Positions 1-64,000 of a DNA stretch of 64,000 nt are shown piece after piece; positions within the stretch are counted from its first letter, which is position 1; each line of letters begins with the position of its first letter. The DNA is from Thermodesulfobacteriota bacterium (lineage in GTDB: Bacteria; Desulfobacterota_D; UBA1144; Nemesobacterales; CSP1-2). The position numbers and the translations under genes were made by a program. The notes beneath the pieces are model-generated. The model was not told where the DNA came from and did not search any database. It saw only the letters and a list, made by a program, of their open reading frames with translations. The DNA is taken from positions 6,359-70,358 of the forward strand of contig DATMAT010000057.1 in the NCBI GenBank assembly GCA_035559815.1, written 5' to 3'.

Positions 1-59
1 AGCTACTGAGTATCATTAAGTTAAAACCCCATTTCTGTAGATATAATTTAGAATAAGCT

Positions 60-782
60 ATGAGGACAAGGAATTTCATATTACCGGTCGTTTGTCTTCT
101 TTTTCTGATACCCATTACCTCACTCGCCGGCAAGCTGTATAAGTGGGTCGACGAGAAGGGCGTAACCCATGTTACCGATGACCCGGAAAAAGTCCCTGAA
201 GAGCATAAAGGTTCGATGAAAAAATTCGCCCCTGAAGACAAACTAGACTCATTAACAATCAAAGTTGAAGACATATGGAAGGACATTAAGAGCGAAAAAG
301 TGAAAATCGCCGCCGGGATCGCCGGGTTAATAATCATTACTGCGTTATACAAGCTGCTGAGACGAACAAAACTAAGAACAAACGAAAAGAAAAGGGAGAA
401 ACATCTCCAGGCACTAGAGCAGTCCGGGATAGACGTCCTAGACCTTGCCCAATATCAAAAATACATCGGAGCATTATTGACCAGACAAGGCTTTAATTTG
501 AGGACACCGGAAGGCTCTTTTAACCTCGGTGTTGACCTGATCGCCGAAAAGGATAAGAGCAGGTACGCCGTCCAGATCAAGCGGCAAGCATCTCCCATAT
601 CCGGTGCTATAGTCAACGACCTGGAGAGGGAAAAACACCGGTATGGTTGCGACCGGTCCATGATTATCAGCAACAATTACTTCACCGATGACGCCGTGGA
701 GAGAGCGGGGCCGAGCGGGTGCACACTTATCGACAGGGAAAAGCTCGGGGAGTGGATCCGGCAATTTGGGGAAAAAGCGTAA
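60..782 (+). CDS. Membrane-anchored protein: DUF4124-like N-terminus (KLYKWVDEKGVTHVTDD), one TM helix, and a C-terminal Mrr_cat restriction-endonuclease-like domain
   Basis: There is a signal-like hydrophobic N-terminus and a mid-protein TM segment (IAAGIAGLIIITALY). The C-terminus carries a GVDLIAEK...YAVQIKRQ...ISNNYFTDDA...LIDREKL pattern that matches the Mrr catalytic-domain fold family. Confidence 0.55.
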   Translation: MRTRNFILPVVCLLFLIPITSLAGKLYKWVDEKGVTHVTDDPEKVPEEHKGSMKKFAPEDKLDSLTIKVEDIWKDIKSEKVKIAAGIAGLIIITALYKLLRRTKLRTNEKKREKHLQALEQSGIDVLDLAQYQKYIGALLTRQGFNLRTPEGSFNLGVDLIAEKDKSRYAVQIKRQASPISGAIVNDLEREKHRYGCDRSMIISNNYFTDDAVERAGPSGCTLIDREKLGEWIRQFGEKA

Positions 783-963
783 ATGCTTAAAGTTCTATAG
801 CCACAGAGAGCACGGAGACAAAAAGGTATTTCTGGAAATTATATTTGTTTACTAGTTGTAATCTCTTCCCAACCTAATCTAAAAGAAACTAAAGATAACC
901 TTAAGGAATTGGTATAATATTCGTCTGTTAATCGGAGCTAGTTAATTTTAAGAAATTTCATAT

Positions 964-2655
964 ATGAAAAAGCTGAATAAACCTATAAGAAAAATTCCGG
1001 TAATAAAACCAGGGCTGGGTATCAGAACCATCCCGGAGATGCTGGAGAGTAGTGCTGAGAAATATAAAGACAAAACAGCATTCATGATGCCCAGAAAGAA
1101 CAGGATGTATGAAATCAGCTTCGGTCAGACCCTGGAGTACGTTAAGCGCATTTCCAGGCATCTGAGGGAACTGGGCTTAGGGAAGGGTGACCACATAGCC
1201 ATTCTCGGAGAAAACAGGCCGGAGTGGGGGATAGCCTACTTCTCCGTAGCCTGGGTGGGCGCCACCGCCATCCCTCTTGATGCCAGGGCCTCACCCGACT
1301 CTTACAAGCCGATCCTAAAATTCTCCGGGGCTAAGGCCATAATCTTATCCCGCTCGTTTCTTCCCTACGTTGAATCCATTTCCGACGAATTGGAGCAACT
1401 GAGACATATCATTTTGATGGATGATTTTGAAGATATATACAACCGCTATTCGACCGGGGTGGATAGGGACACGGTTTCGCCTGACGACCTAATGGAAATT
1501 CTATTCACCTCCGGAACAACCGGCGACCCCAAGGGAGTGATGCTGACCCACGGTAACATCATGTCAAACGTGGACGATATCTACAGCGCCATAGAATTCA
1601 ACCCGGAAGATAGCATGTTTTCCATCCTACCTATCCATCACTCCTACGAATGCACTGGTGGGCTTCTCACCCCTTTCTATAACGGTATGAGCGTATTTTA
1701 CGCCAGAAGCCTGAAACCGAACGAAATGATAGAGGACCTGAGGAGTGCTAAGCCGACCCTCTGGCTTAATTCCCCACTGATTCTGGAGAAGCTCTACCAG
1801 CGGATGAATAAAGAGCTATCCAACCAGAAAGGCTTAAGAGCCTTCGTAACCAACATCCTGCCAAAGAGATTGATCGGCAAAAAGATTAAGGAGAGGTTAG
1901 GACTTCAAAGAATAAGGCTTATAGTATGCGGCGGTGCCGCCCTGCCCGGCTGGGTTTCCAGAGGGCTCGAGGAGTTGGGCTTTCCAATCATACAAGGCTA
2001 CGGTCTTTCCGAAGCAGCACCGCTTATAAGCGTTAATCCCCCCTCGAACCCCAATAACGATAGTGTGGGCATGGTCATACCCAGCGATGAGGTCGAGATA
2101 AGGAATATGGACGGCGAGGGAAACGGCGAGATAATCGCCCGCGGGCCGAACATAATGAAGGGGTATTACAAAAACGAAAGGGCTACGGAAGAAGTACTGA
2201 CCCCGGACGGATGGCTACTAACCGGGGATGTGGGCTATTTTGACGAGGAGGGTTACCTATACATAACCGGCAGAAAAAAGTTCGTGATAGTTACCAAGGG
2301 AGGAAAGAACGTATTCCCGGAGGAAATAGAGGAGAAGCTGACAAAATCGCCATACATCGAAGAGGCCCTGGTGTTCAGCCCGGACGATGAGAATATTCAG
2401 GCTATAATCCATCCCAACATGGAGGAGGTCCGAACAAAACTGGGCAGCTTGGGAGAGGAGTTAAGCGATGAAAACGTGTGGAAACTCCTGAAAGAGGAGA
2501 CCAGAAAAGCCAACCGGGACCTGGAGACGTACAAGAGGATTAGGCACTTTGCGGTGAGGTACGAAGAGTTCCCCAAGACCACAACCCGCAAGATCAAAAG
2601 GCATCTCTTCAGGAATGTGAGTTTAGGGCTCGAAACGAAAGTCTTTAGGGATTAG
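964..2655 (+). CDS. AMP-dependent synthetase/ligase (long-chain fatty-acid-CoA ligase-like, ANL superfamily)
   Basis: The AMP-binding signature TSGTTGDPKGVMLTHGNI is present. Also present are GYGLSE, the C-terminal TGD...GRKKF, and a TTTRKIKR lysine motif. Length is 563 aa. Confidence 0.85.
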   Translation: MKKLNKPIRKIPVIKPGLGIRTIPEMLESSAEKYKDKTAFMMPRKNRMYEISFGQTLEYVKRISRHLRELGLGKGDHIAILGENRPEWGIAYFSVAWVGATAIPLDARASPDSYKPILKFSGAKAIILSRSFLPYVESISDELEQLRHIILMDDFEDIYNRYSTGVDRDTVSPDDLMEILFTSGTTGDPKGVMLTHGNIMSNVDDIYSAIEFNPEDSMFSILPIHHSYECTGGLLTPFYNGMSVFYARSLKPNEMIEDLRSAKPTLWLNSPLILEKLYQRMNKELSNQKGLRAFVTNILPKRLIGKKIKERLGLQRIRLIVCGGAALPGWVSRGLEELGFPIIQGYGLSEAAPLISVNPPSNPNNDSVGMVIPSDEVEIRNMDGEGNGEIIARGPNIMKGYYKNERATEEVLTPDGWLLTGDVGYFDEEGYLYITGRKKFVIVTKGGKNVFPEEIEEKLTKSPYIEEALVFSPDDENIQAIIHPNMEEVRTKLGSLGEELSDENVWKLLKEETRKANRDLETYKRIRHFAVRYEEFPKTTTRKIKRHLFRNVSLGLETKVFRD

Positions 2656-2662
2656 CCCTAAA

Positions 2663-4660
2663 TTAATCCTGATTCCGAAACACACCTGTGACCCCGGCGA
2701 TTTTTTCCGGCTCGCCCAGTAGAATTAATATGTCGTTGGCAGCCAGTTGGGTATCTCCACCAGGATTAGGCAAGATGTTCGAGTCCCGGCGAATCGCCAA
2801 AAGGGTGACCCCGTATTTATTTCTAAGCTCGATCTGGGCCAGGGACTTTCCGATTATAGGGGACTTGTCGCTCACCTGAAGCGTGCAAACCTCGACATTG
2901 GGAAAGTGAAAGGTTAAGTCAAACAAGGACGGGGATGACCTGGAAGGACTCCTGAACATTTCGTACCCGTCGGACCTCACCTCGGCGATGAACTTTTCGA
3001 TATCGTCTCTGGGAACAAGGTATTTGGTCAGCACACGGGTAAAGATCTCCACCGAGGTCTCAAATTCCTCCGGAATAACCTCATCCGCGCCTAATTCGTA
3101 CAGGGGATTGACCTCCTGAATAAAGCGCGTCCTGGCAATAATATACACCTTCGGGTTTAGCCTTCGGGCGATGGAGGTCACTTGTCTGGTCGCTGCCGGG
3201 TCGGAGATCGCTATCACCACCACCCGGGCGTCCTTTATACCGGCATGCTCGAGCACTGCCTCTTGAACTGCGTCTCCGTAATAGATGAGTTCTCCCTTCT
3301 CCTGTTCATCCCTGACCGTTTCCGGGTTCATCTCCAGAATTAAATAGGGTATACCCGCAGCTTTGGCCGCACGGGCCACATTCCTGCCATTAACCCCGAA
3401 ACCTATTATGATGAGATGATCTCTGAGGCGCTCCTGGCGGTCGGCAATATCTATCCCCCGGTAAGGGTATAAACCTGATTTTAATCTTTCCGGCAGTGGC
3501 AACCGTGACACAGAATCGGCGATGCGAGGGGCCAGAGCTATGATAAAAGGAGCAGCAGCCATGCTTAACACCGAAACGGAGAGAAAGGTTTGATAGACGC
3601 TACCATCAAGCAAATCGTTTTGAAGACCGGTTCTAGACAATATGAAGGAAAATTCTCCAACCTGGCTTAGGGTCAAACCCACCAGGATGGTGGTACGAAG
3701 CGGAAACCCGATCAAAGCGCTGGCAAACCCGGCGGTGATGGTTTTCAACATCAGCACGCCCAAGGCAATCATTGCTATCAAAAATGGGTGGCTGAAAAGA
3801 AAATCAAGGTCGAGGAGCATCCCGATGGAGATGAAAAAGAAGCTGAGGAATACGTCACGGAAAGGCAGGATGTTGCTTAGCGCCTGGTGGCTGTATTCAG
3901 ACTCGGAAATGATAAGCCCGGCCAGGAATGCCCCGAGGGCTAGAGAGAGGCCGATGCTGGATGTAAGCCAGGCCACCGCAAAGCACATGACCACTATACT
4001 CAACAAGAAAAGCTCCCGGCTCCTAGTTCGGGCAATCTGAAAGAGCAGGCGAGGTACCAGGTAATGGGCGCTTGCCACCACCAATGCGATTACCAGTACA
4101 CCTTTGACCAGAAGATAGAGGAGGGATTGTCCCACATTCTCTACCCCTCTGGAGAGAAGGGGAGTCAACAACATCATAGGAACAACTATCACATCCTGGA
4201 AGATCAAAATAGCCAGGGAAGTACGTCCTTGTGGACTATCAACCTCGGCTCTTTCCTGGAGTAGTTTTAGCACAATGGCCGTACTGCTGAGGGATATAAG
4301 AAATCCCAGAAAAACCGATTCCCCAAACGGTCGACCGAAGAGCTCAGCCACGACGAATACGACCAGTATGGTTATGAACACCTGAAGAGAACCACCTAAC
4401 AATACTGTTTTTCTGATGTGAAGAAGACTTTTCAGAGAAAACTCAATACCGATCGTGAATAGCAGTAGAACAACCCCTATCTCGGCCAGGGTTTCCACTT
4501 CGTGTGACTGCTTTATCAAGGCTAGGCCGTATGGCCCGGCTATCGTTCCGGTCAAGAGAAACCCGACTATGGTGGGCACACGCAGTCGGTGGCATATGAA
4601 GAGAACAAAAATGGAAAGTCCAAATATTATGACTATTTCGCTGAGTAAAGGTATCTGCAT
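2663..4660 (-). CDS. CPA2-family cation:proton antiporter with C-terminal TrkA-N (RCK) and TrkA-C domains (KefB/KefC-like)
   Basis: The N-terminal half is polytopic membrane protein. It is followed by IIGFGVNGRNVARAA (Rossmann GxGxxG of TrkA-N) and a C-terminal TrkA-C-like segment. Length is 665 aa. Confidence 0.85.
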   Translation of the reverse strand: MQIPLLSEIVIIFGLSIFVLFICHRLRVPTIVGFLLTGTIAGPYGLALIKQSHEVETLAEIGVVLLLFTIGIEFSLKSLLHIRKTVLLGGSLQVFITILVVFVVAELFGRPFGESVFLGFLISLSSTAIVLKLLQERAEVDSPQGRTSLAILIFQDVIVVPMMLLTPLLSRGVENVGQSLLYLLVKGVLVIALVVASAHYLVPRLLFQIARTRSRELFLLSIVVMCFAVAWLTSSIGLSLALGAFLAGLIISESEYSHQALSNILPFRDVFLSFFFISIGMLLDLDFLFSHPFLIAMIALGVLMLKTITAGFASALIGFPLRTTILVGLTLSQVGEFSFILSRTGLQNDLLDGSVYQTFLSVSVLSMAAAPFIIALAPRIADSVSRLPLPERLKSGLYPYRGIDIADRQERLRDHLIIIGFGVNGRNVARAAKAAGIPYLILEMNPETVRDEQEKGELIYYGDAVQEAVLEHAGIKDARVVVIAISDPAATRQVTSIARRLNPKVYIIARTRFIQEVNPLYELGADEVIPEEFETSVEIFTRVLTKYLVPRDDIEKFIAEVRSDGYEMFRSPSRSSPSLFDLTFHFPNVEVCTLQVSDKSPIIGKSLAQIELRNKYGVTLLAIRRDSNILPNPGGDTQLAANDILILLGEPEKIAGVTGVFRNQD

Positions 4661-4770
4661 GTAAACAAAAGCTCCTTGAAATCAGGAACAGCTAACCATC
4701 GTGAAATATACGGAGTACGAATAGGTCGGATAAAACAGTAAACAATATAACATTTAAAGCTATCTTCATC

Positions 4771-5355
4771 CTAACTTTTATTCTTCCTTAGAATCTTAAA
4801 AACTTCCATCACCACCAGTATGCTCGATGCCAGGAGGAACAGGAAAAACCATTCCTCGATTGAAACCGGCGAGACTTGCAGAACCTTCTGCATGAACGGG
4901 ACATACATAGCCATGATGTGGATACCCTGGGCCGCAAGAACACCCACCACGAGAAAAACATTCTGCTTTAACGAGATCTTGAACACAGATTGGTATTCCG
5001 AGCGGCAGTTGAATACATGATAATTTTCCAACAAGACCATGAGCAATAAAACTATATTGCGAGCCGCAAATTCCTCCCAACCCGATTCCAACAACCAATA
5101 CCAGACTCCAAAAGATAAAGAGCCCATGACCGCACCGGAGACAAGCGTTTGCTGAACCATCAACCGGTTAAAAATACCCTCGGTCGGTTTACGGGGCGGT
5201 CGCAACATTGCCCCTGGCTCCCCGGGCTCAAAGGCCAGGGCGACGTCCTGAATGCCGTTGGTCACCAGATTAAGCCAGAGAAGTTGCTCTAAAAAGAGTG
5301 CAAGCGGTAAATGGCGACGAGTGTCAAGAAAATGACAAGCAGTCCGGTGATAACG
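4771..5355 (-). pseudogene. C-terminal fragment of a P-type cation-transporting ATPase (5'-truncated remnant)
   Basis: The minus-strand frame reads ...LWLNLVTNGIQDVALAFEPGEPGAMLRPPR, which is the TM6/Cation_ATPase_C signature of P-type ATPases. It is followed by four TM helices. The frame stays open only to 5355 and upstream of about 5340 it decodes to nonsense. The only available start is a GTG at 5265. Confidence 0.6.
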
Positions 5356-5511
5356 TTAACAGAGGAGGATACCGTCGAAGAAGTAGTGAAGAAGATGCTC
5401 CACTATGATATAAACCGTATCCCCATTGTTGATAAAGAGGGAAGACCAGTCGGAATAGTTGCTCGATACGACCTGCTTCGGCTGATTTCACCGGTTAACA
5501 AAACAAGATGA
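5311..5511 (+). CDS. Single CBS-domain protein (possibly a fragment)
   Basis: ITLTEEDTVEEVVKKMLHYDINRIPIVDKEGRPVGIVARYDLLRLI is a canonical CBS beta-alpha-beta-beta-alpha unit. It overlaps the open frame of the ATPase remnant, so one of the two is probably not expressed. Confidence 0.4.
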   Translation: MATSVKKMTSSPVITLTEEDTVEEVVKKMLHYDINRIPIVDKEGRPVGIVARYDLLRLISPVNKTR

Positions 5512-5674
5512 AAAACAATAAGCCTAGCCCAAGTAAAACTCTTTTCTTGGCGTGTTAAAAGTAGTTAAGTGGGTAGGTAAAAGTACTCTACCGAAGTACT
5601 TTTACCTACGGTAAACCTTTTATATTGTCGTCGGCAATCTTTAATGAATTTAAAAGCTTAAATCGGAAAAGTTT

Positions 5675-6115
5675 TCAATGGGCAGGGGCTTCTTCCGTTT
5701 CATGTTCCATCATCTCTTTCCCGTGCTCCATCATTTCCTCGCCTTCCTTCTTCATTTCTTCCGCTGCCTCCTCCATCTTTTCACCGGCTTCTTCCATCGC
5801 TTTACCGGTTTCCTCGGCTGCATCCTTTCCCATCTCGGCGGCATCTTCCATCGCTTCGCCGGCTTTCTCTGCAGCTTCCTCTGCCATTTCCGCCGCATCT
5901 TCAGCCGCACCTACTGCCGCCTTTCCAGCATCTTCCACCATCTCACCGGCTTTTTCTCCAGCTTCTTCCATTGCTTCGCCGGCTTTTTCCGCGCCTTCCT
6001 TCACCGCCTCACCCGCTTCTTCAGTCGGTTTCTCCGCCCTCTCCGGACAGGCGCTCAAACCCACTACAAAAACACCTACCGACAGCACGATAAAAAGCTT
6101 CTTGAAGATTGACAT
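5675..6115 (-). CDS. Acidic low-complexity lipoprotein with tandem roughly 11-aa (A/E/G/K/M) repeats and a Met/His-rich C-terminus
   Basis: The N-terminus is a signal peptide plus lipobox (VVGLSAC). The body is iterations of AGEAMEEAGEKAGE. The C-terminus is EEMMEHGKEMMEHETEE. The two plus-strand ORFs across the same DNA are mirror-frame artefacts of the nucleotide repeats. Confidence 0.6.
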   Translation of the reverse strand: MSIFKKLFIVLSVGVFVVGLSACPERAEKPTEEAGEAVKEGAEKAGEAMEEAGEKAGEMVEDAGKAAVGAAEDAAEMAEEAAEKAGEAMEDAAEMGKDAAEETGKAMEEAGEKMEEAAEEMKKEGEEMMEHGKEMMEHETEEAPAH

Positions 6116-6389
6116 GTCCTACCTCCTCCTTTAAGTATTTTCGCTATTCAATATTGAAAAAAAGCACAAAGTCAGAGCATTATGCAATTTGTGCACTAAT
6201 ATACACCATACCATTCCATTTTGTAAAGGCTTTAACCAACGACATGACCGTCGTCTATTTGCTTCAGAAAATTCGATGTTTAATCAGTCCGGAAAGCCAG
6301 ATAAAATTACAAACTAAGAGTCTTCGTTTAAGTGAATAGGATATCCCGCAGTGCTACTTTAGAGCGAACAACTTTAGGAGGGTCAAGCA

Positions 6390-7169
6390 ATGAAATTAGA
6401 CGGAAAGGTAGCCGTTGTAACCGGGGCGGCAAGCGGCATCGGACTGGCCATAGCCGAGGGACTAGCTAAAGAGGGTGTAAATATAACCATAGCCGATTTG
6501 GACGGTGAAGGAGGGAAGAAGGCTGTAGAGAAAATTCAAAAACTGGGTAGAGACGGTCTTTTCGTCAAAACCGATGTCACCAAGCGCGAGGACTGTAAGA
6601 ATCTAATCGCCGAGACCATGAAGAAGTTTGGTCGAATCGATATTCTGGTCAACAATGCCGGGCTACAGCACGTATCCCCGATCATTGATTTTCCGGAAGA
6701 GAAATGGGACCTGCTCATTGGGGTTATGATTACCGGCCCTTTCCTCTGCACCAAATATGCACTTCCACACATGATAAAACAAAAATGGGGAAGGATAATA
6801 AACATATCTTCCATACACGGGATTATTGCCGCTAAATTCAAATCCGCTTACGTTTCGGCAAAGCACGGCGTGATCGGTCTTACCAAGGTAACCGCGTTAG
6901 AGATGCTAGAACATGGAATAACCGCAAACGCTATATGCCCCACATTCGTGCGTACTCCACTCGTAGATAAACAGATAGACGACCAAGCCAAGGCCCACGG
7001 CATACCCAGGGAAGAAGTGCTCGAAAAGGTAATCCTGGCCGAGGCCCCTATGAAAAGGATGCTCGAACCGGAAGAGGTGGCAGACCTGGTTGTTTATTTG
7101 TCCGGCGAGTCGGCCCGTAACATCACCGGGTCGGCAATAACCATAGATGAGGGATGGACGGCGCAGTAA
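6390..7169 (+). CDS. SDR-family oxidoreductase, 3-hydroxybutyrate dehydrogenase-like
   Basis: TGAASGIGLAIA (cofactor-binding), NNAG, and the catalytic YVSAKHGVIGLTK (YxxxK) are all present. Length is 259 aa with a good RBS. Confidence 0.85.
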   Translation: MKLDGKVAVVTGAASGIGLAIAEGLAKEGVNITIADLDGEGGKKAVEKIQKLGRDGLFVKTDVTKREDCKNLIAETMKKFGRIDILVNNAGLQHVSPIIDFPEEKWDLLIGVMITGPFLCTKYALPHMIKQKWGRIINISSIHGIIAAKFKSAYVSAKHGVIGLTKVTALEMLEHGITANAICPTFVRTPLVDKQIDDQAKAHGIPREEVLEKVILAEAPMKRMLEPEEVADLVVYLSGESARNITGSAITIDEGWTAQ

Positions 7170-7206
7170 AAAGAGATGTCTAAACTCACTTTAGTTGAGG
7201 TTTATA

Positions 7207-8127
7207 TCACCCGGCTCGTCGTTTTATAATGTTCTTACCAGAGACTCGGCGTGTAAATTCTTTGGCGACTTTGAGAAATGCTTGCAAAACAGGAGACTTA
7301 TTATCACGCTTCCAAGCTACATTTAATTCCATCTTTTTCATTGGCTGCCACAGCTCGCGATAAACCACTCCCTCTCTTTTCAAGTCTTTCATCGATTCGG
7401 GAACTAATGATATACCCAATCCCGTTGCAATAAGTCCAAGTATAGTTTGCATCTGGTTTGCTTCCTGTATTACGTTGGGAGTGAAATCGGCATTCTGGCA
7501 AAGTCCAATGATTTGATTGTAAAGACCACAACCTAGATGGCGAGGAAATAAGACAAAAGGCTCGCTTTTTAATGCTCGAAGAGGTATCTTCTGTTTTGCT
7601 GAAAGAGGGTGATTCTCCGGCAGTGCTACGATAATAAACTCCTCCAGTATGGGTTCAAAAGAAAGCTCTTCATCCCGTATGGGTGAAAGAAGAAAACCAA
7701 CTTGAATGTCCTTGTTATGGAGAGCCTCTATGAGTTGAGCGGTAGTCATTTCTTTTAATTGCAGATGAATATCAGGGAATCGCTCTCTGAAAATCTTTAG
7801 AATGTTAGGAATTACATCATATGTAGCAAAACCCTCAAAACCTACCGTAAGCTCACCAATTTCTCCACGGCTTGCACGCTGAGCGGTACGTATAGACTGT
7901 TCGACCCGCTCAAGTATCCTCCGCGCTTCATCGAGAAATGCTCGTCCCGCCTCAGTCAACTCAATTCTGCGTTTAGTCCTGCGGAGAAGTTCAACCCCTA
8001 ATTGTTTTTCCAGTTGGCGTATTTGCTGACTGAGTGGAGGTTGGGCAATATGGAGTCTTTTAGCAGCCTCACCAAAATGCAGTTCTTCAGCGACCGCGAC
8101 AAAGTATCGCAAATGTCTCAATTCCAT
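7207..8127 (-). CDS. LysR-family transcriptional regulator
   Basis: The N-terminal HTH MELRHLRYFVAVAEELHFGEAAKRLHIAQPPLSQQIRQLE is present. A LysR substrate-binding domain follows. Confidence 0.9.
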   Translation of the reverse strand: MELRHLRYFVAVAEELHFGEAAKRLHIAQPPLSQQIRQLEKQLGVELLRRTKRRIELTEAGRAFLDEARRILERVEQSIRTAQRASRGEIGELTVGFEGFATYDVIPNILKIFRERFPDIHLQLKEMTTAQLIEALHNKDIQVGFLLSPIRDEELSFEPILEEFIIVALPENHPLSAKQKIPLRALKSEPFVLFPRHLGCGLYNQIIGLCQNADFTPNVIQEANQMQTILGLIATGLGISLVPESMKDLKREGVVYRELWQPMKKMELNVAWKRDNKSPVLQAFLKVAKEFTRRVSGKNIIKRRAG

Positions 8128-8301
8128 AGCCTCATTATATCATACTTTTAAAGTCTTAATTTATAACGAAAAATATATTGGACTAATATAAACCGCTTAT
8201 ATAAAATCTAAGCAGACTAAGGCTCTTAACAAATAATCCGAATAAGTATAGAAGTTTTCATTTGAGATTAAATAAAAACAATAGCAAGGGAGAGTAAAGA
8301 G

Positions 8302-8673
8302 ATGACTGATGAAGAAAGAAAATCCATAGCTTCGGAGTATCTAAAGAGGCTTGATAGAGGTGAAGATTTCTTCGAGCTTTTTGACGAAAATGCCGAGGTA
8401 TTCTTTCCCAGGTCGGGCGTCGCGGTAGGGGCTGATGCATACAAGAAGCTCTTCTCCGATTTAGCGGCGAAGGTGAAAAGGTTCAGGCATCATCATGCCT
8501 ATTTAAACTGGATAATTCAGGGCGACATGGTCGTGGCTGAAGGATCGAGCGAGGGAGAATTAAAGACCGGAGAAAAATGGACTGACAGCAAATGGTGCGA
8601 TGTATTTGAGATTAGGAACGGCAAGATTCAACGTCTCTACATATACCTGGACCCGGAGTACTCCAGATATTAA
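8302..8673 (+). CDS. SnoaL/NTF2-like small protein
   Basis: 123 aa; the RLDRGEDFFELFDENAEVFFP opening and overall pattern fit an NTF2-like fold. It sits opposite the LysR gene, a typical divergent pair. Confidence 0.45.
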   Translation: MTDEERKSIASEYLKRLDRGEDFFELFDENAEVFFPRSGVAVGADAYKKLFSDLAAKVKRFRHHHAYLNWIIQGDMVVAEGSSEGELKTGEKWTDSKWCDVFEIRNGKIQRLYIYLDPEYSRY

Positions 8674-8817
8674 TGAAGTGCATATTGCAAAAACAGAGCA
8701 CAAAGCTGTGCCTGTATACAAAAGCTGATTCCCCATAGAAGTATCCAAGCAAGATCAAAGACGACGAAGGATAAAATAAGTTGCTAAAAAAATATCTAGC
8801 ATAAGGAGGAAAGTATT

Positions 8818-9537
8818 ATGATATACCCTGAGATTAAGACGAAACTTTTTCTAGTTGTTTTGCTTTTCCTGGTTTCTACAAGCGCCTGGGCGCAAAAGCC
8901 ATCTCCCAGAATGCTGACACCAACCAACCATATATTAATTCTAATCGACCATCAGCCCCAGATGGCTTTTGCCACCAAGTCAATCGATATCGTGGAGTTG
9001 AGGAATAACGTAACCGGACTGGCCAAAGCAGCCAAGGTTTTTAACGTTCCGGCTATATTAACGACAGTAGCAGAAAAAACCTTTAGCGGCCCTATGTTTC
9101 CGGAAATCATGGCTGTCTTCCCCGACCAGCAACCCATAGACAGGACCACAATGAACACCTGGGAGGATGATAGGGTAGTTAAAAAGGTAAAAGAGTTTGG
9201 TAAGAAGAAATTGGTGATCGCAGCTTTGTGGACTGAGGTATGCGGAGTTGGCCCGGTACTTTCTGCAATTGATGAAGGTTATGAAGTTTATTTCGTTACC
9301 GACGCATCCGGTGGTGTAAGTGACGATGCGCATAACATGGCCATAGAAAGAATGGTACTGGCAGGCGCCATCCCGATTACCTGGCTTCAGTACATGCTGG
9401 AATTACAACGGGATTGGGCAAGACAAGAAACTTATGCGGCTGTTACTGGTATTGCAAAAGAACACGGCGGCGGTTATGGGCTTGGAATAATTTATGCCAA
9501 GGAAATGTTCGGTGCAGAGGAAGGTAAAAACCAGTAA
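8818..9537 (+). CDS. Secreted isochorismatase-family (cysteine hydrolase) protein
   Basis: A signal peptide is present. LILIDHQPQMAF and VCGVGPVLSAIDEGYEVYFVTDASGG (catalytic Cys) match the isochorismatase fold. Confidence 0.75.
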   Translation: MIYPEIKTKLFLVVLLFLVSTSAWAQKPSPRMLTPTNHILILIDHQPQMAFATKSIDIVELRNNVTGLAKAAKVFNVPAILTTVAEKTFSGPMFPEIMAVFPDQQPIDRTTMNTWEDDRVVKKVKEFGKKKLVIAALWTEVCGVGPVLSAIDEGYEVYFVTDASGGVSDDAHNMAIERMVLAGAIPITWLQYMLELQRDWARQETYAAVTGIAKEHGGGYGLGIIYAKEMFGAEEGKNQ

Positions 9538-9558
9538 GGCTAACCAATATGAAAGGGT

Positions 9559-9600
9559 CATGTGCAAAATGGGGGCACATGCCTCGTTGTTTTAGTATTT
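9559..9600 (+). terminator. Intrinsic terminator after the isochorismatase gene
   Basis: The hairpin is CATGTGC-aaaatgggg-GCACATG. It is followed by cctcgTTGTTTTagTATTTTT. Confidence 0.5.
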
Positions 9601-9667
9601 TTCTCAGCCATGGCGAAGCTTAGGGGTTCAAAATTTTGAGCCCCTATTAAAAAACAAGGAGACAGAT

Positions 9668-11491
9668 GTGATGAGAGCATTCAAAAGAATTAACAGATTA
9701 ATTCAAGGCGGCTCTTCTTTTCTAGTTATGATTTTTTTCTCTGTGTTGCTCTTCTTTTATCAATTCCAATCTGAACCCCCAGCCTCCAGGGCGGACACGA
9801 TAATAAAAAACGGTAAAATTGCTACGCTTAACCAAGATAATCAATTCGTTTCTGCCGTTGCCATCAAAGGGGACGAATTCATTGCAATCGGAAGTGACCA
9901 GGAAATCCTGAACTATAAAGGTCCCGATACCAAGGTGATTGATGTAAAAGGGAAGACCGTTATTCCGGGGTTAAACGACTCCCACTCCCATTTAATAAGA
10001 GGGGGTCTAAATTACAACCTGGAACTGAGATGGGATGGAGTAAGGTCTTTGAATAAAGCGCTTGAGATGCTTAGAGAGCAAGCCAAACGGACTCCAGAAG
10101 GACAATGGGTTCGTGTTGTAGGCGGGTGGTCTGAGTATCAATTTAAGGAAAAGAGATTGCCAACACTTGAAGAGATAAACGAAGCTGCGCCCGACACACC
10201 GGTATTTGTGATGTATTTATATTCTTTAGGGTTTTTGAATAAAGCAGCTATTGAGGCGCTGGGTTATACAAAAGACACAAAATACCCCGGAGGAGAGATT
10301 CAACTGGATAAAAATGGAAACCCTACAGGGCTTCTCATAGCCAAGCCAAGCGCGCTGATTCTTTATTCAACGCTTCTCAAGGGGCCAAACCTCTCTACGG
10401 AAGACCAGCTTAATTCAACCCTTCATTTCTTTCGTGAGCTCAACCGGTTTGGTTTAACCAGTTCTATAGACGCAGGCGGCGGCGGTCAGAATTTCCCCAA
10501 TGACTACCAGGTTGCCAAAAGGCTAGCTCAGGAAGGTAAGTTGACAATTCGTATTTCCTACTATCTCTTTGCCCAAGAGAAAGGAAGGGAGCTTGAGAAC
10601 TACGAAGAATGGATAAAGATAGTTAAACCCGGTCATAATGGCGATATGTTTCGCCCAAACGGATATGTAATGGAAGGAGCCGGAGAAAACCTGACCTGGT
10701 CAGCGGCCGATTTTGAGAATTTCCTGGAACCTAGACCAACGCTCTCGGAAAACATGGAAGGGGAGCTTAAAGCAATAGTTCAGCTACTGGTAAAAAACCG
10801 CTGGCCCTTCAGAATCCATGCCACTTACGACGAATCCATCGAACGTTTTTTAAACGTATTTGAGGAGGTAAATAAGGAGACACCGTTTAACGGTTTAAGA
10901 TGGACTATCGACCATGCCGAAACCATTTCTGAAAGGAATCTAAATAGGGTCAAGGCCCTCGGCGGAGGTATAGCAGTTCAGAATCGTATGATGTTTCAAG
11001 GGGAACATTTTGTGGAAAGGTACGGTGCTAAGGCCGGAGAGAATGCTCCACCAATTAAGAAGATGTTAGACATGGGAATTCCGGTAGGACTGGGTACGGA
11101 CTGTACCAGAGTTTCAAGCTATAATCCCTGGCTGGCATTATACTGGATTACATCTGGCAAGACCTGGGGGGGAACGGTTATTTACCCGGAGGAAAACCGC
11201 CTCAGCCGGGTCGAAGCATTAAGACTAATGACTGAGGGCAGCGCGTGGTTTTCCGGCGAAGAAGGTGTAAAGGGAACGATTGAAGTTGGGAAATATGCCG
11301 ATTTGGCGGTTCTCTCGGCGGATTATTTCTCCGTTCCCGAGGAGGAAATAAAAAATATTGAATCGGTATTGACTATCGTAGGGGGAAAGCTAGTCTATGC
11401 GAAAGACGAGTTCAAAGACCTGGCTCCGTGGAATCTGCCTGTGAGTCCGGCTTGGTCCCCGGTTGCCGAATTTGGCAGTTATGTAAATTAG
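9668..11491 (+). CDS. Amidohydrolase-family metal-dependent hydrolase (Amidohydro_3), N-terminally anchored
   Basis: GKTVIPGLNDSHSHLIRGG is the HxH metal-binding motif. Length is 607 aa. The C-terminus carries GTDCTRVSSYNPW. Confidence 0.8.
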   Translation: MMRAFKRINRLIQGGSSFLVMIFFSVLLFFYQFQSEPPASRADTIIKNGKIATLNQDNQFVSAVAIKGDEFIAIGSDQEILNYKGPDTKVIDVKGKTVIPGLNDSHSHLIRGGLNYNLELRWDGVRSLNKALEMLREQAKRTPEGQWVRVVGGWSEYQFKEKRLPTLEEINEAAPDTPVFVMYLYSLGFLNKAAIEALGYTKDTKYPGGEIQLDKNGNPTGLLIAKPSALILYSTLLKGPNLSTEDQLNSTLHFFRELNRFGLTSSIDAGGGGQNFPNDYQVAKRLAQEGKLTIRISYYLFAQEKGRELENYEEWIKIVKPGHNGDMFRPNGYVMEGAGENLTWSAADFENFLEPRPTLSENMEGELKAIVQLLVKNRWPFRIHATYDESIERFLNVFEEVNKETPFNGLRWTIDHAETISERNLNRVKALGGGIAVQNRMMFQGEHFVERYGAKAGENAPPIKKMLDMGIPVGLGTDCTRVSSYNPWLALYWITSGKTWGGTVIYPEENRLSRVEALRLMTEGSAWFSGEEGVKGTIEVGKYADLAVLSADYFSVPEEEIKNIESVLTIVGGKLVYAKDEFKDLAPWNLPVSPAWSPVAEFGSYVN

Positions 11492-11669
11492 AAAATACGT
11501 CACGTCCAGCCGTTCTTTCGATAAAAAAGGTGCAAGTTTTAGACATAAATATTGCAGAATCGTTGCGACCACCAGGGCACGTAGAAGTAGAAAATGTCAT
11601 TTGGAATATCTTGGAGTGAATTGATTTTGTATAATACAGGAACAACTTTTATAGGAACCAGCTAGTTAT

Positions 11670-12929
11670 ATGCTCGATCACGACAAAAAGTTATCAGCTA
11701 ACTCCGATTTATTATCACTTTTCATCAGAGCGCCTAACTTGACAATTATAGTCTCGATTCTTTGCTTAATTTTAAGCCTCACCAGTTGCATTTCCCCGGT
11801 GATTTTAGACCAAGCGGTCTTACAATACGACGAGGCAGTTAACCAGACGCAATCTAAAATGCTTCTTCTAAATATTGCACGAGCGAGGCATTATCTCCCC
11901 ACCCATTTTACCTCTGTCTCAAACATCGCCGCCACTTACAACTTCGAGGTAAATGCCGGTATAACCGGAGGAGTAATCGAAGAGGGAGACACTCTCTTTG
12001 GCGTTTTAGGAGGAAGTGCGGCGGAAAATCCGACGATTAGCATAATTCCGTTCCAGGGGGAAGAATTCACCAAACGTCTTCTTACCCCGACAGACGAGAC
12101 AAAGTTTGAGTTTCTTTTCCATCGGGAAGCTGATATGGGGATCCTTTTAAGACTTATGGCAACTGCAATCTTTTTTGAAGAAGACGGTAAACGAGTTATT
12201 TACCGAAACGACCCAAGATACCCGGGAGAATACACAGAGTTTCGTCGCCGTGTCTTACACCTCTCATACCTCGACGAATCTCAAAAACTGGACGTCGGAG
12301 CCATTCAATATGAAGAAGAATGGCCGATACCAAAGGGTCAGCCGCCGAGTTCACAAGATTTAATAAATGCCCTGGAAAGTGGGTTTAGTTGGGAAATAGA
12401 TGAGGAAGGAAAGGCGTATATTTTGAGCAAAAAGTTAACGGGCCGAATGCTCATTGCCAATTATGACCCGGATCAACTGTCTAACAAAGAGCGACGCAAA
12501 CTACAAGATAGGGCTCAGCAGTTTCCCAGATATTTTATCCTGGTTGACATACGCCCCGGTTATCCCGGAGGGGATTACCCCTTTCAAGGATGGATCAAGC
12601 TTCGAAATTTCAACGGCATAATAGAATTTATCGCTCGGGGTATAGCAGATAGTCCAGAATTTGATGTAGTAAAGGACGCACGCACAGGCCCCGTGCTGAG
12701 AAACCCTGCTAAGACACTGGATATCAAGGAGACGAATAGAGAGCCCTTGGATGCAGCCTTGACGGTCGGGTTCAGAGGGAAAGTGTATTCGATAGCAAAT
12801 AAGCCGGATGAAGAGGGAATCTTCGGTAAATGGGACCGAGAGGCATTTGAGGTACTTTACCAACTATTTCAGATGACGGTGACAGATTTAACCCGAGTTC
12901 CCGTTCCGCCAATAACCATATCGAAGTAA
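11670..12929 (+). CDS. Hypothetical lipoprotein
   Basis: A hydrophobic N-terminus with an LSLTSC lipobox is present. I recognise no catalytic motif. Length is 419 aa. Confidence 0.5.
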   Translation: MLDHDKKLSANSDLLSLFIRAPNLTIIVSILCLILSLTSCISPVILDQAVLQYDEAVNQTQSKMLLLNIARARHYLPTHFTSVSNIAATYNFEVNAGITGGVIEEGDTLFGVLGGSAAENPTISIIPFQGEEFTKRLLTPTDETKFEFLFHREADMGILLRLMATAIFFEEDGKRVIYRNDPRYPGEYTEFRRRVLHLSYLDESQKLDVGAIQYEEEWPIPKGQPPSSQDLINALESGFSWEIDEEGKAYILSKKLTGRMLIANYDPDQLSNKERRKLQDRAQQFPRYFILVDIRPGYPGGDYPFQGWIKLRNFNGIIEFIARGIADSPEFDVVKDARTGPVLRNPAKTLDIKETNREPLDAALTVGFRGKVYSIANKPDEEGIFGKWDREAFEVLYQLFQMTVTDLTRVPVPPITISK

Positions 12930-12957
12930 TTTAAACCATTCTTTATGGTATCCTCAT

Positions 12958-14619
12958 TTGACTGCTGACGGCAGCTACCTTACGAAATCACAAAGCATGA
13001 ACGAGCAGCGTAAAGAGAATTCAGCCTGGACCCCTCTCAAAGAACCTATTTTTCGAGCACTGTGGATCGCCACGGTTGCATCAAACATCGGTACTTGGAT
13101 GCAGGATGTGGGGGCAGCATGGCTTATGACTTCGCTAGCGCCGTCACCCCTAATGGTCGCATTGGTCGAGGTAGCCACAACCCTGCCCATGTTTATGCTC
13201 GCCCTTCCTGCTGGAGCTCTGGCGGACATAGTCGACCGACGCCGTCTTCTACTCATTACCCAGGGATGGATGTTAGTAGTAGCCGCCGGACTCGGCATAT
13301 TGACTCTATTCGGCATTACTACCCCGTGGCTTCTATTAGCCTTCACTTTCTTACTGGGTTTGGGCGCAGCCATGAATGCACCCGCCTGGCAGGCCATAGT
13401 ACCGGAGCTGGTAACGATTAAAGAAATACCGGCCGCGGTTGCTCTTAACAGCGTCGGGTTCAATATTTCTCGCGCTGTCGGGCCCGCTCTGGGAGGGCTC
13501 ATTGTCGCCGCTGCCGGAGCCTACGCAGCGTTTATCTTGAACGCTGTCACGTTTCTGGGAGTTATAGTTGTTCTTTATCGCTGGCGCCGTAAGCCTAGTG
13601 ATAGCGCATTGCCCTCCGAACGTTTATTCGGGGCAATGCGGGCCGGGCTTCGTTATGTACGCCAATCAGAGGCCCTTCGCTCGGTCCTGGTTAGGAGTGG
13701 AGTTTTTATAATCTTCGCCAGTGCCATGTGGGCGCTCATGCCCCTTGTTGCCAGAATAGAACTGGGACGCGGCCCAGCCGGATATGGAATGCTTCTTACC
13801 TCCTTTGGAGTGGGTGCGGTGCTTGGGGCAACCGTCTTGCCCGCTTTTAGAAGAAGAATTTCGATAGATACGGTTGTTGCTGGTGCGACGATCCTGTTCG
13901 CCCTGGTGCTCCTTTCGTTTGCCTACCTCCGTATTTTTAGTCTCTTGTGCGCTGTTACATTAGTCGGGGGAGCCATGTGGCTGACGCTTCTATCCAGCTT
14001 CAACACTGCGGTGCAGGCGTCCGTTCCCTCTTGGGTTAGGGCCAGGGCCTTGTCCGTATACCTCCTTGTTTTCTTTGGGGGTTTTGCCGGGGCGAGTACA
14101 GTCTGGGGCATTACGGCAACGCATCTGGGGATTTCGAACACATTCGTAATTTCCTCTATAGGGCTCGCCCTTGGACTTGCCCTCACTCGCCGCTACCGTC
14201 TGATAAAATTCGAGGGGCTAGACCTTTCTCCTACAAAGCGCTGGCCTGCGCCGACAATGGTTCATAAAGTGGAACCAGACCATGGACCGGTGCTTGTAAC
14301 GATTGATTATCGAATCGACCCGGCAAGGTCTCGTGATTTTGCAAGAGTAATGAAGGCGGTGAGCGCAATACGTCTGAGAGACGGCGCTATTCGCTGGAAT
14401 CTATTCAAGGACACGGAAGACCCGGGGCGGTACTTGGAAACCTTCATCGTCGAATCTTGGATTGAACACCTGAGACAGCACGAGCGCGTAACCATTTCGG
14501 ACCACGAAATTTTAGACCAAGCGCTTGCCTATCACACCGGTAATAAACCCCCGGTTGTCTCACATTTCATCGCAGAGCCGTTAACCAAATATTTAGAGGA
14601 GGAATCATCTGATGAGTAA
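12958..14619 (+). CDS. MFS transporter with a roughly 130-aa C-terminal soluble extension
   Basis: There are about 12 predicted TM helices and an MFS-like loop GAALGGLIV... The more likely start is the internal MNEQRK. The soluble C-terminus is VLVTIDYRIDPARSRDF... Confidence 0.75.
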   Translation: MTADGSYLTKSQSMNEQRKENSAWTPLKEPIFRALWIATVASNIGTWMQDVGAAWLMTSLAPSPLMVALVEVATTLPMFMLALPAGALADIVDRRRLLLITQGWMLVVAAGLGILTLFGITTPWLLLAFTFLLGLGAAMNAPAWQAIVPELVTIKEIPAAVALNSVGFNISRAVGPALGGLIVAAAGAYAAFILNAVTFLGVIVVLYRWRRKPSDSALPSERLFGAMRAGLRYVRQSEALRSVLVRSGVFIIFASAMWALMPLVARIELGRGPAGYGMLLTSFGVGAVLGATVLPAFRRRISIDTVVAGATILFALVLLSFAYLRIFSLLCAVTLVGGAMWLTLLSSFNTAVQASVPSWVRARALSVYLLVFFGGFAGASTVWGITATHLGISNTFVISSIGLALGLALTRRYRLIKFEGLDLSPTKRWPAPTMVHKVEPDHGPVLVTIDYRIDPARSRDFARVMKAVSAIRLRDGAIRWNLFKDTEDPGRYLETFIVESWIEHLRQHERVTISDHEILDQALAYHTGNKPPVVSHFIAEPLTKYLEEESSDE

Positions 14620-15559
14620 AGAAATTCTGGGAATACATCATGTCACCGCAATAGCCGGCGAGCCGCAGGAGAACGTGGATTTCTATGCCGGAATACTGGG
14701 CTTACGCCTGGTCAAACAGACCGTTAATTACGACGACCCCGGCACATACCACCTTTATTACGGAGACGAGCTTGGCCATCCCGGCACGATTATGACTTTT
14801 TTCCCTTGGCCGGGAGCACGCAGGGGACAACGAGGCACCGGGCAGGTAACGGTTACGTCATTCTCAGTACCGGAGGGGTCTTTCAGCTACTGGACAGAAA
14901 GATTCAAACAAAACGACATAGCTTTTGAAGACCCGGTCCGCCGTTTCGATGAGGAAGTGCTCACCTTCCTTGACCCGGATGGGTTAGTTCTTGAGCTGGT
15001 ATCTCATGCCCGTGCGGATGAGCGTAGCCCATGGAAAGATGGCCCTATTCCCCAAGAACACGCTATAAGGGGATTCTACGGCGTGACTATCACGGTTGAA
15101 GGGTACGAGCGCACTGCATCATTATTAACTCAAGTACTTGGCTTCCGTTATCTCAATGATACCAGCAACAGGTTTAGATATGAAGCGGGGCCGGGGGGTT
15201 CCGGCACTCTCATCGACGTCCTCTGTCTTCCCTACGGAACTATGGGTAGAATAGCCGTTGGCACCGTTCACCACGTTGCCTGGCGAGTGGCCAAACATGA
15301 AGAGCAAAAAGCCCTGAGGGAAGAGATTGCCGGGCTAGGGTTTAACGTTACTCCGGTTATTAACCGCAATTATTTTCACTCGATTTACTTTCGAGAGCCC
15401 GGGGGCGTTCTATTTGAGATTGCCACCGACCCACCCGGATTCACTGTAGATGAATCACCGGAGCAACTGGGAACAAAACTACAGCTTCCGCCCTGGCTTG
15501 AACCAAATCGGGCGAAGATTGAGCAGATTCTTCCTCCATTGCGTTTGCCGAAGCTATGA
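14612..15559 (+). CDS. VOC-family ring-cleaving (extradiol/MhqO-like) dioxygenase
   Basis: GIHHVTAIAGEPQENVDFYAGILGLRLVK indicates two glyoxalase/VOC modules. The start overlaps the MFS gene stop (ATGA). Confidence 0.8.
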   Translation: MSKEILGIHHVTAIAGEPQENVDFYAGILGLRLVKQTVNYDDPGTYHLYYGDELGHPGTIMTFFPWPGARRGQRGTGQVTVTSFSVPEGSFSYWTERFKQNDIAFEDPVRRFDEEVLTFLDPDGLVLELVSHARADERSPWKDGPIPQEHAIRGFYGVTITVEGYERTASLLTQVLGFRYLNDTSNRFRYEAGPGGSGTLIDVLCLPYGTMGRIAVGTVHHVAWRVAKHEEQKALREEIAGLGFNVTPVINRNYFHSIYFREPGGVLFEIATDPPGFTVDESPEQLGTKLQLPPWLEPNRAKIEQILPPLRLPKL

Positions 15560-15639
15560 GGAAGAGTGATATTATAACTTCAACCTCTGATGAGGAAATA
15601 TGGCTGTCATCATTCCGAACCCTTCGATTCCTCAGGGTA

Positions 15640-15880
15640 AACTATGTGAGGAATCTTATTCGGTTTAGGGAATTTTCCCTTTCTTGTCATTCCCACGAAT
15701 CTTGTCCTCGCGGAAGCGGGGAGTGGGAATCCAGTCTTTAATTATGGATCCCGGATAAAGCTTGTCCCCGCATGTATTTAGCGGGGAACATTCGGGGATG
15801 ACAGAAAGGGTGGACACCCGATTGACCCCCGGTTTAACCGGGAAGACGGGAATGACAACACAAGGTGCCCGATTGATCCT
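15640..15880. repeat. Cluster of GTCATTCCC/GGGAATGAC palindromic repeats
   Basis: cttgtcattcccacgaa...gtgggaatccag, cggggaacattcggggatgacag, and gacgggaatgacaac are present. The same core occurs at 45650-45780 and 41490-41590. Confidence 0.5.
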
Positions 15881-15926
15881 TCAGTCTACTGGAATGGAGA
15901 CAAGGTGCAGAATTGGCACGACGTGA

Positions 15927-16565
15927 GTGAGTAAAATGACTATTAAAGACCTCGGATTTATTCATTCCTTTGTCCCGGCGGAAAACCCGGAATCGTCTAC
16001 AACCTTACTCCTACTTCACGGAACGGGAGGAAACGAGGAGAGCTTGCTTTCACTCGGAAATACGCTGTCTCCGGGATCAGCATTACTCAGTCCGAGAGGC
16101 AAGGTGCTCGAAAATGGAATGCCTCGGTTCTTCAGGCGTTTTGCCGAAGGGGTTTTTGACCTCGAAGACCTGGTCTTCCGTACTCACGAACTGGCCGAGT
16201 TTATCGAGGCTTCATCCGTCGTTTACGATTTCGACCTGAGTAGGCTCGTAGCGGTTGGATATTCGAATGGAGCCAATATTGCCGTCAGCATTTTATTGCT
16301 GCATCCGAAACTCCTAGCCGGGGCAGTCTTGTTTCGCCCCATGGTGCCCTTCATGCCCCGGATAATGCCCGACCTCGCTAGAATCCCTGTCCTCATATCC
16401 GCCGGAATACATGATCCCATTGTTAGCGAAGAAGAGTCGGAAAGATTGTCCGAGCTACTTCAGAACGCCGGGGCGAATGTCACATTTCTTTGGCAAAAAA
16501 GGGGACACGATCTGGGATCCGACGAAATTAAATATGCTAAAGAATGGCTGTCCAAGCTGTGGTGA
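15927..16565 (+). CDS. Alpha/beta-hydrolase, phospholipase/carboxylesterase family (MhqD-like)
   Basis: LLLLHGTGGNEES and the nucleophile elbow VGYSNGANIA are present. The catalytic D/H are near the C-terminus. Confidence 0.8.
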   Translation: MSKMTIKDLGFIHSFVPAENPESSTTLLLLHGTGGNEESLLSLGNTLSPGSALLSPRGKVLENGMPRFFRRFAEGVFDLEDLVFRTHELAEFIEASSVVYDFDLSRLVAVGYSNGANIAVSILLLHPKLLAGAVLFRPMVPFMPRIMPDLARIPVLISAGIHDPIVSEEESERLSELLQNAGANVTFLWQKRGHDLGSDEIKYAKEWLSKLW

Positions 16566-16598
16566 ATTCATATCCCTGCCCTAGATTGTTCCTTATGT

Positions 16599-16622
16599 AG
16601 AGACGCAACATTTTGCGTCTCT
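16599..16622 (+). terminator. Hairpin after the esterase gene
   Basis: A perfect 10-bp stem AGAGACGCAA-catt-TTGCGTCTCT. There is no strong U-tract. Confidence 0.35.
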
Positions 16623-16733
16623 ATAGTACTAGAAGGTCTGAATTCGATTGTTTGCCTAAGTTAAATTTTCTAAGATATTATTTATCGATATAGAAAAGCA
16701 AAATTGTTCATAATAAGAGATTGATTGTCAGAG

Positions 16734-16798
16734 TTGGCCTGATGGTAATCAAAGGACTTCAATGACGTATAAATAAGAAGCAACCCCTCTTTAATTTT
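16734..16798. repeat. Conserved roughly 65-nt element (copy A)
   Basis: TTGGCCTGATGGTAATCAAAGGACTTCAATGACGTATAAATAAGAAGCAACCCCTCTTTAATTTTC; see copy B at 30952-31016. Confidence 0.55.
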
Positions 16799-16979
16799 CC
16801 CCTTACCGAGGGGGGAAACACAAGGGGGGATAGAAAAACTATTTGAACTAACAGGGTTAGGACAGCGTTTGCATAGCAAACAAAAAAGAGGGTAACCTGA
16901 TTTTAAAAAGATGCTGTTATTATCTAAAGGCCTTGTTTTACGAGTATGAATCGTTAGTTTCTAATTATTTTGGAAAGCA

Positions 16980-17711
16980 GTGATGGAAGAGGAAATTCAA
17001 AAGGCAAAAGAAATACTTAGAAACGCACGTGGGATTACCGTCCTCACCGGTGCGGGTATTTCCGCGGAAAGCGGTATTCCCACCTTTCGCGGAGAAGACG
17101 GCCTCTGGAAGAAATATAACCCTGTAGATGTGGATACCGCCGACGGCTTTAGACGGAATCCCCAGTATGTGTGGGAATGGTATAACGGCTTAAGGGAACT
17201 CATATCCACGAAAAAGCCAAATCCAGCCCATCATGCCCTTTTCAAACTGGAAAAGATAAAACCCTATTTTAGCATCATAACCCAGAACGTGGACGACCTT
17301 CATCGGGTCTCCGGAAACAAGAATATAATCGAATTACACGGCAACATCTTTCGGACCAGATGTGTTGAATGTTTACATGAAGAAGAAAACCGGGAGGTTC
17401 CGTTAGCCGAGATACCTCCACGCTGTAAAAAGTGCGGAGGACTACTAAGGCCTGCCGTTGTGTGGTTCGAGGATTACATTCCACTACCAATAATAGACTC
17501 ATGTCTTTTATCGATCGAGAATTCCGACGTAATGCTTATTATTGGGACTTCCGGATTGGTAGAACCTGCTGCTTCGATGGGCCTCGTAGCTAAGCATATC
17601 GGAAAGACGGTAATCGAGGTAAACCTGGAGGAGTCCACCCATTCTCAGAAGTACGACCTGGTTCTTTTGGGAAAAGCGGGAGAGATCTTACCAAGAATTA
17701 TCCCTGACTGA
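16980..17711 (+). CDS. cobB: NAD-dependent protein deacylase, Sir2 family
   Basis: GAGISAESGIPTFRG and a Zn ribbon CxxC...CxxC (CVEC...CKKCGG) are present. Length is 243 aa. Confidence 0.9.
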   Translation: MMEEEIQKAKEILRNARGITVLTGAGISAESGIPTFRGEDGLWKKYNPVDVDTADGFRRNPQYVWEWYNGLRELISTKKPNPAHHALFKLEKIKPYFSIITQNVDDLHRVSGNKNIIELHGNIFRTRCVECLHEEENREVPLAEIPPRCKKCGGLLRPAVVWFEDYIPLPIIDSCLLSIENSDVMLIIGTSGLVEPAASMGLVAKHIGKTVIEVNLEESTHSQKYDLVLLGKAGEILPRIIPD

Positions 17712-17948
17712 ATAGGTTTATTATCTCTTTTTACCAACGGATATAAATCCGCTCATACTGAGCTTGTCGAAGTATGAATTTAACACATAAGGTGTTCGTC
17801 CTTCGATAGTTCGACAAGCCCACTACTCAGGACGAACGGATTGGTTGCTTTTGTCCTCTATCCTATTCTTTCTTCATGGTGAGCCCTTGGACTTCGCTTA
17901 GAGCTTGTCCTGAGTAAAACAAAGGAATAAACTCATGCGAAGGAGCTT

Positions 17949-18019
17949 ACTAGGAATCTGACAGAAGTGTCATTTCGGATGAACATGAGGAATCTTAAAC
18001 AATTTCATTACTAAGATTC
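17949..18019. mobile_element. Small MITE-like element (71 nt) of the same family
   Basis: GTCATTTCGGATGAACATGAGGAATCTTAAAC...TAAGATTCCTCCCTTCGGCTGGAATGAC has termini that match the 31095-31210 element. Confidence 0.5.
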
Positions 18020-18119
18020 CTCCCTTCGGCTGGAATGACAACCGGGTCTGATTACCTCTTAAAAGAATTTATCCCTGCCTGCCTTCCTTCCATGTCATTG
18101 CGAACGTTCCAGTTCCCTG

Positions 18120-18340
18120 ACTTCCTCCCTCTTGATCGCTACCCCCAGATCCCAGCGAAGCAATCTCGCTTTTTTCAAGGGATTGCTTCGTCGTGGAATT
18201 TATCCTGAGCCTGCCGAAGGACTCCCTCGCAATGACACCCAAAAGCATTCCAAGTCTCCACTCTCACCACTTGCGATTACCTACCGTCCCTGTCATTGCG
18301 AGCCGCCGTCTTTTGGCGGCGTGGCAATCTCTTATTTTGA
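18120..18340. repeat. Additional GTCATTGCGA...TCGCAATGAC-type palindromic repeats
   Basis: gtcattgcgaacg, ctcgcaatgacaccc, and gtcattgcgagccgccgtcttttggcggcgtggcaatctc are present. The segment 18170-18250 is homologous to 30610-30680. Confidence 0.5.
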
Positions 18341-18429
18341 ACAAGTTTGATTTGCTAGAAAATTTAACCCCCGTCCTTGCCCACCGAACCTAAGCGTAAG
18401 ACATCAGTAATATCCTCTCAATTTAATCA

Positions 18430-18465
18430 TCCTTATTGCGGAAATTTTTTGAAACTTTTCGTCTA
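18430..18465 (+). promoter_or_regulatory. ECF-type promoter-like motif upstream of the GGDEF gene
   Basis: CTTTTCGTCTA at 18455-18465, which is 38 nt upstream of the ATG at 18503. The RBS AAAAAGGAGGG lies between them. Confidence 0.45.
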
Positions 18466-18502
18466 AGACTGGCTAAAGGATCAAAAAGGAGGGTGATGGG
18501 AG

Positions 18503-19555
18503 ATGAAGACTAAGGTGGTTTCTTCCGTTGTTAAGTCAGTCTCTGGCCCGGATACACAGCCATCTGTGCAGAGTAAAGAGCTGTCGACATACAATAACCC
18601 GGAGATTGAAGAGCTAAAGATAGTCAGAAATAAAGGGTCAGCGGCATACAAATTCCATACTTTAATATCATACATACCCCTGCCCAAGAGCTACCTCGGT
18701 AAAATCACCCTGCTTATATTTCTAGCCGGATATCTCCCCATCCTGGCTTTCGTACTTTATCTTTTAACTTCTCACCCGAACGACCCGGCTTCAAAGCTTC
18801 AGATTTTCGGCATCAGCCTCGCTTTTGCCCTTCTGGGGCTAGCCGTCACCGCTTACCCGCTGAAATTGCTGCTTTCATCGTTATTGGTAGTCTCTCGCGC
18901 CCTCGACCAGTACATAAACGATAAAAAGATTCCGACGTTGTCCACCAGCCAGATCGATGAACTGGAGAGATTAATGCTGGATATTGAATTTAAGATACTC
19001 GACCTCCAGGGGCACATCCGGTCACTCGAAAAAAGGTCTATGACGGACTATCTAACCGGAATCCAAAACCGGTACTCTGCAGAGAGGCAGCTTAAGGAAG
19101 ATATCGCCCGTGCTCAGAGAAGCGGAAAAGAAATCTCATTAATAATCCTGGATATCGACGAATTCAAGCTTATCAACGACCGTTACGGCCACGATGTGGG
19201 GGATATTTGTTTAAAGCATGTAGTCGAGATAATCCAGGGCGGCATACGCAAGGGAGACTGGCTGGGGAGATGGGGAGGAGATGAATTCGTATTATTACTC
19301 TTCGATTCTGATGAAAAATCCTCGAGAAAAATAGTGGAGCGCATTGGTGACGCGGTGAAGGAGCAACCGGCCTTGACACCCAAGGGCGAGATAAGCATGA
19401 GCCTGAGCGTGGGCATATGCCAGCACAATGGAAAAGACCAAGCGGAGGAGCTTTTCAAGAAGGCCGATTGTGCCCTTTTATTGGCGAAGCGATTAGGAAA
19501 GTCGCAAATAGTCTATTACTCCAATACCCTCCCTATCTCAGCTACACATACTTAG
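18503..19555 (+). CDS. Membrane-anchored diguanylate cyclase (GGDEF domain)
   Basis: Two TM helices are followed by a coiled coil and then GRWGGDEFVLLL, the GG(D/E)EF active site. An I-site-like RxxD lies upstream of it. Confidence 0.85.
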   Translation: MKTKVVSSVVKSVSGPDTQPSVQSKELSTYNNPEIEELKIVRNKGSAAYKFHTLISYIPLPKSYLGKITLLIFLAGYLPILAFVLYLLTSHPNDPASKLQIFGISLAFALLGLAVTAYPLKLLLSSLLVVSRALDQYINDKKIPTLSTSQIDELERLMLDIEFKILDLQGHIRSLEKRSMTDYLTGIQNRYSAERQLKEDIARAQRSGKEISLIILDIDEFKLINDRYGHDVGDICLKHVVEIIQGGIRKGDWLGRWGGDEFVLLLFDSDEKSSRKIVERIGDAVKEQPALTPKGEISMSLSVGICQHNGKDQAEELFKKADCALLLAKRLGKSQIVYYSNTLPISATHT

Positions 19556-19804
19556 CTCCTAACGGTTATTATTAGCGACGCAAATGTTTACGAGAGGACT
19601 TTTCTTGAACCCTTCTTAATAATGTAATAAAATGAGCTATCGAAAAAGGATGGAGGTCGTGATATTCAGCCTAAATTATCGTCAGCCCTCCGCGGCTACG
19701 GACACCTGCCCGAACGTAATTTTCTTTACCGAAGGTTTTACCAGTTTAACCAATATCGAAGAACACCGTATTTCTGCTTTCCTCTAAAAACCTAGGAGAC
19801 AGAA

Positions 19805-22123
19805 GTGGCAAATAAAATTGCTGGAATCAGAGAGAGACCTTTAAAATTAATCTTTATCTCACTTCTTTTAACCTCCTGCACCAGCGCTTTTTTAGTATTT
19901 CTCCTATCCGGCGGGCCTGGCGGACTGCCCATTGTTCCGGCGTTCATAGTTCCCGGAGCAAGGCAACTGGTGGCAACATCCAGCCACCCGCTTGTCCGAT
20001 TCTTCTCCGAGCCCCAGGTCGCTGCAGTGACGCCCGATAACTCCAAGGTTTACGTCACCAACCTAAGAAGCGACTCGGTATCGGTGATAGATACAGCAAA
20101 GGATAGAATAACGGCAACGATACCGGTTGGTAGAAATCCTTTCTCATTGGCCATAACACCAGACGGGACCAAGGTCTATGTGGCCAATTTCGGAAACCTT
20201 TTCCAGCCGGGAAACACCGTCTCGGTGATAGATGCTGAAACGGACGCCGTCGTCGCCACGGTTAGAGTGGGGATTAACCCGGGAGCAATAGCCATAACCC
20301 CGGACGGCTCTAAAGCCTATGTGGCAAACTCCGGATTCTCCGCCTCCGATAACACCGTCTCGGTGATAGATGTGGCCACAGACCAGGTTATCGCCACGGT
20401 AATTGTGGGAATTAATCCCGGGGCGTTAGCAATAACCCCGAATGGCTCAAGAGTCTACGTAAGCAACACCATCAGCAGCACCGTCTCGGTGATCGATACT
20501 TCAACCGACGAGGTAATGGATACGATAAACGTCGGGTTTAACCCAGCGGGGATAGCTATTACTCCCGACGGTTCCAAGGTCTATGTGGCCAACAATCTAA
20601 GCGATTCCGTGTCGGTGATAGACACGTCCAGCAACCGGGTTATCACCACCATTCCAGCAGGGACAGAGCCCTTGATTGTAGCAATAACACCCGACGGCTC
20701 GAAGGCTTACATCACCAGCTTAAGTAGCGACTCGGTCTCGGTGATAGATGTATCAAACGACGCCGTTGTCAACACAATTCCGGTCGGCAATATTCCGGTG
20801 TCCATAGGGATAACGGCGGATAGCTCTAAAGCCTATGTAGGAAACTGTAATTGCGGCATAGCCGACCCGGACAGTCCGGACACCGTATCGGTAATAAACG
20901 TATCGATGGATGAGGTTATTGCCACGATTCCGGTCGGATTTGGGCCGCTCGGCCTGGCCATAACATCAGACGGCTCCAAGGTGTACGTGCCCAGCTCCAA
21001 CGGCAGCACCGTATTTGTGGTCGACACAACTACAGACGAGGTTATTTCGGTAATACCGTCGGGGACAGGACCGGCGGCCATAGCGATAACGCCCGACGGC
21101 ACCAAGGTCTACGTGAGCAACTTTAATAACCCGGACAGTCCAGGCAATACCATATCAGTAATAAATACCGAAACAAACACAGTCGTTGATGAAGTCGAAG
21201 TAGGCATTGGGCCTGCTGCGCTGGCCATAACCCCGGATGGTTCAAAACTGCTGGTTGCTAATTACGGGAGTATATCCGAGCCTGGAAATACCATATCGGT
21301 GATAGAGATTGAGACGAACACGCTGATTGCCGACTTAACTGTCGGAACCGGCCCGATGGCTATTGCCATAAGCCCCGACGGCTCTAAAGCCTATGTGGCT
21401 AATTTTGGCAGTAGCAATTCAGTCGGCAATACCGTGTCGGTGATCGACCTTACTAGCAATACCGTTACACAAAGCATCGGTGTCGGTAATGGGCCTGCCG
21501 GAATAGCCATAACGCCCGACGGCTCACAGGTTTATGTCACCAACCTGGGCGGCGTCGAGGATCCTCCCGATTCCAGCGCTAGAAGCACGGTATCGGTAAT
21601 AGATACCGCAACTAATTCAGTAATCGCTGAGATACCGGTAGGAATTGGTCCCCTGGGCATAGCCATAACCCCGGACGGAACCAGGGCTTATGTGGCCAAC
21701 TTCGGCGGCATTACTTCTTTTAGCGACTTCGCCGCTGGAAATAAGGTGTCGGTCATAGATGTAATAAATAACATATTGATCGGTGAAGTGAACCTCGGAG
21801 ATGGTTTTCTAGGTCTTGGGCCGGCCGGCGTAGCCATAACCCCGGACGGATCTACCATATACGTAACCAACTTCGACATTGTTAATGAGGAGCTATTGGG
21901 CTCGGTCAAGGTTTCTACCCCCGGGGATACTATATCGGTGATAGATTCGACAAGTAACACGGTTACCGAAACTATCAACGTCGGAGAGAGGCCGCTGGGG
22001 ATAGCGATTACCCATGATGGAACTAAGGCTTATGTGGCTAACTACTTCGGCAATAGCGTTTCGGTGATAGATGTTTCGACCAATAGTGTGGCCGAGGAGA
22101 TACCAATTAAAAATGAAAAATGA
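19805..22123 (+). CDS. YVTN-family beta-propeller repeat protein (about 17 repeats), N-terminal signal anchor
   Basis: The unit [V/A]YVAN..S.[T/S]VSVID..T..V..TI.VG..P.GIAITPDGSKAYVAN is repeated about 17 times, each about 40 aa. Length is 772 aa. Confidence 0.85.
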   Translation: MANKIAGIRERPLKLIFISLLLTSCTSAFLVFLLSGGPGGLPIVPAFIVPGARQLVATSSHPLVRFFSEPQVAAVTPDNSKVYVTNLRSDSVSVIDTAKDRITATIPVGRNPFSLAITPDGTKVYVANFGNLFQPGNTVSVIDAETDAVVATVRVGINPGAIAITPDGSKAYVANSGFSASDNTVSVIDVATDQVIATVIVGINPGALAITPNGSRVYVSNTISSTVSVIDTSTDEVMDTINVGFNPAGIAITPDGSKVYVANNLSDSVSVIDTSSNRVITTIPAGTEPLIVAITPDGSKAYITSLSSDSVSVIDVSNDAVVNTIPVGNIPVSIGITADSSKAYVGNCNCGIADPDSPDTVSVINVSMDEVIATIPVGFGPLGLAITSDGSKVYVPSSNGSTVFVVDTTTDEVISVIPSGTGPAAIAITPDGTKVYVSNFNNPDSPGNTISVINTETNTVVDEVEVGIGPAALAITPDGSKLLVANYGSISEPGNTISVIEIETNTLIADLTVGTGPMAIAISPDGSKAYVANFGSSNSVGNTVSVIDLTSNTVTQSIGVGNGPAGIAITPDGSQVYVTNLGGVEDPPDSSARSTVSVIDTATNSVIAEIPVGIGPLGIAITPDGTRAYVANFGGITSFSDFAAGNKVSVIDVINNILIGEVNLGDGFLGLGPAGVAITPDGSTIYVTNFDIVNEELLGSVKVSTPGDTISVIDSTSNTVTETINVGERPLGIAITHDGTKAYVANYFGNSVSVIDVSTNSVAEEIPIKNEK

Positions 22124-22128
22124 ATTTT

Positions 22129-22156
22129 GTAGGGGCACATTGCAATGTGCCCCTAC
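22129..22156 (+). terminator. Perfect 28-nt palindrome GTAGGGGCACATTGCAATGTGCCCCTAC immediately after the stop codon
   Basis: It can form a 13-bp hairpin. It belongs to the TAGGGG...CCCCTA palindrome family (see findings). Confidence 0.5.
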
Positions 22157-22198
22157 TTATCCTAACGTCAACATCGAGGTCGTTAAAAAGGGAAAGCG

Positions 22199-24127
22199 AT
22201 GAAATCAGTTTTGCCAAATGTAATAGATAGAAAGTCACCTCATCTAATTCTTCTCATTGCCGCTCTATTACCGCTAATTTTTAATTTAGCCTGTGATGGT
22301 GGAGAGGACGGAGAAGGAAAGCCTAGCGTCAGTCGTAAAATATTCGTCGCCAGTTCGGGCGGGGACAAAATAACCGTCTTCAATGCCGACGATGATGGTG
22401 ACGCCACACCGATAAGAACAATCGGGTCAAATACCGGGCTCATTAGACCTCAAGCAGTCTACGTTGACACAGTCAATGATGAAATATTCGTGGCCAACAC
22501 CGGGAATAACACAATTACCGTATACAGGAAAGGAGAGGATGGAGATGTAGCTCCTTTAAGAAGCATAGGTGGAGATAACACATTCCTTTTTCGCCCGGTA
22601 GCGATATTCGTCGATACCCAAAATAATGAAATTTTCGTGGCTAACCTATTTTCAATCACAGTGTATGGAAGGACAGACCAAGGGAACGTCTTCCCCACAA
22701 GGACTATAGAAGGAGAAAATACGGGGCTTTCTTTTCCCAGCGGAATATTCGTGGATGCAGAGAACGATGAGATTTTCGTATCCAACACCGAGAACGACAC
22801 CGTCACCGTGTACGGACGGTCGGCAGGGGGAGATGCCTCGCCCTTGAGGACACTATTTGTATTAGATGGAAGCGATAACGGTATCCATGAGACATTGGGT
22901 TTATTCGTCGACGCAAAAAATGGAGAGCTCTATGTGATTGATGCCGTTTTACCGGACTTTCCATCACCAGTCCCGATTACCCGGCCTATCAAGAGCACGA
23001 TAAAGGTGTATGGAAGAGATGCCGAGGGAAATGAACCTCCTTCAAGAACCATCGAGGGAGAAAGCACCGGACTTTTCAATCCTTCCGGCATCTATGTCAA
23101 TAATAATGAGATATTTGTGATTAACTCCTTTAATAACACCCTGACCGTCTATGAAAGAGAAGCCGAGGGGGACGCACCACCTTTGAGAACGCTTACCATA
23201 TTTGACTCTAACGACGCCGGCTTTCGGGCGTTCCGGGGGATGTCTTTGAGCATATCCGTGGATACCGAGGACGGCGAGATATTCGTTTCTAATCTTAACG
23301 ACACAATCACGGTTTATGGTAGAATGGCGGAGGGAAACACGCTTCCAATTAGAATCATAGGATCCCGCACCGGTCTTCTAGACCCAAACTGGATATACGT
23401 GGATACGGAGAACAAGGAAATATTTACCAGTAACTTTTTCAGCCAGCAGGTCACCGTGCACGGAATAATTGACGAAGGGAATGTTGCACCACTAAAAACC
23501 ATACCTCAAGGGCTTTTATCCCCGCAGGGAATTTTTGTGGATACTAAGAATGAGGAGATATTCGTTTTAACCAACGCCGCCGACACTGTCACTGTGTATG
23601 GAATGAGAGATAACAAACCTTTAAGGACGATATTCGGTGGAAACACCGGATTATCCTCTCCCCGGGGTATATACGTCGATATAGAAAGTAACGAGATATT
23701 CGTCACAAACCTGGGCAACGACACCATCACTGTCTACGACAGGACGGCTGAAGGAGACGTAAGCCCTTTGCGGATTATAGGCGGGGATAATACCGGCCTC
23801 CTCGGACCACAGGGAATATTTGTAGATAGAGAAAATGATGAGATTTTCGTTTCTAACTTTTTTACGATCACCGTATATAATAGGACTGCTGAAGGAGACG
23901 CCACCCCTTCCAGGACCATAGATGGGTTTAACACCGGGCTGGACGGGCCAACCGGGATATTCGTGGATGGGGAGAGCAATGAGATATTCGTCACGAACTT
24001 CAACAACAACAGCATCACTGTTTACGACAGGGCGGCGGAAGGGGATGTTGCTCCCTTAAGAAGCTTAGCCGGTCCTCACACCGGGCTTTCATTGCCGTTC
24101 GGAATATTCGTTGCCGATTCGCCATAG
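22199..24127 (+). CDS. Beta-propeller repeat lipoprotein (about 14 repeats of roughly 45 aa)
   Basis: A lipoprotein signal (IFNLACDG) is present. The repeat unit is EIFV.N..N.TITVY.R.AEGD.AP.RTI.G.NTGL..P.GIFVD...N, iterated about 14 times. The minus-strand ORFs inside are antisense artefacts of the repeats. Confidence 0.75.
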   Translation: MKSVLPNVIDRKSPHLILLIAALLPLIFNLACDGGEDGEGKPSVSRKIFVASSGGDKITVFNADDDGDATPIRTIGSNTGLIRPQAVYVDTVNDEIFVANTGNNTITVYRKGEDGDVAPLRSIGGDNTFLFRPVAIFVDTQNNEIFVANLFSITVYGRTDQGNVFPTRTIEGENTGLSFPSGIFVDAENDEIFVSNTENDTVTVYGRSAGGDASPLRTLFVLDGSDNGIHETLGLFVDAKNGELYVIDAVLPDFPSPVPITRPIKSTIKVYGRDAEGNEPPSRTIEGESTGLFNPSGIYVNNNEIFVINSFNNTLTVYEREAEGDAPPLRTLTIFDSNDAGFRAFRGMSLSISVDTEDGEIFVSNLNDTITVYGRMAEGNTLPIRIIGSRTGLLDPNWIYVDTENKEIFTSNFFSQQVTVHGIIDEGNVAPLKTIPQGLLSPQGIFVDTKNEEIFVLTNAADTVTVYGMRDNKPLRTIFGGNTGLSSPRGIYVDIESNEIFVTNLGNDTITVYDRTAEGDVSPLRIIGGDNTGLLGPQGIFVDRENDEIFVSNFFTITVYNRTAEGDATPSRTIDGFNTGLDGPTGIFVDGESNEIFVTNFNNNSITVYDRAAEGDVAPLRSLAGPHTGLSLPFGIFVADSP

Positions 24128-24186
24128 AGGTTTTAACCATCTTTTGCAATGCTAACGCCCTACAAAAGTTACAGAGGAGACTGGTC

Positions 24187-24381
24187 ATGGTTACCAAAAC
24201 CTGCATGATGAATTGGCTGGCATATAAGGGGGTTCCCACGGTGTATAGAAACACCATTGCAGACGAGGCAGTAAAGGCTACCTCGGCATCAGCGCTCAAG
24301 GCAGCACTGAAAGCAAAGGGCATCCCTCAAACCTGGATTGACATAGGGGTATGGTGTTACTATAAATGCGGCGGGAAGTAG
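24187..24381 (+). CDS. Small hypothetical protein (64 aa) with a C-terminal CYYKCGG
   Basis: A short ORF with a weak RBS immediately downstream of the propeller lipoprotein. It is uncertain. Confidence 0.2.
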   Translation: MVTKTCMMNWLAYKGVPTVYRNTIADEAVKATSASALKAALKAKGIPQTWIDIGVWCYYKCGGK

Positions 24382-24411
24382 TTAAGACAATGCCAAACTT
24401 AGGAAACTTGT

Positions 24412-24437
24412 CTCAACTTTTCGTCTAAGAAGGAGAA
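24412..24437 (+). promoter_or_regulatory. ECF-type promoter-like motif upstream of the TPR-CHAT gene
   Basis: GGAAACTTgtctcaaCTTTTCGTCTAAGA. It is followed by an RBS and a 15-codon uORF (MVKLGQDDIFSIKLH*), then the CHAT gene at 24567. Confidence 0.5.
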
Positions 24438-24566
24438 AAACAAGCAGGTTTTGATGGTGAAACTGGGTCAGGATGATATCTTTTCGATTAAATTGCATTA
24501 AACTAAATTCTGGCAATCGCAATACTATTTCATACTTTAGCCATCCTTTTAAACCATCAGAAAAAA

Positions 24567-27392
24567 ATGATTGATTTTTCTTTCCTTCATCAAAAGAGCA
24601 TTAATTCCTATCTAGTCATAATGCTGATTACTTTATCTCTACCCTCGTGCGTAACGATAAAAAAAGCGGATATTAAAGTTCAGGACGAAGGAGCAGTACG
24701 GTTAATCACCGAAGGCGGGAAATTGTACGACCGGGGAAGATATGATGAAGCCCTGGGAAAATTCTCTGCGGCGGAGGCAGAGACCAGCTTGCCCCAGGAT
24801 AAAATTAGGATTGCGGACATATTATCCAAAGGCGGCTTCGACCTCTTCGAGAAAAAGCTCTTTGATGCTGCACTTTCCTACTACAACCAATCACTGAAGA
24901 TAAACAGGGTTTTAGATAACAAGCCGGGACTGGTTAATGACTACAGTTACATGGGAAGTATTTACACGGATATAGGAAAATACGACGAGGCGATCCTTCA
25001 CTTCAATCAGGCCATCGAACTGCAAAAGGACATGAATGATAAAGCCGGAGTAGTTCACAACCTGAATAACCTCGCCAATCTCCACGGCTACCTGGGCGAC
25101 TACCAGGAATCTATAAATCTTCTAAACCGGGCCCTTCAGATTAGCCGGAGCACCGACGTCCCGACCCAAACGGCAAGAACACTGATAAATCTTGCCGCTA
25201 TCGATTTTCGCCTGAGAAACTACGAAAAATCTATTGATTACCTAAACCAAGCACTTCAGATTGCGGATAGGGTAAAAAATGAAAACCTGAAAGCGGAAGC
25301 CCTAAACCTAACCGGCGTCGTCTACAGAGAGCAGGGTGAATTCGATAAGGCTTTAGCCAATTACCTTGCCGCGCTGAAAATCAACAAGAAAGAGGGCGTT
25401 GAAGCTGCAATCATAACCAGCCTTAGCACTATTGGCGAATTGTATAAGGAGACTGGAAGATACGGCCAAGCTCTTCAATACATTCAGGAATCTCTCCACC
25501 TGAGCAGGGAATCGAAAAACCAACTGATGACCGCCGTCAACCTGAATTACATGGGGGAGGTGAGATACAAGCAGGGAAAATACGACCAGGCTCTCAATCT
25601 TTACCAATCATCCTTGGGAATCTTTGAAGAGCTTGGGTTCAGGGACCGGATAGCCAGAAGCTACAACAACATCGGTTACCTGAGAGGGGAAACCGGGCAG
25701 TGGGATTCTGCGATCGAGAACCTGGATAAGGCCATCTCCATCTATAAAGACCTGGGAGACAGGGAGTGGGTCCGCATCTCTCTCTTTGGCCGGGGACTTT
25801 ATTCAGAAGAAAAAGGGGACCTTCTTTCCGCAGAAAAAAACTACAAGGAGGCCGTGGATATATTTGAATCGGTTAGAGAGGACGTCGCCGGGGGCCTGGA
25901 AGCAGAGCAAACCTTCAGCGACGTGAACGTGGAGATTTACGAGAGGCTGGTGTCATTGCTCCTGCGGCTTGGGAAAGACGAGGAAGCGCTCGAGTATATA
26001 GAAAGGAGCAGGTCAAAGAACCTCCGGGACACGTTTCTAAGGAGCGGTATCAGCTCTTTTGACGAGAGAACCAGGGGACTCCTTGAAAGATTTGATGAGC
26101 TTTTCAGAAAAGAGGCTTCCATAAACTACCAGTTGGTGAGGGAAAGAGCAAAGGCATTGCCTAACCCGGAGAAGATAGACAATTTAGTAAAAACATTGGC
26201 CAGGACTAGGGAAGAATTTATGAGAATAAATTCTGCTTTAGAGTCCGAAAATCCCAAGCTGTACGGCCTGCTCAGTATAAAACCGGAAGACGTTGCCGAA
26301 CTGGTAAAAAAGAATAGGCTCCCCGGAGACGTTATCTTTGTAGAGTACTTTATCACCGATAAAGAGACCTACATATTTCTCATGAGCGACAGGGACCTGA
26401 AGGTCAAGACCGTTTCTGCGAAGAAAGAGGAACTTGCAGAATTGGTCAAACTGTTTAGAGACCTGATAGAGCTTAATAAATCCATACCCAGCAACCGCTG
26501 GCGGGATGACCAGAGTGAGGAATACGAACAGGCTATAAAACCGCTCAAGAAGACATCATCGACCCTCTACGCCTACCTCATAGAGCCAATCGAGGCTGAG
26601 ATTGCCCCGGCCGAAACCATAGCCGTGATTCCCTTCGGCTCGCTCCATTACCTCCCATTCAACGCCTTGGCAAAAGAAAGGGATGACGGCACGTTGGAAT
26701 TTCTCATAGAAAGGAAGAAGCTCGTCTATATTGTTTCCGCCTCCGCCAATTACCTGGACGTAGTCCTGGGAAACGGCCGTAAAAGAGGAATCGAGAGTCT
26801 GGTTGCCTTTGGCAACCCGGACCTTGGGGAACCGGACCTCGCCCTTCCCTATTCCCAGGAGGAAGTTAAAGCCATAAAAACACTCTTTCCAAACGCCACC
26901 GTGTTCCTGGGAAAGGATGCTACCAAATATAATTTCGAGAGCAACTGGGGGGTGAATGACATAATCCATATGGCCACGCATGCAGTCGTCAAAGGAACGC
27001 CGTCAATACTCTTGGCCCCTTTAGGCACGGGCAGTCTTACCCTGAAAGACATTACCGGGCTGCCCCCTGCCGAGAACACCCATCTTGTGGTGCTCTCCGC
27101 GTGCCAGGCGGCGGTTGTAAGTGACGAAGACGGCCATGCTGCCGAGGAGCTAAACAGTATAGCTCTCGCTTTCAGCATGGTAGGCACCCCATCGGTTATT
27201 GCCACCCTCTGGAGGATAGAGGACAAAGCTACATTTGAGCTGATGGAGGATTTTTATGAGAATTTAAAGAAAGAGGGCAGATTCGATTACGAGGCGTTGA
27301 GAAGGGCACAGTTAGAGATGCTTAAGAGGCCGGATAAATACGGCCAGCCATTCTACTGGGCGCCCTTTATTCTTATGGGGGTATGGGAGTAG
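24567..27392 (+). CDS. TPR-repeat protein with a C-terminal CHAT (caspase-like) domain
   Basis: There is a signal/lipobox-like N-terminus (LSLPSC) and more than 12 TPR units. The C-terminal CHAT dyad is IIHMATHAV (His) with HLVVLSACQAAV (Cys). Length is 941 aa. Confidence 0.85.
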   Translation: MIDFSFLHQKSINSYLVIMLITLSLPSCVTIKKADIKVQDEGAVRLITEGGKLYDRGRYDEALGKFSAAEAETSLPQDKIRIADILSKGGFDLFEKKLFDAALSYYNQSLKINRVLDNKPGLVNDYSYMGSIYTDIGKYDEAILHFNQAIELQKDMNDKAGVVHNLNNLANLHGYLGDYQESINLLNRALQISRSTDVPTQTARTLINLAAIDFRLRNYEKSIDYLNQALQIADRVKNENLKAEALNLTGVVYREQGEFDKALANYLAALKINKKEGVEAAIITSLSTIGELYKETGRYGQALQYIQESLHLSRESKNQLMTAVNLNYMGEVRYKQGKYDQALNLYQSSLGIFEELGFRDRIARSYNNIGYLRGETGQWDSAIENLDKAISIYKDLGDREWVRISLFGRGLYSEEKGDLLSAEKNYKEAVDIFESVREDVAGGLEAEQTFSDVNVEIYERLVSLLLRLGKDEEALEYIERSRSKNLRDTFLRSGISSFDERTRGLLERFDELFRKEASINYQLVRERAKALPNPEKIDNLVKTLARTREEFMRINSALESENPKLYGLLSIKPEDVAELVKKNRLPGDVIFVEYFITDKETYIFLMSDRDLKVKTVSAKKEELAELVKLFRDLIELNKSIPSNRWRDDQSEEYEQAIKPLKKTSSTLYAYLIEPIEAEIAPAETIAVIPFGSLHYLPFNALAKERDDGTLEFLIERKKLVYIVSASANYLDVVLGNGRKRGIESLVAFGNPDLGEPDLALPYSQEEVKAIKTLFPNATVFLGKDATKYNFESNWGVNDIIHMATHAVVKGTPSILLAPLGTGSLTLKDITGLPPAENTHLVVLSACQAAVVSDEDGHAAEELNSIALAFSMVGTPSVIATLWRIEDKATFELMEDFYENLKKEGRFDYEALRRAQLEMLKRPDKYGQPFYWAPFILMGVWE

Positions 27393-27474
27393 GTTGACAA
27401 TTTCGGATTTCGGAATGCGGATTTAAGTATTTCTTCCGTCCGCAATCTGCAATCCGAAATCCGAAATTAAACGG

Positions 27475-27499
27475 GGAAGTTCCCCAGGCTTTTCGTCTA
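27475..27499 (+). promoter_or_regulatory. ECF-type promoter-like motif upstream of the anti-sigma gene
   Basis: GGAAGTtccccaggCTTTTCGTCTAtact, 48 nt upstream of the ATG at 27547. Confidence 0.5.
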
Positions 27500-27546
27500 T
27501 ACTAATATGTGTTAGTTTAAGTATCGAATTTTTCGGAGATTACTTT

Positions 27547-28152
27547 ATGAAATTAGAAAAAGAAGATGAAATATTGGGTGCGGTGGCGATATCCCTGATT
27601 GAAAGAAAAGGGGGAGAATGCCCTTCTGACGAGGAATTCGCCTTATACCTGGACAGAAAGTTAAACCGAGAGAGGAAAAAGACCCTCATCTCCCACTTTA
27701 TTTCCTGCCCTGCCTGCCGGGACAGACTGGCCGTCTCGAACTTGGCTCTCGAAACCGCCAGAGAGGAAAACATCCTAGAGAAATTACTGACTTTTTTCGG
27801 CCGTCCGCTGGTCATAGCGCCCGTAGCCATCGTAATACTCTTCCTGGCGGCTATAACCCTGAACGTTTATCTAAAATCGTCCAATTTTCCTGACACCGAA
27901 GAAAGATACAGGGGTGGAGATTTAGTCAGCGTAAACCAGGTTGATTTAACCCCTGGCCTCTTGAGAATTATCCAAGAGGGCGACCAGGGGGAATTAAAAA
28001 ATAACCTTGCCAAAGAGCTGCCTCCTCACTCTGAGGTATCGGATATAGTGGTGGAAGAGAGGCTTAAGTCTCTAAAGGACTTAAAGGAGAATGAGAAGAT
28101 AACCTTAATACTTTACAGCGATGGTTTATTGAAGGTGAAGCTAACCCAATAA
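27547..28152 (+). CDS. Zinc-finger (zf-HC2-like) anti-sigma factor, single TM
   Basis: ISHFISCPACRD gives H-x3-C-x2-C, with an upstream Cys (GGECPSD). The TM helix is LVIAPVAIVILFLAAITL. A periplasmic C-terminus follows. Confidence 0.65.
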   Translation: MKLEKEDEILGAVAISLIERKGGECPSDEEFALYLDRKLNRERKKTLISHFISCPACRDRLAVSNLALETAREENILEKLLTFFGRPLVIAPVAIVILFLAAITLNVYLKSSNFPDTEERYRGGDLVSVNQVDLTPGLLRIIQEGDQGELKNNLAKELPPHSEVSDIVVEERLKSLKDLKENEKITLILYSDGLLKVKLTQ

Positions 28153-28154
28153 AC

Positions 28155-28946
28155 TCATAGCGTTTGTTCAAATATCTCCTTGATATCGTCGTTGGTTATC
28201 CCCTTTTCTCTCATGTATTTCCCCAGGCTCTTCAGTATCTTTTCTATTCTTTTGTACACCTTTTTCTGGTCAAGCCCGGGAATAGCCCCGGATATCTCCC
28301 TTGCGCTCAAATCTTGCTCGAAATAGAGCTGTAGTATCAGAATATCCTCCTCTTCGAGCCTGTGAACCTCCTCCCTGAGCACTTTCAACACCATCTCCTT
28401 TTTCTCTTTGGCCTCGGTGGTTATCAGACTCTCCTCCGGATTTGCCCCCCTACCCTCGGAGGCAATACCATCTACCTGTTCCCCGAGAAAAACGGTTCGC
28501 TTTTCATCGATCTCATCCATATTCACCCTACTCTCCCTTATCCTTTTTTCCACTTCATCAACCCTTATTTGAGCCTCCTCCGGGGGGATTTTAAACTCCG
28601 CTTGAATGGAATTCTCTACCCAGCCGGGAGACAAATTGTGATAAAAGAAGAGTTTAAAAACATGACGGTTTATCTCGTCGAACGCCCAGTAATACTTGGG
28701 TAAGACCTTATATCCGAATTGACTTCTCCTAAAATCAATGATGAGCTTCCCGGTAACGCTCTGGAGAAATGTCTTAAAGCTCGCCTCCCCGCGGAAGGAG
28801 CCTATCCTCCGGCTATTATCCTCATGTAGCTTCTCCCACACGTACAGGAAACAATCATTGGCCAGGTCGGGGTTGTTAGAAAAGCTCCTTCTACACATAG
28901 ACCGAACTACCAGTATGTCCTCATCAGTTAAGGTCCTATTATCCAT
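28155..28946 (-). CDS. Sigma-70 family RNA polymerase sigma factor (ECF-like, with an unusually long region2-region4 linker)
   Basis: Region 2 is DCFLYVWEKL...FKTFLQSVTGKLIIDFRRSQ. Region 4 HTH is LILQLYFEQDLSAREISGAI...VYKRIEKILKSL. It is convergent with the anti-sigma gene. Confidence 0.65.
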   Translation of the reverse strand: MDNRTLTDEDILVVRSMCRRSFSNNPDLANDCFLYVWEKLHEDNSRRIGSFRGEASFKTFLQSVTGKLIIDFRRSQFGYKVLPKYYWAFDEINRHVFKLFFYHNLSPGWVENSIQAEFKIPPEEAQIRVDEVEKRIRESRVNMDEIDEKRTVFLGEQVDGIASEGRGANPEESLITTEAKEKKEMVLKVLREEVHRLEEEDILILQLYFEQDLSAREISGAIPGLDQKKVYKRIEKILKSLGKYMREKGITNDDIKEIFEQTL

Positions 28947-29121
28947 TTTATGGTCGGGAAAAAGTAGCTATCTACGGGGTTAATCTGCTAATTCGCTGAT
29001 TAAAAGCCGGGGCTGGAAGCTTATCAATCCTCCATCTGATAATCTCGGCCAAATTCGCAGACCACCATCCGTCCTCGATTTTGAAAAAGATTTTAATACC
29101 ATACGGTCGTAATTAAAAGGG

Positions 29122-29146
29122 GGAATTTTCTCAAGCTTTTCGTCTA
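29122..29146 (+). promoter_or_regulatory. ECF-type promoter-like motif upstream of the LuxR-type regulator
   Basis: GGAATTttctcaagCTTTTCGTCTAtatt. It sits in the divergent intergenic region between the sigma gene and the regulator gene. Confidence 0.45.
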
Positions 29147-29247
29147 TATTCGAACAAGAGAACGAGGAATAAAGGTTATTAAAACCGGATGGATTCAGAC
29201 ATGATTAAAAACCCGAATTTCCATTTTAGCATGAAAAAGGAGGTACC

Positions 29248-37029: not shown

Positions 37030-37995
37030 TCAGACCGGGATACAACGCCCCGAATCGAAGAGGCAAGTCCAACCAGGTGGACAGCCACTGTTGCCACAAC
37101 ACGACCAACCCGGCGGAGCACACTTTGTGCCATTAGCACAGCAGGAGTGACCAGGCGGGCAGCAACCCCGCCCGCAACACACAGGAGCCCACGACGGACA
37201 GCAATGGTCGCCACAACACCGCTCACCAGATACGCAGCAGCGGTTGCCACAAGTCTGACCCGCCGGGCAACAACCACCGCCGGTGCATACTTCTCCTGGC
37301 CCACAGCAGTGATTGTTACAGACTCGACTAGGTGGACAGCAGCCCTCGATGGTGCACTGCTCTCCCGGAGCACAGCGACGGTTATTGCAGACTCGATCTG
37401 CAGGAGCACAGCCGTCCAGGGTGCACACTTCTTCCGGCGCACAACAACGCTCGTTGCAGACTCGATCTTTAGGGCAGAAGCCGTCCCTAGTGCACTGCTG
37501 CCCATCTGGCACATAACAACCGAAACCGAAGCAGCATCGTTGACCTGGCGGACAGCAGCTTAATGTATATCCGGTTGCCGTTTCATTAAGGATGTGGCAG
37601 CATTCATGGTCTCCCGGGCAACATTCCGGACGCTTTCCGATGCGCCCGCACAACTTCATTTCAGGTGGACAGAGAGGAGGAATGAACTCGCATTGGACCA
37701 AGCACTGTACTCTGCATTCATCACGCAGAATCGCGATTGGAACATCCGGATTATCAATGCGTCCAGCTTTGACGCAGGCACCTACGCAGCGATCAACACA
37801 GGGTTTTTTATGGCAATATTCCATGCACTGATGGTCAGGGTGGCCAGCCCTGAGGCAATCGTCCATACAACGATTCACACCGTTGTATGCCGGGTATATA
37901 GTCTCATTCACTTGGCTAGAAGTCCCAATAGTATAGTAGTGCCCGCTCGTTTTATAGAGTGACCCTTCTGCGGTAAATCCTGGTATCTTGTTCAT
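37030..37995 (-). CDS. Leader-family precursor protein, member 4: 321-aa extremely Cys-rich protein
   Basis: The leader is MNKIPGFTAEGSLYKTSGHYY. About 300 aa follow with more than 60 Cys in iterated C-x4-5-C / CCPPG / CAPxxxC units (...CCGPGEVCTGGGCCPAGQTCGNRCCVSGERCCGDHCC...). Confidence 0.8.
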   Translation of the reverse strand: MNKIPGFTAEGSLYKTSGHYYTIGTSSQVNETIYPAYNGVNRCMDDCLRAGHPDHQCMEYCHKKPCVDRCVGACVKAGRIDNPDVPIAILRDECRVQCLVQCEFIPPLCPPEMKLCGRIGKRPECCPGDHECCHILNETATGYTLSCCPPGQRCCFGFGCYVPDGQQCTRDGFCPKDRVCNERCCAPEEVCTLDGCAPADRVCNNRRCAPGEQCTIEGCCPPSRVCNNHCCGPGEVCTGGGCCPAGQTCGNRCCVSGERCCGDHCCPSWAPVCCGRGCCPPGHSCCANGTKCAPPGWSCCGNSGCPPGWTCLFDSGRCIPV

Positions 37996-38064
37996 TTAAT
38001 TCGCCCCTAATTTCAATCATAATATGTCGTGCCTAATCACGGCCTTCACCCGGGTGCATAAGGT

Positions 38065-38403
38065 CTAAGTTCGAGTAGGGCTGCATCCTTTGAGGCATTC
38101 TCGATAATTCTCATCGCAGATAATACAGTGGGTAGATCCCTTCGGGTTTTCAGGCGTGCCTTCACAACCCTCCAAACACAGGACCCAGGCTATATAGCAA
38201 AGACCTCTACAAAGCGAACGCCCGATCCCGCCAAAAAGCCCAGAACCGGGCGATACAGGTAATGGATTAATAGTCAGTTGAGAAATAACTCTTTGCCCAC
38301 AGTTGCTATAAGCTTGCATCGCTATAGACTGGTACTGCTCACTCGTCTTATAAACCGATGCCTCTGCTGTGAATCCCGGTGTTTTCATTTCATCAACCCC
38401 CAT
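38065..38403 (-). CDS. Leader-family precursor protein, member 5
   Basis: The leader is M(GVDE)MKTPGFTAEASVYKTSEQYQ. The core has 10 Cys (...SLCRGLCYIAWVLCLEGCEG...HCIICDENYRECLKGC). Confidence 0.75.
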   Translation of the reverse strand: MGVDEMKTPGFTAEASVYKTSEQYQSIAMQAYSNCGQRVISQLTINPLPVSPGSGLFGGIGRSLCRGLCYIAWVLCLEGCEGTPENPKGSTHCIICDENYRECLKGCSPTRT

Positions 38404-38441
38404 TTATTTCAGATTATCCCTACAGCAGCCGACCTAAACCC

Positions 38442-38693
38442 TTAGGCCATTCCCCCGCCACCACAGACCCCAAAGCACGCACCGCACGTCAAAAAATCTC
38501 CTGGGTCTGGCACAGGCGACATAACAAGGAAAGCCGCACAGGCTAGGCAAGCGGTCATGCAAAACCTGCTTCTGAACATCGCCGGAACGATCCCACTTTC
38601 TTTCATATCCGAACTATAAGAAACCGTATATCGTCCAGTAGACCTGTATACAGAGGTTTCTGCAGTAAATCCAGGCAAATTCATTTTACTCAT
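38442..38693 (-). CDS. Leader-family precursor protein, member 6 (83 aa from the internal start)
   Basis: The leader is MSKMNLPGFTAETSVYRSTGRYT. The core is hydrophobic with 7 Cys and ends GGGGMA. The RBS GGAGGTGAATAAA precedes the ATG at 38693. The longer ORF to 38768 would overlap member 7. Confidence 0.75.
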   Translation of the reverse strand: MSKMNLPGFTAETSVYRSTGRYTVSYSSDMKESGIVPAMFRSRFCMTACLACAAFLVMSPVPDPGDFLTCGACFGVCGGGGMA

Positions 38694-38748
38694 TTTATTC
38701 ACCTCCTTCACACATTGTTCAAAACCGAGATGAGTGCAGTAATCGGTC

Positions 38749-39135
38749 TTACCAGCCGAACCCGACACCTAGCTCGGTGTCGCAGGTCGTATCTGGCACG
38801 TCCCATTCACCCCAAATATTAAACCAAGTGTTTTTACACCGGTCTGGAGGCCGACCTTCAAGACCCGGAGTCGTTCGACAAGCTTCTTCCCACGATACGC
38901 CCCAAGGGATACCCCACAATATGGCTGAAAACTGTCGCCGTCCGCAGCCTGACCCTTCCGTCCACCAACAGCCGCGCTTAGTACAGTGATCTCTCTTGAA
39001 GCTACCCCAGGTCTGGGCCGGCACAAGGCGTCCCATTTCCGTCGGCATGTACTGAAAACCCGCTCGATACTGATGGCTCCCGCGATATAGCGAAGCCTTT
39101 GCGGTAAATCCAGGTATTTTGTTCATTTCATTCAC
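38749..39135 (-). CDS. Leader-family precursor protein, member 7 (Trp-rich core)
   Basis: The leader is M(NEM)NKIPGFTAKASLYRGSHQYR. The core has 11 Trp and 6 Cys (...RGCWWTEGSGCGRRQFSAILWGIPWGVSWEEAC...). Confidence 0.75.
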   Translation of the reverse strand: MNEMNKIPGFTAKASLYRGSHQYRAGFQYMPTEMGRLVPAQTWGSFKRDHCTKRGCWWTEGSGCGRRQFSAILWGIPWGVSWEEACRTTPGLEGRPPDRCKNTWFNIWGEWDVPDTTCDTELGVGFGW

Positions 39136-39177
39136 CTCCTTTTTTCACTCCCTCACCAGACCCTAGAGACCGAACAC

Positions 39178-39597
39178 TCAGATCAGGGTGCAGAAAGAAG
39201 GACTACATCCTATGAAGGGTGCACATATTCTCCTGCACTTTGTCCCCGCCGGACAACAGCCCTCGTTATTACAGCAGGACGTACCGGGCGGGCAACAACC
39301 ACGAGCACAGCAAGGATGACCAGGGGGACAAGAGTGGGTGCCGCAGTTGGGTCGAGGTGGAGGAGGTGGGGGTGGAGTACAAGATACTTCTTTACAAATA
39401 GGTCCTCCTGTTTCTGGGTCATATCCAAAGCAACAGGTCTTCTGCCCATTTTCACATGGCGTGCACCCTTTAATCTGTTGTAGTACTAAGCCGCTAACTG
39501 ACTTGCTAGTCCAAGTCGATTCAAGCGCATAAATCCCAGCCGTCCTGTAGAGCGAAGCCTCTGCGGCAAATCCCGGCATTTTGCTCATTTGACTCAC
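39178..39597 (-). CDS. Leader-family precursor protein, member 8 (20-Cys core with a poly-Pro linker)
   Basis: The leader is M(SQ)MSKMPGFAAEASLYRTAGIY. The core is ...CTPPPPPPPRPNCGTHSCPPGHPCCARGCCPPGTSCCNNEGCCPAGTKC... The RBS is GGAGGTGAGTCAA. Confidence 0.8.
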   Translation of the reverse strand: MSQMSKMPGFAAEASLYRTAGIYALESTWTSKSVSGLVLQQIKGCTPCENGQKTCCFGYDPETGGPICKEVSCTPPPPPPPRPNCGTHSCPPGHPCCARGCCPPGTSCCNNEGCCPAGTKCRRICAPFIGCSPSFCTLI

Positions 39598-39657
39598 CTC
39601 CTTTCTCTTTTTCCTCCGTCCGTATAGAATTCACCTGATAAACCGCCGCGGTCTCAA

Positions 39658-40041
39658 CTAGTCAATCGCTACCAAGCTGTCAACACAGTCACGCCACGGC
39701 TCACTTGCCGGCACCCAACCCCAATAGCAGCCAGGCGGTTCAGGACAGATCTTTGCATACTTAAACCATTGGCATATCCGGCACTCGGTTTGAAAAGTCA
39801 GACCCCAAAATTTCCATGTGCTGGTCGTTTTATCCCAGCACAATTTTTTCATCGTAAACACTACGCCCGGCATTGATGTTGGCACGTCAACGGTAGATAG
39901 TGTGCCCATCAGTCCCTGGGTAAGAACCAACGCACCTACTCTCACGCCTGCACGATTCGGGGCTACTGCATAGCTCATGGCTGATTTGTAGAGCGAGACC
40001 TCTGCTGTAAACTCAGGCAATTTCATTTCCTTCACCTCCAT
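39658..40041 (-). CDS. Leader-family precursor protein, member 9 (Trp/Cys core)
   Basis: The leader is M(EVKE)MKLPEFTAEVSLYKSAMSY. The core is ...LCWDKTTSTWKFWGLTFQTECRICQWFKYAKICPEPPGCYWGW... The RBS is GGAGGTGAAGGAA. Confidence 0.75.
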   Translation of the reverse strand: MEVKEMKLPEFTAEVSLYKSAMSYAVAPNRAGVRVGALVLTQGLMGTLSTVDVPTSMPGVVFTMKKLCWDKTTSTWKFWGLTFQTECRICQWFKYAKICPEPPGCYWGWVPASEPWRDCVDSLVAID

Positions 40042-40061
40042 TCAATTGAATCCGGTCGACC

Positions 40062-41057
40062 TCACCGATCATAATACGGCGACATCTTTGTAACCAGGAA
40101 CGGAAACTCCTCGGTCACATCCACACGGGTAAAGAACTTCTCGGTAACGTCCGTCTGACGATTGGTGAAGGAGAAAATGACATCTACAACCTTGCGTGTG
40201 CCGCTGAGAGGCGAATGACGAACTTCTACCGCTGTCAAAGAAGAGTTTTGAGCAAAAGCCTCCGCAGCTTTAGCATAGATGGCGTTGTATCGTACTGCCA
40301 GATAGTTTAAAGCACGGTGGTCGTCAGTGGCTCCGGCATTGTCAGCTATCTGCATTATCCTCATGAATAGCTCCTCTGCTGCTGGGGTGAACTCCTTTGC
40401 TGACATCTTTTCCGGCTTAGGAATAGATTTGATTAGAGAATCGATATCGAATGAATACATCTGGTCGAACACAACAATAGGCACCATGAGTCCATTGCAC
40501 ATCTCTGGCGGGGCGATTGGCCCTCTCATGCCAATAACCACATCAACATCAGTGGGGCGTGGAGCGGGACGTAAGGCCTCCACTAACATATCCAGGTCCG
40601 CAGGGTCGCGCGGCACCAGAATGTATGTCTCCAAACCCTCAATGGTTAAAACCCAGCACATCTGTCTCACCAGGTAGCGGTTCTGTCTATGGGTCAGAAC
40701 CTTGTGGAGTGCCTCTCGGTCGGTAAGCCCGGCTGTCTTTTCCCGCCCTGTAACTTGGGCGAATTCCTTCTCCACAGCTAAACGAGGAAAGCGGGCCTCG
40801 ACCCTGCCCAGGGCATAAACGAAGCTGGGTGTAACTCCGCCATTTGACCCGGTGGAGCTTCCGCATGTAGGACACCCTCCCCCTCCAGCTTGGGTGGGAA
40901 GAATAGTTCCAGTACGACTTTCAGAAGAGGATACTACTGTTGGTGAGTCTTTCACGTTAACGGCTTGCTCTCCCATCTGTTCCTTCGATTCAACATTTTC
41001 TTCCATGATATTTCTCCTCCTTTCAGGATAGATTTCAAAGGCTTCATAATTAGCCAC
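40062..41057 (-). CDS. Hypothetical 331-aa protein associated with the precursor cluster (Ser/Gly-rich N-terminal linker, GGGGCPTCGSS, then an about 230-aa globular domain)
   Basis: It sits between S8 peptidase 2 and the seven-precursor array in the same orientation. Its C-terminal 15 residues (EFPFLVTKMSPYYDR) are identical to the tail of S8 peptidase 1. Confidence 0.6.
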   Translation of the reverse strand: MANYEAFEIYPERRRNIMEENVESKEQMGEQAVNVKDSPTVVSSSESRTGTILPTQAGGGGCPTCGSSTGSNGGVTPSFVYALGRVEARFPRLAVEKEFAQVTGREKTAGLTDREALHKVLTHRQNRYLVRQMCWVLTIEGLETYILVPRDPADLDMLVEALRPAPRPTDVDVVIGMRGPIAPPEMCNGLMVPIVVFDQMYSFDIDSLIKSIPKPEKMSAKEFTPAAEELFMRIMQIADNAGATDDHRALNYLAVRYNAIYAKAAEAFAQNSSLTAVEVRHSPLSGTRKVVDVIFSFTNRQTDVTEKFFTRVDVTEEFPFLVTKMSPYYDR

Positions 41058-41199
41058 AAAGACTCAAAGGAAATTGTTAACGAGTTAGCTTACGCCTTTT
41101 GTCGTGTTAGCGAGTTTGCGTGTTATTTTTCTAGCTCGTAAACCAGCAAACACGTTAACCCGCAAACATTGTTTCTTTGTGCCTTGGTGGTTTATATTT

Positions 41200-41418
41200 T
41201 TATCTCGAACGCCTGCCAGAGAAAACCAGCCAACCGTTGAGTGTGGAGGCGCGACGTTCACATCCGCCACACGGTTTAATCCCAATAGTAGACGTGACTC
41301 GCTTAATCGCATCACCCAGTCCAATTTCCTCATCGCTAATGAAACCAGGAAGACGAACCCGGTAAGGCTGTCCTTTAGTCTTACTTCTTTGACCATTTCT
41401 TGTTTCTTCCTTTTTCAT
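41200..41418 (-). CDS. Small ORF (about 72 aa) with an RLPGF motif and a C-terminal CGGC
   Basis: MKKEETRNGQRSKTKGQPYRVRLPGFISDEEIGLGDAIKRVTSTIGIKPCGGCERR... The RBS is AGGTGA, 5 nt upstream. The PGF spacing partly echoes the family leader. Confidence 0.35.
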   Translation of the reverse strand: MKKEETRNGQRSKTKGQPYRVRLPGFISDEEIGLGDAIKRVTSTIGIKPCGGCERRASTLNGWLVFSGRRSR

Positions 41419-41450
41419 GACATTCACCTATGTTACGCAAATATACATTA

Positions 41451-41478
41451 TAGGGGGACGCTGCAGCGTGCCCCTACC
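41451..41478 (-). terminator. TAGGGGG-ACGCTGCAGCGT-GCCCCTA palindromic hairpin between S8 peptidase 2 and the small ORF
   Basis: It is a near-perfect palindrome of the same family as 22129-22156 and 53394-53417. Confidence 0.4.
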
Positions 41479-41598
41479 TAAGTTGAACGCACAACTGTCA
41501 TTCCCGCACGCTTATGGATACCCCACAGCTCCCCGATAACTACATTCGGGGACAGGATTCGGGTATGACAATGTAAAAAAGCGAATAACGTGAGATAT

Positions 41599-42510
41599 TC
41601 ACCTCCTTAAACCAGACCTTATAATCTGATACGCCCCCCATGCATCAAGCAAGGGTGGAACTACCGTATTTCTCCTTCGCCCGTTCGACCGTGTAATCAC
41701 GACTTTCATATCAGCACCGGTAGCTTTTGGGAACTCTGACCAAAGCAGCGCAATAGCCCCCGTCACAAAGGGAGCCGCAGCGCTCGTTCCGCTGAACGTG
41801 AGTGGTTTGCCATCGGCTCCGAGGCTAGTAATGTTGTCGCCGGGGGCGCTCAGACCTCGTCTCCCTATCGAATTTCCCAGATTGGAGTAACTAATCGGTC
41901 TACCCTGAAGGTCACAGGCAACGACCGGGATAACCCAAGGGTGACGGGTGATAACAGTGCTACCAACTGCTCCCTGATTTCCCGCCGCTGCTACAATCAA
42001 AACGCCTCTCTTTGATGCATAATTCAAAGCCCCTACTAACTCTCGTTCACCTGTGGAAGATAGCTGCGCCATAGCTGCACTCAGGTTTATCACGTGCGCT
42101 CCCGCATCAATGGTCTCGATTAATGCCGCTGCTAGTTCATCGGGAGTGGTACTGGGCATGGGCTCTAGATGCTGGCTGCGGCTATTTCCATTTCCTGACA
42201 TCGTCTCAGCAAAAATAGGACGCACCAACAACGTGCAATCAGGACAGATAGCCGGAGCTACAGAACCCCTCTTTCCGCACAAAATTCCTGCCACGAATGT
42301 TCCATGCAAACAGGCGACACTACTTGCCTGTGCACATGCACCCGCAAGTTTTCCAGGGACCTCACGAATGTCTCCACCTGAAAGATCCGGATGGTCTAAT
42401 AACACGGGCCCGTCAATCAGACCAACTACTATCTCTGGCCTCCCGCTGGCAATATCCATCAAAGCGGTGAGCCTGATTAAATCCAGATGATTCATGCGTG
42501 GATTCCTCAC
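41599..42510 (-). CDS. S8 subtilisin-like serine peptidase 2 (full length, no signal or pro-domain)
   Basis: VGLIDGPV (Asp), HGTFVAGILCG (His), GTSAAAPFVTGAIALL (Ser). Length is 303 aa. It shares more than 60% identity with peptidase 1 across the catalytic core. Confidence 0.85.
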   Translation of the reverse strand: MRNPRMNHLDLIRLTALMDIASGRPEIVVGLIDGPVLLDHPDLSGGDIREVPGKLAGACAQASSVACLHGTFVAGILCGKRGSVAPAICPDCTLLVRPIFAETMSGNGNSRSQHLEPMPSTTPDELAAALIETIDAGAHVINLSAAMAQLSSTGERELVGALNYASKRGVLIVAAAGNQGAVGSTVITRHPWVIPVVACDLQGRPISYSNLGNSIGRRGLSAPGDNITSLGADGKPLTFSGTSAAAPFVTGAIALLWSEFPKATGADMKVVITRSNGRRRNTVVPPLLDAWGAYQIIRSGLRR

Positions 42511-42753
42511 CTCAACCCAGTGATAGGAGTTAAAAACTAGATAAAGACTAAAGGAGAACGAGTACTTACAGTTAATCTTTCAAGTGAGCAGAAATAAACA
42601 ACCGGCGGTTATCGTTAATAACCTGATGTTGTGGACAGAAGTTGCTTAGGCTCTTTATAGTTATTGCTCTCCCTCTCAGGGTGATTATAGGCCTAGTCAA
42701 AAAGTAAAGTCAAGCAAAATTTTGACCGAGTAAAAAAATGGCCTATGTAAAAA

Positions 42754-43695
42754 TCAACTGCCCGCCAGAGCCTTAATCATGATCTTCATCACCTCGACAT
42801 TGCTCTGCTTTCCCACCGGGTTTGGGACGATGATCGGAAGTTGAACCCCTGCTTCTCTGTAAGCCTCGAGTCTTTCACGGCACCTTTCGGCAGGGCCAAC
42901 CAAAGCCACCGCGTCCAGTAGGTCATCGGAAAACGCCTCGGCTGGGCTTACACCAGATTTAATCTTCTCCACCACATCGCCAAATCCTAAGTTTGTAATC
43001 AAGCGCTGGTAGAAAGGAAAGCGGGCATAGCCGGAAAGACCGCGCTTTCCGGCGTTTCTGGCAGCTTCCAAGTCGTCGGAGATAAAACAAGGGATTCCAT
43101 TGGTGATGTCGATATCCGAAGGAGCACGGCCGGCCTTTTCCGCACCTCTTTTAACCGCGCCTATCAGCTTCTTCAAATGACCGGGAGTAGCCATATAGGG
43201 CATGATGCCGTCTGCTACCTCGCCGGCCAGTTCCGCCGCTTTTTCGGTCAGCACCGCCGTGTATATCGGGAGATAAGGGAGTTGTCTTTTGATTGTCAAG
43301 AGTGGCGAGCTTCCATCAGCGAAGGACCTGACCGCTGTCACATATTTTCGCATTTCCTCGATCGGGTCTTTCATGTCAATTCCGAAGCGGTCATTCACCG
43401 GCTTATGACTGACACCCAACCCAAGCACCATCCTTCCGCCTGAAATTTCCTGAACAGTAAGGGCCTCGGCCGCACATATAACCGGCTGGCGCATGTAGAT
43501 ATTGGTTATCCATGTACCCACTTTAATTTTCGAGGTCGCCTCGGCAAAAACCTGGGCGTTAGCCAGGGCGCTGTAGGGTGGCACCTCCGGGGAAAATATC
43601 GCCTCGAATCCCCCAGCCTCCGCTTCTTTGGCTAAAGCGCGAAGGTCGTCTACGCTGCATCCCCATACCGGTGAAATGGTCGCTATCCGTTTCAT
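42754..43695 (-). CDS. LLM-class (luciferase-like) flavin/F420-dependent oxidoreductase
   Basis: 313 aa with a TIM-barrel LLM pattern (...GGFEAIFSPE..., GRMVLGLGVSH). Confidence 0.75.
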   Translation of the reverse strand: MKRIATISPVWGCSVDDLRALAKEAEAGGFEAIFSPEVPPYSALANAQVFAEATSKIKVGTWITNIYMRQPVICAAEALTVQEISGGRMVLGLGVSHKPVNDRFGIDMKDPIEEMRKYVTAVRSFADGSSPLLTIKRQLPYLPIYTAVLTEKAAELAGEVADGIMPYMATPGHLKKLIGAVKRGAEKAGRAPSDIDITNGIPCFISDDLEAARNAGKRGLSGYARFPFYQRLITNLGFGDVVEKIKSGVSPAEAFSDDLLDAVALVGPAERCRERLEAYREAGVQLPIIVPNPVGKQSNVEVMKIMIKALAGS

Positions 43696-43975
43696 TCATC
43701 TTCTCCTCCTTTTATTTTGGCCACGAATTCTCACCAATAGTCTCGAATGAAAAATGAAAATGAATAAAAAACTGGTATTAGCATTTATAGATTCTAAATA
43801 AGACGCAAAACGTCATTGCCGCATGCATTTGCGGTAATCCAAAGCACTGATGGATGCCCGATTGATCCGCCGGTTTAAACGGGGGACGGGCATGACCATC
43901 ATAAGACATACAGAACAGGAGTGAACGAGGTTTTAATTTGTGATAATTCGTGTTCATTCGTGGCTAAATAGTCAT

Positions 43976-44869
43976 CTAATACTGATTAATCACATCCCGG
44001 TAAAAATCGGGGCGGAGCAAAGACTCATCTCCTCTTTCCAAGACCGCTCTTATCTCTTCCAAGACCCTTTCCTTATCCTGGGGGAATCTTGCTTTGATAG
44101 GAAGATAATTAGAGATGTGATTCGAAAAGAAATACCCGTCAGTCAGGTTTGTATTCTCGACGATAATTTCTAGCTCTTTTATCATCTGAAACTTATCCGG
44201 GAGTTTGAACTTTCCGTCAAGCCACTCCTGGTAAATCGGAGCCCCCGGGCGGACCTGAAGGGAAAGTGCCCCTACATACTCAGGGTCAGTATCGGTCAAG
44301 AGCCTTCCGGTCGCATATGCATGCTCAAGGCTTCTATCCACCCCGCCAACCCCGAGAAGAACCATGGCCGAGTTTTTGACCCCGGCCTCTTTAAGGATTT
44401 TTGATGCTCTTACCGTCTCCTCGTAATTTGCCCCTTTTTTAATCCTTTCTAGAACTATATCGTCTCCGCTTTCAAATCCGATGTAAACCATCTCCAACCC
44501 GAGGTCCCTCAGCACTTTTAAATTCTCAGCTCCTTTTCTCAGGATGTCGCTAACGTTTGCATACATGGTAATTCGCTGCAAGTCCGGACGTTTCTCCTTT
44601 AAATACTGCAAAATCTCGACCAGCTTTTTCTGGGGCATGACCAGGGCGTTGCCATCGGCGATGAACACCCGGTTGAAATCATATCTCTCCACAGCTTCAT
44701 CAATAATAGTCTTGATCTCATCTATGGGGCGCATACGAAACCTTTGGGTATCTTTCCGATACATGGCGCAGTAGGTGCACTCGTTATGAGAGCAGCCTAT
44801 CGTAGCCTGAAGGATGAAGCTATTTGCCTCGCTGGGAGGCCGGAAAAGCGGCATGGAATATTCAATCAT
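43976..44869 (-). CDS. Radical SAM protein (compact, no SPASM extension)
   Basis: The CxxxCxxC cluster is IGCSHNECTYCAMY. GFESGDD is a glycine-rich SAM motif. Length is 297 aa. Confidence 0.8.
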   Translation of the reverse strand: MIEYSMPLFRPPSEANSFILQATIGCSHNECTYCAMYRKDTQRFRMRPIDEIKTIIDEAVERYDFNRVFIADGNALVMPQKKLVEILQYLKEKRPDLQRITMYANVSDILRKGAENLKVLRDLGLEMVYIGFESGDDIVLERIKKGANYEETVRASKILKEAGVKNSAMVLLGVGGVDRSLEHAYATGRLLTDTDPEYVGALSLQVRPGAPIYQEWLDGKFKLPDKFQMIKELEIIVENTNLTDGYFFSNHISNYLPIKARFPQDKERVLEEIRAVLERGDESLLRPDFYRDVINQY

Positions 44870-45068
44870 GACCCTAGAAGTTAACGTAAAAAGGGGGTTA
44901 ATGCAAGCAATCCTCCCTAAACTTTACAAAGGAGAATCATTCGTTATAATCAAAGCACCATGGAACAGCACGAGAAAGAAGGAACAATCTACATACTGGC
45001 AATCATAGGTTTTATTGCGTCAATCTTAATCCTTGTATCTTTGACGCACGTAATCTTTGATTAAAGCA

Positions 45069-45599
45069 CTATTCCGATACAGCCCATCTTATTATGTGTA
45101 GTATCATTTCTTCGGGGTCTAATATGGACCCTGTATTATCTTTCAGTAAGTAACCGTCTTCTGTTTTAACAAAAGAGACTTTAATAAGCTGTCTAGCCCT
45201 GGTGAGTAGGTTCTCGCCCGAACCGGAATTTTGTCTCTTTTTGCCGAATACCACCACCTGACCTGGCTCATCGTCGAGAAAAACTACAAACTTCTCCGGA
45301 GCAACCAGACAAAACCCGACCCGTTTTCCGGAGAGATTAAGGAAAAGGGCCAAGAGTTCCCCCGGCAAACTATAAACAGAGAGCCCTTCATCCCCCACCA
45401 ACTGGTTGTAAAAGCTTACCGCCAACTCCGCAATTTTGAGTAGGCCGTTCATAACCTCTTTTACATCGTCTGGTGCGGATTCGGCTTTCCGGTCCGCCGT
45501 TTTCGTTTTTAGTTTTTCCCTAGCCAAACTCATCACTTCCTCACGAAAGTTATTCATATTGTCTCTCCCATGTGTATTTATAATTTTATTATGTGTCAT
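45069..45599 (-). CDS. Hypothetical protein (176 aa)
   Basis: An ORF with an RBS. I recognise no motif. Confidence 0.4.
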   Translation of the reverse strand: MTHNKIINTHGRDNMNNFREEVMSLAREKLKTKTADRKAESAPDDVKEVMNGLLKIAELAVSFYNQLVGDEGLSVYSLPGELLALFLNLSGKRVGFCLVAPEKFVVFLDDEPGQVVVFGKKRQNSGSGENLLTRARQLIKVSFVKTEDGYLLKDNTGSILDPEEMILHIIRWAVSE

Positions 45600-45639
45600 T
45601 TATCCTATGACAAAGTCCTTCAAATTAATCAGACCCCAT

Positions 45640-45785
45640 ACCGTATGTCATTCCCGCGAAAGCGGGAATCCAGTTTTTTAAAAGATGGATTCCCGATTAG
45701 TACATTCGGGAATGACAGATTGGTAGATCCCGCTTAAGCTTGTACCCGAAAGCATTAATCGGGTAACGTGCGGGAATGACTTTCT
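45640..45785. repeat. Cluster of three GTCATTCCCGC...GCGGGAATGAC hairpin repeats
   Basis: gtcattcccgcgaaagcgggaatccag, cattcgggaatgacag, and gtgcgggaatgactttc are present. Confidence 0.55.
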
Positions 45786-45842
45786 TTTTGAGCATAGTAG
45801 CCATTTGGATGATCAACACTAGCTCACCATTCAGTTACAATA

Positions 45843-46184
45843 ATGATAATGAAGATTCCTATCCCCGACGGGTCGAGCTTTCTAGGCTATCTCACCACGA
45901 AGGGAAGAGTAACAGGGAAAGAGCATACAGTAAAATTACGATTAGTCTTCTACAAGGGAAGATTCTTTGCATCCAGGAGAAGCCTGGCCGGAGACTGGTT
46001 AAAAAATGTAATGACCAATCCATCGGTTTCCGTTGAAGTTAACGGGACGGTGGTCGAGGGTCTGGCCAGACTGGTCGAAGACGACGAACTATCACGAAAG
46101 ATATCGGAGTTGAAATATGACGATATACGAAGAGAAGAAAGCAGGGTGGTAGTAGAGATTACCCCTATCGAATCAACCGAATAG
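45843..46184 (+). CDS. Deazaflavin-dependent nitroreductase/PNPOx-like split-barrel family (DUF385)
   Basis: GYLTTKGRVTGKEHTVKLRLVFYKGRFF resembles the LLTTxGRKSGxxRxxPL signature of F420H2-dependent reductases. Confidence 0.55.
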   Translation: MIMKIPIPDGSSFLGYLTTKGRVTGKEHTVKLRLVFYKGRFFASRRSLAGDWLKNVMTNPSVSVEVNGTVVEGLARLVEDDELSRKISELKYDDIRREESRVVVEITPIESTE

Positions 46185-46209
46185 TACTAAGAAAACCAAG
46201 ACATGAGCC

Positions 46210-47451
46210 TTATTCAAGACCCTTCACTATTTGTTCCAAATCCGTATTAGGGTCCTTCAGCCCGTCCTCGTATTTTCTTATGTCAATGTCTCGAATTTGT
46301 ATTAGTTCCCGCACTGCCCTTACCCCCTTTCCACCCGGCTCGATGAGAAAGGCGCCAACTATTCGGCCATCTCGAACGGCAAAAGAACCGACCGGGGGTT
46401 CCCCAGGCATTCCCCTGACCCAATGTTCTTGCCCGAATTCGAGGGCACCTACAAAAATAAGCGGTAGACCAAAAATGGCCGAGTCATAACCGGTTACCTG
46501 TGAGTAGGGAATTTTTGCCCCGGCCATATTTCTTCCGGCAATTCTCCCCTGAAACTGAGCGTTCTCTATGTGACCGACCAGATGCTTTTCTCCCAGAATT
46601 AAATCATCAAACTCGGCCAGGTCTCCGGCGGCATAAACCCCGTCTATGCTGGTCTCTAGAAATTCATTAACCCGAATGCCCCGTTCAACCGATATGTCCG
46701 TACCCTTGAGGAAATCGATGTTCAGGTCAAGCCCTATACCCACCCCCACCAAATCCCCCTCATAAGTCTTTCCGCTCTCGGTTTTCACCGAACCTACTGT
46801 TCCACCCTTGCCCTCAAACTCGACCACCTTCTCGTTTGGAAAGACCTCGACCCCGCCCTCCACGAGTTTCTCTATCAGATAATTCCCTAGAGGCTCAGGT
46901 ATTAGCGTCTGCCAGACATATTTCTCCATCATAATGAGCTTTACCGGAACTCCCACTTCACGAAGAGCAACCGCCAGCTCGACCCCTATGAAGCTTCCGC
47001 CTATGACCACAGCCTGCCTTGAATTATTAGCCGCTTTTATGATTTGATTAGAGTCATCAAGGGTCCTGAGATAATAAATGCCCTCTAGGTTTCTGCCTGG
47101 AATATCAAATTTCCTCGGCCTGCCTCCGGTGGAAATTAGTAGTTTTTCATAATTGATCTCCGCCCCGTCGTCGAGTGTCACCCTTTTTTCCTGGAAACCA
47201 GACCTAACCGCACGCCTGCCCTTGATGAAAATCGCCTCGTTCTTATCAAAGAAGTCCTCCTTCACCAAATAAAGGGCATCTTCGCCAAACCGTCCTTGAA
47301 TGTATCCCTTGGTCAGAAGGGGAAGCGAATAGGTGCGATACGGCTCGGCCCCGACGATGACTATCTTCCCCTGCTTGTCCTCCTGCCTGATACCCCTCAC
47401 CGCCCAGGCCCCGGCTGGTCCTGCTCCCAGAATTAAATATTTGGTCTGCAC
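46210..47451 (-). CDS. FAD-dependent pyridine-nucleotide-disulfide oxidoreductase (NAD(P)H:acceptor reductase, rubredoxin-reductase-like)
   Basis: ILGAGPAG (FAD GxGxxG), VIGGSFIGVELA (NAD GxGxxG), and YAAGDLAE are present. Confidence 0.8.
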   Translation of the reverse strand: MQTKYLILGAGPAGAWAVRGIRQEDKQGKIVIVGAEPYRTYSLPLLTKGYIQGRFGEDALYLVKEDFFDKNEAIFIKGRRAVRSGFQEKRVTLDDGAEINYEKLLISTGGRPRKFDIPGRNLEGIYYLRTLDDSNQIIKAANNSRQAVVIGGSFIGVELAVALREVGVPVKLIMMEKYVWQTLIPEPLGNYLIEKLVEGGVEVFPNEKVVEFEGKGGTVGSVKTESGKTYEGDLVGVGIGLDLNIDFLKGTDISVERGIRVNEFLETSIDGVYAAGDLAEFDDLILGEKHLVGHIENAQFQGRIAGRNMAGAKIPYSQVTGYDSAIFGLPLIFVGALEFGQEHWVRGMPGEPPVGSFAVRDGRIVGAFLIEPGGKGVRAVRELIQIRDIDIRKYEDGLKDPNTDLEQIVKGLE

Positions 47452-47643
47452 TGCTTAATTATAAACGCTGGCACTAATCGGTAAAGAATTCGCTATTTTT
47501 AACCGGAATTTTTCTTGAGCTTGAATATAAAGAAAGTTATACTTTTTGATGTTTGATAGCAAAGAAATCCGCATTAAAAGGAGCTAAATATAGAGCATAT
47601 ACACGGCAATACATCCGGCTTAAAACCAAGCGAGCTACGCAGC

Positions 47644-49275
47644 TTGGCCAGGCTTTACAGAAGAAGAATCCCACCTAAAGAAGTAATAACCCTGGAACTG
47701 GGAAGAACGCTTTCCCAGATATCCTCCGATATAGAAAGAGCAATAAGCATTCTCATAGACCGAAGGGGAAAGGTGGAAGCTGTATTTGTAGGCGAGTCCT
47801 ATGAAGTGCCTTTTGACAAGATTCTGGAGAGGCACAGAGAGGCAAAATACAGACTGAGGGGATATCGCCTAGTTCATACCCACCTTAAAAATCCCCCCCT
47901 TACCCATTCAGACCTGGTTACCCTGCTGAACGAAAGGCTTGACCTGATTGGTGCACTAGAGGTAAGAGACGGCGGTCTTCACGGAAAATTCGAGGTGGCG
48001 CATATTCTTCCGCCAAATTCCAGGGAGGAGATGTGGCGGATAATCACGTACAACGACTTGGGAAGAATTGATATAAATTTTGAAGAGTTCATAAGAGATA
48101 TTGAGAGCGAGATAGAAAAAGCGTACTTCCAATTTGGCGGGAGGAGTGAAAAAGAAGGCGTCTTTCTGGTCGGCTTTTCCACCAAACACCGGGCAGAGGC
48201 TCAGGAATCGCTAGATGAGCTCGAATCACTGGCACTCTCTGCAGACAAAGTGGTGTTAGATAAAACGGTACAGGTTAGAAAGCAAATAGACCCCAGATAC
48301 CTCATCGGAAAGGGGAAACTGGAAGAGGTAATCCTGAAAGCGAAGCAGGTCGGCGCTGAGACTCTTATTTTTGACGTCGAGCTTACCCCAGCACAGGTGA
48401 GAGGGATCTCCGATGAGACCAACCTGCAAGTGGTAGACAGGACACAATTGATATTGGAAATCTTTTCAAGACACGCCACCACCAGCGAGGGAAAAATTCA
48501 GGTTCAGCTTGCACAGCTACGCTACACCCTACCCCGGCTTACCGGCAAGGGCGTCGAACTATCCCAACTAGGGGGCGGAATCGGCACCAGAGGGCCCGGA
48601 GAGAAGAAGCTTGAAGAGGAAAGAAGAAGATTGAGAAAACAGATAGAGCGCTACGAAAAACAGATCGAGGAGCTTAGCCGGAGGCGTGAACACACCAGAA
48701 AGCACCGAAGAGAAACCGGCGTTCCCACCGTCACCCTAATCGGTTATACCAATGTGGGGAAATCCACGCTCTTTAACGCTCTCACTAAAAGCGGGGTGGT
48801 AGTGCAGAACAAGCTCTTCTCCACTTTAAACCCCACTACCCGGAGGCTTATGCTTCCCAGCGGAAGAGAGATACTCATAACCGATACGGTCGGATTCATA
48901 AGGAATCTGCCCAAGGAGCTGGTAACCGCATTTCGGGCCACCCTCGAAGAATTGGGAGGGTCCTCTCTTCTAGTTCATGTAGCTGACTGTAGCGACCCGA
49001 TGGTAGAGGAAAGAATAGAATCGGTCGAGAACATACTGAGAGCGGCCGGCTACGACTCGGTCCCCAGAATTATAGTATTCAACAAGATAGATTCCGTCCC
49101 ATCCCAGGTAACCAAAGATGGATTAAAGAGCAGATACAAAGGAACTCTGGTATCAGCACTAAATAAAGAAACACTTGATGACCTACTGGAAAAACTGGAC
49201 GAGGAAATAAAATTCCTCGAAATCGGCAGACAAACTCAAATAACTAAGTCTAATCTATCGGAAGCTAAAGCCTGA
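47644..49275 (+). CDS. hflX: GTPase HflX with an N-terminal extension
   Basis: The G1 motif is GYTNVGKSTLFNALT and the G3 is DTVGF. An HflX N-domain and coiled coil are present. The annotated start is a TTG and the true start may be downstream. Confidence 0.8.
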   Translation: MARLYRRRIPPKEVITLELGRTLSQISSDIERAISILIDRRGKVEAVFVGESYEVPFDKILERHREAKYRLRGYRLVHTHLKNPPLTHSDLVTLLNERLDLIGALEVRDGGLHGKFEVAHILPPNSREEMWRIITYNDLGRIDINFEEFIRDIESEIEKAYFQFGGRSEKEGVFLVGFSTKHRAEAQESLDELESLALSADKVVLDKTVQVRKQIDPRYLIGKGKLEEVILKAKQVGAETLIFDVELTPAQVRGISDETNLQVVDRTQLILEIFSRHATTSEGKIQVQLAQLRYTLPRLTGKGVELSQLGGGIGTRGPGEKKLEEERRRLRKQIERYEKQIEELSRRREHTRKHRRETGVPTVTLIGYTNVGKSTLFNALTKSGVVVQNKLFSTLNPTTRRLMLPSGREILITDTVGFIRNLPKELVTAFRATLEELGGSSLLVHVADCSDPMVEERIESVENILRAAGYDSVPRIIVFNKIDSVPSQVTKDGLKSRYKGTLVSALNKETLDDLLEKLDEEIKFLEIGRQTQITKSNLSEAKA

Positions 49276-49336
49276 CCGGATATGACTGAAATTCTCGAAG
49301 CTCTTTAGACCGGCATACAAGAAGTTCGGTACTGGA

Positions 49337-50239
49337 TCAAATAGCCACCTCGGCTATCCCGCCCTTTATAACCTTGATATCATCCTCCTGTCTCGTCACC
49401 TCAAAACCCAGTATGGTCCTTCCATCCTGCCTGCCTATCTCCCACCCGTCAGCAACGAGAACATCACCGGGATAGACCGGGCTGGAGAACCGTACGTTGA
49501 TCCTGGACAACAAGGCCGGGTTGCTATCGGCGTAGCACTCGATTATGGCCCTCATGGCCATAGACATCGTACAAAGACCGTGCACGATTATCCCCTTAAG
49601 CCCGGCTGCTTTGGCCACCTTTTCATCGATATGAATCGGGTTCCGGTCATTGGATGCTTCGGCGTATCTATAGGTGATGTCCTCACTCACCCTTATAATC
49701 CTCCTGAATGCCAGGGGGCTCTCTCCACCTAGCGCAACCGGTTCCTTCTTCCCGTCGTTCTTGGGCTTCTGCCCGCTTCCGATGCCCCTTATGAATATTC
49801 CCCAAACGGAGTCTACAACCTTAACCCCGTTTTGGTCCCTCGAAGCAACATTAAAAACTATGAGCTCGCCGCTGCCCTTATCCTCTATGCTCTTTATCTT
49901 AGCTACGGCGGTGATTTTATCCCCGGGTCGAATCGGCTTGTAGAAATGCATTTCCTGCTCGCCATGGACCAGCATGAGAACATTACGTGCCGCTTGCTCC
50001 CTTCCTCCATGAAGACCTTCGTCAGTCCATATTTCTTCGAGTAAAGGAAGCTCGTAGACAACAGCGAAGCTCGGAGGAGCCATGCCCAGCGGTCCCTCCG
50101 GGCTTAAGGCGCCGTCATAATTGAAGTAGGTTAGGTTACGGGCTCCAATAGCCCAGGCATACTTGTGTATAGCCTCCTCAGTAACCTCGTAAACTATCGG
50201 ACTGAATTCCTTGCCTATGTATTCCCGGTTAAGGCCCAT
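49337..50239 (-). CDS. Double hot-dog MaoC-like (R)-specific enoyl-CoA hydratase/dehydratase
   Basis: The C-terminal MaoC signature is NPIHIDEKVAKAAGLKGIIVHGLCT. There is an N-terminal hot-dog half. The likely start is MGLNREY. Confidence 0.75.
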   Translation of the reverse strand: MGLNREYIGKEFSPIVYEVTEEAIHKYAWAIGARNLTYFNYDGALSPEGPLGMAPPSFAVVYELPLLEEIWTDEGLHGGREQAARNVLMLVHGEQEMHFYKPIRPGDKITAVAKIKSIEDKGSGELIVFNVASRDQNGVKVVDSVWGIFIRGIGSGQKPKNDGKKEPVALGGESPLAFRRIIRVSEDITYRYAEASNDRNPIHIDEKVAKAAGLKGIIVHGLCTMSMAMRAIIECYADSNPALLSRINVRFSSPVYPGDVLVADGWEIGRQDGRTILGFEVTRQEDDIKVIKGGIAEVAI

Positions 50240-50778
50240 GTTTATTCTCTCCTTCTTTCTCCTATTTGTGTTTCTTACATCTTTTCCAGAATCTACACCG
50301 ACCACAACCCATTTTAGGTTTGCAACTGCACAGACCTCTACTATAACAAACTGTAAATACGTGAGGAAAATCCTTCCATATTTAGAAATTGGTAAACAGT
50401 TGGGATACCATATTCGCCCCTAAAATCCTCAAAACCCATTGATATATTTGAGTAATTATTGCAGTCAGGGAATTCTTTAGGCCTCATTGCCGTTATTTTT
50501 AATTTAATATGAAAAAGTACTCTTTGTCAACATAATAATTCGCAATTGCAAAATCCTGCTTATTATAATTAGCTCCGTATCACAGACAGAGGCGAACAAT
50601 AATTAACTTTGAAATAGAGGCTAAAGCAATAGGATTTAAGTATGGTTTAAGCACCGGGAATTAAGAATGCCCTTCTCCTGTTTGGTCAATTTTTGAATGT
50701 CCAGGCCTGGATAAGTCCTTGATTTTCCACCAACAGGTAATATCTTATGAGAAAAGCGCCATTTCCGGAGGATTAGAC

Positions 50779-53382
50779 ATGAAGTTTGAAAAATTAACGA
50801 TCAAGGCACAGGAAGCGGTTGGGGAAGCGCAGGCTATCGCCCAAAGGGAAAAGAATCAACTGATCGATATACCGCATTTGCTATTCGCACTACTTAACGA
50901 AGAAGGAATTCCTACTGAGATCATAGGTAAAATAGGTGCCAACCCGCACGCCATTCGTGACCTGGCAAAGAGGGAGATCGGATTATTGCCCAAAATAGAG
51001 GGGGCGGCAGACCAGGTTTATCTAAGCCGGGAAATGAGCCAGGCGCTAAATACTGCCGAGCAAGAAGCCAAATCCCTAGGCGACGAATACATAAGCACGG
51101 AACATCTTCTTCTGGGAATAGCGCAACAAGCTATAGGCAACATTAAAAACGAGTTTAAACGGCTGGGTATAACCAGAGAAAATATACTCAAGGTTCTCAA
51201 AGAGGTAAGAGGCGGGCAAACCATAACCAGCCAAACCCCGGAGGAGACATTCCAGGCCCTCAAGCAGTACGGCAAAGACTTCACCGAGCTTGCCCGTCAG
51301 GGAAAGCTCGACCCGGTAATCGGCCGTGACGACGAGATTAGAAGAGTCATACAGGTGTTATCACGGAGGACTAAGAATAACCCGGTGTTGATAGGAGAGC
51401 CGGGGGTAGGAAAGACGGCAATCGTAGAGGGGTTAGCACAGAGAATAGTAAACGGGGATGTACCCGAGGGCCTCAAAAATAAACGCCTGGTAGCTCTCGA
51501 CGTGGGAGCGCTGGTGGCCGGCGCAAAGTACCGAGGGCAATTCGAAGAGCGGCTCAAAGCGGTGTTGAAAGAAATCACCGAATCTCAGGGTGAGATAATC
51601 CTCTTTATAGATGAGATCCATACCGTCGTTGGAGCCGGCGCAGCCGAGGGAGCGATGGATGCATCAAACATGCTCAAACCAGCCCTGGCCCGCGGCGAGC
51701 TTCACTGTATAGGCGCCACCACACTCGACGAATACCGGAAGCACATTGAAAAGGATGCCGCACTGGAGAGGAGATTCCAGCAGGTATTCGTGGACGAGCC
51801 TACTGTAGAGGAAACGATTTCTATACTCAGGGGTCTCAAAGACAAATACGAGGTTCATCACGGGGTGAAGATAAAAGACGAGGCCCTGATCGCCGCGGCC
51901 GTACTTTCCAACCGATACATAACCGGAAGATTTCTCCCGGATAAGGCCGTTGACTTGATAGACGAAGCCGCAGCAAGGCTGAGGATGGAAATAGACTCCA
52001 TGCCTACTGAGATTGATGAAATCGAGCGGCGGATTATGCAACTGGAGATAGAAAGAGAGGCTCTAAAAAAAGAAAAGGACGAAGCCTCGGTGGAAAAACT
52101 GAATTTGATTGAGAAGCAGATCAGCAACCTCAGGGAAGAAGCGGACAGCTTGAAAGCGCACTGGCAGAGGGAAAAGGAGCATATATCCGAGATCAGAAAG
52201 ATAAAAGAAGAAATCGACAGGGTGAAGATGGAAGCAGAAAAAGCGCAGAGGCTTAGCGACCTCTCCAAGGCATCTGAGCTTCTGTACGGAAAGCTCCCTG
52301 AACTAAACAAGAAACTAGAGGACAAGAGTAAAGAACTGGCCGAGATTCAGAAGGCAAAGAAGATGCTTAAAGAAGAGGTTGACGCCGAGGACATTGCCGA
52401 GATTGTATCCAAGTGGACCGGGATTCCGGTCTCAAGGCTCATGGAGGGCGAAGTGGAAAAGCTCATCCACATGGAAGAGCGTCTTTCAAAAAGAGTGGTG
52501 GGACAAGAAGAGGCAATTAGGGCGGTTTCTGATGCCCTCAGGCGTTCCCGTGCTGGCCTTTCCGACCCGAAGAGGCCGATCGGATCCTTCATTTTCCTTG
52601 GTCCAACCGGCGTGGGAAAAACAGAACTGGCCAGGGCGCTTGCCGAATTCATGTTTGATGACGAGAACGCAATGGTGCGTATTGATATGAGCGAGTACAT
52701 GGAGAAGCACACCGTATCCAGGCTGATAGGCGCTCCTCCGGGCTATGTTGGATATGAAGAGGGTGGACAACTAACCGAGGCGGTAAGAAGACGCCCCTAC
52801 TCCGTGATATTATTCGATGAAATCGAAAAAGCACACAACGATGTTTTCAATATCTTGCTTCAAATCCTGGACGATGGACGTCTTACCGACGGGCATGGAA
52901 GAACTGTAGATTTCAGGAACACCGTTATCATCATGACCTCTAACCTGGGAAGTTCAGAGATACACGGGATGATGAAAGAGGAAGCGGTCAGACAGAAGGT
53001 GATGAATGTGCTGAGAGAGCACTTCAGGCCGGAATTCTTAAACCGAGTGGATGAAATAATCATTTTCCGGTCCCTCTCTATAGAACGGTTAAAGGAGATT
53101 GTCGGTATTCAGATTGAATATCTAAGAAAGAGACTCTCCGAGAAAAAGATCGAACTCGAACTCAAGGAAGAAGCAAAAGAATTACTGGCCGAAAAGGGAT
53201 ACGACCCGGTTTACGGGGCCAGGCCGCTCAAGAGGACCATCCAGCGGCTCATAGAAAACCCATTGGCTACAAAGATTTTGCAAGGAGAATTTAAGGAAGG
53301 AGATACCGTGCTGGTGGATGTGGACAAAAACAAGGAATTTGTCTTCACCAAGAAGCAGAAGAAGAAGGTAGCGGCTAGCTGA
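50779..53382 (+). CDS. clpB: ATP-dependent chaperone ClpB
   Basis: Clp_N repeats are present. NBD1 has a Walker [10 protein letters not shown] coiled-coil M-domain is present. NBD2 has [16 protein letters not shown]. The most likely start is MKFEKL at 50779 with the RBS GGAGGA. Confidence 0.92.
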
Positions 53383-53393
53383 TGCATACGTCA

Positions 53394-53417
53394 AGGGGCG
53401 CGCTGCAGCGTGCCCCT
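53394..53417 (+). terminator. AGGGGCGCGCTGCAGCGTGCCCCT palindromic hairpin after clpB
   Basis: A GC-rich stem immediately 3' of the stop codon. It belongs to the same palindrome family as 22129-22156. Confidence 0.45.
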
Positions 53418-53434
53418 ACAACAACAATCACAAA

Positions 53435-53875
53435 TCAATCCAATGGATTCATCACGTTTAGAAATTCGAATCTGGCAAAGTGTTTTGTGTTTCTCGTAAT
53501 TATTCCATCGACCCCGTTATCCAGAAGCGTTGCGACAAAAACTAGGTCAAATATATCTTGCCCCGCTATGTCATAGTTAGATAGCAAGTTTATGACATTT
53601 CGCAAATTGCTTTTACGGGGATATATCTTGGGTATGTTTTTAGCTCTTATATAAGTTTCTATTATTTCTCTTGCCTGACCAGTTGGTAAAGGCTTCTCCA
53701 CCCGTCGTGCGTTTGTAATAACAGAATAGAATTCGTATAAGCTTTGATAGGGTAAGCAGGTACTTATGCTTCCGGTTAATACCTCTTCCTTTAAGAAAGC
53801 ATGGGCTTTCGGATTAAGTGGGCTGTCCAGATTGAAGGCGTAAACTAAAATATTGGTGTCAATAGCATATACCAC
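53435..53875 (-). CDS. vapC: PIN-domain toxin (VapC-like)
   Basis: MVYAIDTNILVYAF carries the first acidic residue. Later acidic residues appear in ...DIAGQD... Length is 146 aa. Its start overlaps the upstream stop. Confidence 0.8.
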   Translation of the reverse strand: MVYAIDTNILVYAFNLDSPLNPKAHAFLKEEVLTGSISTCLPYQSLYEFYSVITNARRVEKPLPTGQAREIIETYIRAKNIPKIYPRKSNLRNVINLLSNYDIAGQDIFDLVFVATLLDNGVDGIITRNTKHFARFEFLNVMNPLD

Positions 53876-54189
53876 TAATTATTACCCATTTTACGGTCAA
53901 GATACTCTTCATAAACGCTTTTTCTCGTTAAGGCTTCCTCTTTGATCTCGCCTAAATGCCCTGTAGGGATTTCCTTTAATTCTATGCCTTCTTCCTTACT
54001 TAAAGCTCTACCCCGTCTTAAGAGAAATTCTCTCAAGTCCTCTTCCGTTACCCTGTAGCTGCGTCCTACCTTGACCGCTTTAAGACGCCCCTGTTCAATA
54101 TAACCTCTCAGAGTTACTTTATTGACCCCCAGAATTTTTGATAACTCGTCTAAGTTATAAATCTTTAGTCCCGCTACCCTTATCGGCAT
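53875..54189 (-). CDS. HTH (excisionase/MerR-like) antitoxin partner of VapC
   Basis: LDELSKILGVNKVTLRGYIEQGRLKAVKVGRSYRVTEEDL is an HTH_17-type DNA-binding fold. It is translationally coupled to the PIN gene. Confidence 0.6.
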   Translation of the reverse strand: MPIRVAGLKIYNLDELSKILGVNKVTLRGYIEQGRLKAVKVGRSYRVTEEDLREFLLRRGRALSKEEGIELKEIPTGHLGEIKEEALTRKSVYEEYLDRKMGNN

Positions 54190-54700
54190 CTTATTGCCTT
54201 TTGAACATGTTCTTAGTACTATATTATAACTTTAAATTAGTTTGTCAAGCGTTTTCTATGTTAACGTAACTTTTTATAGATCGGATTCTTCTAACAGGGG
54301 TGGCAGAAACGTCTACGGTAAAGGTTTTGCTGTAATTTAAGGCGAGCTTGGAGAGCAGTTCTGGATAAAAAGACGGCGCTCTGGGATTTTCCTATGTTCC
54401 TAGTTGTTGTCACGCTTCCTTTCTTCATTGTAGCCCTTTACACCTCATATATGATAATGTTCTGGGCTACAATTTTTTTCACCACGAGCATTTTACTGAA
54501 ACTCTGTCTGTCAACTGAATGGTGCTCTTCTATGAACAGAAATAACAATTTTGTCATTAAAAACACCACTAATCTTGACTTGAAATCAGGTTTTTTGTAC
54601 TTTATGGGCTATAATCAGTGAGAGCGTATGTTTGCGGTACAACTCACTTAATAAAATGTTATATTGCGTTTTTCAATCTAAGTAAGTTAACCACTAGCCC

Positions 54701-55292
54701 ATGGGTAGACTGTCTATTCCTAATCCGCTCAAAGTTGAGTTCGCTACCGTTGAAGCTCTTTGGAACTCAACAGGAAAAACTCGACGTGTTGATGCCCTGA
54801 TCCTATCATGGGTTAAATATGAGAAGCAGCTTCGGCGTCTATTCTGCTTTCTAGTGTTCCAACACCCGAAGATCAGCTCTGATAAGATTGATGAAATCGT
54901 CACTGTTCAAAAGAAACCTTTATCCAGAAACTTTCATCGCTGGCATCAAAGCTCTTGGCGTTACTACAGTACCAGAACTGCTTGATGAGCGTCATGCAAA
55001 ACTCTGGGCGGAGATATGTCGCATTAAGAAGTATAGAAACAAGCTTATTCATGGTCAGATAACCGGCCAAGGTATCTCATCTGCTCAACTGGAGCAGGAT
55101 ACTCTCTGGATTATCGAATGGATTTCCTGCCTTGCTCAAGCTGCGGAAAATACCTTTGGCTACGATGGACTTAAGCGGAACACATACCGCAATGCCAAGA
55201 GCATTTCAAAGATCAATGTTGAGCGCTATCCATTCTCAACGGCTGAAGAGTTCAAGCAATGGCTGTCTCGGTTAGTAGCTAAGTTTGGCTAA
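54701..55292 (+). pseudogene. Probable frameshifted gene (two overlapping ORFs in frames +2/+3), function unknown
   Basis: ORF 54701-54985 and ORF 54888-55292 overlap by 98 nt. The amino-acid sense is continuous across a +1 shift near 54890-54900. The region is AT-rich. Confidence 0.35.
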
Positions 55293-55334
55293 CAAAGTTC
55301 ATTTATATTTGAGTATTCATTTTGAGGATAGGAA

Positions 55335-56699
55335 ATGTCAGACCATACAACTGCGTTAGTACCCCTGGAATCCTGGTGTTATAACTCGCCGGAGTTGCGT
55401 GCATCTGGTAAATCGATAGATGTAGGCTTACTAGTTGAGGCACTTATCTATTACGATCGCGTTATCGTTAATGTTGGTAACCAACCACAATTTGCAGAAT
55501 TATTAAATTGGTTTATCGCTCAGAAAAAGTACAATGATTTCCTCGCCCTTGTTAATGATGGCGTCATAAGAATATAGGATTACGCGTTCTCAACCAACGC
55601 CATTTTAAAAGACGGCGTTTATTCGATCTGGAATATCCAAGATTCTATTCAAGCGCAACCAAATACTTTTGATCAGCGTTTTCTATATCACAAAGATATA
55701 CAAACTTGTTTAAATCATGCACGACAAAGGCAGAAACTGTATAAAGCACTGAGGGATAAAGTTATTGAAGTAAAAGCTGATGAATTTGGAAGCGCTATAG
55801 AAAACGCTAGACGGGATTATGACGATGCTAATAGAAATGCGCTAATAATTCAAGCTTTTGTTGATGAATTATATAAAATTAAAAACTTAGGTAGCGTACC
55901 AGAAGTAAGTGCTAGTGTAATAGCTTCACCAGATGGTGGTCGAAAGCATATCACTTGGAATGTTGATTTTGATCATCTTTCTTACATAGCAGGAAAAGAA
56001 CTCAATTTCCATCGTGGTACGCCACTCACTGCGGGGGCTATTTCAAATAGGCTACTGTGGTCAGCAGCTTCATTGGAATGTGACTTGTATTTAGGACAAC
56101 CAATCAGTGTATTGGTAGGTGATAAACTATATGAAAGCGGTAAGCAAATTAGCAAGGTTCATTCTATTATTGAAGAGCTACATCAGAAGGTAGAGTTTCC
56201 AGATTTACGTCAGCTAGTAAATTGCGGGAAGATAGGCCTTAAAGAAATTTTAATCATAAGAAAAAAGGCTCGAAAATTTCGTGAATGGCTACAACAAGAA
56301 TCGGATCGAGACAGGGATGCAATAATTGCATACCATCACGAAGTTGCCAAAGAGGCAGGGTTTACAAAGTTGGGTCGCAAAAGACTAAACCTCATAGGTG
56401 TGATCGGAGGTGGAGCTATTGGTTCTGTTGTAGGAAGCGTTGTTTCAGGCCATTCAGGTGCTGCATTAGGTGGTGCAGCAGGTAGTACTGTAGGATATGT
56501 ATTAGACATTGCCTCTAAGCTAGGGGCAGATTGGAAACCAGTAGTATTTGGTAACTGGTTTAGGGACCGGATTGAAAAAGTATTAGATAACAAAGAGCGA
56601 CTGGCACTAATGGCATTCAAACCGCTCAGCTCATCGGCTGCTTTAAACGCAGTGTTAGAAGATAGAGTTAAGCCCGTCGTAAGGCAAACGCTTCATTAA
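55335..56699 (+). pseudogene. 454-codon ORF interrupted by a single in-frame TAG (55575-55577); glycine-zipper C-terminus
   Basis: Codon-by-codon reading from 55335 to 56699 stays in one frame with only one stop (...NDGVIRI*DYAFSTNAILKDGV...). The C-terminus is GVIGGGAIGSVVGSVVSGHSGAALGGAAGSTVGYVLD, a Gly-zipper. The region is AT-rich. Confidence 0.5.
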
Positions 56700-57418
56700 G
56701 AAACAGACAAAATAATCTCGTCGACCACTGCCTCAGGCTCTTTTGCCTCGGTTATAGCTCTTCCTATCACCAAGTAATCTGCTCCGAGAGAAACGGCTTC
56801 GGAGGGGGTTACAACCCTCTTTTGATCATGGATACCTAGACCCAAGCGAACACCAGGCACAACCAGTATAAATCTATCTCCAAATTCTTTCCTCAAAATC
56901 TCAACCTCTTTTCCGGAGGCAACCAGCCCGTCCACCCCGGCTTTATCGGCAAGTGCGGCAAGTCTAATCACTTCTTCTTGAGAACCATAGTTAATACCAA
57001 TCTCCCTTAAATTTTCTTCGGCCTGACTGGTTAGCACGGTTACCGCCAGGACAAGCGGCCTGGGTTTTGACAGTTTCTGAGACTCATCTCGAACTGTTTC
57101 TACCGTTGCTTTCATCATTTCTAATCCACCGAGAGCGTGAATGGTAAACATCTTAATACCATGTTGGACTACCTGACGAGATGCCTTTTCTACTGTCGAG
57201 GGAATATCGTGGAACTTGAGATCAAGAAAAATATCCACGCCGATATTGATAAATTCTCTTATACCTTCTGGTCCTGAGTTTAAAAAAAGGATTGGCCCGA
57301 CCTTGAATGCTTTAATTTTTTGTTTGAGTCTTTCCACCCAGCTTTTAGCTTCTTTAAACTTGGGAAAATCCAGGGCCAAGATAATTCGCTCTTCGGGTCT
57401 GAGATTAGGTTTAACCAT
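56696..57418 (-). CDS. pyrF: Orotidine-5'-phosphate decarboxylase
   Basis: ILALDFPKFKEAKSWVERL..., the active-site DLKFHDIPSTV, and VLTSQ are present. Confidence 0.9.
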   Translation of the reverse strand: MVKPNLRPEERIILALDFPKFKEAKSWVERLKQKIKAFKVGPILFLNSGPEGIREFINIGVDIFLDLKFHDIPSTVEKASRQVVQHGIKMFTIHALGGLEMMKATVETVRDESQKLSKPRPLVLAVTVLTSQAEENLREIGINYGSQEEVIRLAALADKAGVDGLVASGKEVEILRKEFGDRFILVVPGVRLGLGIHDQKRVVTPSEAVSLGADYLVIGRAITEAKEPEAVVDEIILSVS

Positions 57419-57531
57419 GTTTTGAAGTTAGAAGCCACAAATTGACACAGATGGACACGAATGAAAAGAAATTTGTGATTTTAGCACTGAAGACAAATCG
57501 TTTTTATTCGTGTAAATTCGTGGCTACTTGA

Positions 57532-59247
57532 TCACTTTGAACCAAGAATCATCTCAACTTCTTTCTCCACTTCTTCGATCTTTACCTTCTTAGAGATCCC
57601 ACCTTTTCTCAACTTTATCTCTGCTGCGCCTTCCTTGATGGTCCTGGGCCCGACGGTAACCTGAATGGGCATACCCATCAAGTCCGCATCCTTAAACTTG
57701 AATCCGGCGCTTTCTTCCCTGTCGTCGATAATCGCCTCCACACCGCGGTCGAGCAGATTTCTATAAATTTCCTCGGCAACGTTTTTTACTCGCTCCTCTT
57801 TCATATTGAGCGGAAGAATAACCACCTGAAAAGGGGCCAGAGAAAGCGGTAGTACTATTCCATTTTCATCATAGTTCTGTTCTATCGCCGCCGCAACCGT
57901 ACGACCGATGCCAATACCGTAGCACCCCATTATGAATAATCTCTCCTTCCCGTTTGCATCGATAAAAGTGGCATTCATGCTCTCGCTATACTTGGTTCCG
58001 AGCTTAAAAACATGGCCTACCTCGATTCCTCTACTGGAGCGGAGAACACCGCCTTTACATCTCGGACACGGGTCACCATCAGATGCCACCCTAACGTCTG
58101 CAAATTCACTTACACGAAAATCCCTGTCCAGGTTTACATTAATCACATGGTAATCCCTTTTGTTCGCCCCGGTAACTGCATTCCTTATGCCCTTAATAGA
58201 CCGGTCGGCAATAATTCTAATCTTGAGTCCAACCGGGCCGCTAAATCCGAGCGGCCCCGTCGTTACCTCTTCGATCCTATTCGGTGTGGCAAGCTCGACT
58301 GTATCTGCACCGATCGCTTTTTTGAGCTTGGTCAAGCTGAGCTCATGGTTCCCCCGGACAAGCGCAGCCACCGGTTGGCCATCAGCCTCCACTATCATAG
58401 TTTTTATCAAATCACTCGGTTTAACCTTTAAGAACGTGGCAACCTGCTCCACCGTCTTTAAGCCGGGGGTATGAACCTCCTGAATTGGTCTTTCTTCGAG
58501 GCCTTTTTCCGTCGTTTCTCCACCGCCCTCCCCTATCTCCGCCAGCTCCAGATTAGCCGCATAATCGCACTTGTTGCAGCTCATAATCACATCCTCACCG
58601 GTCGGGGCCAGGACCATGAACTCGTGGGAAAAACTACCTCCGATATTACCCGTATCCGCCAGCACCGCGCGAAACTCAAGCCCGCATCTCTCGAAAATAC
58701 GGTTATAGGCTTCGTACATCAGCCAGTAGGATTTATCAGCCCCTTCGTCGTCGGCATCAAAGCTGTAGGCGTCCTTCATTATGAATTCCCTGGCCCGCAT
58801 AACGCCGAACCGCGGGCGGATTTCGTCCCGGAATTTTGTCTGAATCTGGTACAGGTTGACCGGCAGTTGCTTATAAGACCTTATTTCCCGGCGAACGATG
58901 TCCGTTATAATCTCCTCGTGAGTGGGGCCGAGGCAGAATTCCCTCTCCGCCCTGTCCTTAAACCGGAGGAGTTCCCTTCCGTATTTATCCCACCTTCCGC
59001 TTTCCTTCCAGAGTTCCGCTGGTAAAACCGAGGGCATGAGCAATTCAATAGCCCCGGCTCGGTTCATTTCTTCCCTCACTATATTCTCAACCTTTTTTAT
59101 CGAGCGAAGTCCGAGCGGAAGATAGTTATAAATCCCGGCAGCCAGTTTTCTTATCATCCCGGCACGCACCATCAGCTTATGGCTTATCACCTCGGCATCG
59201 GCAGGGTCTTCTTTTAGAGTAGGAAGGAAATAATTAGAGTATCTCAA
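57532..59247 (-). CDS. proS: Prolyl-tRNA synthetase (bacterial type with INS editing domain)
   Basis: MRYSNYFLPTLKEDPADAEVISHKLMVRAGMIRK is the classic ProS N-terminus. Class II motifs and a C-terminal anticodon-binding domain are present. Length is 571 aa. Confidence 0.92.
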   Translation of the reverse strand: MRYSNYFLPTLKEDPADAEVISHKLMVRAGMIRKLAAGIYNYLPLGLRSIKKVENIVREEMNRAGAIELLMPSVLPAELWKESGRWDKYGRELLRFKDRAEREFCLGPTHEEIITDIVRREIRSYKQLPVNLYQIQTKFRDEIRPRFGVMRAREFIMKDAYSFDADDEGADKSYWLMYEAYNRIFERCGLEFRAVLADTGNIGGSFSHEFMVLAPTGEDVIMSCNKCDYAANLELAEIGEGGGETTEKGLEERPIQEVHTPGLKTVEQVATFLKVKPSDLIKTMIVEADGQPVAALVRGNHELSLTKLKKAIGADTVELATPNRIEEVTTGPLGFSGPVGLKIRIIADRSIKGIRNAVTGANKRDYHVINVNLDRDFRVSEFADVRVASDGDPCPRCKGGVLRSSRGIEVGHVFKLGTKYSESMNATFIDANGKERLFIMGCYGIGIGRTVAAAIEQNYDENGIVLPLSLAPFQVVILPLNMKEERVKNVAEEIYRNLLDRGVEAIIDDREESAGFKFKDADLMGMPIQVTVGPRTIKEGAAEIKLRKGGISKKVKIEEVEKEVEMILGSK

Positions 59248-59387
59248 TTTTTCTTTACCTCGGTGAGTAATAAGTTACCGATTTTGCTGTCAAAAGCAAT
59301 AAGAAATAATAAAGCACCTGTCCTATCGTCCTAGCTAAATGAGACCATTTTGAGTAAACTTTCACCCAAGCTTAACCGAGCTGAGGG

Positions 59388-60506
59388 ATGATAGTTTCTC
59401 ATAAAAAGATATTTATTATACATTTGCTCACTGCTTTCTTATTATCGGGTCACGAGATATGGGCAAGTGACCGGATGATCCCATCGGGCGCTTGCACCAA
59501 TAACCTGATAATGACATTTCCCACTTCCGGCCCCGAGCAAACGCGCTGGGATATATGCTTCGAAACTATATCGGCCAATGGATTGGTCATCACCCAGGCT
59601 TTGTTTCGCCGGTCGGCGGGTTCCTCGCAAATACAGGTTTTGTCCGACGCCCGGATTGCCGAAATCTTCGTACCCTACCATCCGGGATCTCCTCGCTTTC
59701 ACGATGTAAGCGACTTCAACTTCCCGTTATTAACACTTAAAGGTACAGACTGCCCTGCCTCGGCGGGCGGTACACTCATCGGGAATTCTCAAGTATGTAA
59801 GGAGGTGCGAGACCGAGGAGTAGCCTGGAAGGATGACAGCCTGGTGCGTAGAGGAGAGGAATTGGTGCTATGGTCCGTGGTCGACGCTTCTAACTACAAC
59901 TACATCATACAATGGGTATTTCGGGATGACGGAACGATTCTAGGAGAGGTGGGGTCCACCGGACCCAAACTGGGTGGCGCTGACGATACCACCGGGCACA
60001 TGCATACCTTTTCCTGGCGGCTCGACATCGACCTCAACGGTTCCGACGGGGACTCAGTTCACTTAACCAGGCATTCCGAGCCTCTTCCCGGCCTGTCCGC
60101 AACCGACCACGAAAGACTTATCACCACCGAATCGGGACTGGTATGGAAACCCAGAAAATATACCACCCTGAAGATCAGCGACACCTCCCTCCAAAATGAC
60201 AACGGGCGCACTACGTCCTACGAGCTAGTCCCGCTGCGGTCCGGAACGGCACGGCATAACGAGGCGTTCACCAAAAAGGATTTGTGGGTCACCAGATTTA
60301 AAGAAGGAGAGCTACTGGCCAGGAATCTGCCTTCATTCCTGACAAACGAGTCGGTAGTGGATACAGACATAGTTATCTGGTATACGGTGGGAGCGCACCA
60401 CGAGAACGGGATGCGGGACGAGGATCGAGACACGGTGCCGGTCAAATGGGTAGGATTCGAGTTATCCCCAAAGAACCTCTTCAACGGCACTCCGCTTTAC
60501 CCGTGA
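59388..60506 (+). CDS. Secreted copper amine oxidase-like catalytic-domain protein
   Basis: A signal peptide is present. SNYNYIIQWVFRDDGTI matches the TPQ-precursor NY(D/E)Y motif (E. coli TynA NYDYIFDWIFHENGTI). GHMHTFSWRLDIDLNG matches the HxH copper site. A later His is in VGAHHENGMRDED. Confidence 0.7.
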   Translation: MIVSHKKIFIIHLLTAFLLSGHEIWASDRMIPSGACTNNLIMTFPTSGPEQTRWDICFETISANGLVITQALFRRSAGSSQIQVLSDARIAEIFVPYHPGSPRFHDVSDFNFPLLTLKGTDCPASAGGTLIGNSQVCKEVRDRGVAWKDDSLVRRGEELVLWSVVDASNYNYIIQWVFRDDGTILGEVGSTGPKLGGADDTTGHMHTFSWRLDIDLNGSDGDSVHLTRHSEPLPGLSATDHERLITTESGLVWKPRKYTTLKISDTSLQNDNGRTTSYELVPLRSGTARHNEAFTKKDLWVTRFKEGELLARNLPSFLTNESVVDTDIVIWYTVGAHHENGMRDEDRDTVPVKWVGFELSPKNLFNGTPLYP

Positions 60507-60574
60507 GTCGCCTAGACTAGATGATTAAACGGATGAGATTCTGTATAATTAACAGAGTCTTTTTTTAAGGAGAA

Positions 60575-61042
60575 ATGAAGATGAATAGGATTTGGAAAAA
60601 TATTGCTTTAGCCACGGCAGTACTGTTAATCGGTATAGGAGCTTTCTCAGCGTATCCAGAGTCCCAATCCAACACGACCACAGTTACGGTCTATAAGGAC
60701 GCCTCTTGCGGCTGTTGTACCAAGTGGGTTGACCACCTCAAAGAAAATGGCTTCCAGGTAACCGCACATGACACTACCGATTTGATGAAGGTCAAGACTG
60801 AACATGGGATTCCGGGCAAACTTTCTTCTTGTCATACCGCGCTCGTGGACCGTTATGTAGTAGAAGGGCACGTACCCGCAGATGTGGTAAAGCGCTTACT
60901 ATCGGAAAAACCTGACGTGGTTGGAATCGCTGTGCCCGGAATGCCCATGGGGTCGCCGGGCATGGAGGGTAACTACACCGAGCCCTACAACGTTCTTACT
61001 TTCGATCGCGAAGGGAATACGAAGGTTTATACTAGCCATTGA
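60575..61042 (+). CDS. DUF411 (CopG-like periplasmic metal-binding) protein
   Basis: A signal/TM N-terminus is followed by VYKDASCGCCTKWVDHLKENGF and VEGHVPADVV, which are DUF411 hallmarks. Confidence 0.7.
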   Translation: MKMNRIWKNIALATAVLLIGIGAFSAYPESQSNTTTVTVYKDASCGCCTKWVDHLKENGFQVTAHDTTDLMKVKTEHGIPGKLSSCHTALVDRYVVEGHVPADVVKRLLSEKPDVVGIAVPGMPMGSPGMEGNYTEPYNVLTFDREGNTKVYTSH

Positions 61043-61091
61043 CTGGATACACCAGTATAACCACCCTTCATCTGCTTAATGTCGGCTTGAT

Positions 61092-62024
61092 TTGCACGAG
61101 TATCCAGTCTATCTTAACAATCAAAAGATGGATAACCGCTCAAAAACAGATGAAGACGGTATAATTTCCCTGCCTGTCCAAAAGGTAAAAGGCGTTCATA
61201 CATCCGCACATCAAGACCTTCTGGTCGTGGAAGAACCTTTGGAAATTCGGCTTGGTTTCTATTCAGAAGGCAAACGCAAAAACAAAAGCATATCCGTCAC
61301 CATGCGCACGCCGGGGCAGGATTTGGAGTTGGCCGCCGGGTTTCTTTTTAGCGAAGGAATCATAAATGGCTTTGACTGTATCGAGAATATTCGCCATCTT
61401 GATTCCAATGGAGGCAGGGGGCGGCAGAGCAATGTTGTTCATGTGGAATTAGTGCCCAACGTAGGGATTGATTTCAACAGGCTTGAGAGACACTTTTATA
61501 CTACGTCCGGTTGCGGCGTTTGTGGTAAGACCTCGATCCAGGCTCTTCAATTAATCGGACGCCCTGTGTTGCCCGATGACAGCCCGATTCTTAAATCCGA
61601 AACCATTCATATGCTCCCCGAAGCCCTCTTGAATGCACAAACCGTATTTGGTCGAACCGGAGGCTTACACGCCGCTGCCCTTTTCGATCGCAGTGGAAAG
61701 CTGATGGCGTTAAGGGAGGATGTCGGACGCCATAACGCCGTGGACAAGGTAATCGGGGCAAAGCTGTTTGAAAAACGAATTCCGTTAGTTGACCAACTCC
61801 TTCTGGTCAGCGGAAGGGCCGGTTTTGAGATTGTGCAAAAAGCCCTCATGGCTGGAATTCCAGTCCTTGCTGCCGTCGGAGCCCCCTCGAGCTTAGCAGT
61901 AGAATTAGCTTCTAATCTCAACATGACTCTGTTGGGGTTCGTTCGGGACAACCGATTCAATATTTATTCCGGAGCATGGAGAATCAAGATAGACGGTGCC
62001 GGATACAGGATGCAAGATAAATAA
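61092..62024 (+). CDS. fdhD: Formate dehydrogenase accessory sulfurtransferase FdhD
   Basis: FYTTSGCGVCGKTSIQAL contains the catalytic Cys. VGRHNAVDKVIG and a C-terminal Gly-rich segment are present. Confidence 0.85.
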   Translation: MHEYPVYLNNQKMDNRSKTDEDGIISLPVQKVKGVHTSAHQDLLVVEEPLEIRLGFYSEGKRKNKSISVTMRTPGQDLELAAGFLFSEGIINGFDCIENIRHLDSNGGRGRQSNVVHVELVPNVGIDFNRLERHFYTTSGCGVCGKTSIQALQLIGRPVLPDDSPILKSETIHMLPEALLNAQTVFGRTGGLHAAALFDRSGKLMALREDVGRHNAVDKVIGAKLFEKRIPLVDQLLLVSGRAGFEIVQKALMAGIPVLAAVGAPSSLAVELASNLNMTLLGFVRDNRFNIYSGAWRIKIDGAGYRMQDK

Positions 62025-62102
62025 TGACTAATCCTGCATCGTGAATCATTCATCATGTATCGTTTTCTGGATAATAAATAGTTACACCGTGGCATATTAG
62101 TA

Positions 62103-64000
62103 ATGAAGGAAAAAATAGAACACGGAAAATCACGCGAAGAGCCCCCTGAGGAGTTTGCCGGGATCGAAGTTAAACCACCCAAGAAAACGGCTGCAGGGAT
62201 CCCCGCTATTTTATCCACCTTACAACACTCGTACAACGACATGGGCGTTATTAACGCCGTGAAAACACTGCTTAAGGTAAATCAGAAAGACGGCTTTGAT
62301 TGCCAAAGCTGTGCCTGGCCGAACCCGGATGACCACCGTCATACGGTTGAATTTTGTGAAAACGGCGCCAAAGCCGTCGCCGATGAAGCCACCAGAAAGC
62401 GGGTCACGCCGGAGTTTTTCAAGAGATGGTCGGTTACAGAACTCAGCAACAAATCGGATTACTGGCTCAACAAACAGGGACGGCTAACACACCCTATGGT
62501 GCTTGGCGAGGGCAGCGACCATTATGCACCGATAAGTTGGGAAGAAGCATTCAAACTCATTTCCGAGGAATTAAATTCACTTTCCTCCCCCGACGAAGCC
62601 GTCTTCTACACATCGGGAAGGACAAGCAACGAGGCAGCATTTCTATATCAGCTCTTTGTAAGACAATTCGGCACAAATAACCTGCCGGACTGCTCTAACA
62701 TGTGCCACGAATCGAGTGGGAGGGCGTTAACCGAGACCATAGGCGTTGGCAAAGGGACGGTAAGCCTGAATGACTTCGAGCTTGCGGATGCCATATTCAT
62801 AATCGGCCAGAATCCCGGCTCTAACCACCCGCGGATGCTGTCTTCCCTCCAGAAGGCGGCTAGAAAGGGCTGTAAGATAGTGAGCATAAACCCTCTGCCT
62901 GAAACCGGATTCTTCCACTTCAAGAATCCCCAGGAAGTCTTGGAGACGCTATTCACAAGGGGCACACAGCTTTCTAACCTTTTTCTTCAGGTACGCATCA
63001 ACGGAGACGTCGCCCTGTTAAAAGGCATCATGAAAGAGATGCTCGAAGAGGAAGAGCGCCGACCGGGAAATGTATTAGACCACGAGTTCATCCGGGAGCA
63101 CACGGTAGGCTTTGAGAGCTTTGTCGACGACTTACGAAAGACGGAGTGGGACGAGATTCTAGAAGAAAGCGGAATCACCAGAGAGCAAATAAGAGAAGCA
63201 GCTAGGATCGCCATAGACTCGAAACGCATGATCTGCTGCTGGGCAATGGGGTTGACCCAGCACAAGAATGCGGTGGCAACTATACAAGAGATCGTTAACC
63301 TAATGCTTCTTCGCGGCCAGATTGGAAGGCCCGGAGCCGGCCTTTGCCCTGTTCGAGGCCACAGCAATGTTCAGGGCGACCGAACCATGGGGATCTGGGA
63401 GCGGCCGACAGAGGCTTTTTTCGAAAGCCTTTCCAAAGAGTTCGATTTTGAGCCACCTCCCCAGCACGGATACGATACCGTCCAGTCAATAAAAGCCATG
63501 TATGAAGGTAAAGCAAAAGTCTTCATAGCTATGGGCGGCAACTTCCTCTCGGCAACGCCGGATACCCATTACACGGCAGAGGCGCTCAGGCGCTGTCGAT
63601 TAACCGTCCACGTGTCAACGAAACTGAATCGCTCCCATCTAATCACCGGAAAACGGGCATTGATACTTCCGTGCCTCGGCCGTTCGGAAAAGGACGTGCA
63701 GGCAGAGGGACCTCAGTTTGTCACTGTAGAGGACTCGATGAGCGTCGTGAGTTCCTCACGTGGGTCGCTCAAACCAGCGTCCGAACATTTACTTAGCGAG
63801 CCGGCAATCGTGGCCAGGCTCGCCCGGGCAACATTAGGGGAACGAAGCACCGTAGATTGGGAAGGTCTTGTAGCAAATTACGACCGCATACGAGATCACA
63901 TAGCAAAAGTAATTCCGGGATTTCATGACTATAATCGTCGTATTCGGGAGGGGAGTTTTTACCTTCCTAATAGCGCACGGGAGCGTGAGTTTAACACCCC
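62103..64000 (+). CDS. Molybdopterin oxidoreductase alpha subunit, FdhF/YdeP family (partial, continues past the window end)
   Basis: This was not in the supplied ORF track because the ORF is open-ended. My manual translation from the ATG at 62103 gives MKEKIEHGK...CQSCAWPNPDDHRHTVEFCENG (N-terminal Fe-S Cys cluster) ...CSNMCHESSG...VRGHSNVQGDRTMGIWERP, which is typical of the YdeP/FdhF-like family. There is no stop through 64000. Confidence 0.8.
   Translation, partial: MKEKIEHGKSREEPPEEFAGIEVKPPKKTAAGIPAILSTLQHSYNDMGVINAVKTLLKVNQKDGFDCQSCAWPNPDDHRHTVEFCENGAKAVADEATRKRVTPEFFKRWSVTELSNKSDYWLNKQGRLTHPMVLGEGSDHYAPISWEEAFKLISEELNSLSSPDEAVFYTSGRTSNEAAFLYQLFVRQFGTNNLPDCSNMCHESSGRALTETIGVGKGTVSLNDFELADAIFIIGQNPGSNHPRMLSSLQKAARKGCKIVSINPLPETGFFHFKNPQEVLETLFTRGTQLSNLFLQVRINGDVALLKGIMKEMLEEEERRPGNVLDHEFIREHTVGFESFVDDLRKTEWDEILEESGITREQIREAARIAIDSKRMICCWAMGLTQHKNAVATIQEIVNLMLLRGQIGRPGAGLCPVRGHSNVQGDRTMGIWERPTEAFFESLSKEFDFEPPPQHGYDTVQSIKAMYEGKAKVFIAMGGNFLSATPDTHYTAEALRRCRLTVHVSTKLNRSHLITGKRALILPCLGRSEKDVQAEGPQFVTVEDSMSVVSSSRGSLKPASEHLLSEPAIVARLARATLGERSTVDWEGLVANYDRIRDHIAKVIPGFHDYNRRIREGSFYLPNSAREREFNT

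Follow-up and report, generated by a model that had tools for sequence, protein, structure and literature searches.

An overlooked gene for a 321-residue cysteine-rich protein belongs to a tagged family linked to a three-gene protease cassette

A 321-codon open reading frame (ORF) on a Thermodesulfobacteriota contig raises the question of whether it is a gene at all and, if so, whether its cysteine-rich product is cut into small peptides, binds metal or is kept as a single protein. The ORF lies within a window of 64,000 nucleotides, i.e. the whole stretch of DNA that was analysed. An earlier, sequence-only reading of this DNA had given its coordinates, length and sequence, all of which were exact on re-reading, and had counted more than 60 cysteines, a figure that has to be lowered to 58 (18% of the protein). 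The protein begins MNKIPGFTAEGSLYKTS; all 58 cysteines lie within the 281 residues that follow an N-terminal tag, and 8 Tyr, 6 Phe, 3 Trp and 9 His residues are also present. The features of the locus are listed in Table 1.

Table 1. Positions in the window of the 321-aa gene, its parts, its tagged paralogues and the linked cassette.
Feature	Position	Strand	Basis
Promoter-like TTGACT-18-TATAAT upstream of the S8 gene	42684..42713	minus	11/12 consensus positions
S8 serine peptidase, PatA-like, without signal peptide	41599..42510	minus	Pfam Peptidase_S8 2.5e-27; TIGR03895 1.2e-32
72-aa CxxC protein gene between S8 and DUF, ...PYRVRLPGFISDEEIGLGD...PCGGCERRA...	41200..41418	minus	Cross-phylum conservation
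Stand-alone PatG_D + PatG_C (cyanobactin DUF) protein	40062..41057	minus	Pfam PF18047 1.4e-32, PF18065 5.5e-35
Tagged paralogue, 127 aa, 6 Cys	39658..40041	minus	Sequence
Tagged paralogue, 139 aa, 20 Cys	39178..39597	minus	Sequence
Tagged paralogue, 128 aa, 6 Cys	38749..39135	minus	Sequence
Tagged paralogue, 83 aa from MSKMNL	38442..38693	minus	Identical to P0045
Tagged paralogue, 112 aa	38065..38403	minus	Sequence
Gene for tagged cysteine-rich protein, 321 aa (stop codon 37030-37032)	37030..37995	minus	ORF list, homologues
N-terminal tag, residues 1-38, MNKIPGFTAEGSLYKTSGHYY...ETIYPAY	37882..37995	minus	Family profile; disordered in AlphaFold2
Helical CX3C domain, residues 41-105, 10 Cys at i/i+4	37681..37875	minus	AlphaFold2 helices 40-49, 54-81, 87-101
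12-cysteine block, residues 109-168	37492..37671	minus	Sequence reading; AlphaFold2
Hairpin ladder, 23-aa period, residues 184-321	37033..37446	minus	Tandem Repeats Finder, register print-out, AlphaFold2
Tagged paralogue, 82 aa from MNKMNQMKMPGF, 4 Cys, directly downstream of the 321-aa gene	36682..36930	minus	Sequence
Second-cassette remnant: S8 paralogue joined to the final 49 nt of a DUF gene	34119..34925	minus	Nucleotide comparison
Tagged paralogue with secreted-type phospholipase A2 cargo	33621..34103	minus	Pfam PF00068 3e-6, PF08398 3.6e-5
Tagged paralogue, 118 aa, 8 Cys	33180..33536	minus	Sequence

No version of the 321-aa protein was found in a collection of 15 billion proteins, either by exact look-up or by homology search, and Pfam and NCBIfam contain no family for it or for five of its paralogues. 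Its absence from the protein records is explained by mis-calling of the gene: on a 100%-identical contig, the Logan gene calls place one ORF in another frame of the minus strand (37011-37505) and a second on the plus strand (37606-37962) instead of the 321-aa gene. Homologues do exist, i.e. 13 in a word-indexed search (P0001-P0013, 32-57% identity) and 56 in an exhaustive search. The leader-bearing relatives among them share the tag and cysteine columns of the 321-aa protein, the columns being invariant in 14 homologues.

The calls on the identical contig could mean that one of the two Logan ORFs is the true coding frame and that the 321-aa ORF is a by-product of the GC-rich repeat. The sequence-only reading had pointed out that the alternative frames also stay open and that the frame under selection should be inspected, a justified caution, given that the Logan calls did choose the wrong frames. 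The openness proved partial: frame +1 contains 6 stops and the reverse frame 2, with longest open runs of 176 and 177 codons, respectively. Such runs are found because TGY, CCN and GGN codons cannot make stops in the alternative registers. The alternative frames hold 2-12 stops in the window and most homologues, whereas the tagged frame is the only one open in all four homologous genes checked (the window gene, L015, L017 and L010). Frame breaks, which the earlier reading had named as a possible refutation, were seen in one or two metagenomic loci (L013 and perhaps L009) of a more distant, P0009/P0011-like branch. Between the 321-aa gene and L015, its closest homologue, differences per codon position amount to 0.49 at the third position versus 0.25 and 0.27 at the first and second, and dN/dS, which the same reading had proposed to determine, is 0.23. 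The 321-aa frame is under purifying selection, and its tag and cysteine columns recur in dozens of proteins. The Logan ORFs were therefore rejected as the true gene on the basis of their stops in most homologues, the third-position bias and the dN/dS value, and we assign them a negligible probability. The 321-aa ORF is a real protein-coding gene overlooked by public gene calls and far beyond chance expectation.

The protein had been described as consisting almost entirely of iterated modules. This description holds for residues 109-321 approximately, which are spanned by a CC/CxxxxC ladder, but not for the N-terminal tag or the helical CX3C domain. Residues 5-20 (PGFTAEGSLYKTSGHY) fit the tag motif P-G-F-T-A-E-x-S-L-Y-K-T-S-x-x-Y, confirming the earlier assignment to the leader family, and a second tag motif, ETIYPAY, occupies residues 31-37. 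The CX3C pattern of the helical domain constitutes the entire core in many short family members (e.g. P0039 and P0040). The adjoining block of 12 cysteines follows the pattern C-x6-C-x8-CC-x5-CC-x13-CC-x5-CC-x4-C-x7-C and, when modelled alone with AlphaFold2 (65 residues), forms six strands with a pLDDT of 90. In the ladder, a 23-aa (69-nt) period is clear from residue 184; the unit CC-x5-C-x4-CC-x5-C-x3 is present in three clear copies, followed by degenerate CC-x3-6-CC units, and Tandem Repeats Finder reported a period of 69 nt with 1.9 copies at 37340-37468. The AlphaFold2 model of the whole protein has a pLDDT of 76.7 overall and >90 for residues 120-240, and shows a disordered tag and a ladder forming one continuous stack with short paired strands throughout; the alignments underlying the two models were shallow (14 and 6 sequences).

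The sequence-only reading had called the modules granulin-like. Residues 109-168 do show granulin's 12-cysteine order (C,C,CC,CC,CC,CC,C,C), and this order and the CCPxG motif are shared with granulin (PF00396); the structure predicted for the block is a beta-hairpin stack. In contrast, the loop lengths of the block (x8, x5, x13, x5, x4 and x7) differ from the granulin consensus, and in the remainder of the ladder CC doublets take turns with single cysteines, unlike in granulin. The Pfam Granulin model did not match the 321-aa protein at E<=1, hhalign against the granulin profile, which was validated against the PDB at 2e-25, gave a probability of 29.7% over 23 columns, and a PDB profile search reached Granulin-5 at E = 0.5. 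Foldseek found no granulin, and no match for the model of the 12-cysteine block. The likeness is thus one of cysteine layout, the profile comparisons being too weak to support homology to granulin. The 23-aa repeat, which is covered by no Pfam model, recurs in the register of residues 184-252 in P0162, P0176, P0179 and P0180, the only non-family proteins returned by the exhaustive search. These four proteins have neither the tag nor the cassette; their additional features are a signal peptide, a membrane anchor at the C-terminus or a cellulase domain of family GH5.

Tagged proteins were defined by the presence of the motif PGFTAExSLYKTSxxY within the first 25 residues. Nine such paralogues, including the 321-aa protein, are encoded in the window, all downstream of the cassette. 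In a profile of 142 members, the defining sites of the tag are 83-100% conserved and a weaker motif, G-x-(V/I)-x-P-(A/Q), follows at +27 to +32 after PGF, beyond which conservation collapses. Searching with the tag profile yielded 2099 proteins at E<=1, the 119 best of which have a median length of 76 aa; cysteine counts are typically 4, 6 or 8 and the C-termini are variable. The 321-aa protein is the largest member of the tagged family seen here. Among its paralogues, the 139-aa protein contains CCPPGTSCC and CCPAGTKC units like those in the tail of the 321-aa protein (BLASTP, 2e-16), the 83-aa protein is identical to P0045 (NCBI VNN20_14335, from a Thermodesulfobacteriota MAG), and the phospholipase A2 paralogue has an intact Ca loop (YGNYCGPGFG) and active site (CREHDLCY, His-Asp). 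The neighbours of the 321-aa gene in the array include small putative knotted peptides and this phospholipase A2. A literature search on the tag motif, PF18047/PF18065 and cyanobactin-like cysteine-rich systems found no description, and no Pfam or NCBIfam model describes the tag/cassette system.

The cassette comprises genes for an S8 protease, a 72-aa protein and a DUF protein. The S8 protease scores 113 bits against TIGR03895, far under the curated cut-off of 421 bits; its nearest solved structures are the N-terminal cyanobactin proteases PagA/PatA (~1e-30, compared with 1e-14 for the PatG macrocyclase), and both S8 copies in the window resemble PatA rather than the PatG macrocyclase. The region between the S8 and DUF genes was first suspected to encode a structured RNA and proved to be a small protein-coding gene, with ~70-75% nucleotide identity in >20 loci from many phyla and variation at every third base; an Rfam search over 32-44 kb returned nothing relevant. 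The encoded 72-aa protein carries the sequence RLPGF and has no match in Pfam or NCBIfam, and its gene was missed by the Logan gene calls, which placed an ORF there in another frame. The DUF protein (PDB 4uvq, 1e-5) is 60-78% identical across phyla and matches at least 8000 protein clusters at E<=1e-20; among the matches listed, the labels go no further than 'hypothetical protein' or Pfam/PatG-derived names. Of the second-cassette remnant, 34159-34925 matches 41729-42495 with 73% identity, the corresponding value for 34119-34167 versus 40062-40110 being 88%, and the resulting fusion protein and the DUF protein share the C-terminus FPFLVTKMSPYYDR. The promoter-like sequence preceding the S8 gene amounts to a positional hint only, as such sites are in total no more frequent in the region than expected by chance.

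The S8 and DUF genes lie directly upstream of tagged genes, on the same strand, in about 35 of 39 genome loci (a count for the S8 gene gave about 33), the hosts of which include Acidobacteriota, Nitrosospira, Nitrosomonas, Nitrospira, Brocadia, cyanobacteria and Methanoperedens. In the window, the cassette runs from 42510 to 40062 and is followed by the precursor genes, and the same order is seen in L001, L017 and L057; a large cysteine-rich homologue immediately follows the DUF gene in the contigs of P0003 and in L017. The cassette is also borne on plasmids in Sinorhizobium, Mesorhizobium and Streptomyces. Carriers in culture include Sinorhizobium mexicanum ITTG R7 (plasmid pEmeITTGR7b), Streptomyces sp. 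NBC_01568, Nitrosospira sp. Nsp11 and Calothrix NIES-4105. These data show that the tag family is genetically linked to a three-gene cassette. No other gene family recurs at these loci, where only the S8, 72-aa, DUF and precursor genes are conserved. No signal peptide is present on the tag or on the S8, DUF and 72-aa proteins, no linked exporter is conserved across the loci (within the window, only a distant MFS gene at 12958-14619 was found) and no thiol oxidase is conserved in the cassette. PADLOC reported only a generic subtilase, and a known defence system is thus not indicated.

This machinery is reminiscent of that for cyanobactins, in that the protease is nearest to PagA/PatA, its partner consists of PatG_D and PatG_C, and the tagged precursors, like those of the PatE type, are encoded in clusters and are short, with a conserved N-terminal region and hypervariable sequence thereafter. 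The AE(A)S of the tag also resembles the consensus cleavage signal of PatA, G(L/V)E(A/P)S (PMC10885120). Unlike in cyanobactin pathways, however, the protease and DUF are encoded separately, on either side of the conserved 72-aa gene, the cassette lacks a PatG macrocyclase, heterocyclase, oxidase and prenyltransferase, and the variable C-termini of the precursors carry no AYDG-type signal. Moreover, the tagged cargos are cysteine-rich domains of 25-280 aa, and even a phospholipase A2 enzyme, compared with cores of 6-20 residues, and the hosts span many phyla and an archaeon.

Since the protease and DUF derive from a RiPP pathway, the cysteines might be further modified by enzymes encoded elsewhere (thioether, thiazoline or other cross-links), making the protein a very large true RiPP. 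Genes for a radical SAM protein (43976-44869) and an F420/LLM oxidoreductase (42754-43695) closely precede the cassette and share its strand, and cysteine-rich cores, such as those of ranthipeptides and sactipeptides, are typical radical SAM substrates. However, the cassette is accompanied by neither gene at the 39 genome loci or on other contigs, and both were rejected as parts of the system for this reason; the radical SAM protein (297 aa) matches only the Radical_SAM core in Pfam, and the window ORFs that were scanned include no heterocyclase. Such modification is accordingly regarded as rather improbable.

An even number of cysteines is present in 102 of 110 family members (93%, p = 7e-22), in 8 of the 9 window paralogues and in 13 of 15 large homologues, the exceptions among the latter being P0001 and P0006 with 43 and 47 cysteines, respectively. 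In addition, Cys197 and Cys207 are jointly present in 3 sequences and jointly absent in 9. This parity and co-variation point to disulfides, which would be formed in the 321-aa protein and in the family. Some of the hosts (Brocadia, Methanoperedens and Thermodesulfobacteriota) are anaerobic, where disulfide chemistry is less expected, and this counts against a disulfide model.

The sequence-only reading had alternatively suggested a metal-binding sponge and a likeness to metallothioneins or keratin-associated proteins. According to this explanation, reduced cysteines in the cytoplasm would bind Zn, Cu or Cd or accommodate Fe-S clusters, and the protein would be a giant metallothionein-like buffer whose activation or turnover is controlled by the tag and protease. 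The cysteine content and the many CC and C-x-n-C motifs agree with this, as do the cytoplasmic appearance of the tag and cassette proteins, the lack of a conserved exporter and the anaerobic life of some hosts; the solved PatG DUF (4UVQ) also reportedly binds zinc. The prevailing even counts, however, include sixes, which are a misfit for Cys4 sites, and Cys197 and Cys207 are gained and lost as a pair. The likeness to metallothioneins and keratin-associated proteins extends to the very high cysteine content and CC doublets, but the 321-aa protein is large, is modelled with well-ordered beta-hairpins, contains 26 aromatic or His residues and has a putatively cleavable tag, and no metallothionein match was obtained in Pfam or NCBIfam. 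The occurrence of the same tag on a secreted-type phospholipase A2, and of the same repeat in signal-peptide and membrane-anchored proteins and a cellulase, also speaks against metal binding, which we consider unlikely.

The same reading had also proposed a polyprotein cut between the modules of the ladder into many small disulfide-rich peptides, in the manner of multi-core cyanobactin or cyclotide precursors. The body does contain a repeated 23-aa unit, multi-core precursors are processed by the family of the neighbouring protease in cyanobactin pathways (PMC10885120), and the RR at 206-207 is conserved in close homologues. However, an inspection for dibasic or peptidase sites between modules revealed no regular cleavage motif: the only dibasic sites (KK at 63, KR at 121 and RR at 206) are non-periodic and none is repeated between modules, and R207 is situated at a cysteine position of the repeat rather than in a linker. 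The modules abut without linkers or flanking recognition sequences, a motif scan found no internal copy of either tag motif, the N-terminal two-fifths of the cargo is non-repetitive, and the contiguous modules are modelled as one stack at high confidence. Cutting into peptides is hence very improbable, and the gene most likely yields one rigid disulfide-laddered protein.

Taken together, it is rather probable that this genuine gene encodes a tagged precursor tied to the cassette, that the tag is removed, and that the cargo of ~280 aa is one disulfide-laddered extracellular unit, uncut into peptides. The precursor would be synthesized with its non-hydrophobic N-terminal tag, the invariant motif of which would be recognized by the cassette. 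The S8 protease would then take the tag off at one of two candidate sites, namely after AE(A/T/V/G)S, which resembles the PatA site, or near residue 38, at the boundary marked by hhP(A/Q); TAE(A/T/V/G)S occurs once in the 321-aa protein (residues 8-12) and does not adjoin the variable region, which starts 25 residues further on. The cargo may fold as a single unit, in which the CX3C helical domain is followed by a long beta-hairpin ladder pinned by ~29 disulfides, and the mature, stable protein may have a toxin-like or binding role outside the cytoplasm. What we infer are tag removal by the S8 protease and the position of the cut, the disulfides, export and the biological role. An extracellular role is favoured by the phospholipase A2 cargo of a paralogue and by the 23-aa repeat in signal-peptide, membrane-anchor and GH5 proteins. 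The non-signal tag, the cassette without signal peptides and the lack of a conserved exporter or thiol oxidase count against export and oxidation.

The organization of the family resembles that of venom superfamilies, e.g. conotoxins, in which the mature cysteine-rich toxin is hypervariable and the pre-pro region conserved: a near-invariant tag precedes a hypervariable core with even cysteine numbers (4, 6 or 8), paralogues are arrayed at one locus and the repertoire includes phospholipase A2. The hosts of the tag system are, in contrast, prokaryotic, the dedicated protease cassette linked to the genes looks cytoplasmic and the tag is no signal peptide. As a comparison, the likeness is one of design and not of homology. 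It is conceivable, though we hold this view only tentatively, that the cassette and the tagged cargos represent a widespread, horizontally mobile and undescribed prokaryotic system that diversifies and matures disulfide-rich effectors, a counterpart of animal venom superfamilies, and that the cyanobactin protease module is one specialized offshoot of a larger tag-removing family.

If so, PatA-type proteases and the long-enigmatic PatA/PatG DUF would operate far beyond cyanobactin chemistry, with thousands of unannotated cysteine-rich precursors as substrates in an archaeon as well as in lineages from soil, the nitrogen cycle and the cyanobacteria, and the cargos of the system would extend from knots of 25 residues, via phospholipase A2, to a granulin-patterned ladder of ~280 residues. 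The DUF and its new 72-aa partner gain a testable context. The locus also reveals an annotation blind spot, in that Cys/Pro/Gly-rich genes keep other frames open and are mis-called, and this class is consequently under-represented in protein databases. The tag family would offer compact disulfide scaffolds and possible toxins in the form of a large natural library, and the 321-aa protein marks the family's upper size limit.

The 321-aa ORF was confirmed at the position and length assigned to it in a sequence-only reading, including the stretch quoted there (Table). Its product begins with MNKIPGFTAEGSLYKTS and contains 38 Gly, 32 Pro, and 58 Cys residues (18% Cys); the earlier count of more than 60 cysteines was slightly too high. 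The description of the protein as almost entirely iterated modules applies to the array in its C-terminal two-thirds, but not to the N-terminal tag or to the separate region following it. Tandem Repeats Finder detected a 69-nt period at positions 37340–37468, and a 23-residue register starts at residue 184 with three clear copies (CCAPEEVCTLDGCAPADRVCNNR, RCAPGEQCTIEGCCPPSRVCNNH, and CCGPGEVCTGGGCCPAGQTCGNR), followed by degenerate CC-x3-6-CC units.

Features of the window, of the 321-aa protein, and of two homologous contigs
Feature	Location	Strand	Remarks
TPR-CHAT protein gene	24567–27392	+	~15 kb from the cassette
Tagged paralogue with phospholipase A2 cargo	33621–34103	-	Secreted-type domain; Ca loop YGNYCGPGFG; active site CREHDLCY
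Second, decayed cassette	34119–34925	-	S8 paralogue fused to last 49 nt of DUF gene; S8 part 73% DNA identity to 41729–42495
Four small genes without Cys-rich cargo	35269–36540	-	Between decayed and intact cassettes
321-aa gene	37030–37995	-	
Tag common to the family	residues 1–38		321-aa protein
Distinct region	residues 41–105		321-aa protein; Cys at i/i+4 spacing
CC / C-x-n-C array	residues 109–321		321-aa protein
ORF identical in product to VNN20_14335	38442–38693	-	Tagged
Three tagged ORFs	38749–40041	-	
Stand-alone PatG_D + PatG_C (DUF) gene	40062–41057	-	Upstream of tagged genes
72-aa gene	41200–41418	-	Between S8 and DUF genes; contains ...PYRVRLPGFISDEEIGLGD...PCGGCERRA...
S8 peptidase gene	41599–42510	-	Upstream of tagged genes, same strand
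F420/LLM-class oxidoreductase gene	42754–43695	-	Just upstream of cassette
Radical SAM protein gene (297 aa)	43976–44869	-	Just upstream of cassette
Split-frame homologue, contig L013	926–1841		Soil metagenome; more distant P0009/P0011-like branch
Split-frame homologue, contig L009	1932–3064		Soil metagenome; more distant P0009/P0011-like branch

No protein collection contains the product of this gene, whose closest match in a collection of 15 billion proteins is at most 57% identical. A Logan assembly contig from SRR7882662 matches the window (100% identity over 13.2 kb), and its gene calls omit the ORF and list instead 37011–37505 (-), in another frame, and 37606–37962 (+). The earlier concern about competing frames was thus warranted, yet the tagged frame is the only one open in all four genes compared, i.e. 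the window gene and its homologues on contigs L015, L017, and L010, whose other five frames contain up to 21 stops. Partial openness of the alternative frames is a side effect of the TGY, CCN, and GGN codons. Between the window gene and that of L015, which encodes the closest homologue (P0001; 62% amino acid identity over 265 codons), differences at the three codon positions are 0.25, 0.27, and 0.49, respectively, and dN/dS is 0.23; both this ratio, proposed earlier as a check on the frame under selection, and the third-position excess favour the frame originally read. Frame breaks occur in one distant metagenomic homologue (L013) and perhaps in L009 of the same project series, representing either assembly errors or pseudogenes, and all other homologues are intact. 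The 321-aa gene and its frame are genuine.

Nine ORFs carrying the tag, PGFTAExSLYKTSxxY...hhP(A/Q), were found in the window, all on the minus strand (at 33180, 33621, 36682, 37030, 38065, 38442, 38749, 39178, and 39658), and the 321-aa protein is a member of this family. A tag profile retrieved 2099 proteins at E ≤ 1 from 5.8 billion searched, with a median length of 76 aa among the best 119. When aligned on PGF, the first 16 positions are 83–100% conserved at the defining residues and a weaker G-x-(V/I)-x-P-(A/Q) motif lies at +27 to +32, beyond which conservation collapses and the cysteines start. Neither tag nor cargo has a Pfam or NCBIfam model. Members most often contain 4, 6, or 8 cysteines (43, 30, and 24 members, respectively), and the count is even in 102 of the 110 with at least two (binomial p = 7e-22). 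Other large members occur in Brocadia (233 aa, 32 Cys) and a cyanobacterium (231 aa, 34 Cys), both with CCPxxxxCC units, and the tail motif of the 321-aa protein recurs in the 139-aa window paralogue (39178). One window paralogue carries a phospholipase A2, indicating that the tag is not limited to small peptides but is also borne by an enzyme.

In an AlphaFold2 model built from a 14-sequence alignment (mean pLDDT 76.7), residues 40–101 contain three helices that follow a disordered tag, and short paired strands form an unbroken series from residue 113 to ~290, with pLDDT >90 at residues 120–240. Cleavage of the protein into many small peptides, as suggested earlier, is unlikely: the units abut without linkers in a single modelled stack, neither tag motif has an internal copy, and the three dibasic sites in the body (63, 121, and 206) are not periodic, R207 occupying a Cys position of the repeat rather than a linker. 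The proposed granulin likeness was borne out in cysteine order but not in homology. The block at residues 107–171 (65 residues; pLDDT 90 and six strands when modelled alone) has the twelve-Cys order of granulin (C,C,CC,CC,CC,CC,C,C), but Pfam gave no granulin match, a PDB profile search reached Granulin-5 at E = 0.5, and hhalign against a granulin profile, itself validated against PDB granulins at 2e-25, gave 29.7% probability over 23 columns. Foldseek returned no granulin, its weak, non-significant matches being other disulfide-rich ladders, for example TNFR domains and the furin repeats of R-spondin.

With residues 41–321 as the query, exhaustive phmmer searching of 1.84 billion representatives matched only 56 proteins. 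Beyond tagged relatives, the same 23-aa repeat, which has no Pfam model, follows a signal peptide in P0162, precedes a C-terminal membrane anchor in P0176, and follows a GH5 cellulase domain in P0179; these untagged proteins and P0180 contain long arrays of CC-x5-C-x4-CC-x5-C-x3. Such relatives with secretion signals favour disulfides over the metal-binding sponge suggested earlier, as do the tagged secreted-type phospholipase A2, with Ca loop and His-Asp site intact, the ordered model, and the richness of the 321-aa protein in aromatic residues. Even Cys parity, seen in 8 of the 9 paralogues in the window and in 13 of the 15 large homologues, likewise points to pairing, and Cys197 and Cys207, in adjacent half-units, are both present in three sequences and both absent in nine. 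Metal binding nevertheless retains some weight, because the products of the linked gene cassette do not look exported, neither an exporter nor an oxidase accompanies it, and several hosts are anaerobes.

This cassette comprises genes for an S8 peptidase, a 72-aa protein, and a stand-alone PatG-type DUF protein. The nearest solved structures to the S8 protein are the N-terminal cyanobactin proteases PagA/PatA (~1e-30), the PatG macrocyclase being much further (1e-14), and the DUF protein matches 4uvq. The DUF family comprises at least 8000 clusters at E ≤ 1e-20, labelled, among those listed, only as 'hypothetical protein' or with Pfam/PatG-derived names. The 72-aa gene shows ~70–75% DNA identity in >20 loci of many phyla with every third base variable, and the encoded protein has no family match. 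Logan calls an ORF in a different frame there. RLPGF in this protein recalls MPGF in the tag.

A tag scan of a genome collection yielded 39 loci, in Acidobacteriota, Verrucomicrobia, Nitrosospira, Nitrosomonas communis, Nitrospira, Brocadia, Chloroflexota, Rokubacteria, several cyanobacteria, and the archaeon Methanoperedens. The S8 and DUF genes, 45–78% identical to those of the window, lie directly upstream and co-oriented in ~35 of the 39, and all-against-all clustering of the flanks revealed no other recurrent gene; the tagged family is thus tightly linked to the cassette. Large Cys-rich homologues of the 321-aa protein immediately follow the DUF gene in two independent contexts. In the second cassette of the window, followed by two more tagged genes, the 72-aa gene has been lost along with the S8 C-terminus and the greater part of the DUF gene. 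Plasmids from Sinorhizobium mexicanum, Mesorhizobium, and Streptomyces also carry the cassette, and the gene table of the Sinorhizobium record lacks four or more tagged genes as well as the 73-aa gene. In the window, one tagged product is identical to NCBI VNN20_14335 (Thermodesulfobacteriota bacterium MAG) and the DUF protein is VNN20_14345, numbering that allows for only a single annotated gene in the span of three tagged ORFs. The family is systematically under-annotated.

Several further features were also recorded. Three Candidatus Methanoperedens contigs (L035, L037, and L044), from archaeal MAGs, carry the full cassette with tagged precursors, the DUF and S8 proteins being ~60–66% identical to those of the window, which implies either transfer between domains or mis-binning. 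The LLM-class oxidoreductase and radical SAM genes are not conserved beside the cassette in other loci. The four small genes interrupting the precursor array, one of them AF2212-like (PF01954) by Logan annotation, may be an inserted toxin-antitoxin-like module. A TPR protein gene immediately precedes the S8 gene in Acidobacteriota locus L001 (5421–6938); its occurrence and that of the TPR-CHAT protein near the window cassette may be coincidental.

The components have known relatives, namely S8 leader peptidases, the cyanobactin DUF, and cysteine-ladder domains. Their combination appears unnamed in Pfam, NCBIfam, and PADLOC, and no description of the system was found in the searchable literature, outside which most subscription journals fall, making an earlier description possible. 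PatA-like enzymes cleave after G(L/V)E(A/P)S (PMC10885120), which the invariant TAE(A/T/V/G)S of the tag resembles. By homology, the S8 peptidase would remove the tag, either at this signal or at the hhP(A/Q) boundary at residues 36–38. Approximately 29 disulfides, as parity, co-variation, and the model suggest, would pin the helical domain and the hairpin ladder, and the released protein, judging from the company it keeps, may act as a toxin-like or binding protein. The system is classed here as one of the leader-protease precursor type, with the 321-aa protein as its extreme member.

What the first reader, a model, noticed from the sequence alone, without database searches (positions are those of the whole stretch)
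40062..41427. Unknown 331-aa protein and a 72-aa PGF-containing mini-ORF sit between S8 peptidase 2 and the precursor array: candidate recognition or chaperone components
The 331-aa protein has an acidic N-terminus and a Ser/Gly/Thr-rich flexible linker with GGGGCPTCGSSTGSNGG. A roughly 230-aa domain follows (...FVYALGRVEARFP...YILVPRD...VVIGMRGPIAPPE...) with no motif I can assign. Its position in the operon is where a leader-binding (RRE-like) or export-coupling component would be expected. Immediately upstream, a strong-RBS small ORF encodes ...QPYRVRLPGFISDEEIGLGD...GIKPCGGCERR. The R-L-PGF-x-x-D/E-E spacing echoes K-I-PGF-T-A-E in the leaders, so it could be a leader-like decoy, regulator, or degenerate precursor.
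Basis: inference. Interest (0 to 1): 0.55.

Follow-up and report, generated by a model that had tools for sequence, protein, structure and literature searches.

The report
Split PatA-like protease module with mini-protein
The "unknown" protein is a stand-alone copy of the cyanobactin protease domain of unknown function, and it forms, with a real but unannotated 72-residue CxxC mini-protein and an S8 protease, a widespread three-gene core that sits next to arrays of cysteine-rich precursor peptides in many bacterial phyla and one archaeon.

Summary
Both ORFs are real. The "331-aa" protein is 314 aa: its start is the ATG at 41006, behind an AGGAGG site, and it equals HWP93370.1. It is not motif-less. 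It is a stand-alone PatG_D+PatG_C domain, the DUF of cyanobactin proteases PatA/PatG, and its only fold match is PDB 4UVQ. The upstream S8 peptidase is PatA-type, so the pair is a PatA split into two genes.

The 72-aa mini-ORF is not annotated in the source record. It is conserved between S8 and DUF in 58 of 63 comparable loci across phyla and has no Pfam or NCBIfam family. Precursors with an MxMPGFTAEASLY…[VI]xP[QA] leader and Cys-rich cores follow in 66 of 69 loci. No other gene is conserved nearby.

The mini-domain also occurs inside membrane-anchored multi-redoxin proteins, next to Tat-signal Cys-rich proteins. Its LPGF segment aligns with the leader PGF box (P 2.7e-5).

Best reading, which is inferred: this is a leader-guided processing machine for disulfide-rich peptides or toxins. 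S8 cleaves, the DUF is its partner or scaffold, and the mini-protein is a CxxC accessory subunit. An RRE-like identity is not supported. The "degenerate precursor" idea is rejected. I found no description of this system in the searched literature.

The parts
41599..42495 (-). S8 peptidase 2, PatA-type leader protease (298 aa, HWP93371.1)
   Evidence: Pfam Peptidase_S8 E 2.5e-27. The closest solved structures are N-terminal cyanobactin proteases PatA/PagA at E ~1e-30, against ~1e-14 for the PatG macrocyclase. The start was set by an exact match to HWP93371.1.
42684..42713 (-). sigma-70-like promoter candidate upstream of the S8 gene (TTGACT-18-TATAAT)
   Evidence: Consensus scan, 11 of 12 matches. 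This is a consensus match only, not evidence of function.
41200..41418 (-). mini-ORF: 72-aa CxxC mini-protein (…RVRLPGFISDEEIGLGDAIKRVTSTIGIKPCGGCERRASTLNGW…)
   Evidence: Conserved at 47-73% identity between the S8 and DUF genes in 58 of 63 loci. At least 7990 clusters and 1910 representatives at 50% identity. No Pfam, NCBIfam or PADLOC family. Its C-terminal half hits phrog_32048 at E 8e-7. Not annotated in the source record.
40062..41006 (-). stand-alone PatG_D+PatG_C (cyanobactin DUF) protein, 314 aa (HWP93370.1); the 331-aa GTG reading extends to 41057
   Evidence: Pfam PF18047 E 1.4e-32 and PF18065 E 5.5e-35. PDB 4UVQ by sequence at E 9.5e-6 and by fold at E 1.3e-13, TM 0.62/0.72. More than 8000 homologue clusters at 63-78% identity across phyla.
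39658..40041 (-). precursor 1 (127 aa; MEVKEMKLPEFTAEVSLYK…)
   Evidence: Leader motif.
39178..39597 (-). precursor 2 (139 aa; …MSKMPGFAAEASLYR…; Cys/Pro-rich core)
38749..39135 (-). precursor 3 (128 aa; …MNKIPGFTAKASLYR…)
38442..38711 (-). precursor 4 (89 aa; …MNLPGFTAETSVYR…)
38065..38403 (-). precursor 5 (112 aa; …MKTPGFTAEASVYKTSEQY…)
37030..37995 (-). precursor 6 (321 aa; MNKIPGFTAEGSLYK…; long CC-repeat Cys-rich core)
36682..36936 (-). precursor 7 (84 aa; …MKMPGFTAEVSLYKTSEHY…)
34119..34925 (-). second, truncated module: S8 copy 1 (73% identical to copy 2 over residues 6-261) joined in frame at a shared E-F-P to the last 12 codons of a DUF gene (…LLWSEFPFLVTKMSPYYDR*)
   Evidence: tblastn and blastn: 49 nt are 88% identical to the 3' end of the DUF gene. 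The S8 C-terminus, the mini-ORF and the DUF body are deleted.
33621..34103 (-). precursor 8 (160 aa) with PGF leader, VLPQ site and a phospholipase-A2-like Cys-rich core (…CREHDLCY…)
   Evidence: Pfam Phospholip_A2_4 at 24.4 bits (cut-off 23.9) and Phospholip_A2_1 at E 3e-6. Leader.
33180..33536 (-). precursor 9 (118 aa; MRISTLPGFTAEVSLYKTRGYY…)

Best explanation
The region encodes the core of a horizontally spread, cyanobactin-related but distinct peptide/protein maturation module. It is in effect a PatA protease split into two genes, with an extra small subunit between them.

Shown:
- The 298-aa S8 enzyme is a PatA-type leader protease with an intact Asp/His/Ser triad.
- The 314-aa protein is the PatA/PatG 'DUF' fold as a separate polypeptide.
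- The 72-aa mini-protein is a conserved third component.
- The substrates are the adjacent precursors. Each has an N-terminal box M-x-[MIL]-P-G-F-T-A-E-A-S-L-Y…Y, a variable spacer, a [VI]-x-P-[QA] site and a Cys-rich core that almost always has an even number of Cys.

Inferred mechanism:
- The S8 protease and the DUF protein work as one complex, as they do in cis in PatA.
- The PGF box is the docking element.
- S8 cuts after [VI]-x-P-[QA], a site like those used by cytoplasmic LanP/ElxP-type S8 leader proteases. This releases disulfide-rich peptides or toxins such as the PLA2-like one.
- The mini-protein is an accessory subunit. Its LPGF-acidic strand occupies the same kind of site as the leader PGF box. 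Its C-terminal helix-loop-helix presents a CxxC pair (thiol-disulfide or Zn) to the Cys-rich cargo and/or to the conserved C-x-x-C arm of the DUF protein.
- The mini-protein is helpful but dispensable, because cyanobacterial and some other loci lack it.
For: Identity:
- Pfam PatG_D and PatG_C are far above their cut-offs.
- Foldseek finds only 4UVQ.
- The closest solved structures to S8 are PatA/PagA.

Module:
- In 80 genome loci the only conserved neighbours are S8, the mini-ORF, the DUF gene and the precursors.
- The DUF protein is the most conserved part. Median identity to the window is 67% for DUF, 62% for S8 and 59% for the mini-protein.

Substrates:
- 207 leaders share the PGF box. V or I fills P4 of the P-[QA] site in 91%.
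- Cores are 12% Cys. None lacks Cys. The Cys count is even in 123 of 127.
- Cargo includes PLA2-like and Stig1-like Cys-rich domains.
- The ElxP motif (L/V at -4, Q at -1) for a cytoplasmic S8 leader protease comes from PMC10885120.

Mini-protein:
- L-P-(G)-F and C-x-x-C are invariant.
- The model puts CGGC at the start of helix 2 (low confidence).
- In a second, independent context the domain is embedded between TlpA-like redoxin domains, and the next gene is a Tat-signal protein with 14-19% Cys in 23 of 26 loci.
- The profile-profile match of the LPGF strand to the leader box has P 2.7e-5.
Against: - No binding, cleavage or redox experiment exists for any member. The roles of the DUF protein and the mini-protein are inferred from gene context only.
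- PatG-DUF did not bind its precursor by NMR (PMC4259220).
- Loci without the mini-ORF (6 cyanobacteria, Anaerolineae, Methanoperedens, one Edaphobacter) still have Cys-rich cores, so the mini-protein is not required for Cys-rich cargo.
- LPGF is retained in the redoxin fusions, which have no PGF-leader peptides nearby. It may therefore be a structural feature of the domain rather than a leader mimic.
- The mini-protein model is low confidence (pLDDT 52).
- No component has a signal peptide and no exporter or oxidase is conserved nearby. Where and how disulfides form is unexplained.
- The A-E-A-S in the box also resembles the PatA site G(L/V)E(A/P)S, so the cleavage site is ambiguous.
Confidence: 0.45

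Rival explanations
1. The mini-protein is a pseudo-substrate gatekeeper of the S8 protease. Its LPGF-x-x-D/E-E-E strand sits in the substrate cleft in place of PGF-T-A-E-A-S but cannot be cut, because acidic residues replace Ala-Ser. It would hold the cytoplasmic protease inactive until cargo is ready, or until its CxxC changes state.
For: - The profile match of the two motifs keeps the acid at +3 and the hydrophobic residue at +6 after Phe.
- A-E-A-S in the leader resembles the PatA site G(L/V)E(A/P)S, and the S8 enzyme is PatA-type.
- The mini-ORF sits immediately after the S8 gene.
- Cytoplasmic S8 leader proteases need control of timing, as stated for ElxP in PMC10885120.
Against: - The same domain, LPGF included, occurs inside redoxin proteins in loci with no S8 gene.
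- Loci lacking the mini-ORF keep an otherwise identical S8.
- There is no direct evidence for inhibition.
Confidence: 0.15
2. The DUF protein does not recognise the leader. It acts on the cores, as a folding or oxidation catalyst or a holdase for Cys-rich cargo, or it couples them to export. S8 alone reads the leader.
For: - PatG-DUF did not bind PatE or heterocyclised PatE.
- The DUF protein has very many invariant polar residues and invariant Cys (C45, C117, C170), which is more typical of an enzyme than of a simple docking domain.
- No other candidate for handling the Cys-rich cores is conserved in the loci.
Against: - The folded domain has no recognisable redox or enzyme fold or motif. Foldseek finds only 4UVQ.
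- No oxidant-linked partner is encoded nearby.
- Cyanobactin cores that coexist with the homologous DUF are not disulfide-rich (general knowledge of patellamides).
Confidence: 0.2
3. The mini-ORF is itself a conserved substrate or product: a leader-like N-terminus followed by a conserved ~45-residue core. It might be a signalling or immunity peptide, or a degenerate precursor.
For: - It shares the hydrophobic-P-G-F-x-x-acid motif with the leaders.
- It is small and lies in the same operon.
Against: - It lacks the S-L-Y…Y box and the [VI]-x-P-[QA] site.
- It lies upstream of the DUF gene in the 58 loci where it was located, never in the precursor array.
- It is 47-73% identical across phyla while the cores are hypervariable.
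- The same domain is an internal domain of large redoxin proteins.
Confidence: 0.07
4. The mini-ORF is a chance ORF and the 331-aa protein is an unrelated housekeeping gene.
For: - The mini-ORF is not annotated in the source record.
Against: - The protein sequence is conserved across phyla in a fixed syntenic position.
- Thousands of homologues exist.
- The DUF gene is found next to S8 and precursors in nearly every locus.
Confidence: 0.01

Closest known systems
PatA, the N-terminal cyanobactin protease (S8 domain + C-terminal DUF; TIGR03895)
   Same: - The S8 catalytic domain is closest to the PatA/PagA structures (E ~1e-30).
- The DUF has the same two Pfam subdomains and the same fold.
- The gene order S8 then DUF is the same, with ribosomal precursors adjacent.
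- The leader contains an A-E-A-S that resembles the PatA site G(L/V)E(A/P)S.
   Different: - It is split into two genes, with a third gene (the mini-ORF) between them in most loci.
- Both halves score far below the TIGR03895 cut-off (113 and 38 bits against 421).
- No heterocyclase, macrocyclase, oxidase, PatB/C or prenyltransferase is conserved nearby.
- The cores are 30-300 aa and Cys-rich, not 6-20-aa macrocycle cassettes, and there is no AYDG-type C-terminal recognition sequence.
- It is found mostly outside cyanobacteria and in one archaeal MAG.
PatG-DUF crystal structure (PDB 4UVQ; Mann et al. 2014, PMC4259220)
   Same: The fold is the same (Foldseek E 1.3e-13, TM 0.72 on the target). 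Sequence motifs such as R-A-L-N-[FY] are shared.
   Different: - Only ~21% identity.
- It stands alone, with a disordered acidic/Gly-Ser N-terminal arm that carries a conserved C-x-x-C.
- It is far more conserved within its own family.
- The function of 4UVQ is itself unknown, and it did not bind its precursor.
LanP/ElxP-type S8 leader proteases of class I lanthipeptides
   Same: - They are S8 proteases that remove an N-terminal leader.
- The ElxP motif (D/E at -5, L/V at -4, x, x, Q at -1; cytoplasmic enzyme; PMC10885120) resembles the [VI]-x-P-[QA] site here.
- An upstream conserved box plus a cleavage site is the same leader logic.
   Different: - No LanB/LanC or other modifying enzyme is present.
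- The protease is phylogenetically PatA-like.
- The cores look disulfide-rich rather than thioether-linked.
   Same: Only the expected operon role: a small non-catalytic leader-binding partner.
   Different: No sequence or fold similarity to PqqD/RRE was detected for either protein.
TlpA/ResA-type thiol-disulfide oxidoreductases (AhpC/TSA-Redoxin)
   Same: The mini-domain is found fused between such domains. It has its own CxxC, predicted at a helix N-terminus.
   Different: The mini-protein is about 45 folded residues and is not a thioredoxin fold. Redox activity has not been tested.
Polymorphic toxin / bacteriocin cassette arrays
   Same: - A conserved N-terminal part is followed by hypervariable C-terminal cargo, with several paralogues per locus.
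- Displaced partial modules occur downstream (the S8::DUF-tail fusion in the window; DUF 3' fragments in other loci).
   Different: - No immunity genes or secretion-system genes were recognised.
- The cargo is mostly small Cys-rich peptides.

Membership tests
Pfam PatG_D (PF18047) + PatG_C (PF18065) domain family | Both HMMs matched above the gathering score, in the order D then C | tested here: met
   112.9 bits (cut-off 27) at residues 79-259 and 120.3 bits (cut-off 25.9) at residues 219-328 of the 331-aa reading.
Pfam PatG_D (PF18047) + PatG_C (PF18065) domain family | PatG-DUF three-dimensional fold | tested here: met
   AF2 model with domain pLDDT 75-88. Foldseek top and only significant hit is 4UVQ at E 1.3e-13, TM 0.62/0.72.
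PatA/PatG cyanobactin maturation protease (NCBIfam TIGR03895) | A single polypeptide with S8 domain plus DUF that scores above the curated cut-off (421 bits) | tested here: not met
   The DUF protein scores 38.4 bits and the S8 protein 113.5 bits. They are two separate genes with a third gene between them.
Cyanobactin biosynthetic gene cluster | Companion genes (PatD-type heterocyclase and/or PatG macrocyclase, PatB/PatC, PatF-type prenyltransferase) | tested here: not met
   Clustering of all ORFs of at least 80 aa in 80 loci finds only DUF, S8 and precursors conserved.
Cyanobactin biosynthetic gene cluster | Precursor with RSII G(L/V)E(A/P)S before the core and RSIII (AYDG-like) after each short core | tested here: inconclusive
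   An A-E-A-S element exists inside the N-terminal box (E 81%, S 78%). No C-terminal recognition sequence was seen. Cores have a median of 43 aa and are Cys-rich.
RiPP recognition element (PqqD-like) | PqqD/RRE winged-helix sequence family or fold | tested here: not met
   Neither protein has a Pfam or NCBIfam PqqD-type hit. The fold search returns only 4UVQ.
RiPP recognition element (PqqD-like) | Direct binding of the leader peptide | not testable with these tools
   This needs ITC, fluorescence polarisation, pull-down or a multimer prediction. The only related data, PatG-DUF against PatE, were negative.
Thioredoxin-superfamily oxidoreductase (for the mini-protein) | CxxC motif | tested here: met
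   C50 and C53 (CGGC) are invariant in 32+32 sequences.
Thioredoxin-superfamily oxidoreductase (for the mini-protein) | Thioredoxin fold or family HMM | tested here: not met
   No Pfam hit. The model shows only two helices, at pLDDT 52. Redoxin domains are fusion partners, not the domain itself.
PGF-CTERM / archaeosortase sorting signal | PGF followed by a C-terminal transmembrane helix and a basic tail at the protein's C-terminus | tested here: not met
   PGF lies at residues 24-26 of 72 in the mini-protein and at residues ~4-12 of the precursors. No TM segment follows.
S8 subtilase, PatA-type (for the neighbouring peptidase) | Asp/His/Ser triad and best similarity to N-terminal cyanobactin proteases, without the macrocyclase insertion | tested here: met
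   Pfam S8. GLIDG…HGT…GTSAAAP motifs. PDB 4H6W/3ZXX/4H6V at E 1e-29 to 1e-31 against PatG macrocyclase at 4e-14.

The most novel reading that the evidence does not exclude
S8 + mini-protein + stand-alone PatG-type DUF is a self-contained, horizontally mobile machine that matures polymorphic disulfide-rich peptides and toxins. In this reading the DUF is the leader-docking or regulatory partner of the protease. The 72-aa protein founds a new CxxC domain family dedicated to Cys-rich cargo, and it docks by mimicking the leader's PGF box. That would give the first functional context to the cyanobactin DUF, which was still called a domain of unknown function in a 2025 paper, and would define an undescribed class of bacterial and archaeal Cys-rich ribosomal products.
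Probability: 0.2. Interest if true: 0.8.

Novelty: new variant of a known kind. Interest (0 to 1): 0.6.

Why it matters
- **DUF function.** The function of the PatA/PatG DUF has been open since its structure was solved in 2014. A 2025 cyanobactin paper still calls it a domain of unknown function. Here the same fold appears as a separate, extremely conserved protein (63-78% identity from Thermodesulfobacteriota to cyanobacteria, Nitrosospira and a Methanoperedens MAG) in a minimal three-gene module. That is a much cleaner system for finding out what the domain does.
- **Scale of the module.** It marks a very large, uncurated reservoir of Cys-rich ribosomal peptides and small toxins. There are at least 8000 clusters at 90% identity for both the DUF protein and the mini-protein, at least 432 of 185,579 species genomes carry it, and each locus has 1-9 precursors.
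- **Annotation gap.** Standard annotation misses part of it. In the record this window comes from, the mini-ORF was not called.
- **New small domain.** The mini-protein is a new small domain tied to Cys-rich proteins in two independent gene contexts.

Tried and rejected
- **RRE/PqqD identity for either protein.** No sequence or fold support.
- **PGF-CTERM.** The motif is in the wrong position and no TM segment follows.
- **Defence or phage origin.** PADLOC gives only a generic subtilase hit for S8. PHROGs gives nothing for the DUF protein and one unknown-function family for the C-terminal half of the mini-protein.
- **Upstream LLM oxidoreductase (42754..43695) and radical-SAM gene (43976..44869) as part of the system.** Neither is conserved in other loci.
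- **Correlation between the mini-ORF and Cys-rich cores.** Loci without the mini-ORF have equally Cys-rich cores, so this argument is dropped.
- **Intermolecular Zn(Cys)4 site between the mini-protein CxxC and the DUF-arm CxxC.** Weakened, because the DUF arm keeps its Cys pair in loci that lack the mini-ORF. Not excluded.
- **S8-DUF fusion in cyanobacteria.** The two genes are in the same frame but separated by one stop codon, so they are still two genes.
- **P0298 (3257 aa, 19 'matches' to the mini-protein profile).** A low-complexity repeat artefact. P0266 and P0246 look like run-on gene calls.
- **Leader-profile protein search.** It scored only 95 candidates of at most 70 aa and gave no view of the cargo repertoire.
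- **Literature searches.** Searches for the leader motif, the Pfam accessions and cyanobactin-like systems outside cyanobacteria found no description.
- **AF2 of the mini-protein alone.** Too low in confidence to use for a fold search.
Full report
**Observation.** All genes discussed lie on the minus strand. The ORF listing shows the S8 peptidase at 41599..42510 and a small ORF at 41200..41427. It also shows a 331-aa ORF at 40062..41057 and, from 40041 downward, a run of ORFs that begin with …PGFTAE.SLY. The DNA shows AGGAGG 8 nt before the ATG at 41006. The 314-aa product from that ATG is identical to HWP93370.1 from a Thermodesulfobacteriota MAG (contig 90,938 bp), and all homologues are about 310 aa. 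The 331-aa reading is therefore 17 codons too long. The S8 gene starts at the ATG at 42495 (298 aa, HWP93371.1). The mini-ORF most likely starts at the ATG at 41418 (72 aa), behind AGGTG. Neither its 72-aa nor its 75-aa product is in the protein collection, and the accessions of its two neighbours are consecutive. It was therefore not annotated in the source record.

**What the 314-aa protein is.**
- Pfam assigns PatG_D (PF18047, E 1.4e-32) and PatG_C (PF18065, E 5.5e-35).
- NCBIfam aligns it to the C-terminal half of TIGR03895, the PatA/PatG cyanobactin maturation protease, but far below the cut-off.
- An AF2 model has pLDDT 75-88 in the folded domain, and residues 1-59 are disordered. It matches only 4UVQ in the PDB (E 1.3e-13, TM 0.62/0.72). 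Every other hit is noise.
- The neighbouring S8 enzyme is closest to the N-terminal cyanobactin proteases PatA/PagA (E ~1e-30). It is much further from the PatG macrocyclase.
- Together the two genes equal a PatA split into separate polypeptides.
- The 2014 structure paper found a novel fold and no binding to the precursor PatE by NMR. A 2025 cyanobactin paper still calls it a domain of unknown function.

**Distribution and synteny.** A scan of one genome per species found 432 encoding loci. These include Acidobacteriota, Nitrosospira/Nitrosomonas, Methylobacter, Nitrospira, Brocadia, cyanobacteria, Chloroflexota, Verrucomicrobiota, Flavobacteriaceae, Spirochaetia and a Methanoperedens MAG. 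Identity to the window protein is 63-78%. The counts below come from the 80 best loci.

| Feature | Loci |
|---|---|
| More than 1.5 kb upstream of the DUF gene | 68 |
| S8 directly upstream of the DUF gene | 63 of 68 |
| Mini-ORF homologue between S8 and DUF | 58 of 63 |
| More than 1.5 kb downstream of the DUF gene | 69 |
| At least one PGF-leader precursor within 4 kb downstream | 66 of 69 (median 2, maximum 6) |

All-against-all clustering of ORFs of at least 80 aa found no other conserved neighbour. There is no transporter, no modifying enzyme and no immunity gene. The LLM oxidoreductase and radical-SAM genes upstream in the window are therefore not part of the system. Median identity to the window is 67% for the DUF protein, 62% for S8 and 59% for the mini-protein. 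The DUF protein is the most constrained component.

**The mini-protein.**
- Extracted homologues are 63-96 aa. They have a variable charged N-terminus followed by …[HY]-R-V-R-L-P-G-F-[IL]-x-[DE]-E-E-[IV]-G-L-G-D-[VA]-I-K-R-x-T-x-x-x-G-I-K-P-C-G-G-C-E-[RK]-R-A-A-A-L-N-R-W-M-x-F.
- L, P, F, both Cys and several Gly are invariant.
- A word-indexed search returned 7990 clusters, all without a Pfam domain. An exhaustive profile search found 1910 representatives at 50% identity.
- AF2 gives only a low-confidence helix (34-45), loop (GIKPCGG) and helix (53-68).
- The C-terminal half matches an unknown-function phage family and a few phage hypothetical proteins.
- The mini-ORF is absent from six cyanobacterial loci. 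There S8 and DUF are in the same frame, separated by a single stop codon. It is also absent from an Anaerolineae locus, the Methanoperedens locus and a rearranged Edaphobacter locus.

**The substrates.** 207 precursors were anchored on the PGF motif.
- P, F and A of P-G-F-x-A are invariant by the search pattern itself; the unconstrained positions are G 90%, T 68%, E 81%, S 78%, L 69% and a Tyr at +15 in 74%.
- About 30 residues later comes [VI]-x-P-[QA], with V or I in 91% at the P4 position.
- Beyond that site the cores have a median of 43 aa and are 12% Cys. None lacks Cys. The Cys count is even in 123 of 127, and whole precursors are even in 156 of 185. This parity is what all-paired disulfides predict.
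- The window has nine such genes. They include a 321-aa CC-repeat protein (37030..37995) and a PLA2-like protein (33621..34103). One cargo elsewhere is Stig1-like.
- The [VI]-x-P-[QA] element resembles the ElxP recognition motif (L/V at -4, Q at -1) of a cytoplasmic S8 lanthipeptide leader protease.
- The A-E-A-S inside the box resembles the PatA site G(L/V)E(A/P)S. Both published motifs come from PMC10885120.

**An independent context for the mini-domain.** Three longer hits (P0294, P0390, P0334) carry the mini-domain fused to AhpC/TSA-Redoxin (TlpA-like, CxxC) domains. Two of them have an N-terminal TM helix. A metagenome scan recovered dozens of such genes. Their loci have no S8, no DUF and no PGF-leader peptides. 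In 23 of 26 of them the next gene encodes a Tat-signal protein of 140-245 aa with 14-19% Cys in CC…G…CC repeats. The three exceptions are cut at a contig end. These proteins are the same style as the window's 321-aa core. The mini-domain is thus linked to Cys-rich proteins twice over, and once it is physically linked to thiol-disulfide oxidoreductase domains.

**The PGF echo.** hhalign of the mini-protein profile against the leader profile aligns VRLPGFIxDEEI with MxMPGFTAEASL over 12 columns, P 2.7e-5, probability 75%. The resemblance is more than a shared tripeptide. But the redoxin fusions keep LPGF without PGF-leader peptides nearby. The strand may therefore be intrinsic to the domain rather than an evolved mimic.

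**Mechanism (inferred).** S8 and DUF act together, as in PatA. The PGF box is the docking element. S8 cuts after [VI]-x-P-[QA]; the alternative site is after A-E-A-S. This releases disulfide-rich peptides or toxins. The mini-protein is an accessory subunit that contributes a CxxC pair and a leader-like strand. What is shown is the identity of the parts and their co-occurrence. Who binds what, where cleavage occurs, and whether the CxxC is redox-active or metal-binding are all inferred. Export and the site of disulfide formation are unexplained, because nothing in the module has a signal peptide.

**Comparison and novelty.** The DUF protein is a member of the Pfam PatG_D/PatG_C family. The S8 enzyme is PatA-like. 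The locus nevertheless fails the defining features of a cyanobactin cluster: it has split genes, sub-threshold TIGR03895 scores, no companion enzymes and large Cys-rich cores. It is best filed as a new variant of a leader-protease RiPP/bacteriocin system, with an undescribed small-protein family. Text searches for the leader motif, the Pfam accessions and related keywords found no description. The library is incomplete, so prior description cannot be excluded.

**Other structure in the window.** S8 copy 1 (34119..34925) is 73% identical to copy 2. At a shared E-F-P it runs straight into the last 12 codons of a DUF gene, and 49 nt there are 88% identical to 40062..40110. It is followed by the PLA2-like precursor and one more precursor. 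This is a displaced, internally deleted second module. Fragments of the DUF 3' end recur inside the precursor arrays of many other loci. That pattern suggests cassettes are gained by recombination within the highly conserved DUF gene.

Noticed in passing
window 34119..34925 (-), with 33621..34103 and 33180..33536: A second S8 gene (73% identical to copy 2) is joined in frame, at a shared Glu-Phe-Pro, to the last 12 codons of a DUF gene (…LLWSEFPFLVTKMSPYYDR*). The S8 C-terminus, the mini-ORF and the DUF body are deleted. Two more PGF-leader precursors follow, one with a phospholipase-A2-like core.
   Followed up: yes
L001 11422..11574; L009 11134..11280; L059 11284..11568; L072 11494..11814; L050 7215..7466; L061 7358..8234: Fragments of the 3' part of the DUF gene (residues ~210-314) recur inside or beside the precursor arrays of many loci. 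In L044 a DUF tail runs in frame into a precursor. This looks like displaced cassettes left by recombination within the conserved DUF gene, as in polymorphic-toxin loci.
   Followed up: partly
L088 6347..7600 (+) and 7611..8117 (+); likewise L081-L116, L146: The mini-protein domain also exists as an internal domain of 253-578-aa proteins (some cut at contig ends; typically a TM helix, 1-2 redoxin domains, the mini-domain, then another redoxin domain). In 23 of 26 loci the next gene is a Tat-signal, CC-repeat protein with 14-19% Cys. No S8, DUF or PGF leader is present there.
   Followed up: yes
L003 ~9949..10001; L005, L021, L036, L072: In cyanobacterial loci the mini-ORF is absent. S8 and DUF are in the same reading frame, separated by a single stop codon and about 6 codons (…KSRS*RSNGFMNDTE…). 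This could be a recent split, a recent fusion or possible read-through.
   Followed up: partly
207 precursors in L001-L080 and the window: Cores after the [VI]-x-P-[QA] site have an even number of Cys in 123 of 127 cases and none has zero Cys. This is a strong signature of fully paired disulfides in products that have no signal peptide and no linked exporter.
   Followed up: partly
L076 (Candidatus Methanoperedens MAG) 3192..6179: An archaeal MAG carries S8, DUF (63% identical to the window) and three PGF-leader precursors, without the mini-ORF. This implies transfer across domains, or a binning error.
   Followed up: no
window 35269..36539 (-): Four small ORFs (77, 112, 109 and 97 aa), which by eye (not tested) look like a zinc-finger/antitoxin-like protein and a DUF104-like antitoxin, sit between the main precursor array and the truncated second module. 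They are possibly inserted toxin-antitoxin-type genes.
   Followed up: no
window 41203..41308 (mini-protein residues 32-67): The GLGD…C-x-x-C…LN half of the mini-protein matches phrog_32048 (unknown function, E 8e-7) and hypothetical proteins of Nonlabens phages P12024S/L. The small domain therefore has a wider, uncharacterised distribution.
   Followed up: partly
window 41419..41598 and 41007..41199: The spacers S8-to-mini (180 bp) and mini-to-DUF (193 bp) are much longer here than in most other loci (often 10-100 bp). The first contains a TATAAT-like hexamer at about 41447-41452. Neither was examined for regulatory RNA or promoters beyond the consensus scan.
   Followed up: no
L016 7921..8577 (+): One PGF-leader cargo (218 aa) matches the plant Stig1 Cys-rich secreted-protein family (E 3e-9). 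This is another secreted-type disulfide-rich domain behind this leader.
   Followed up: no
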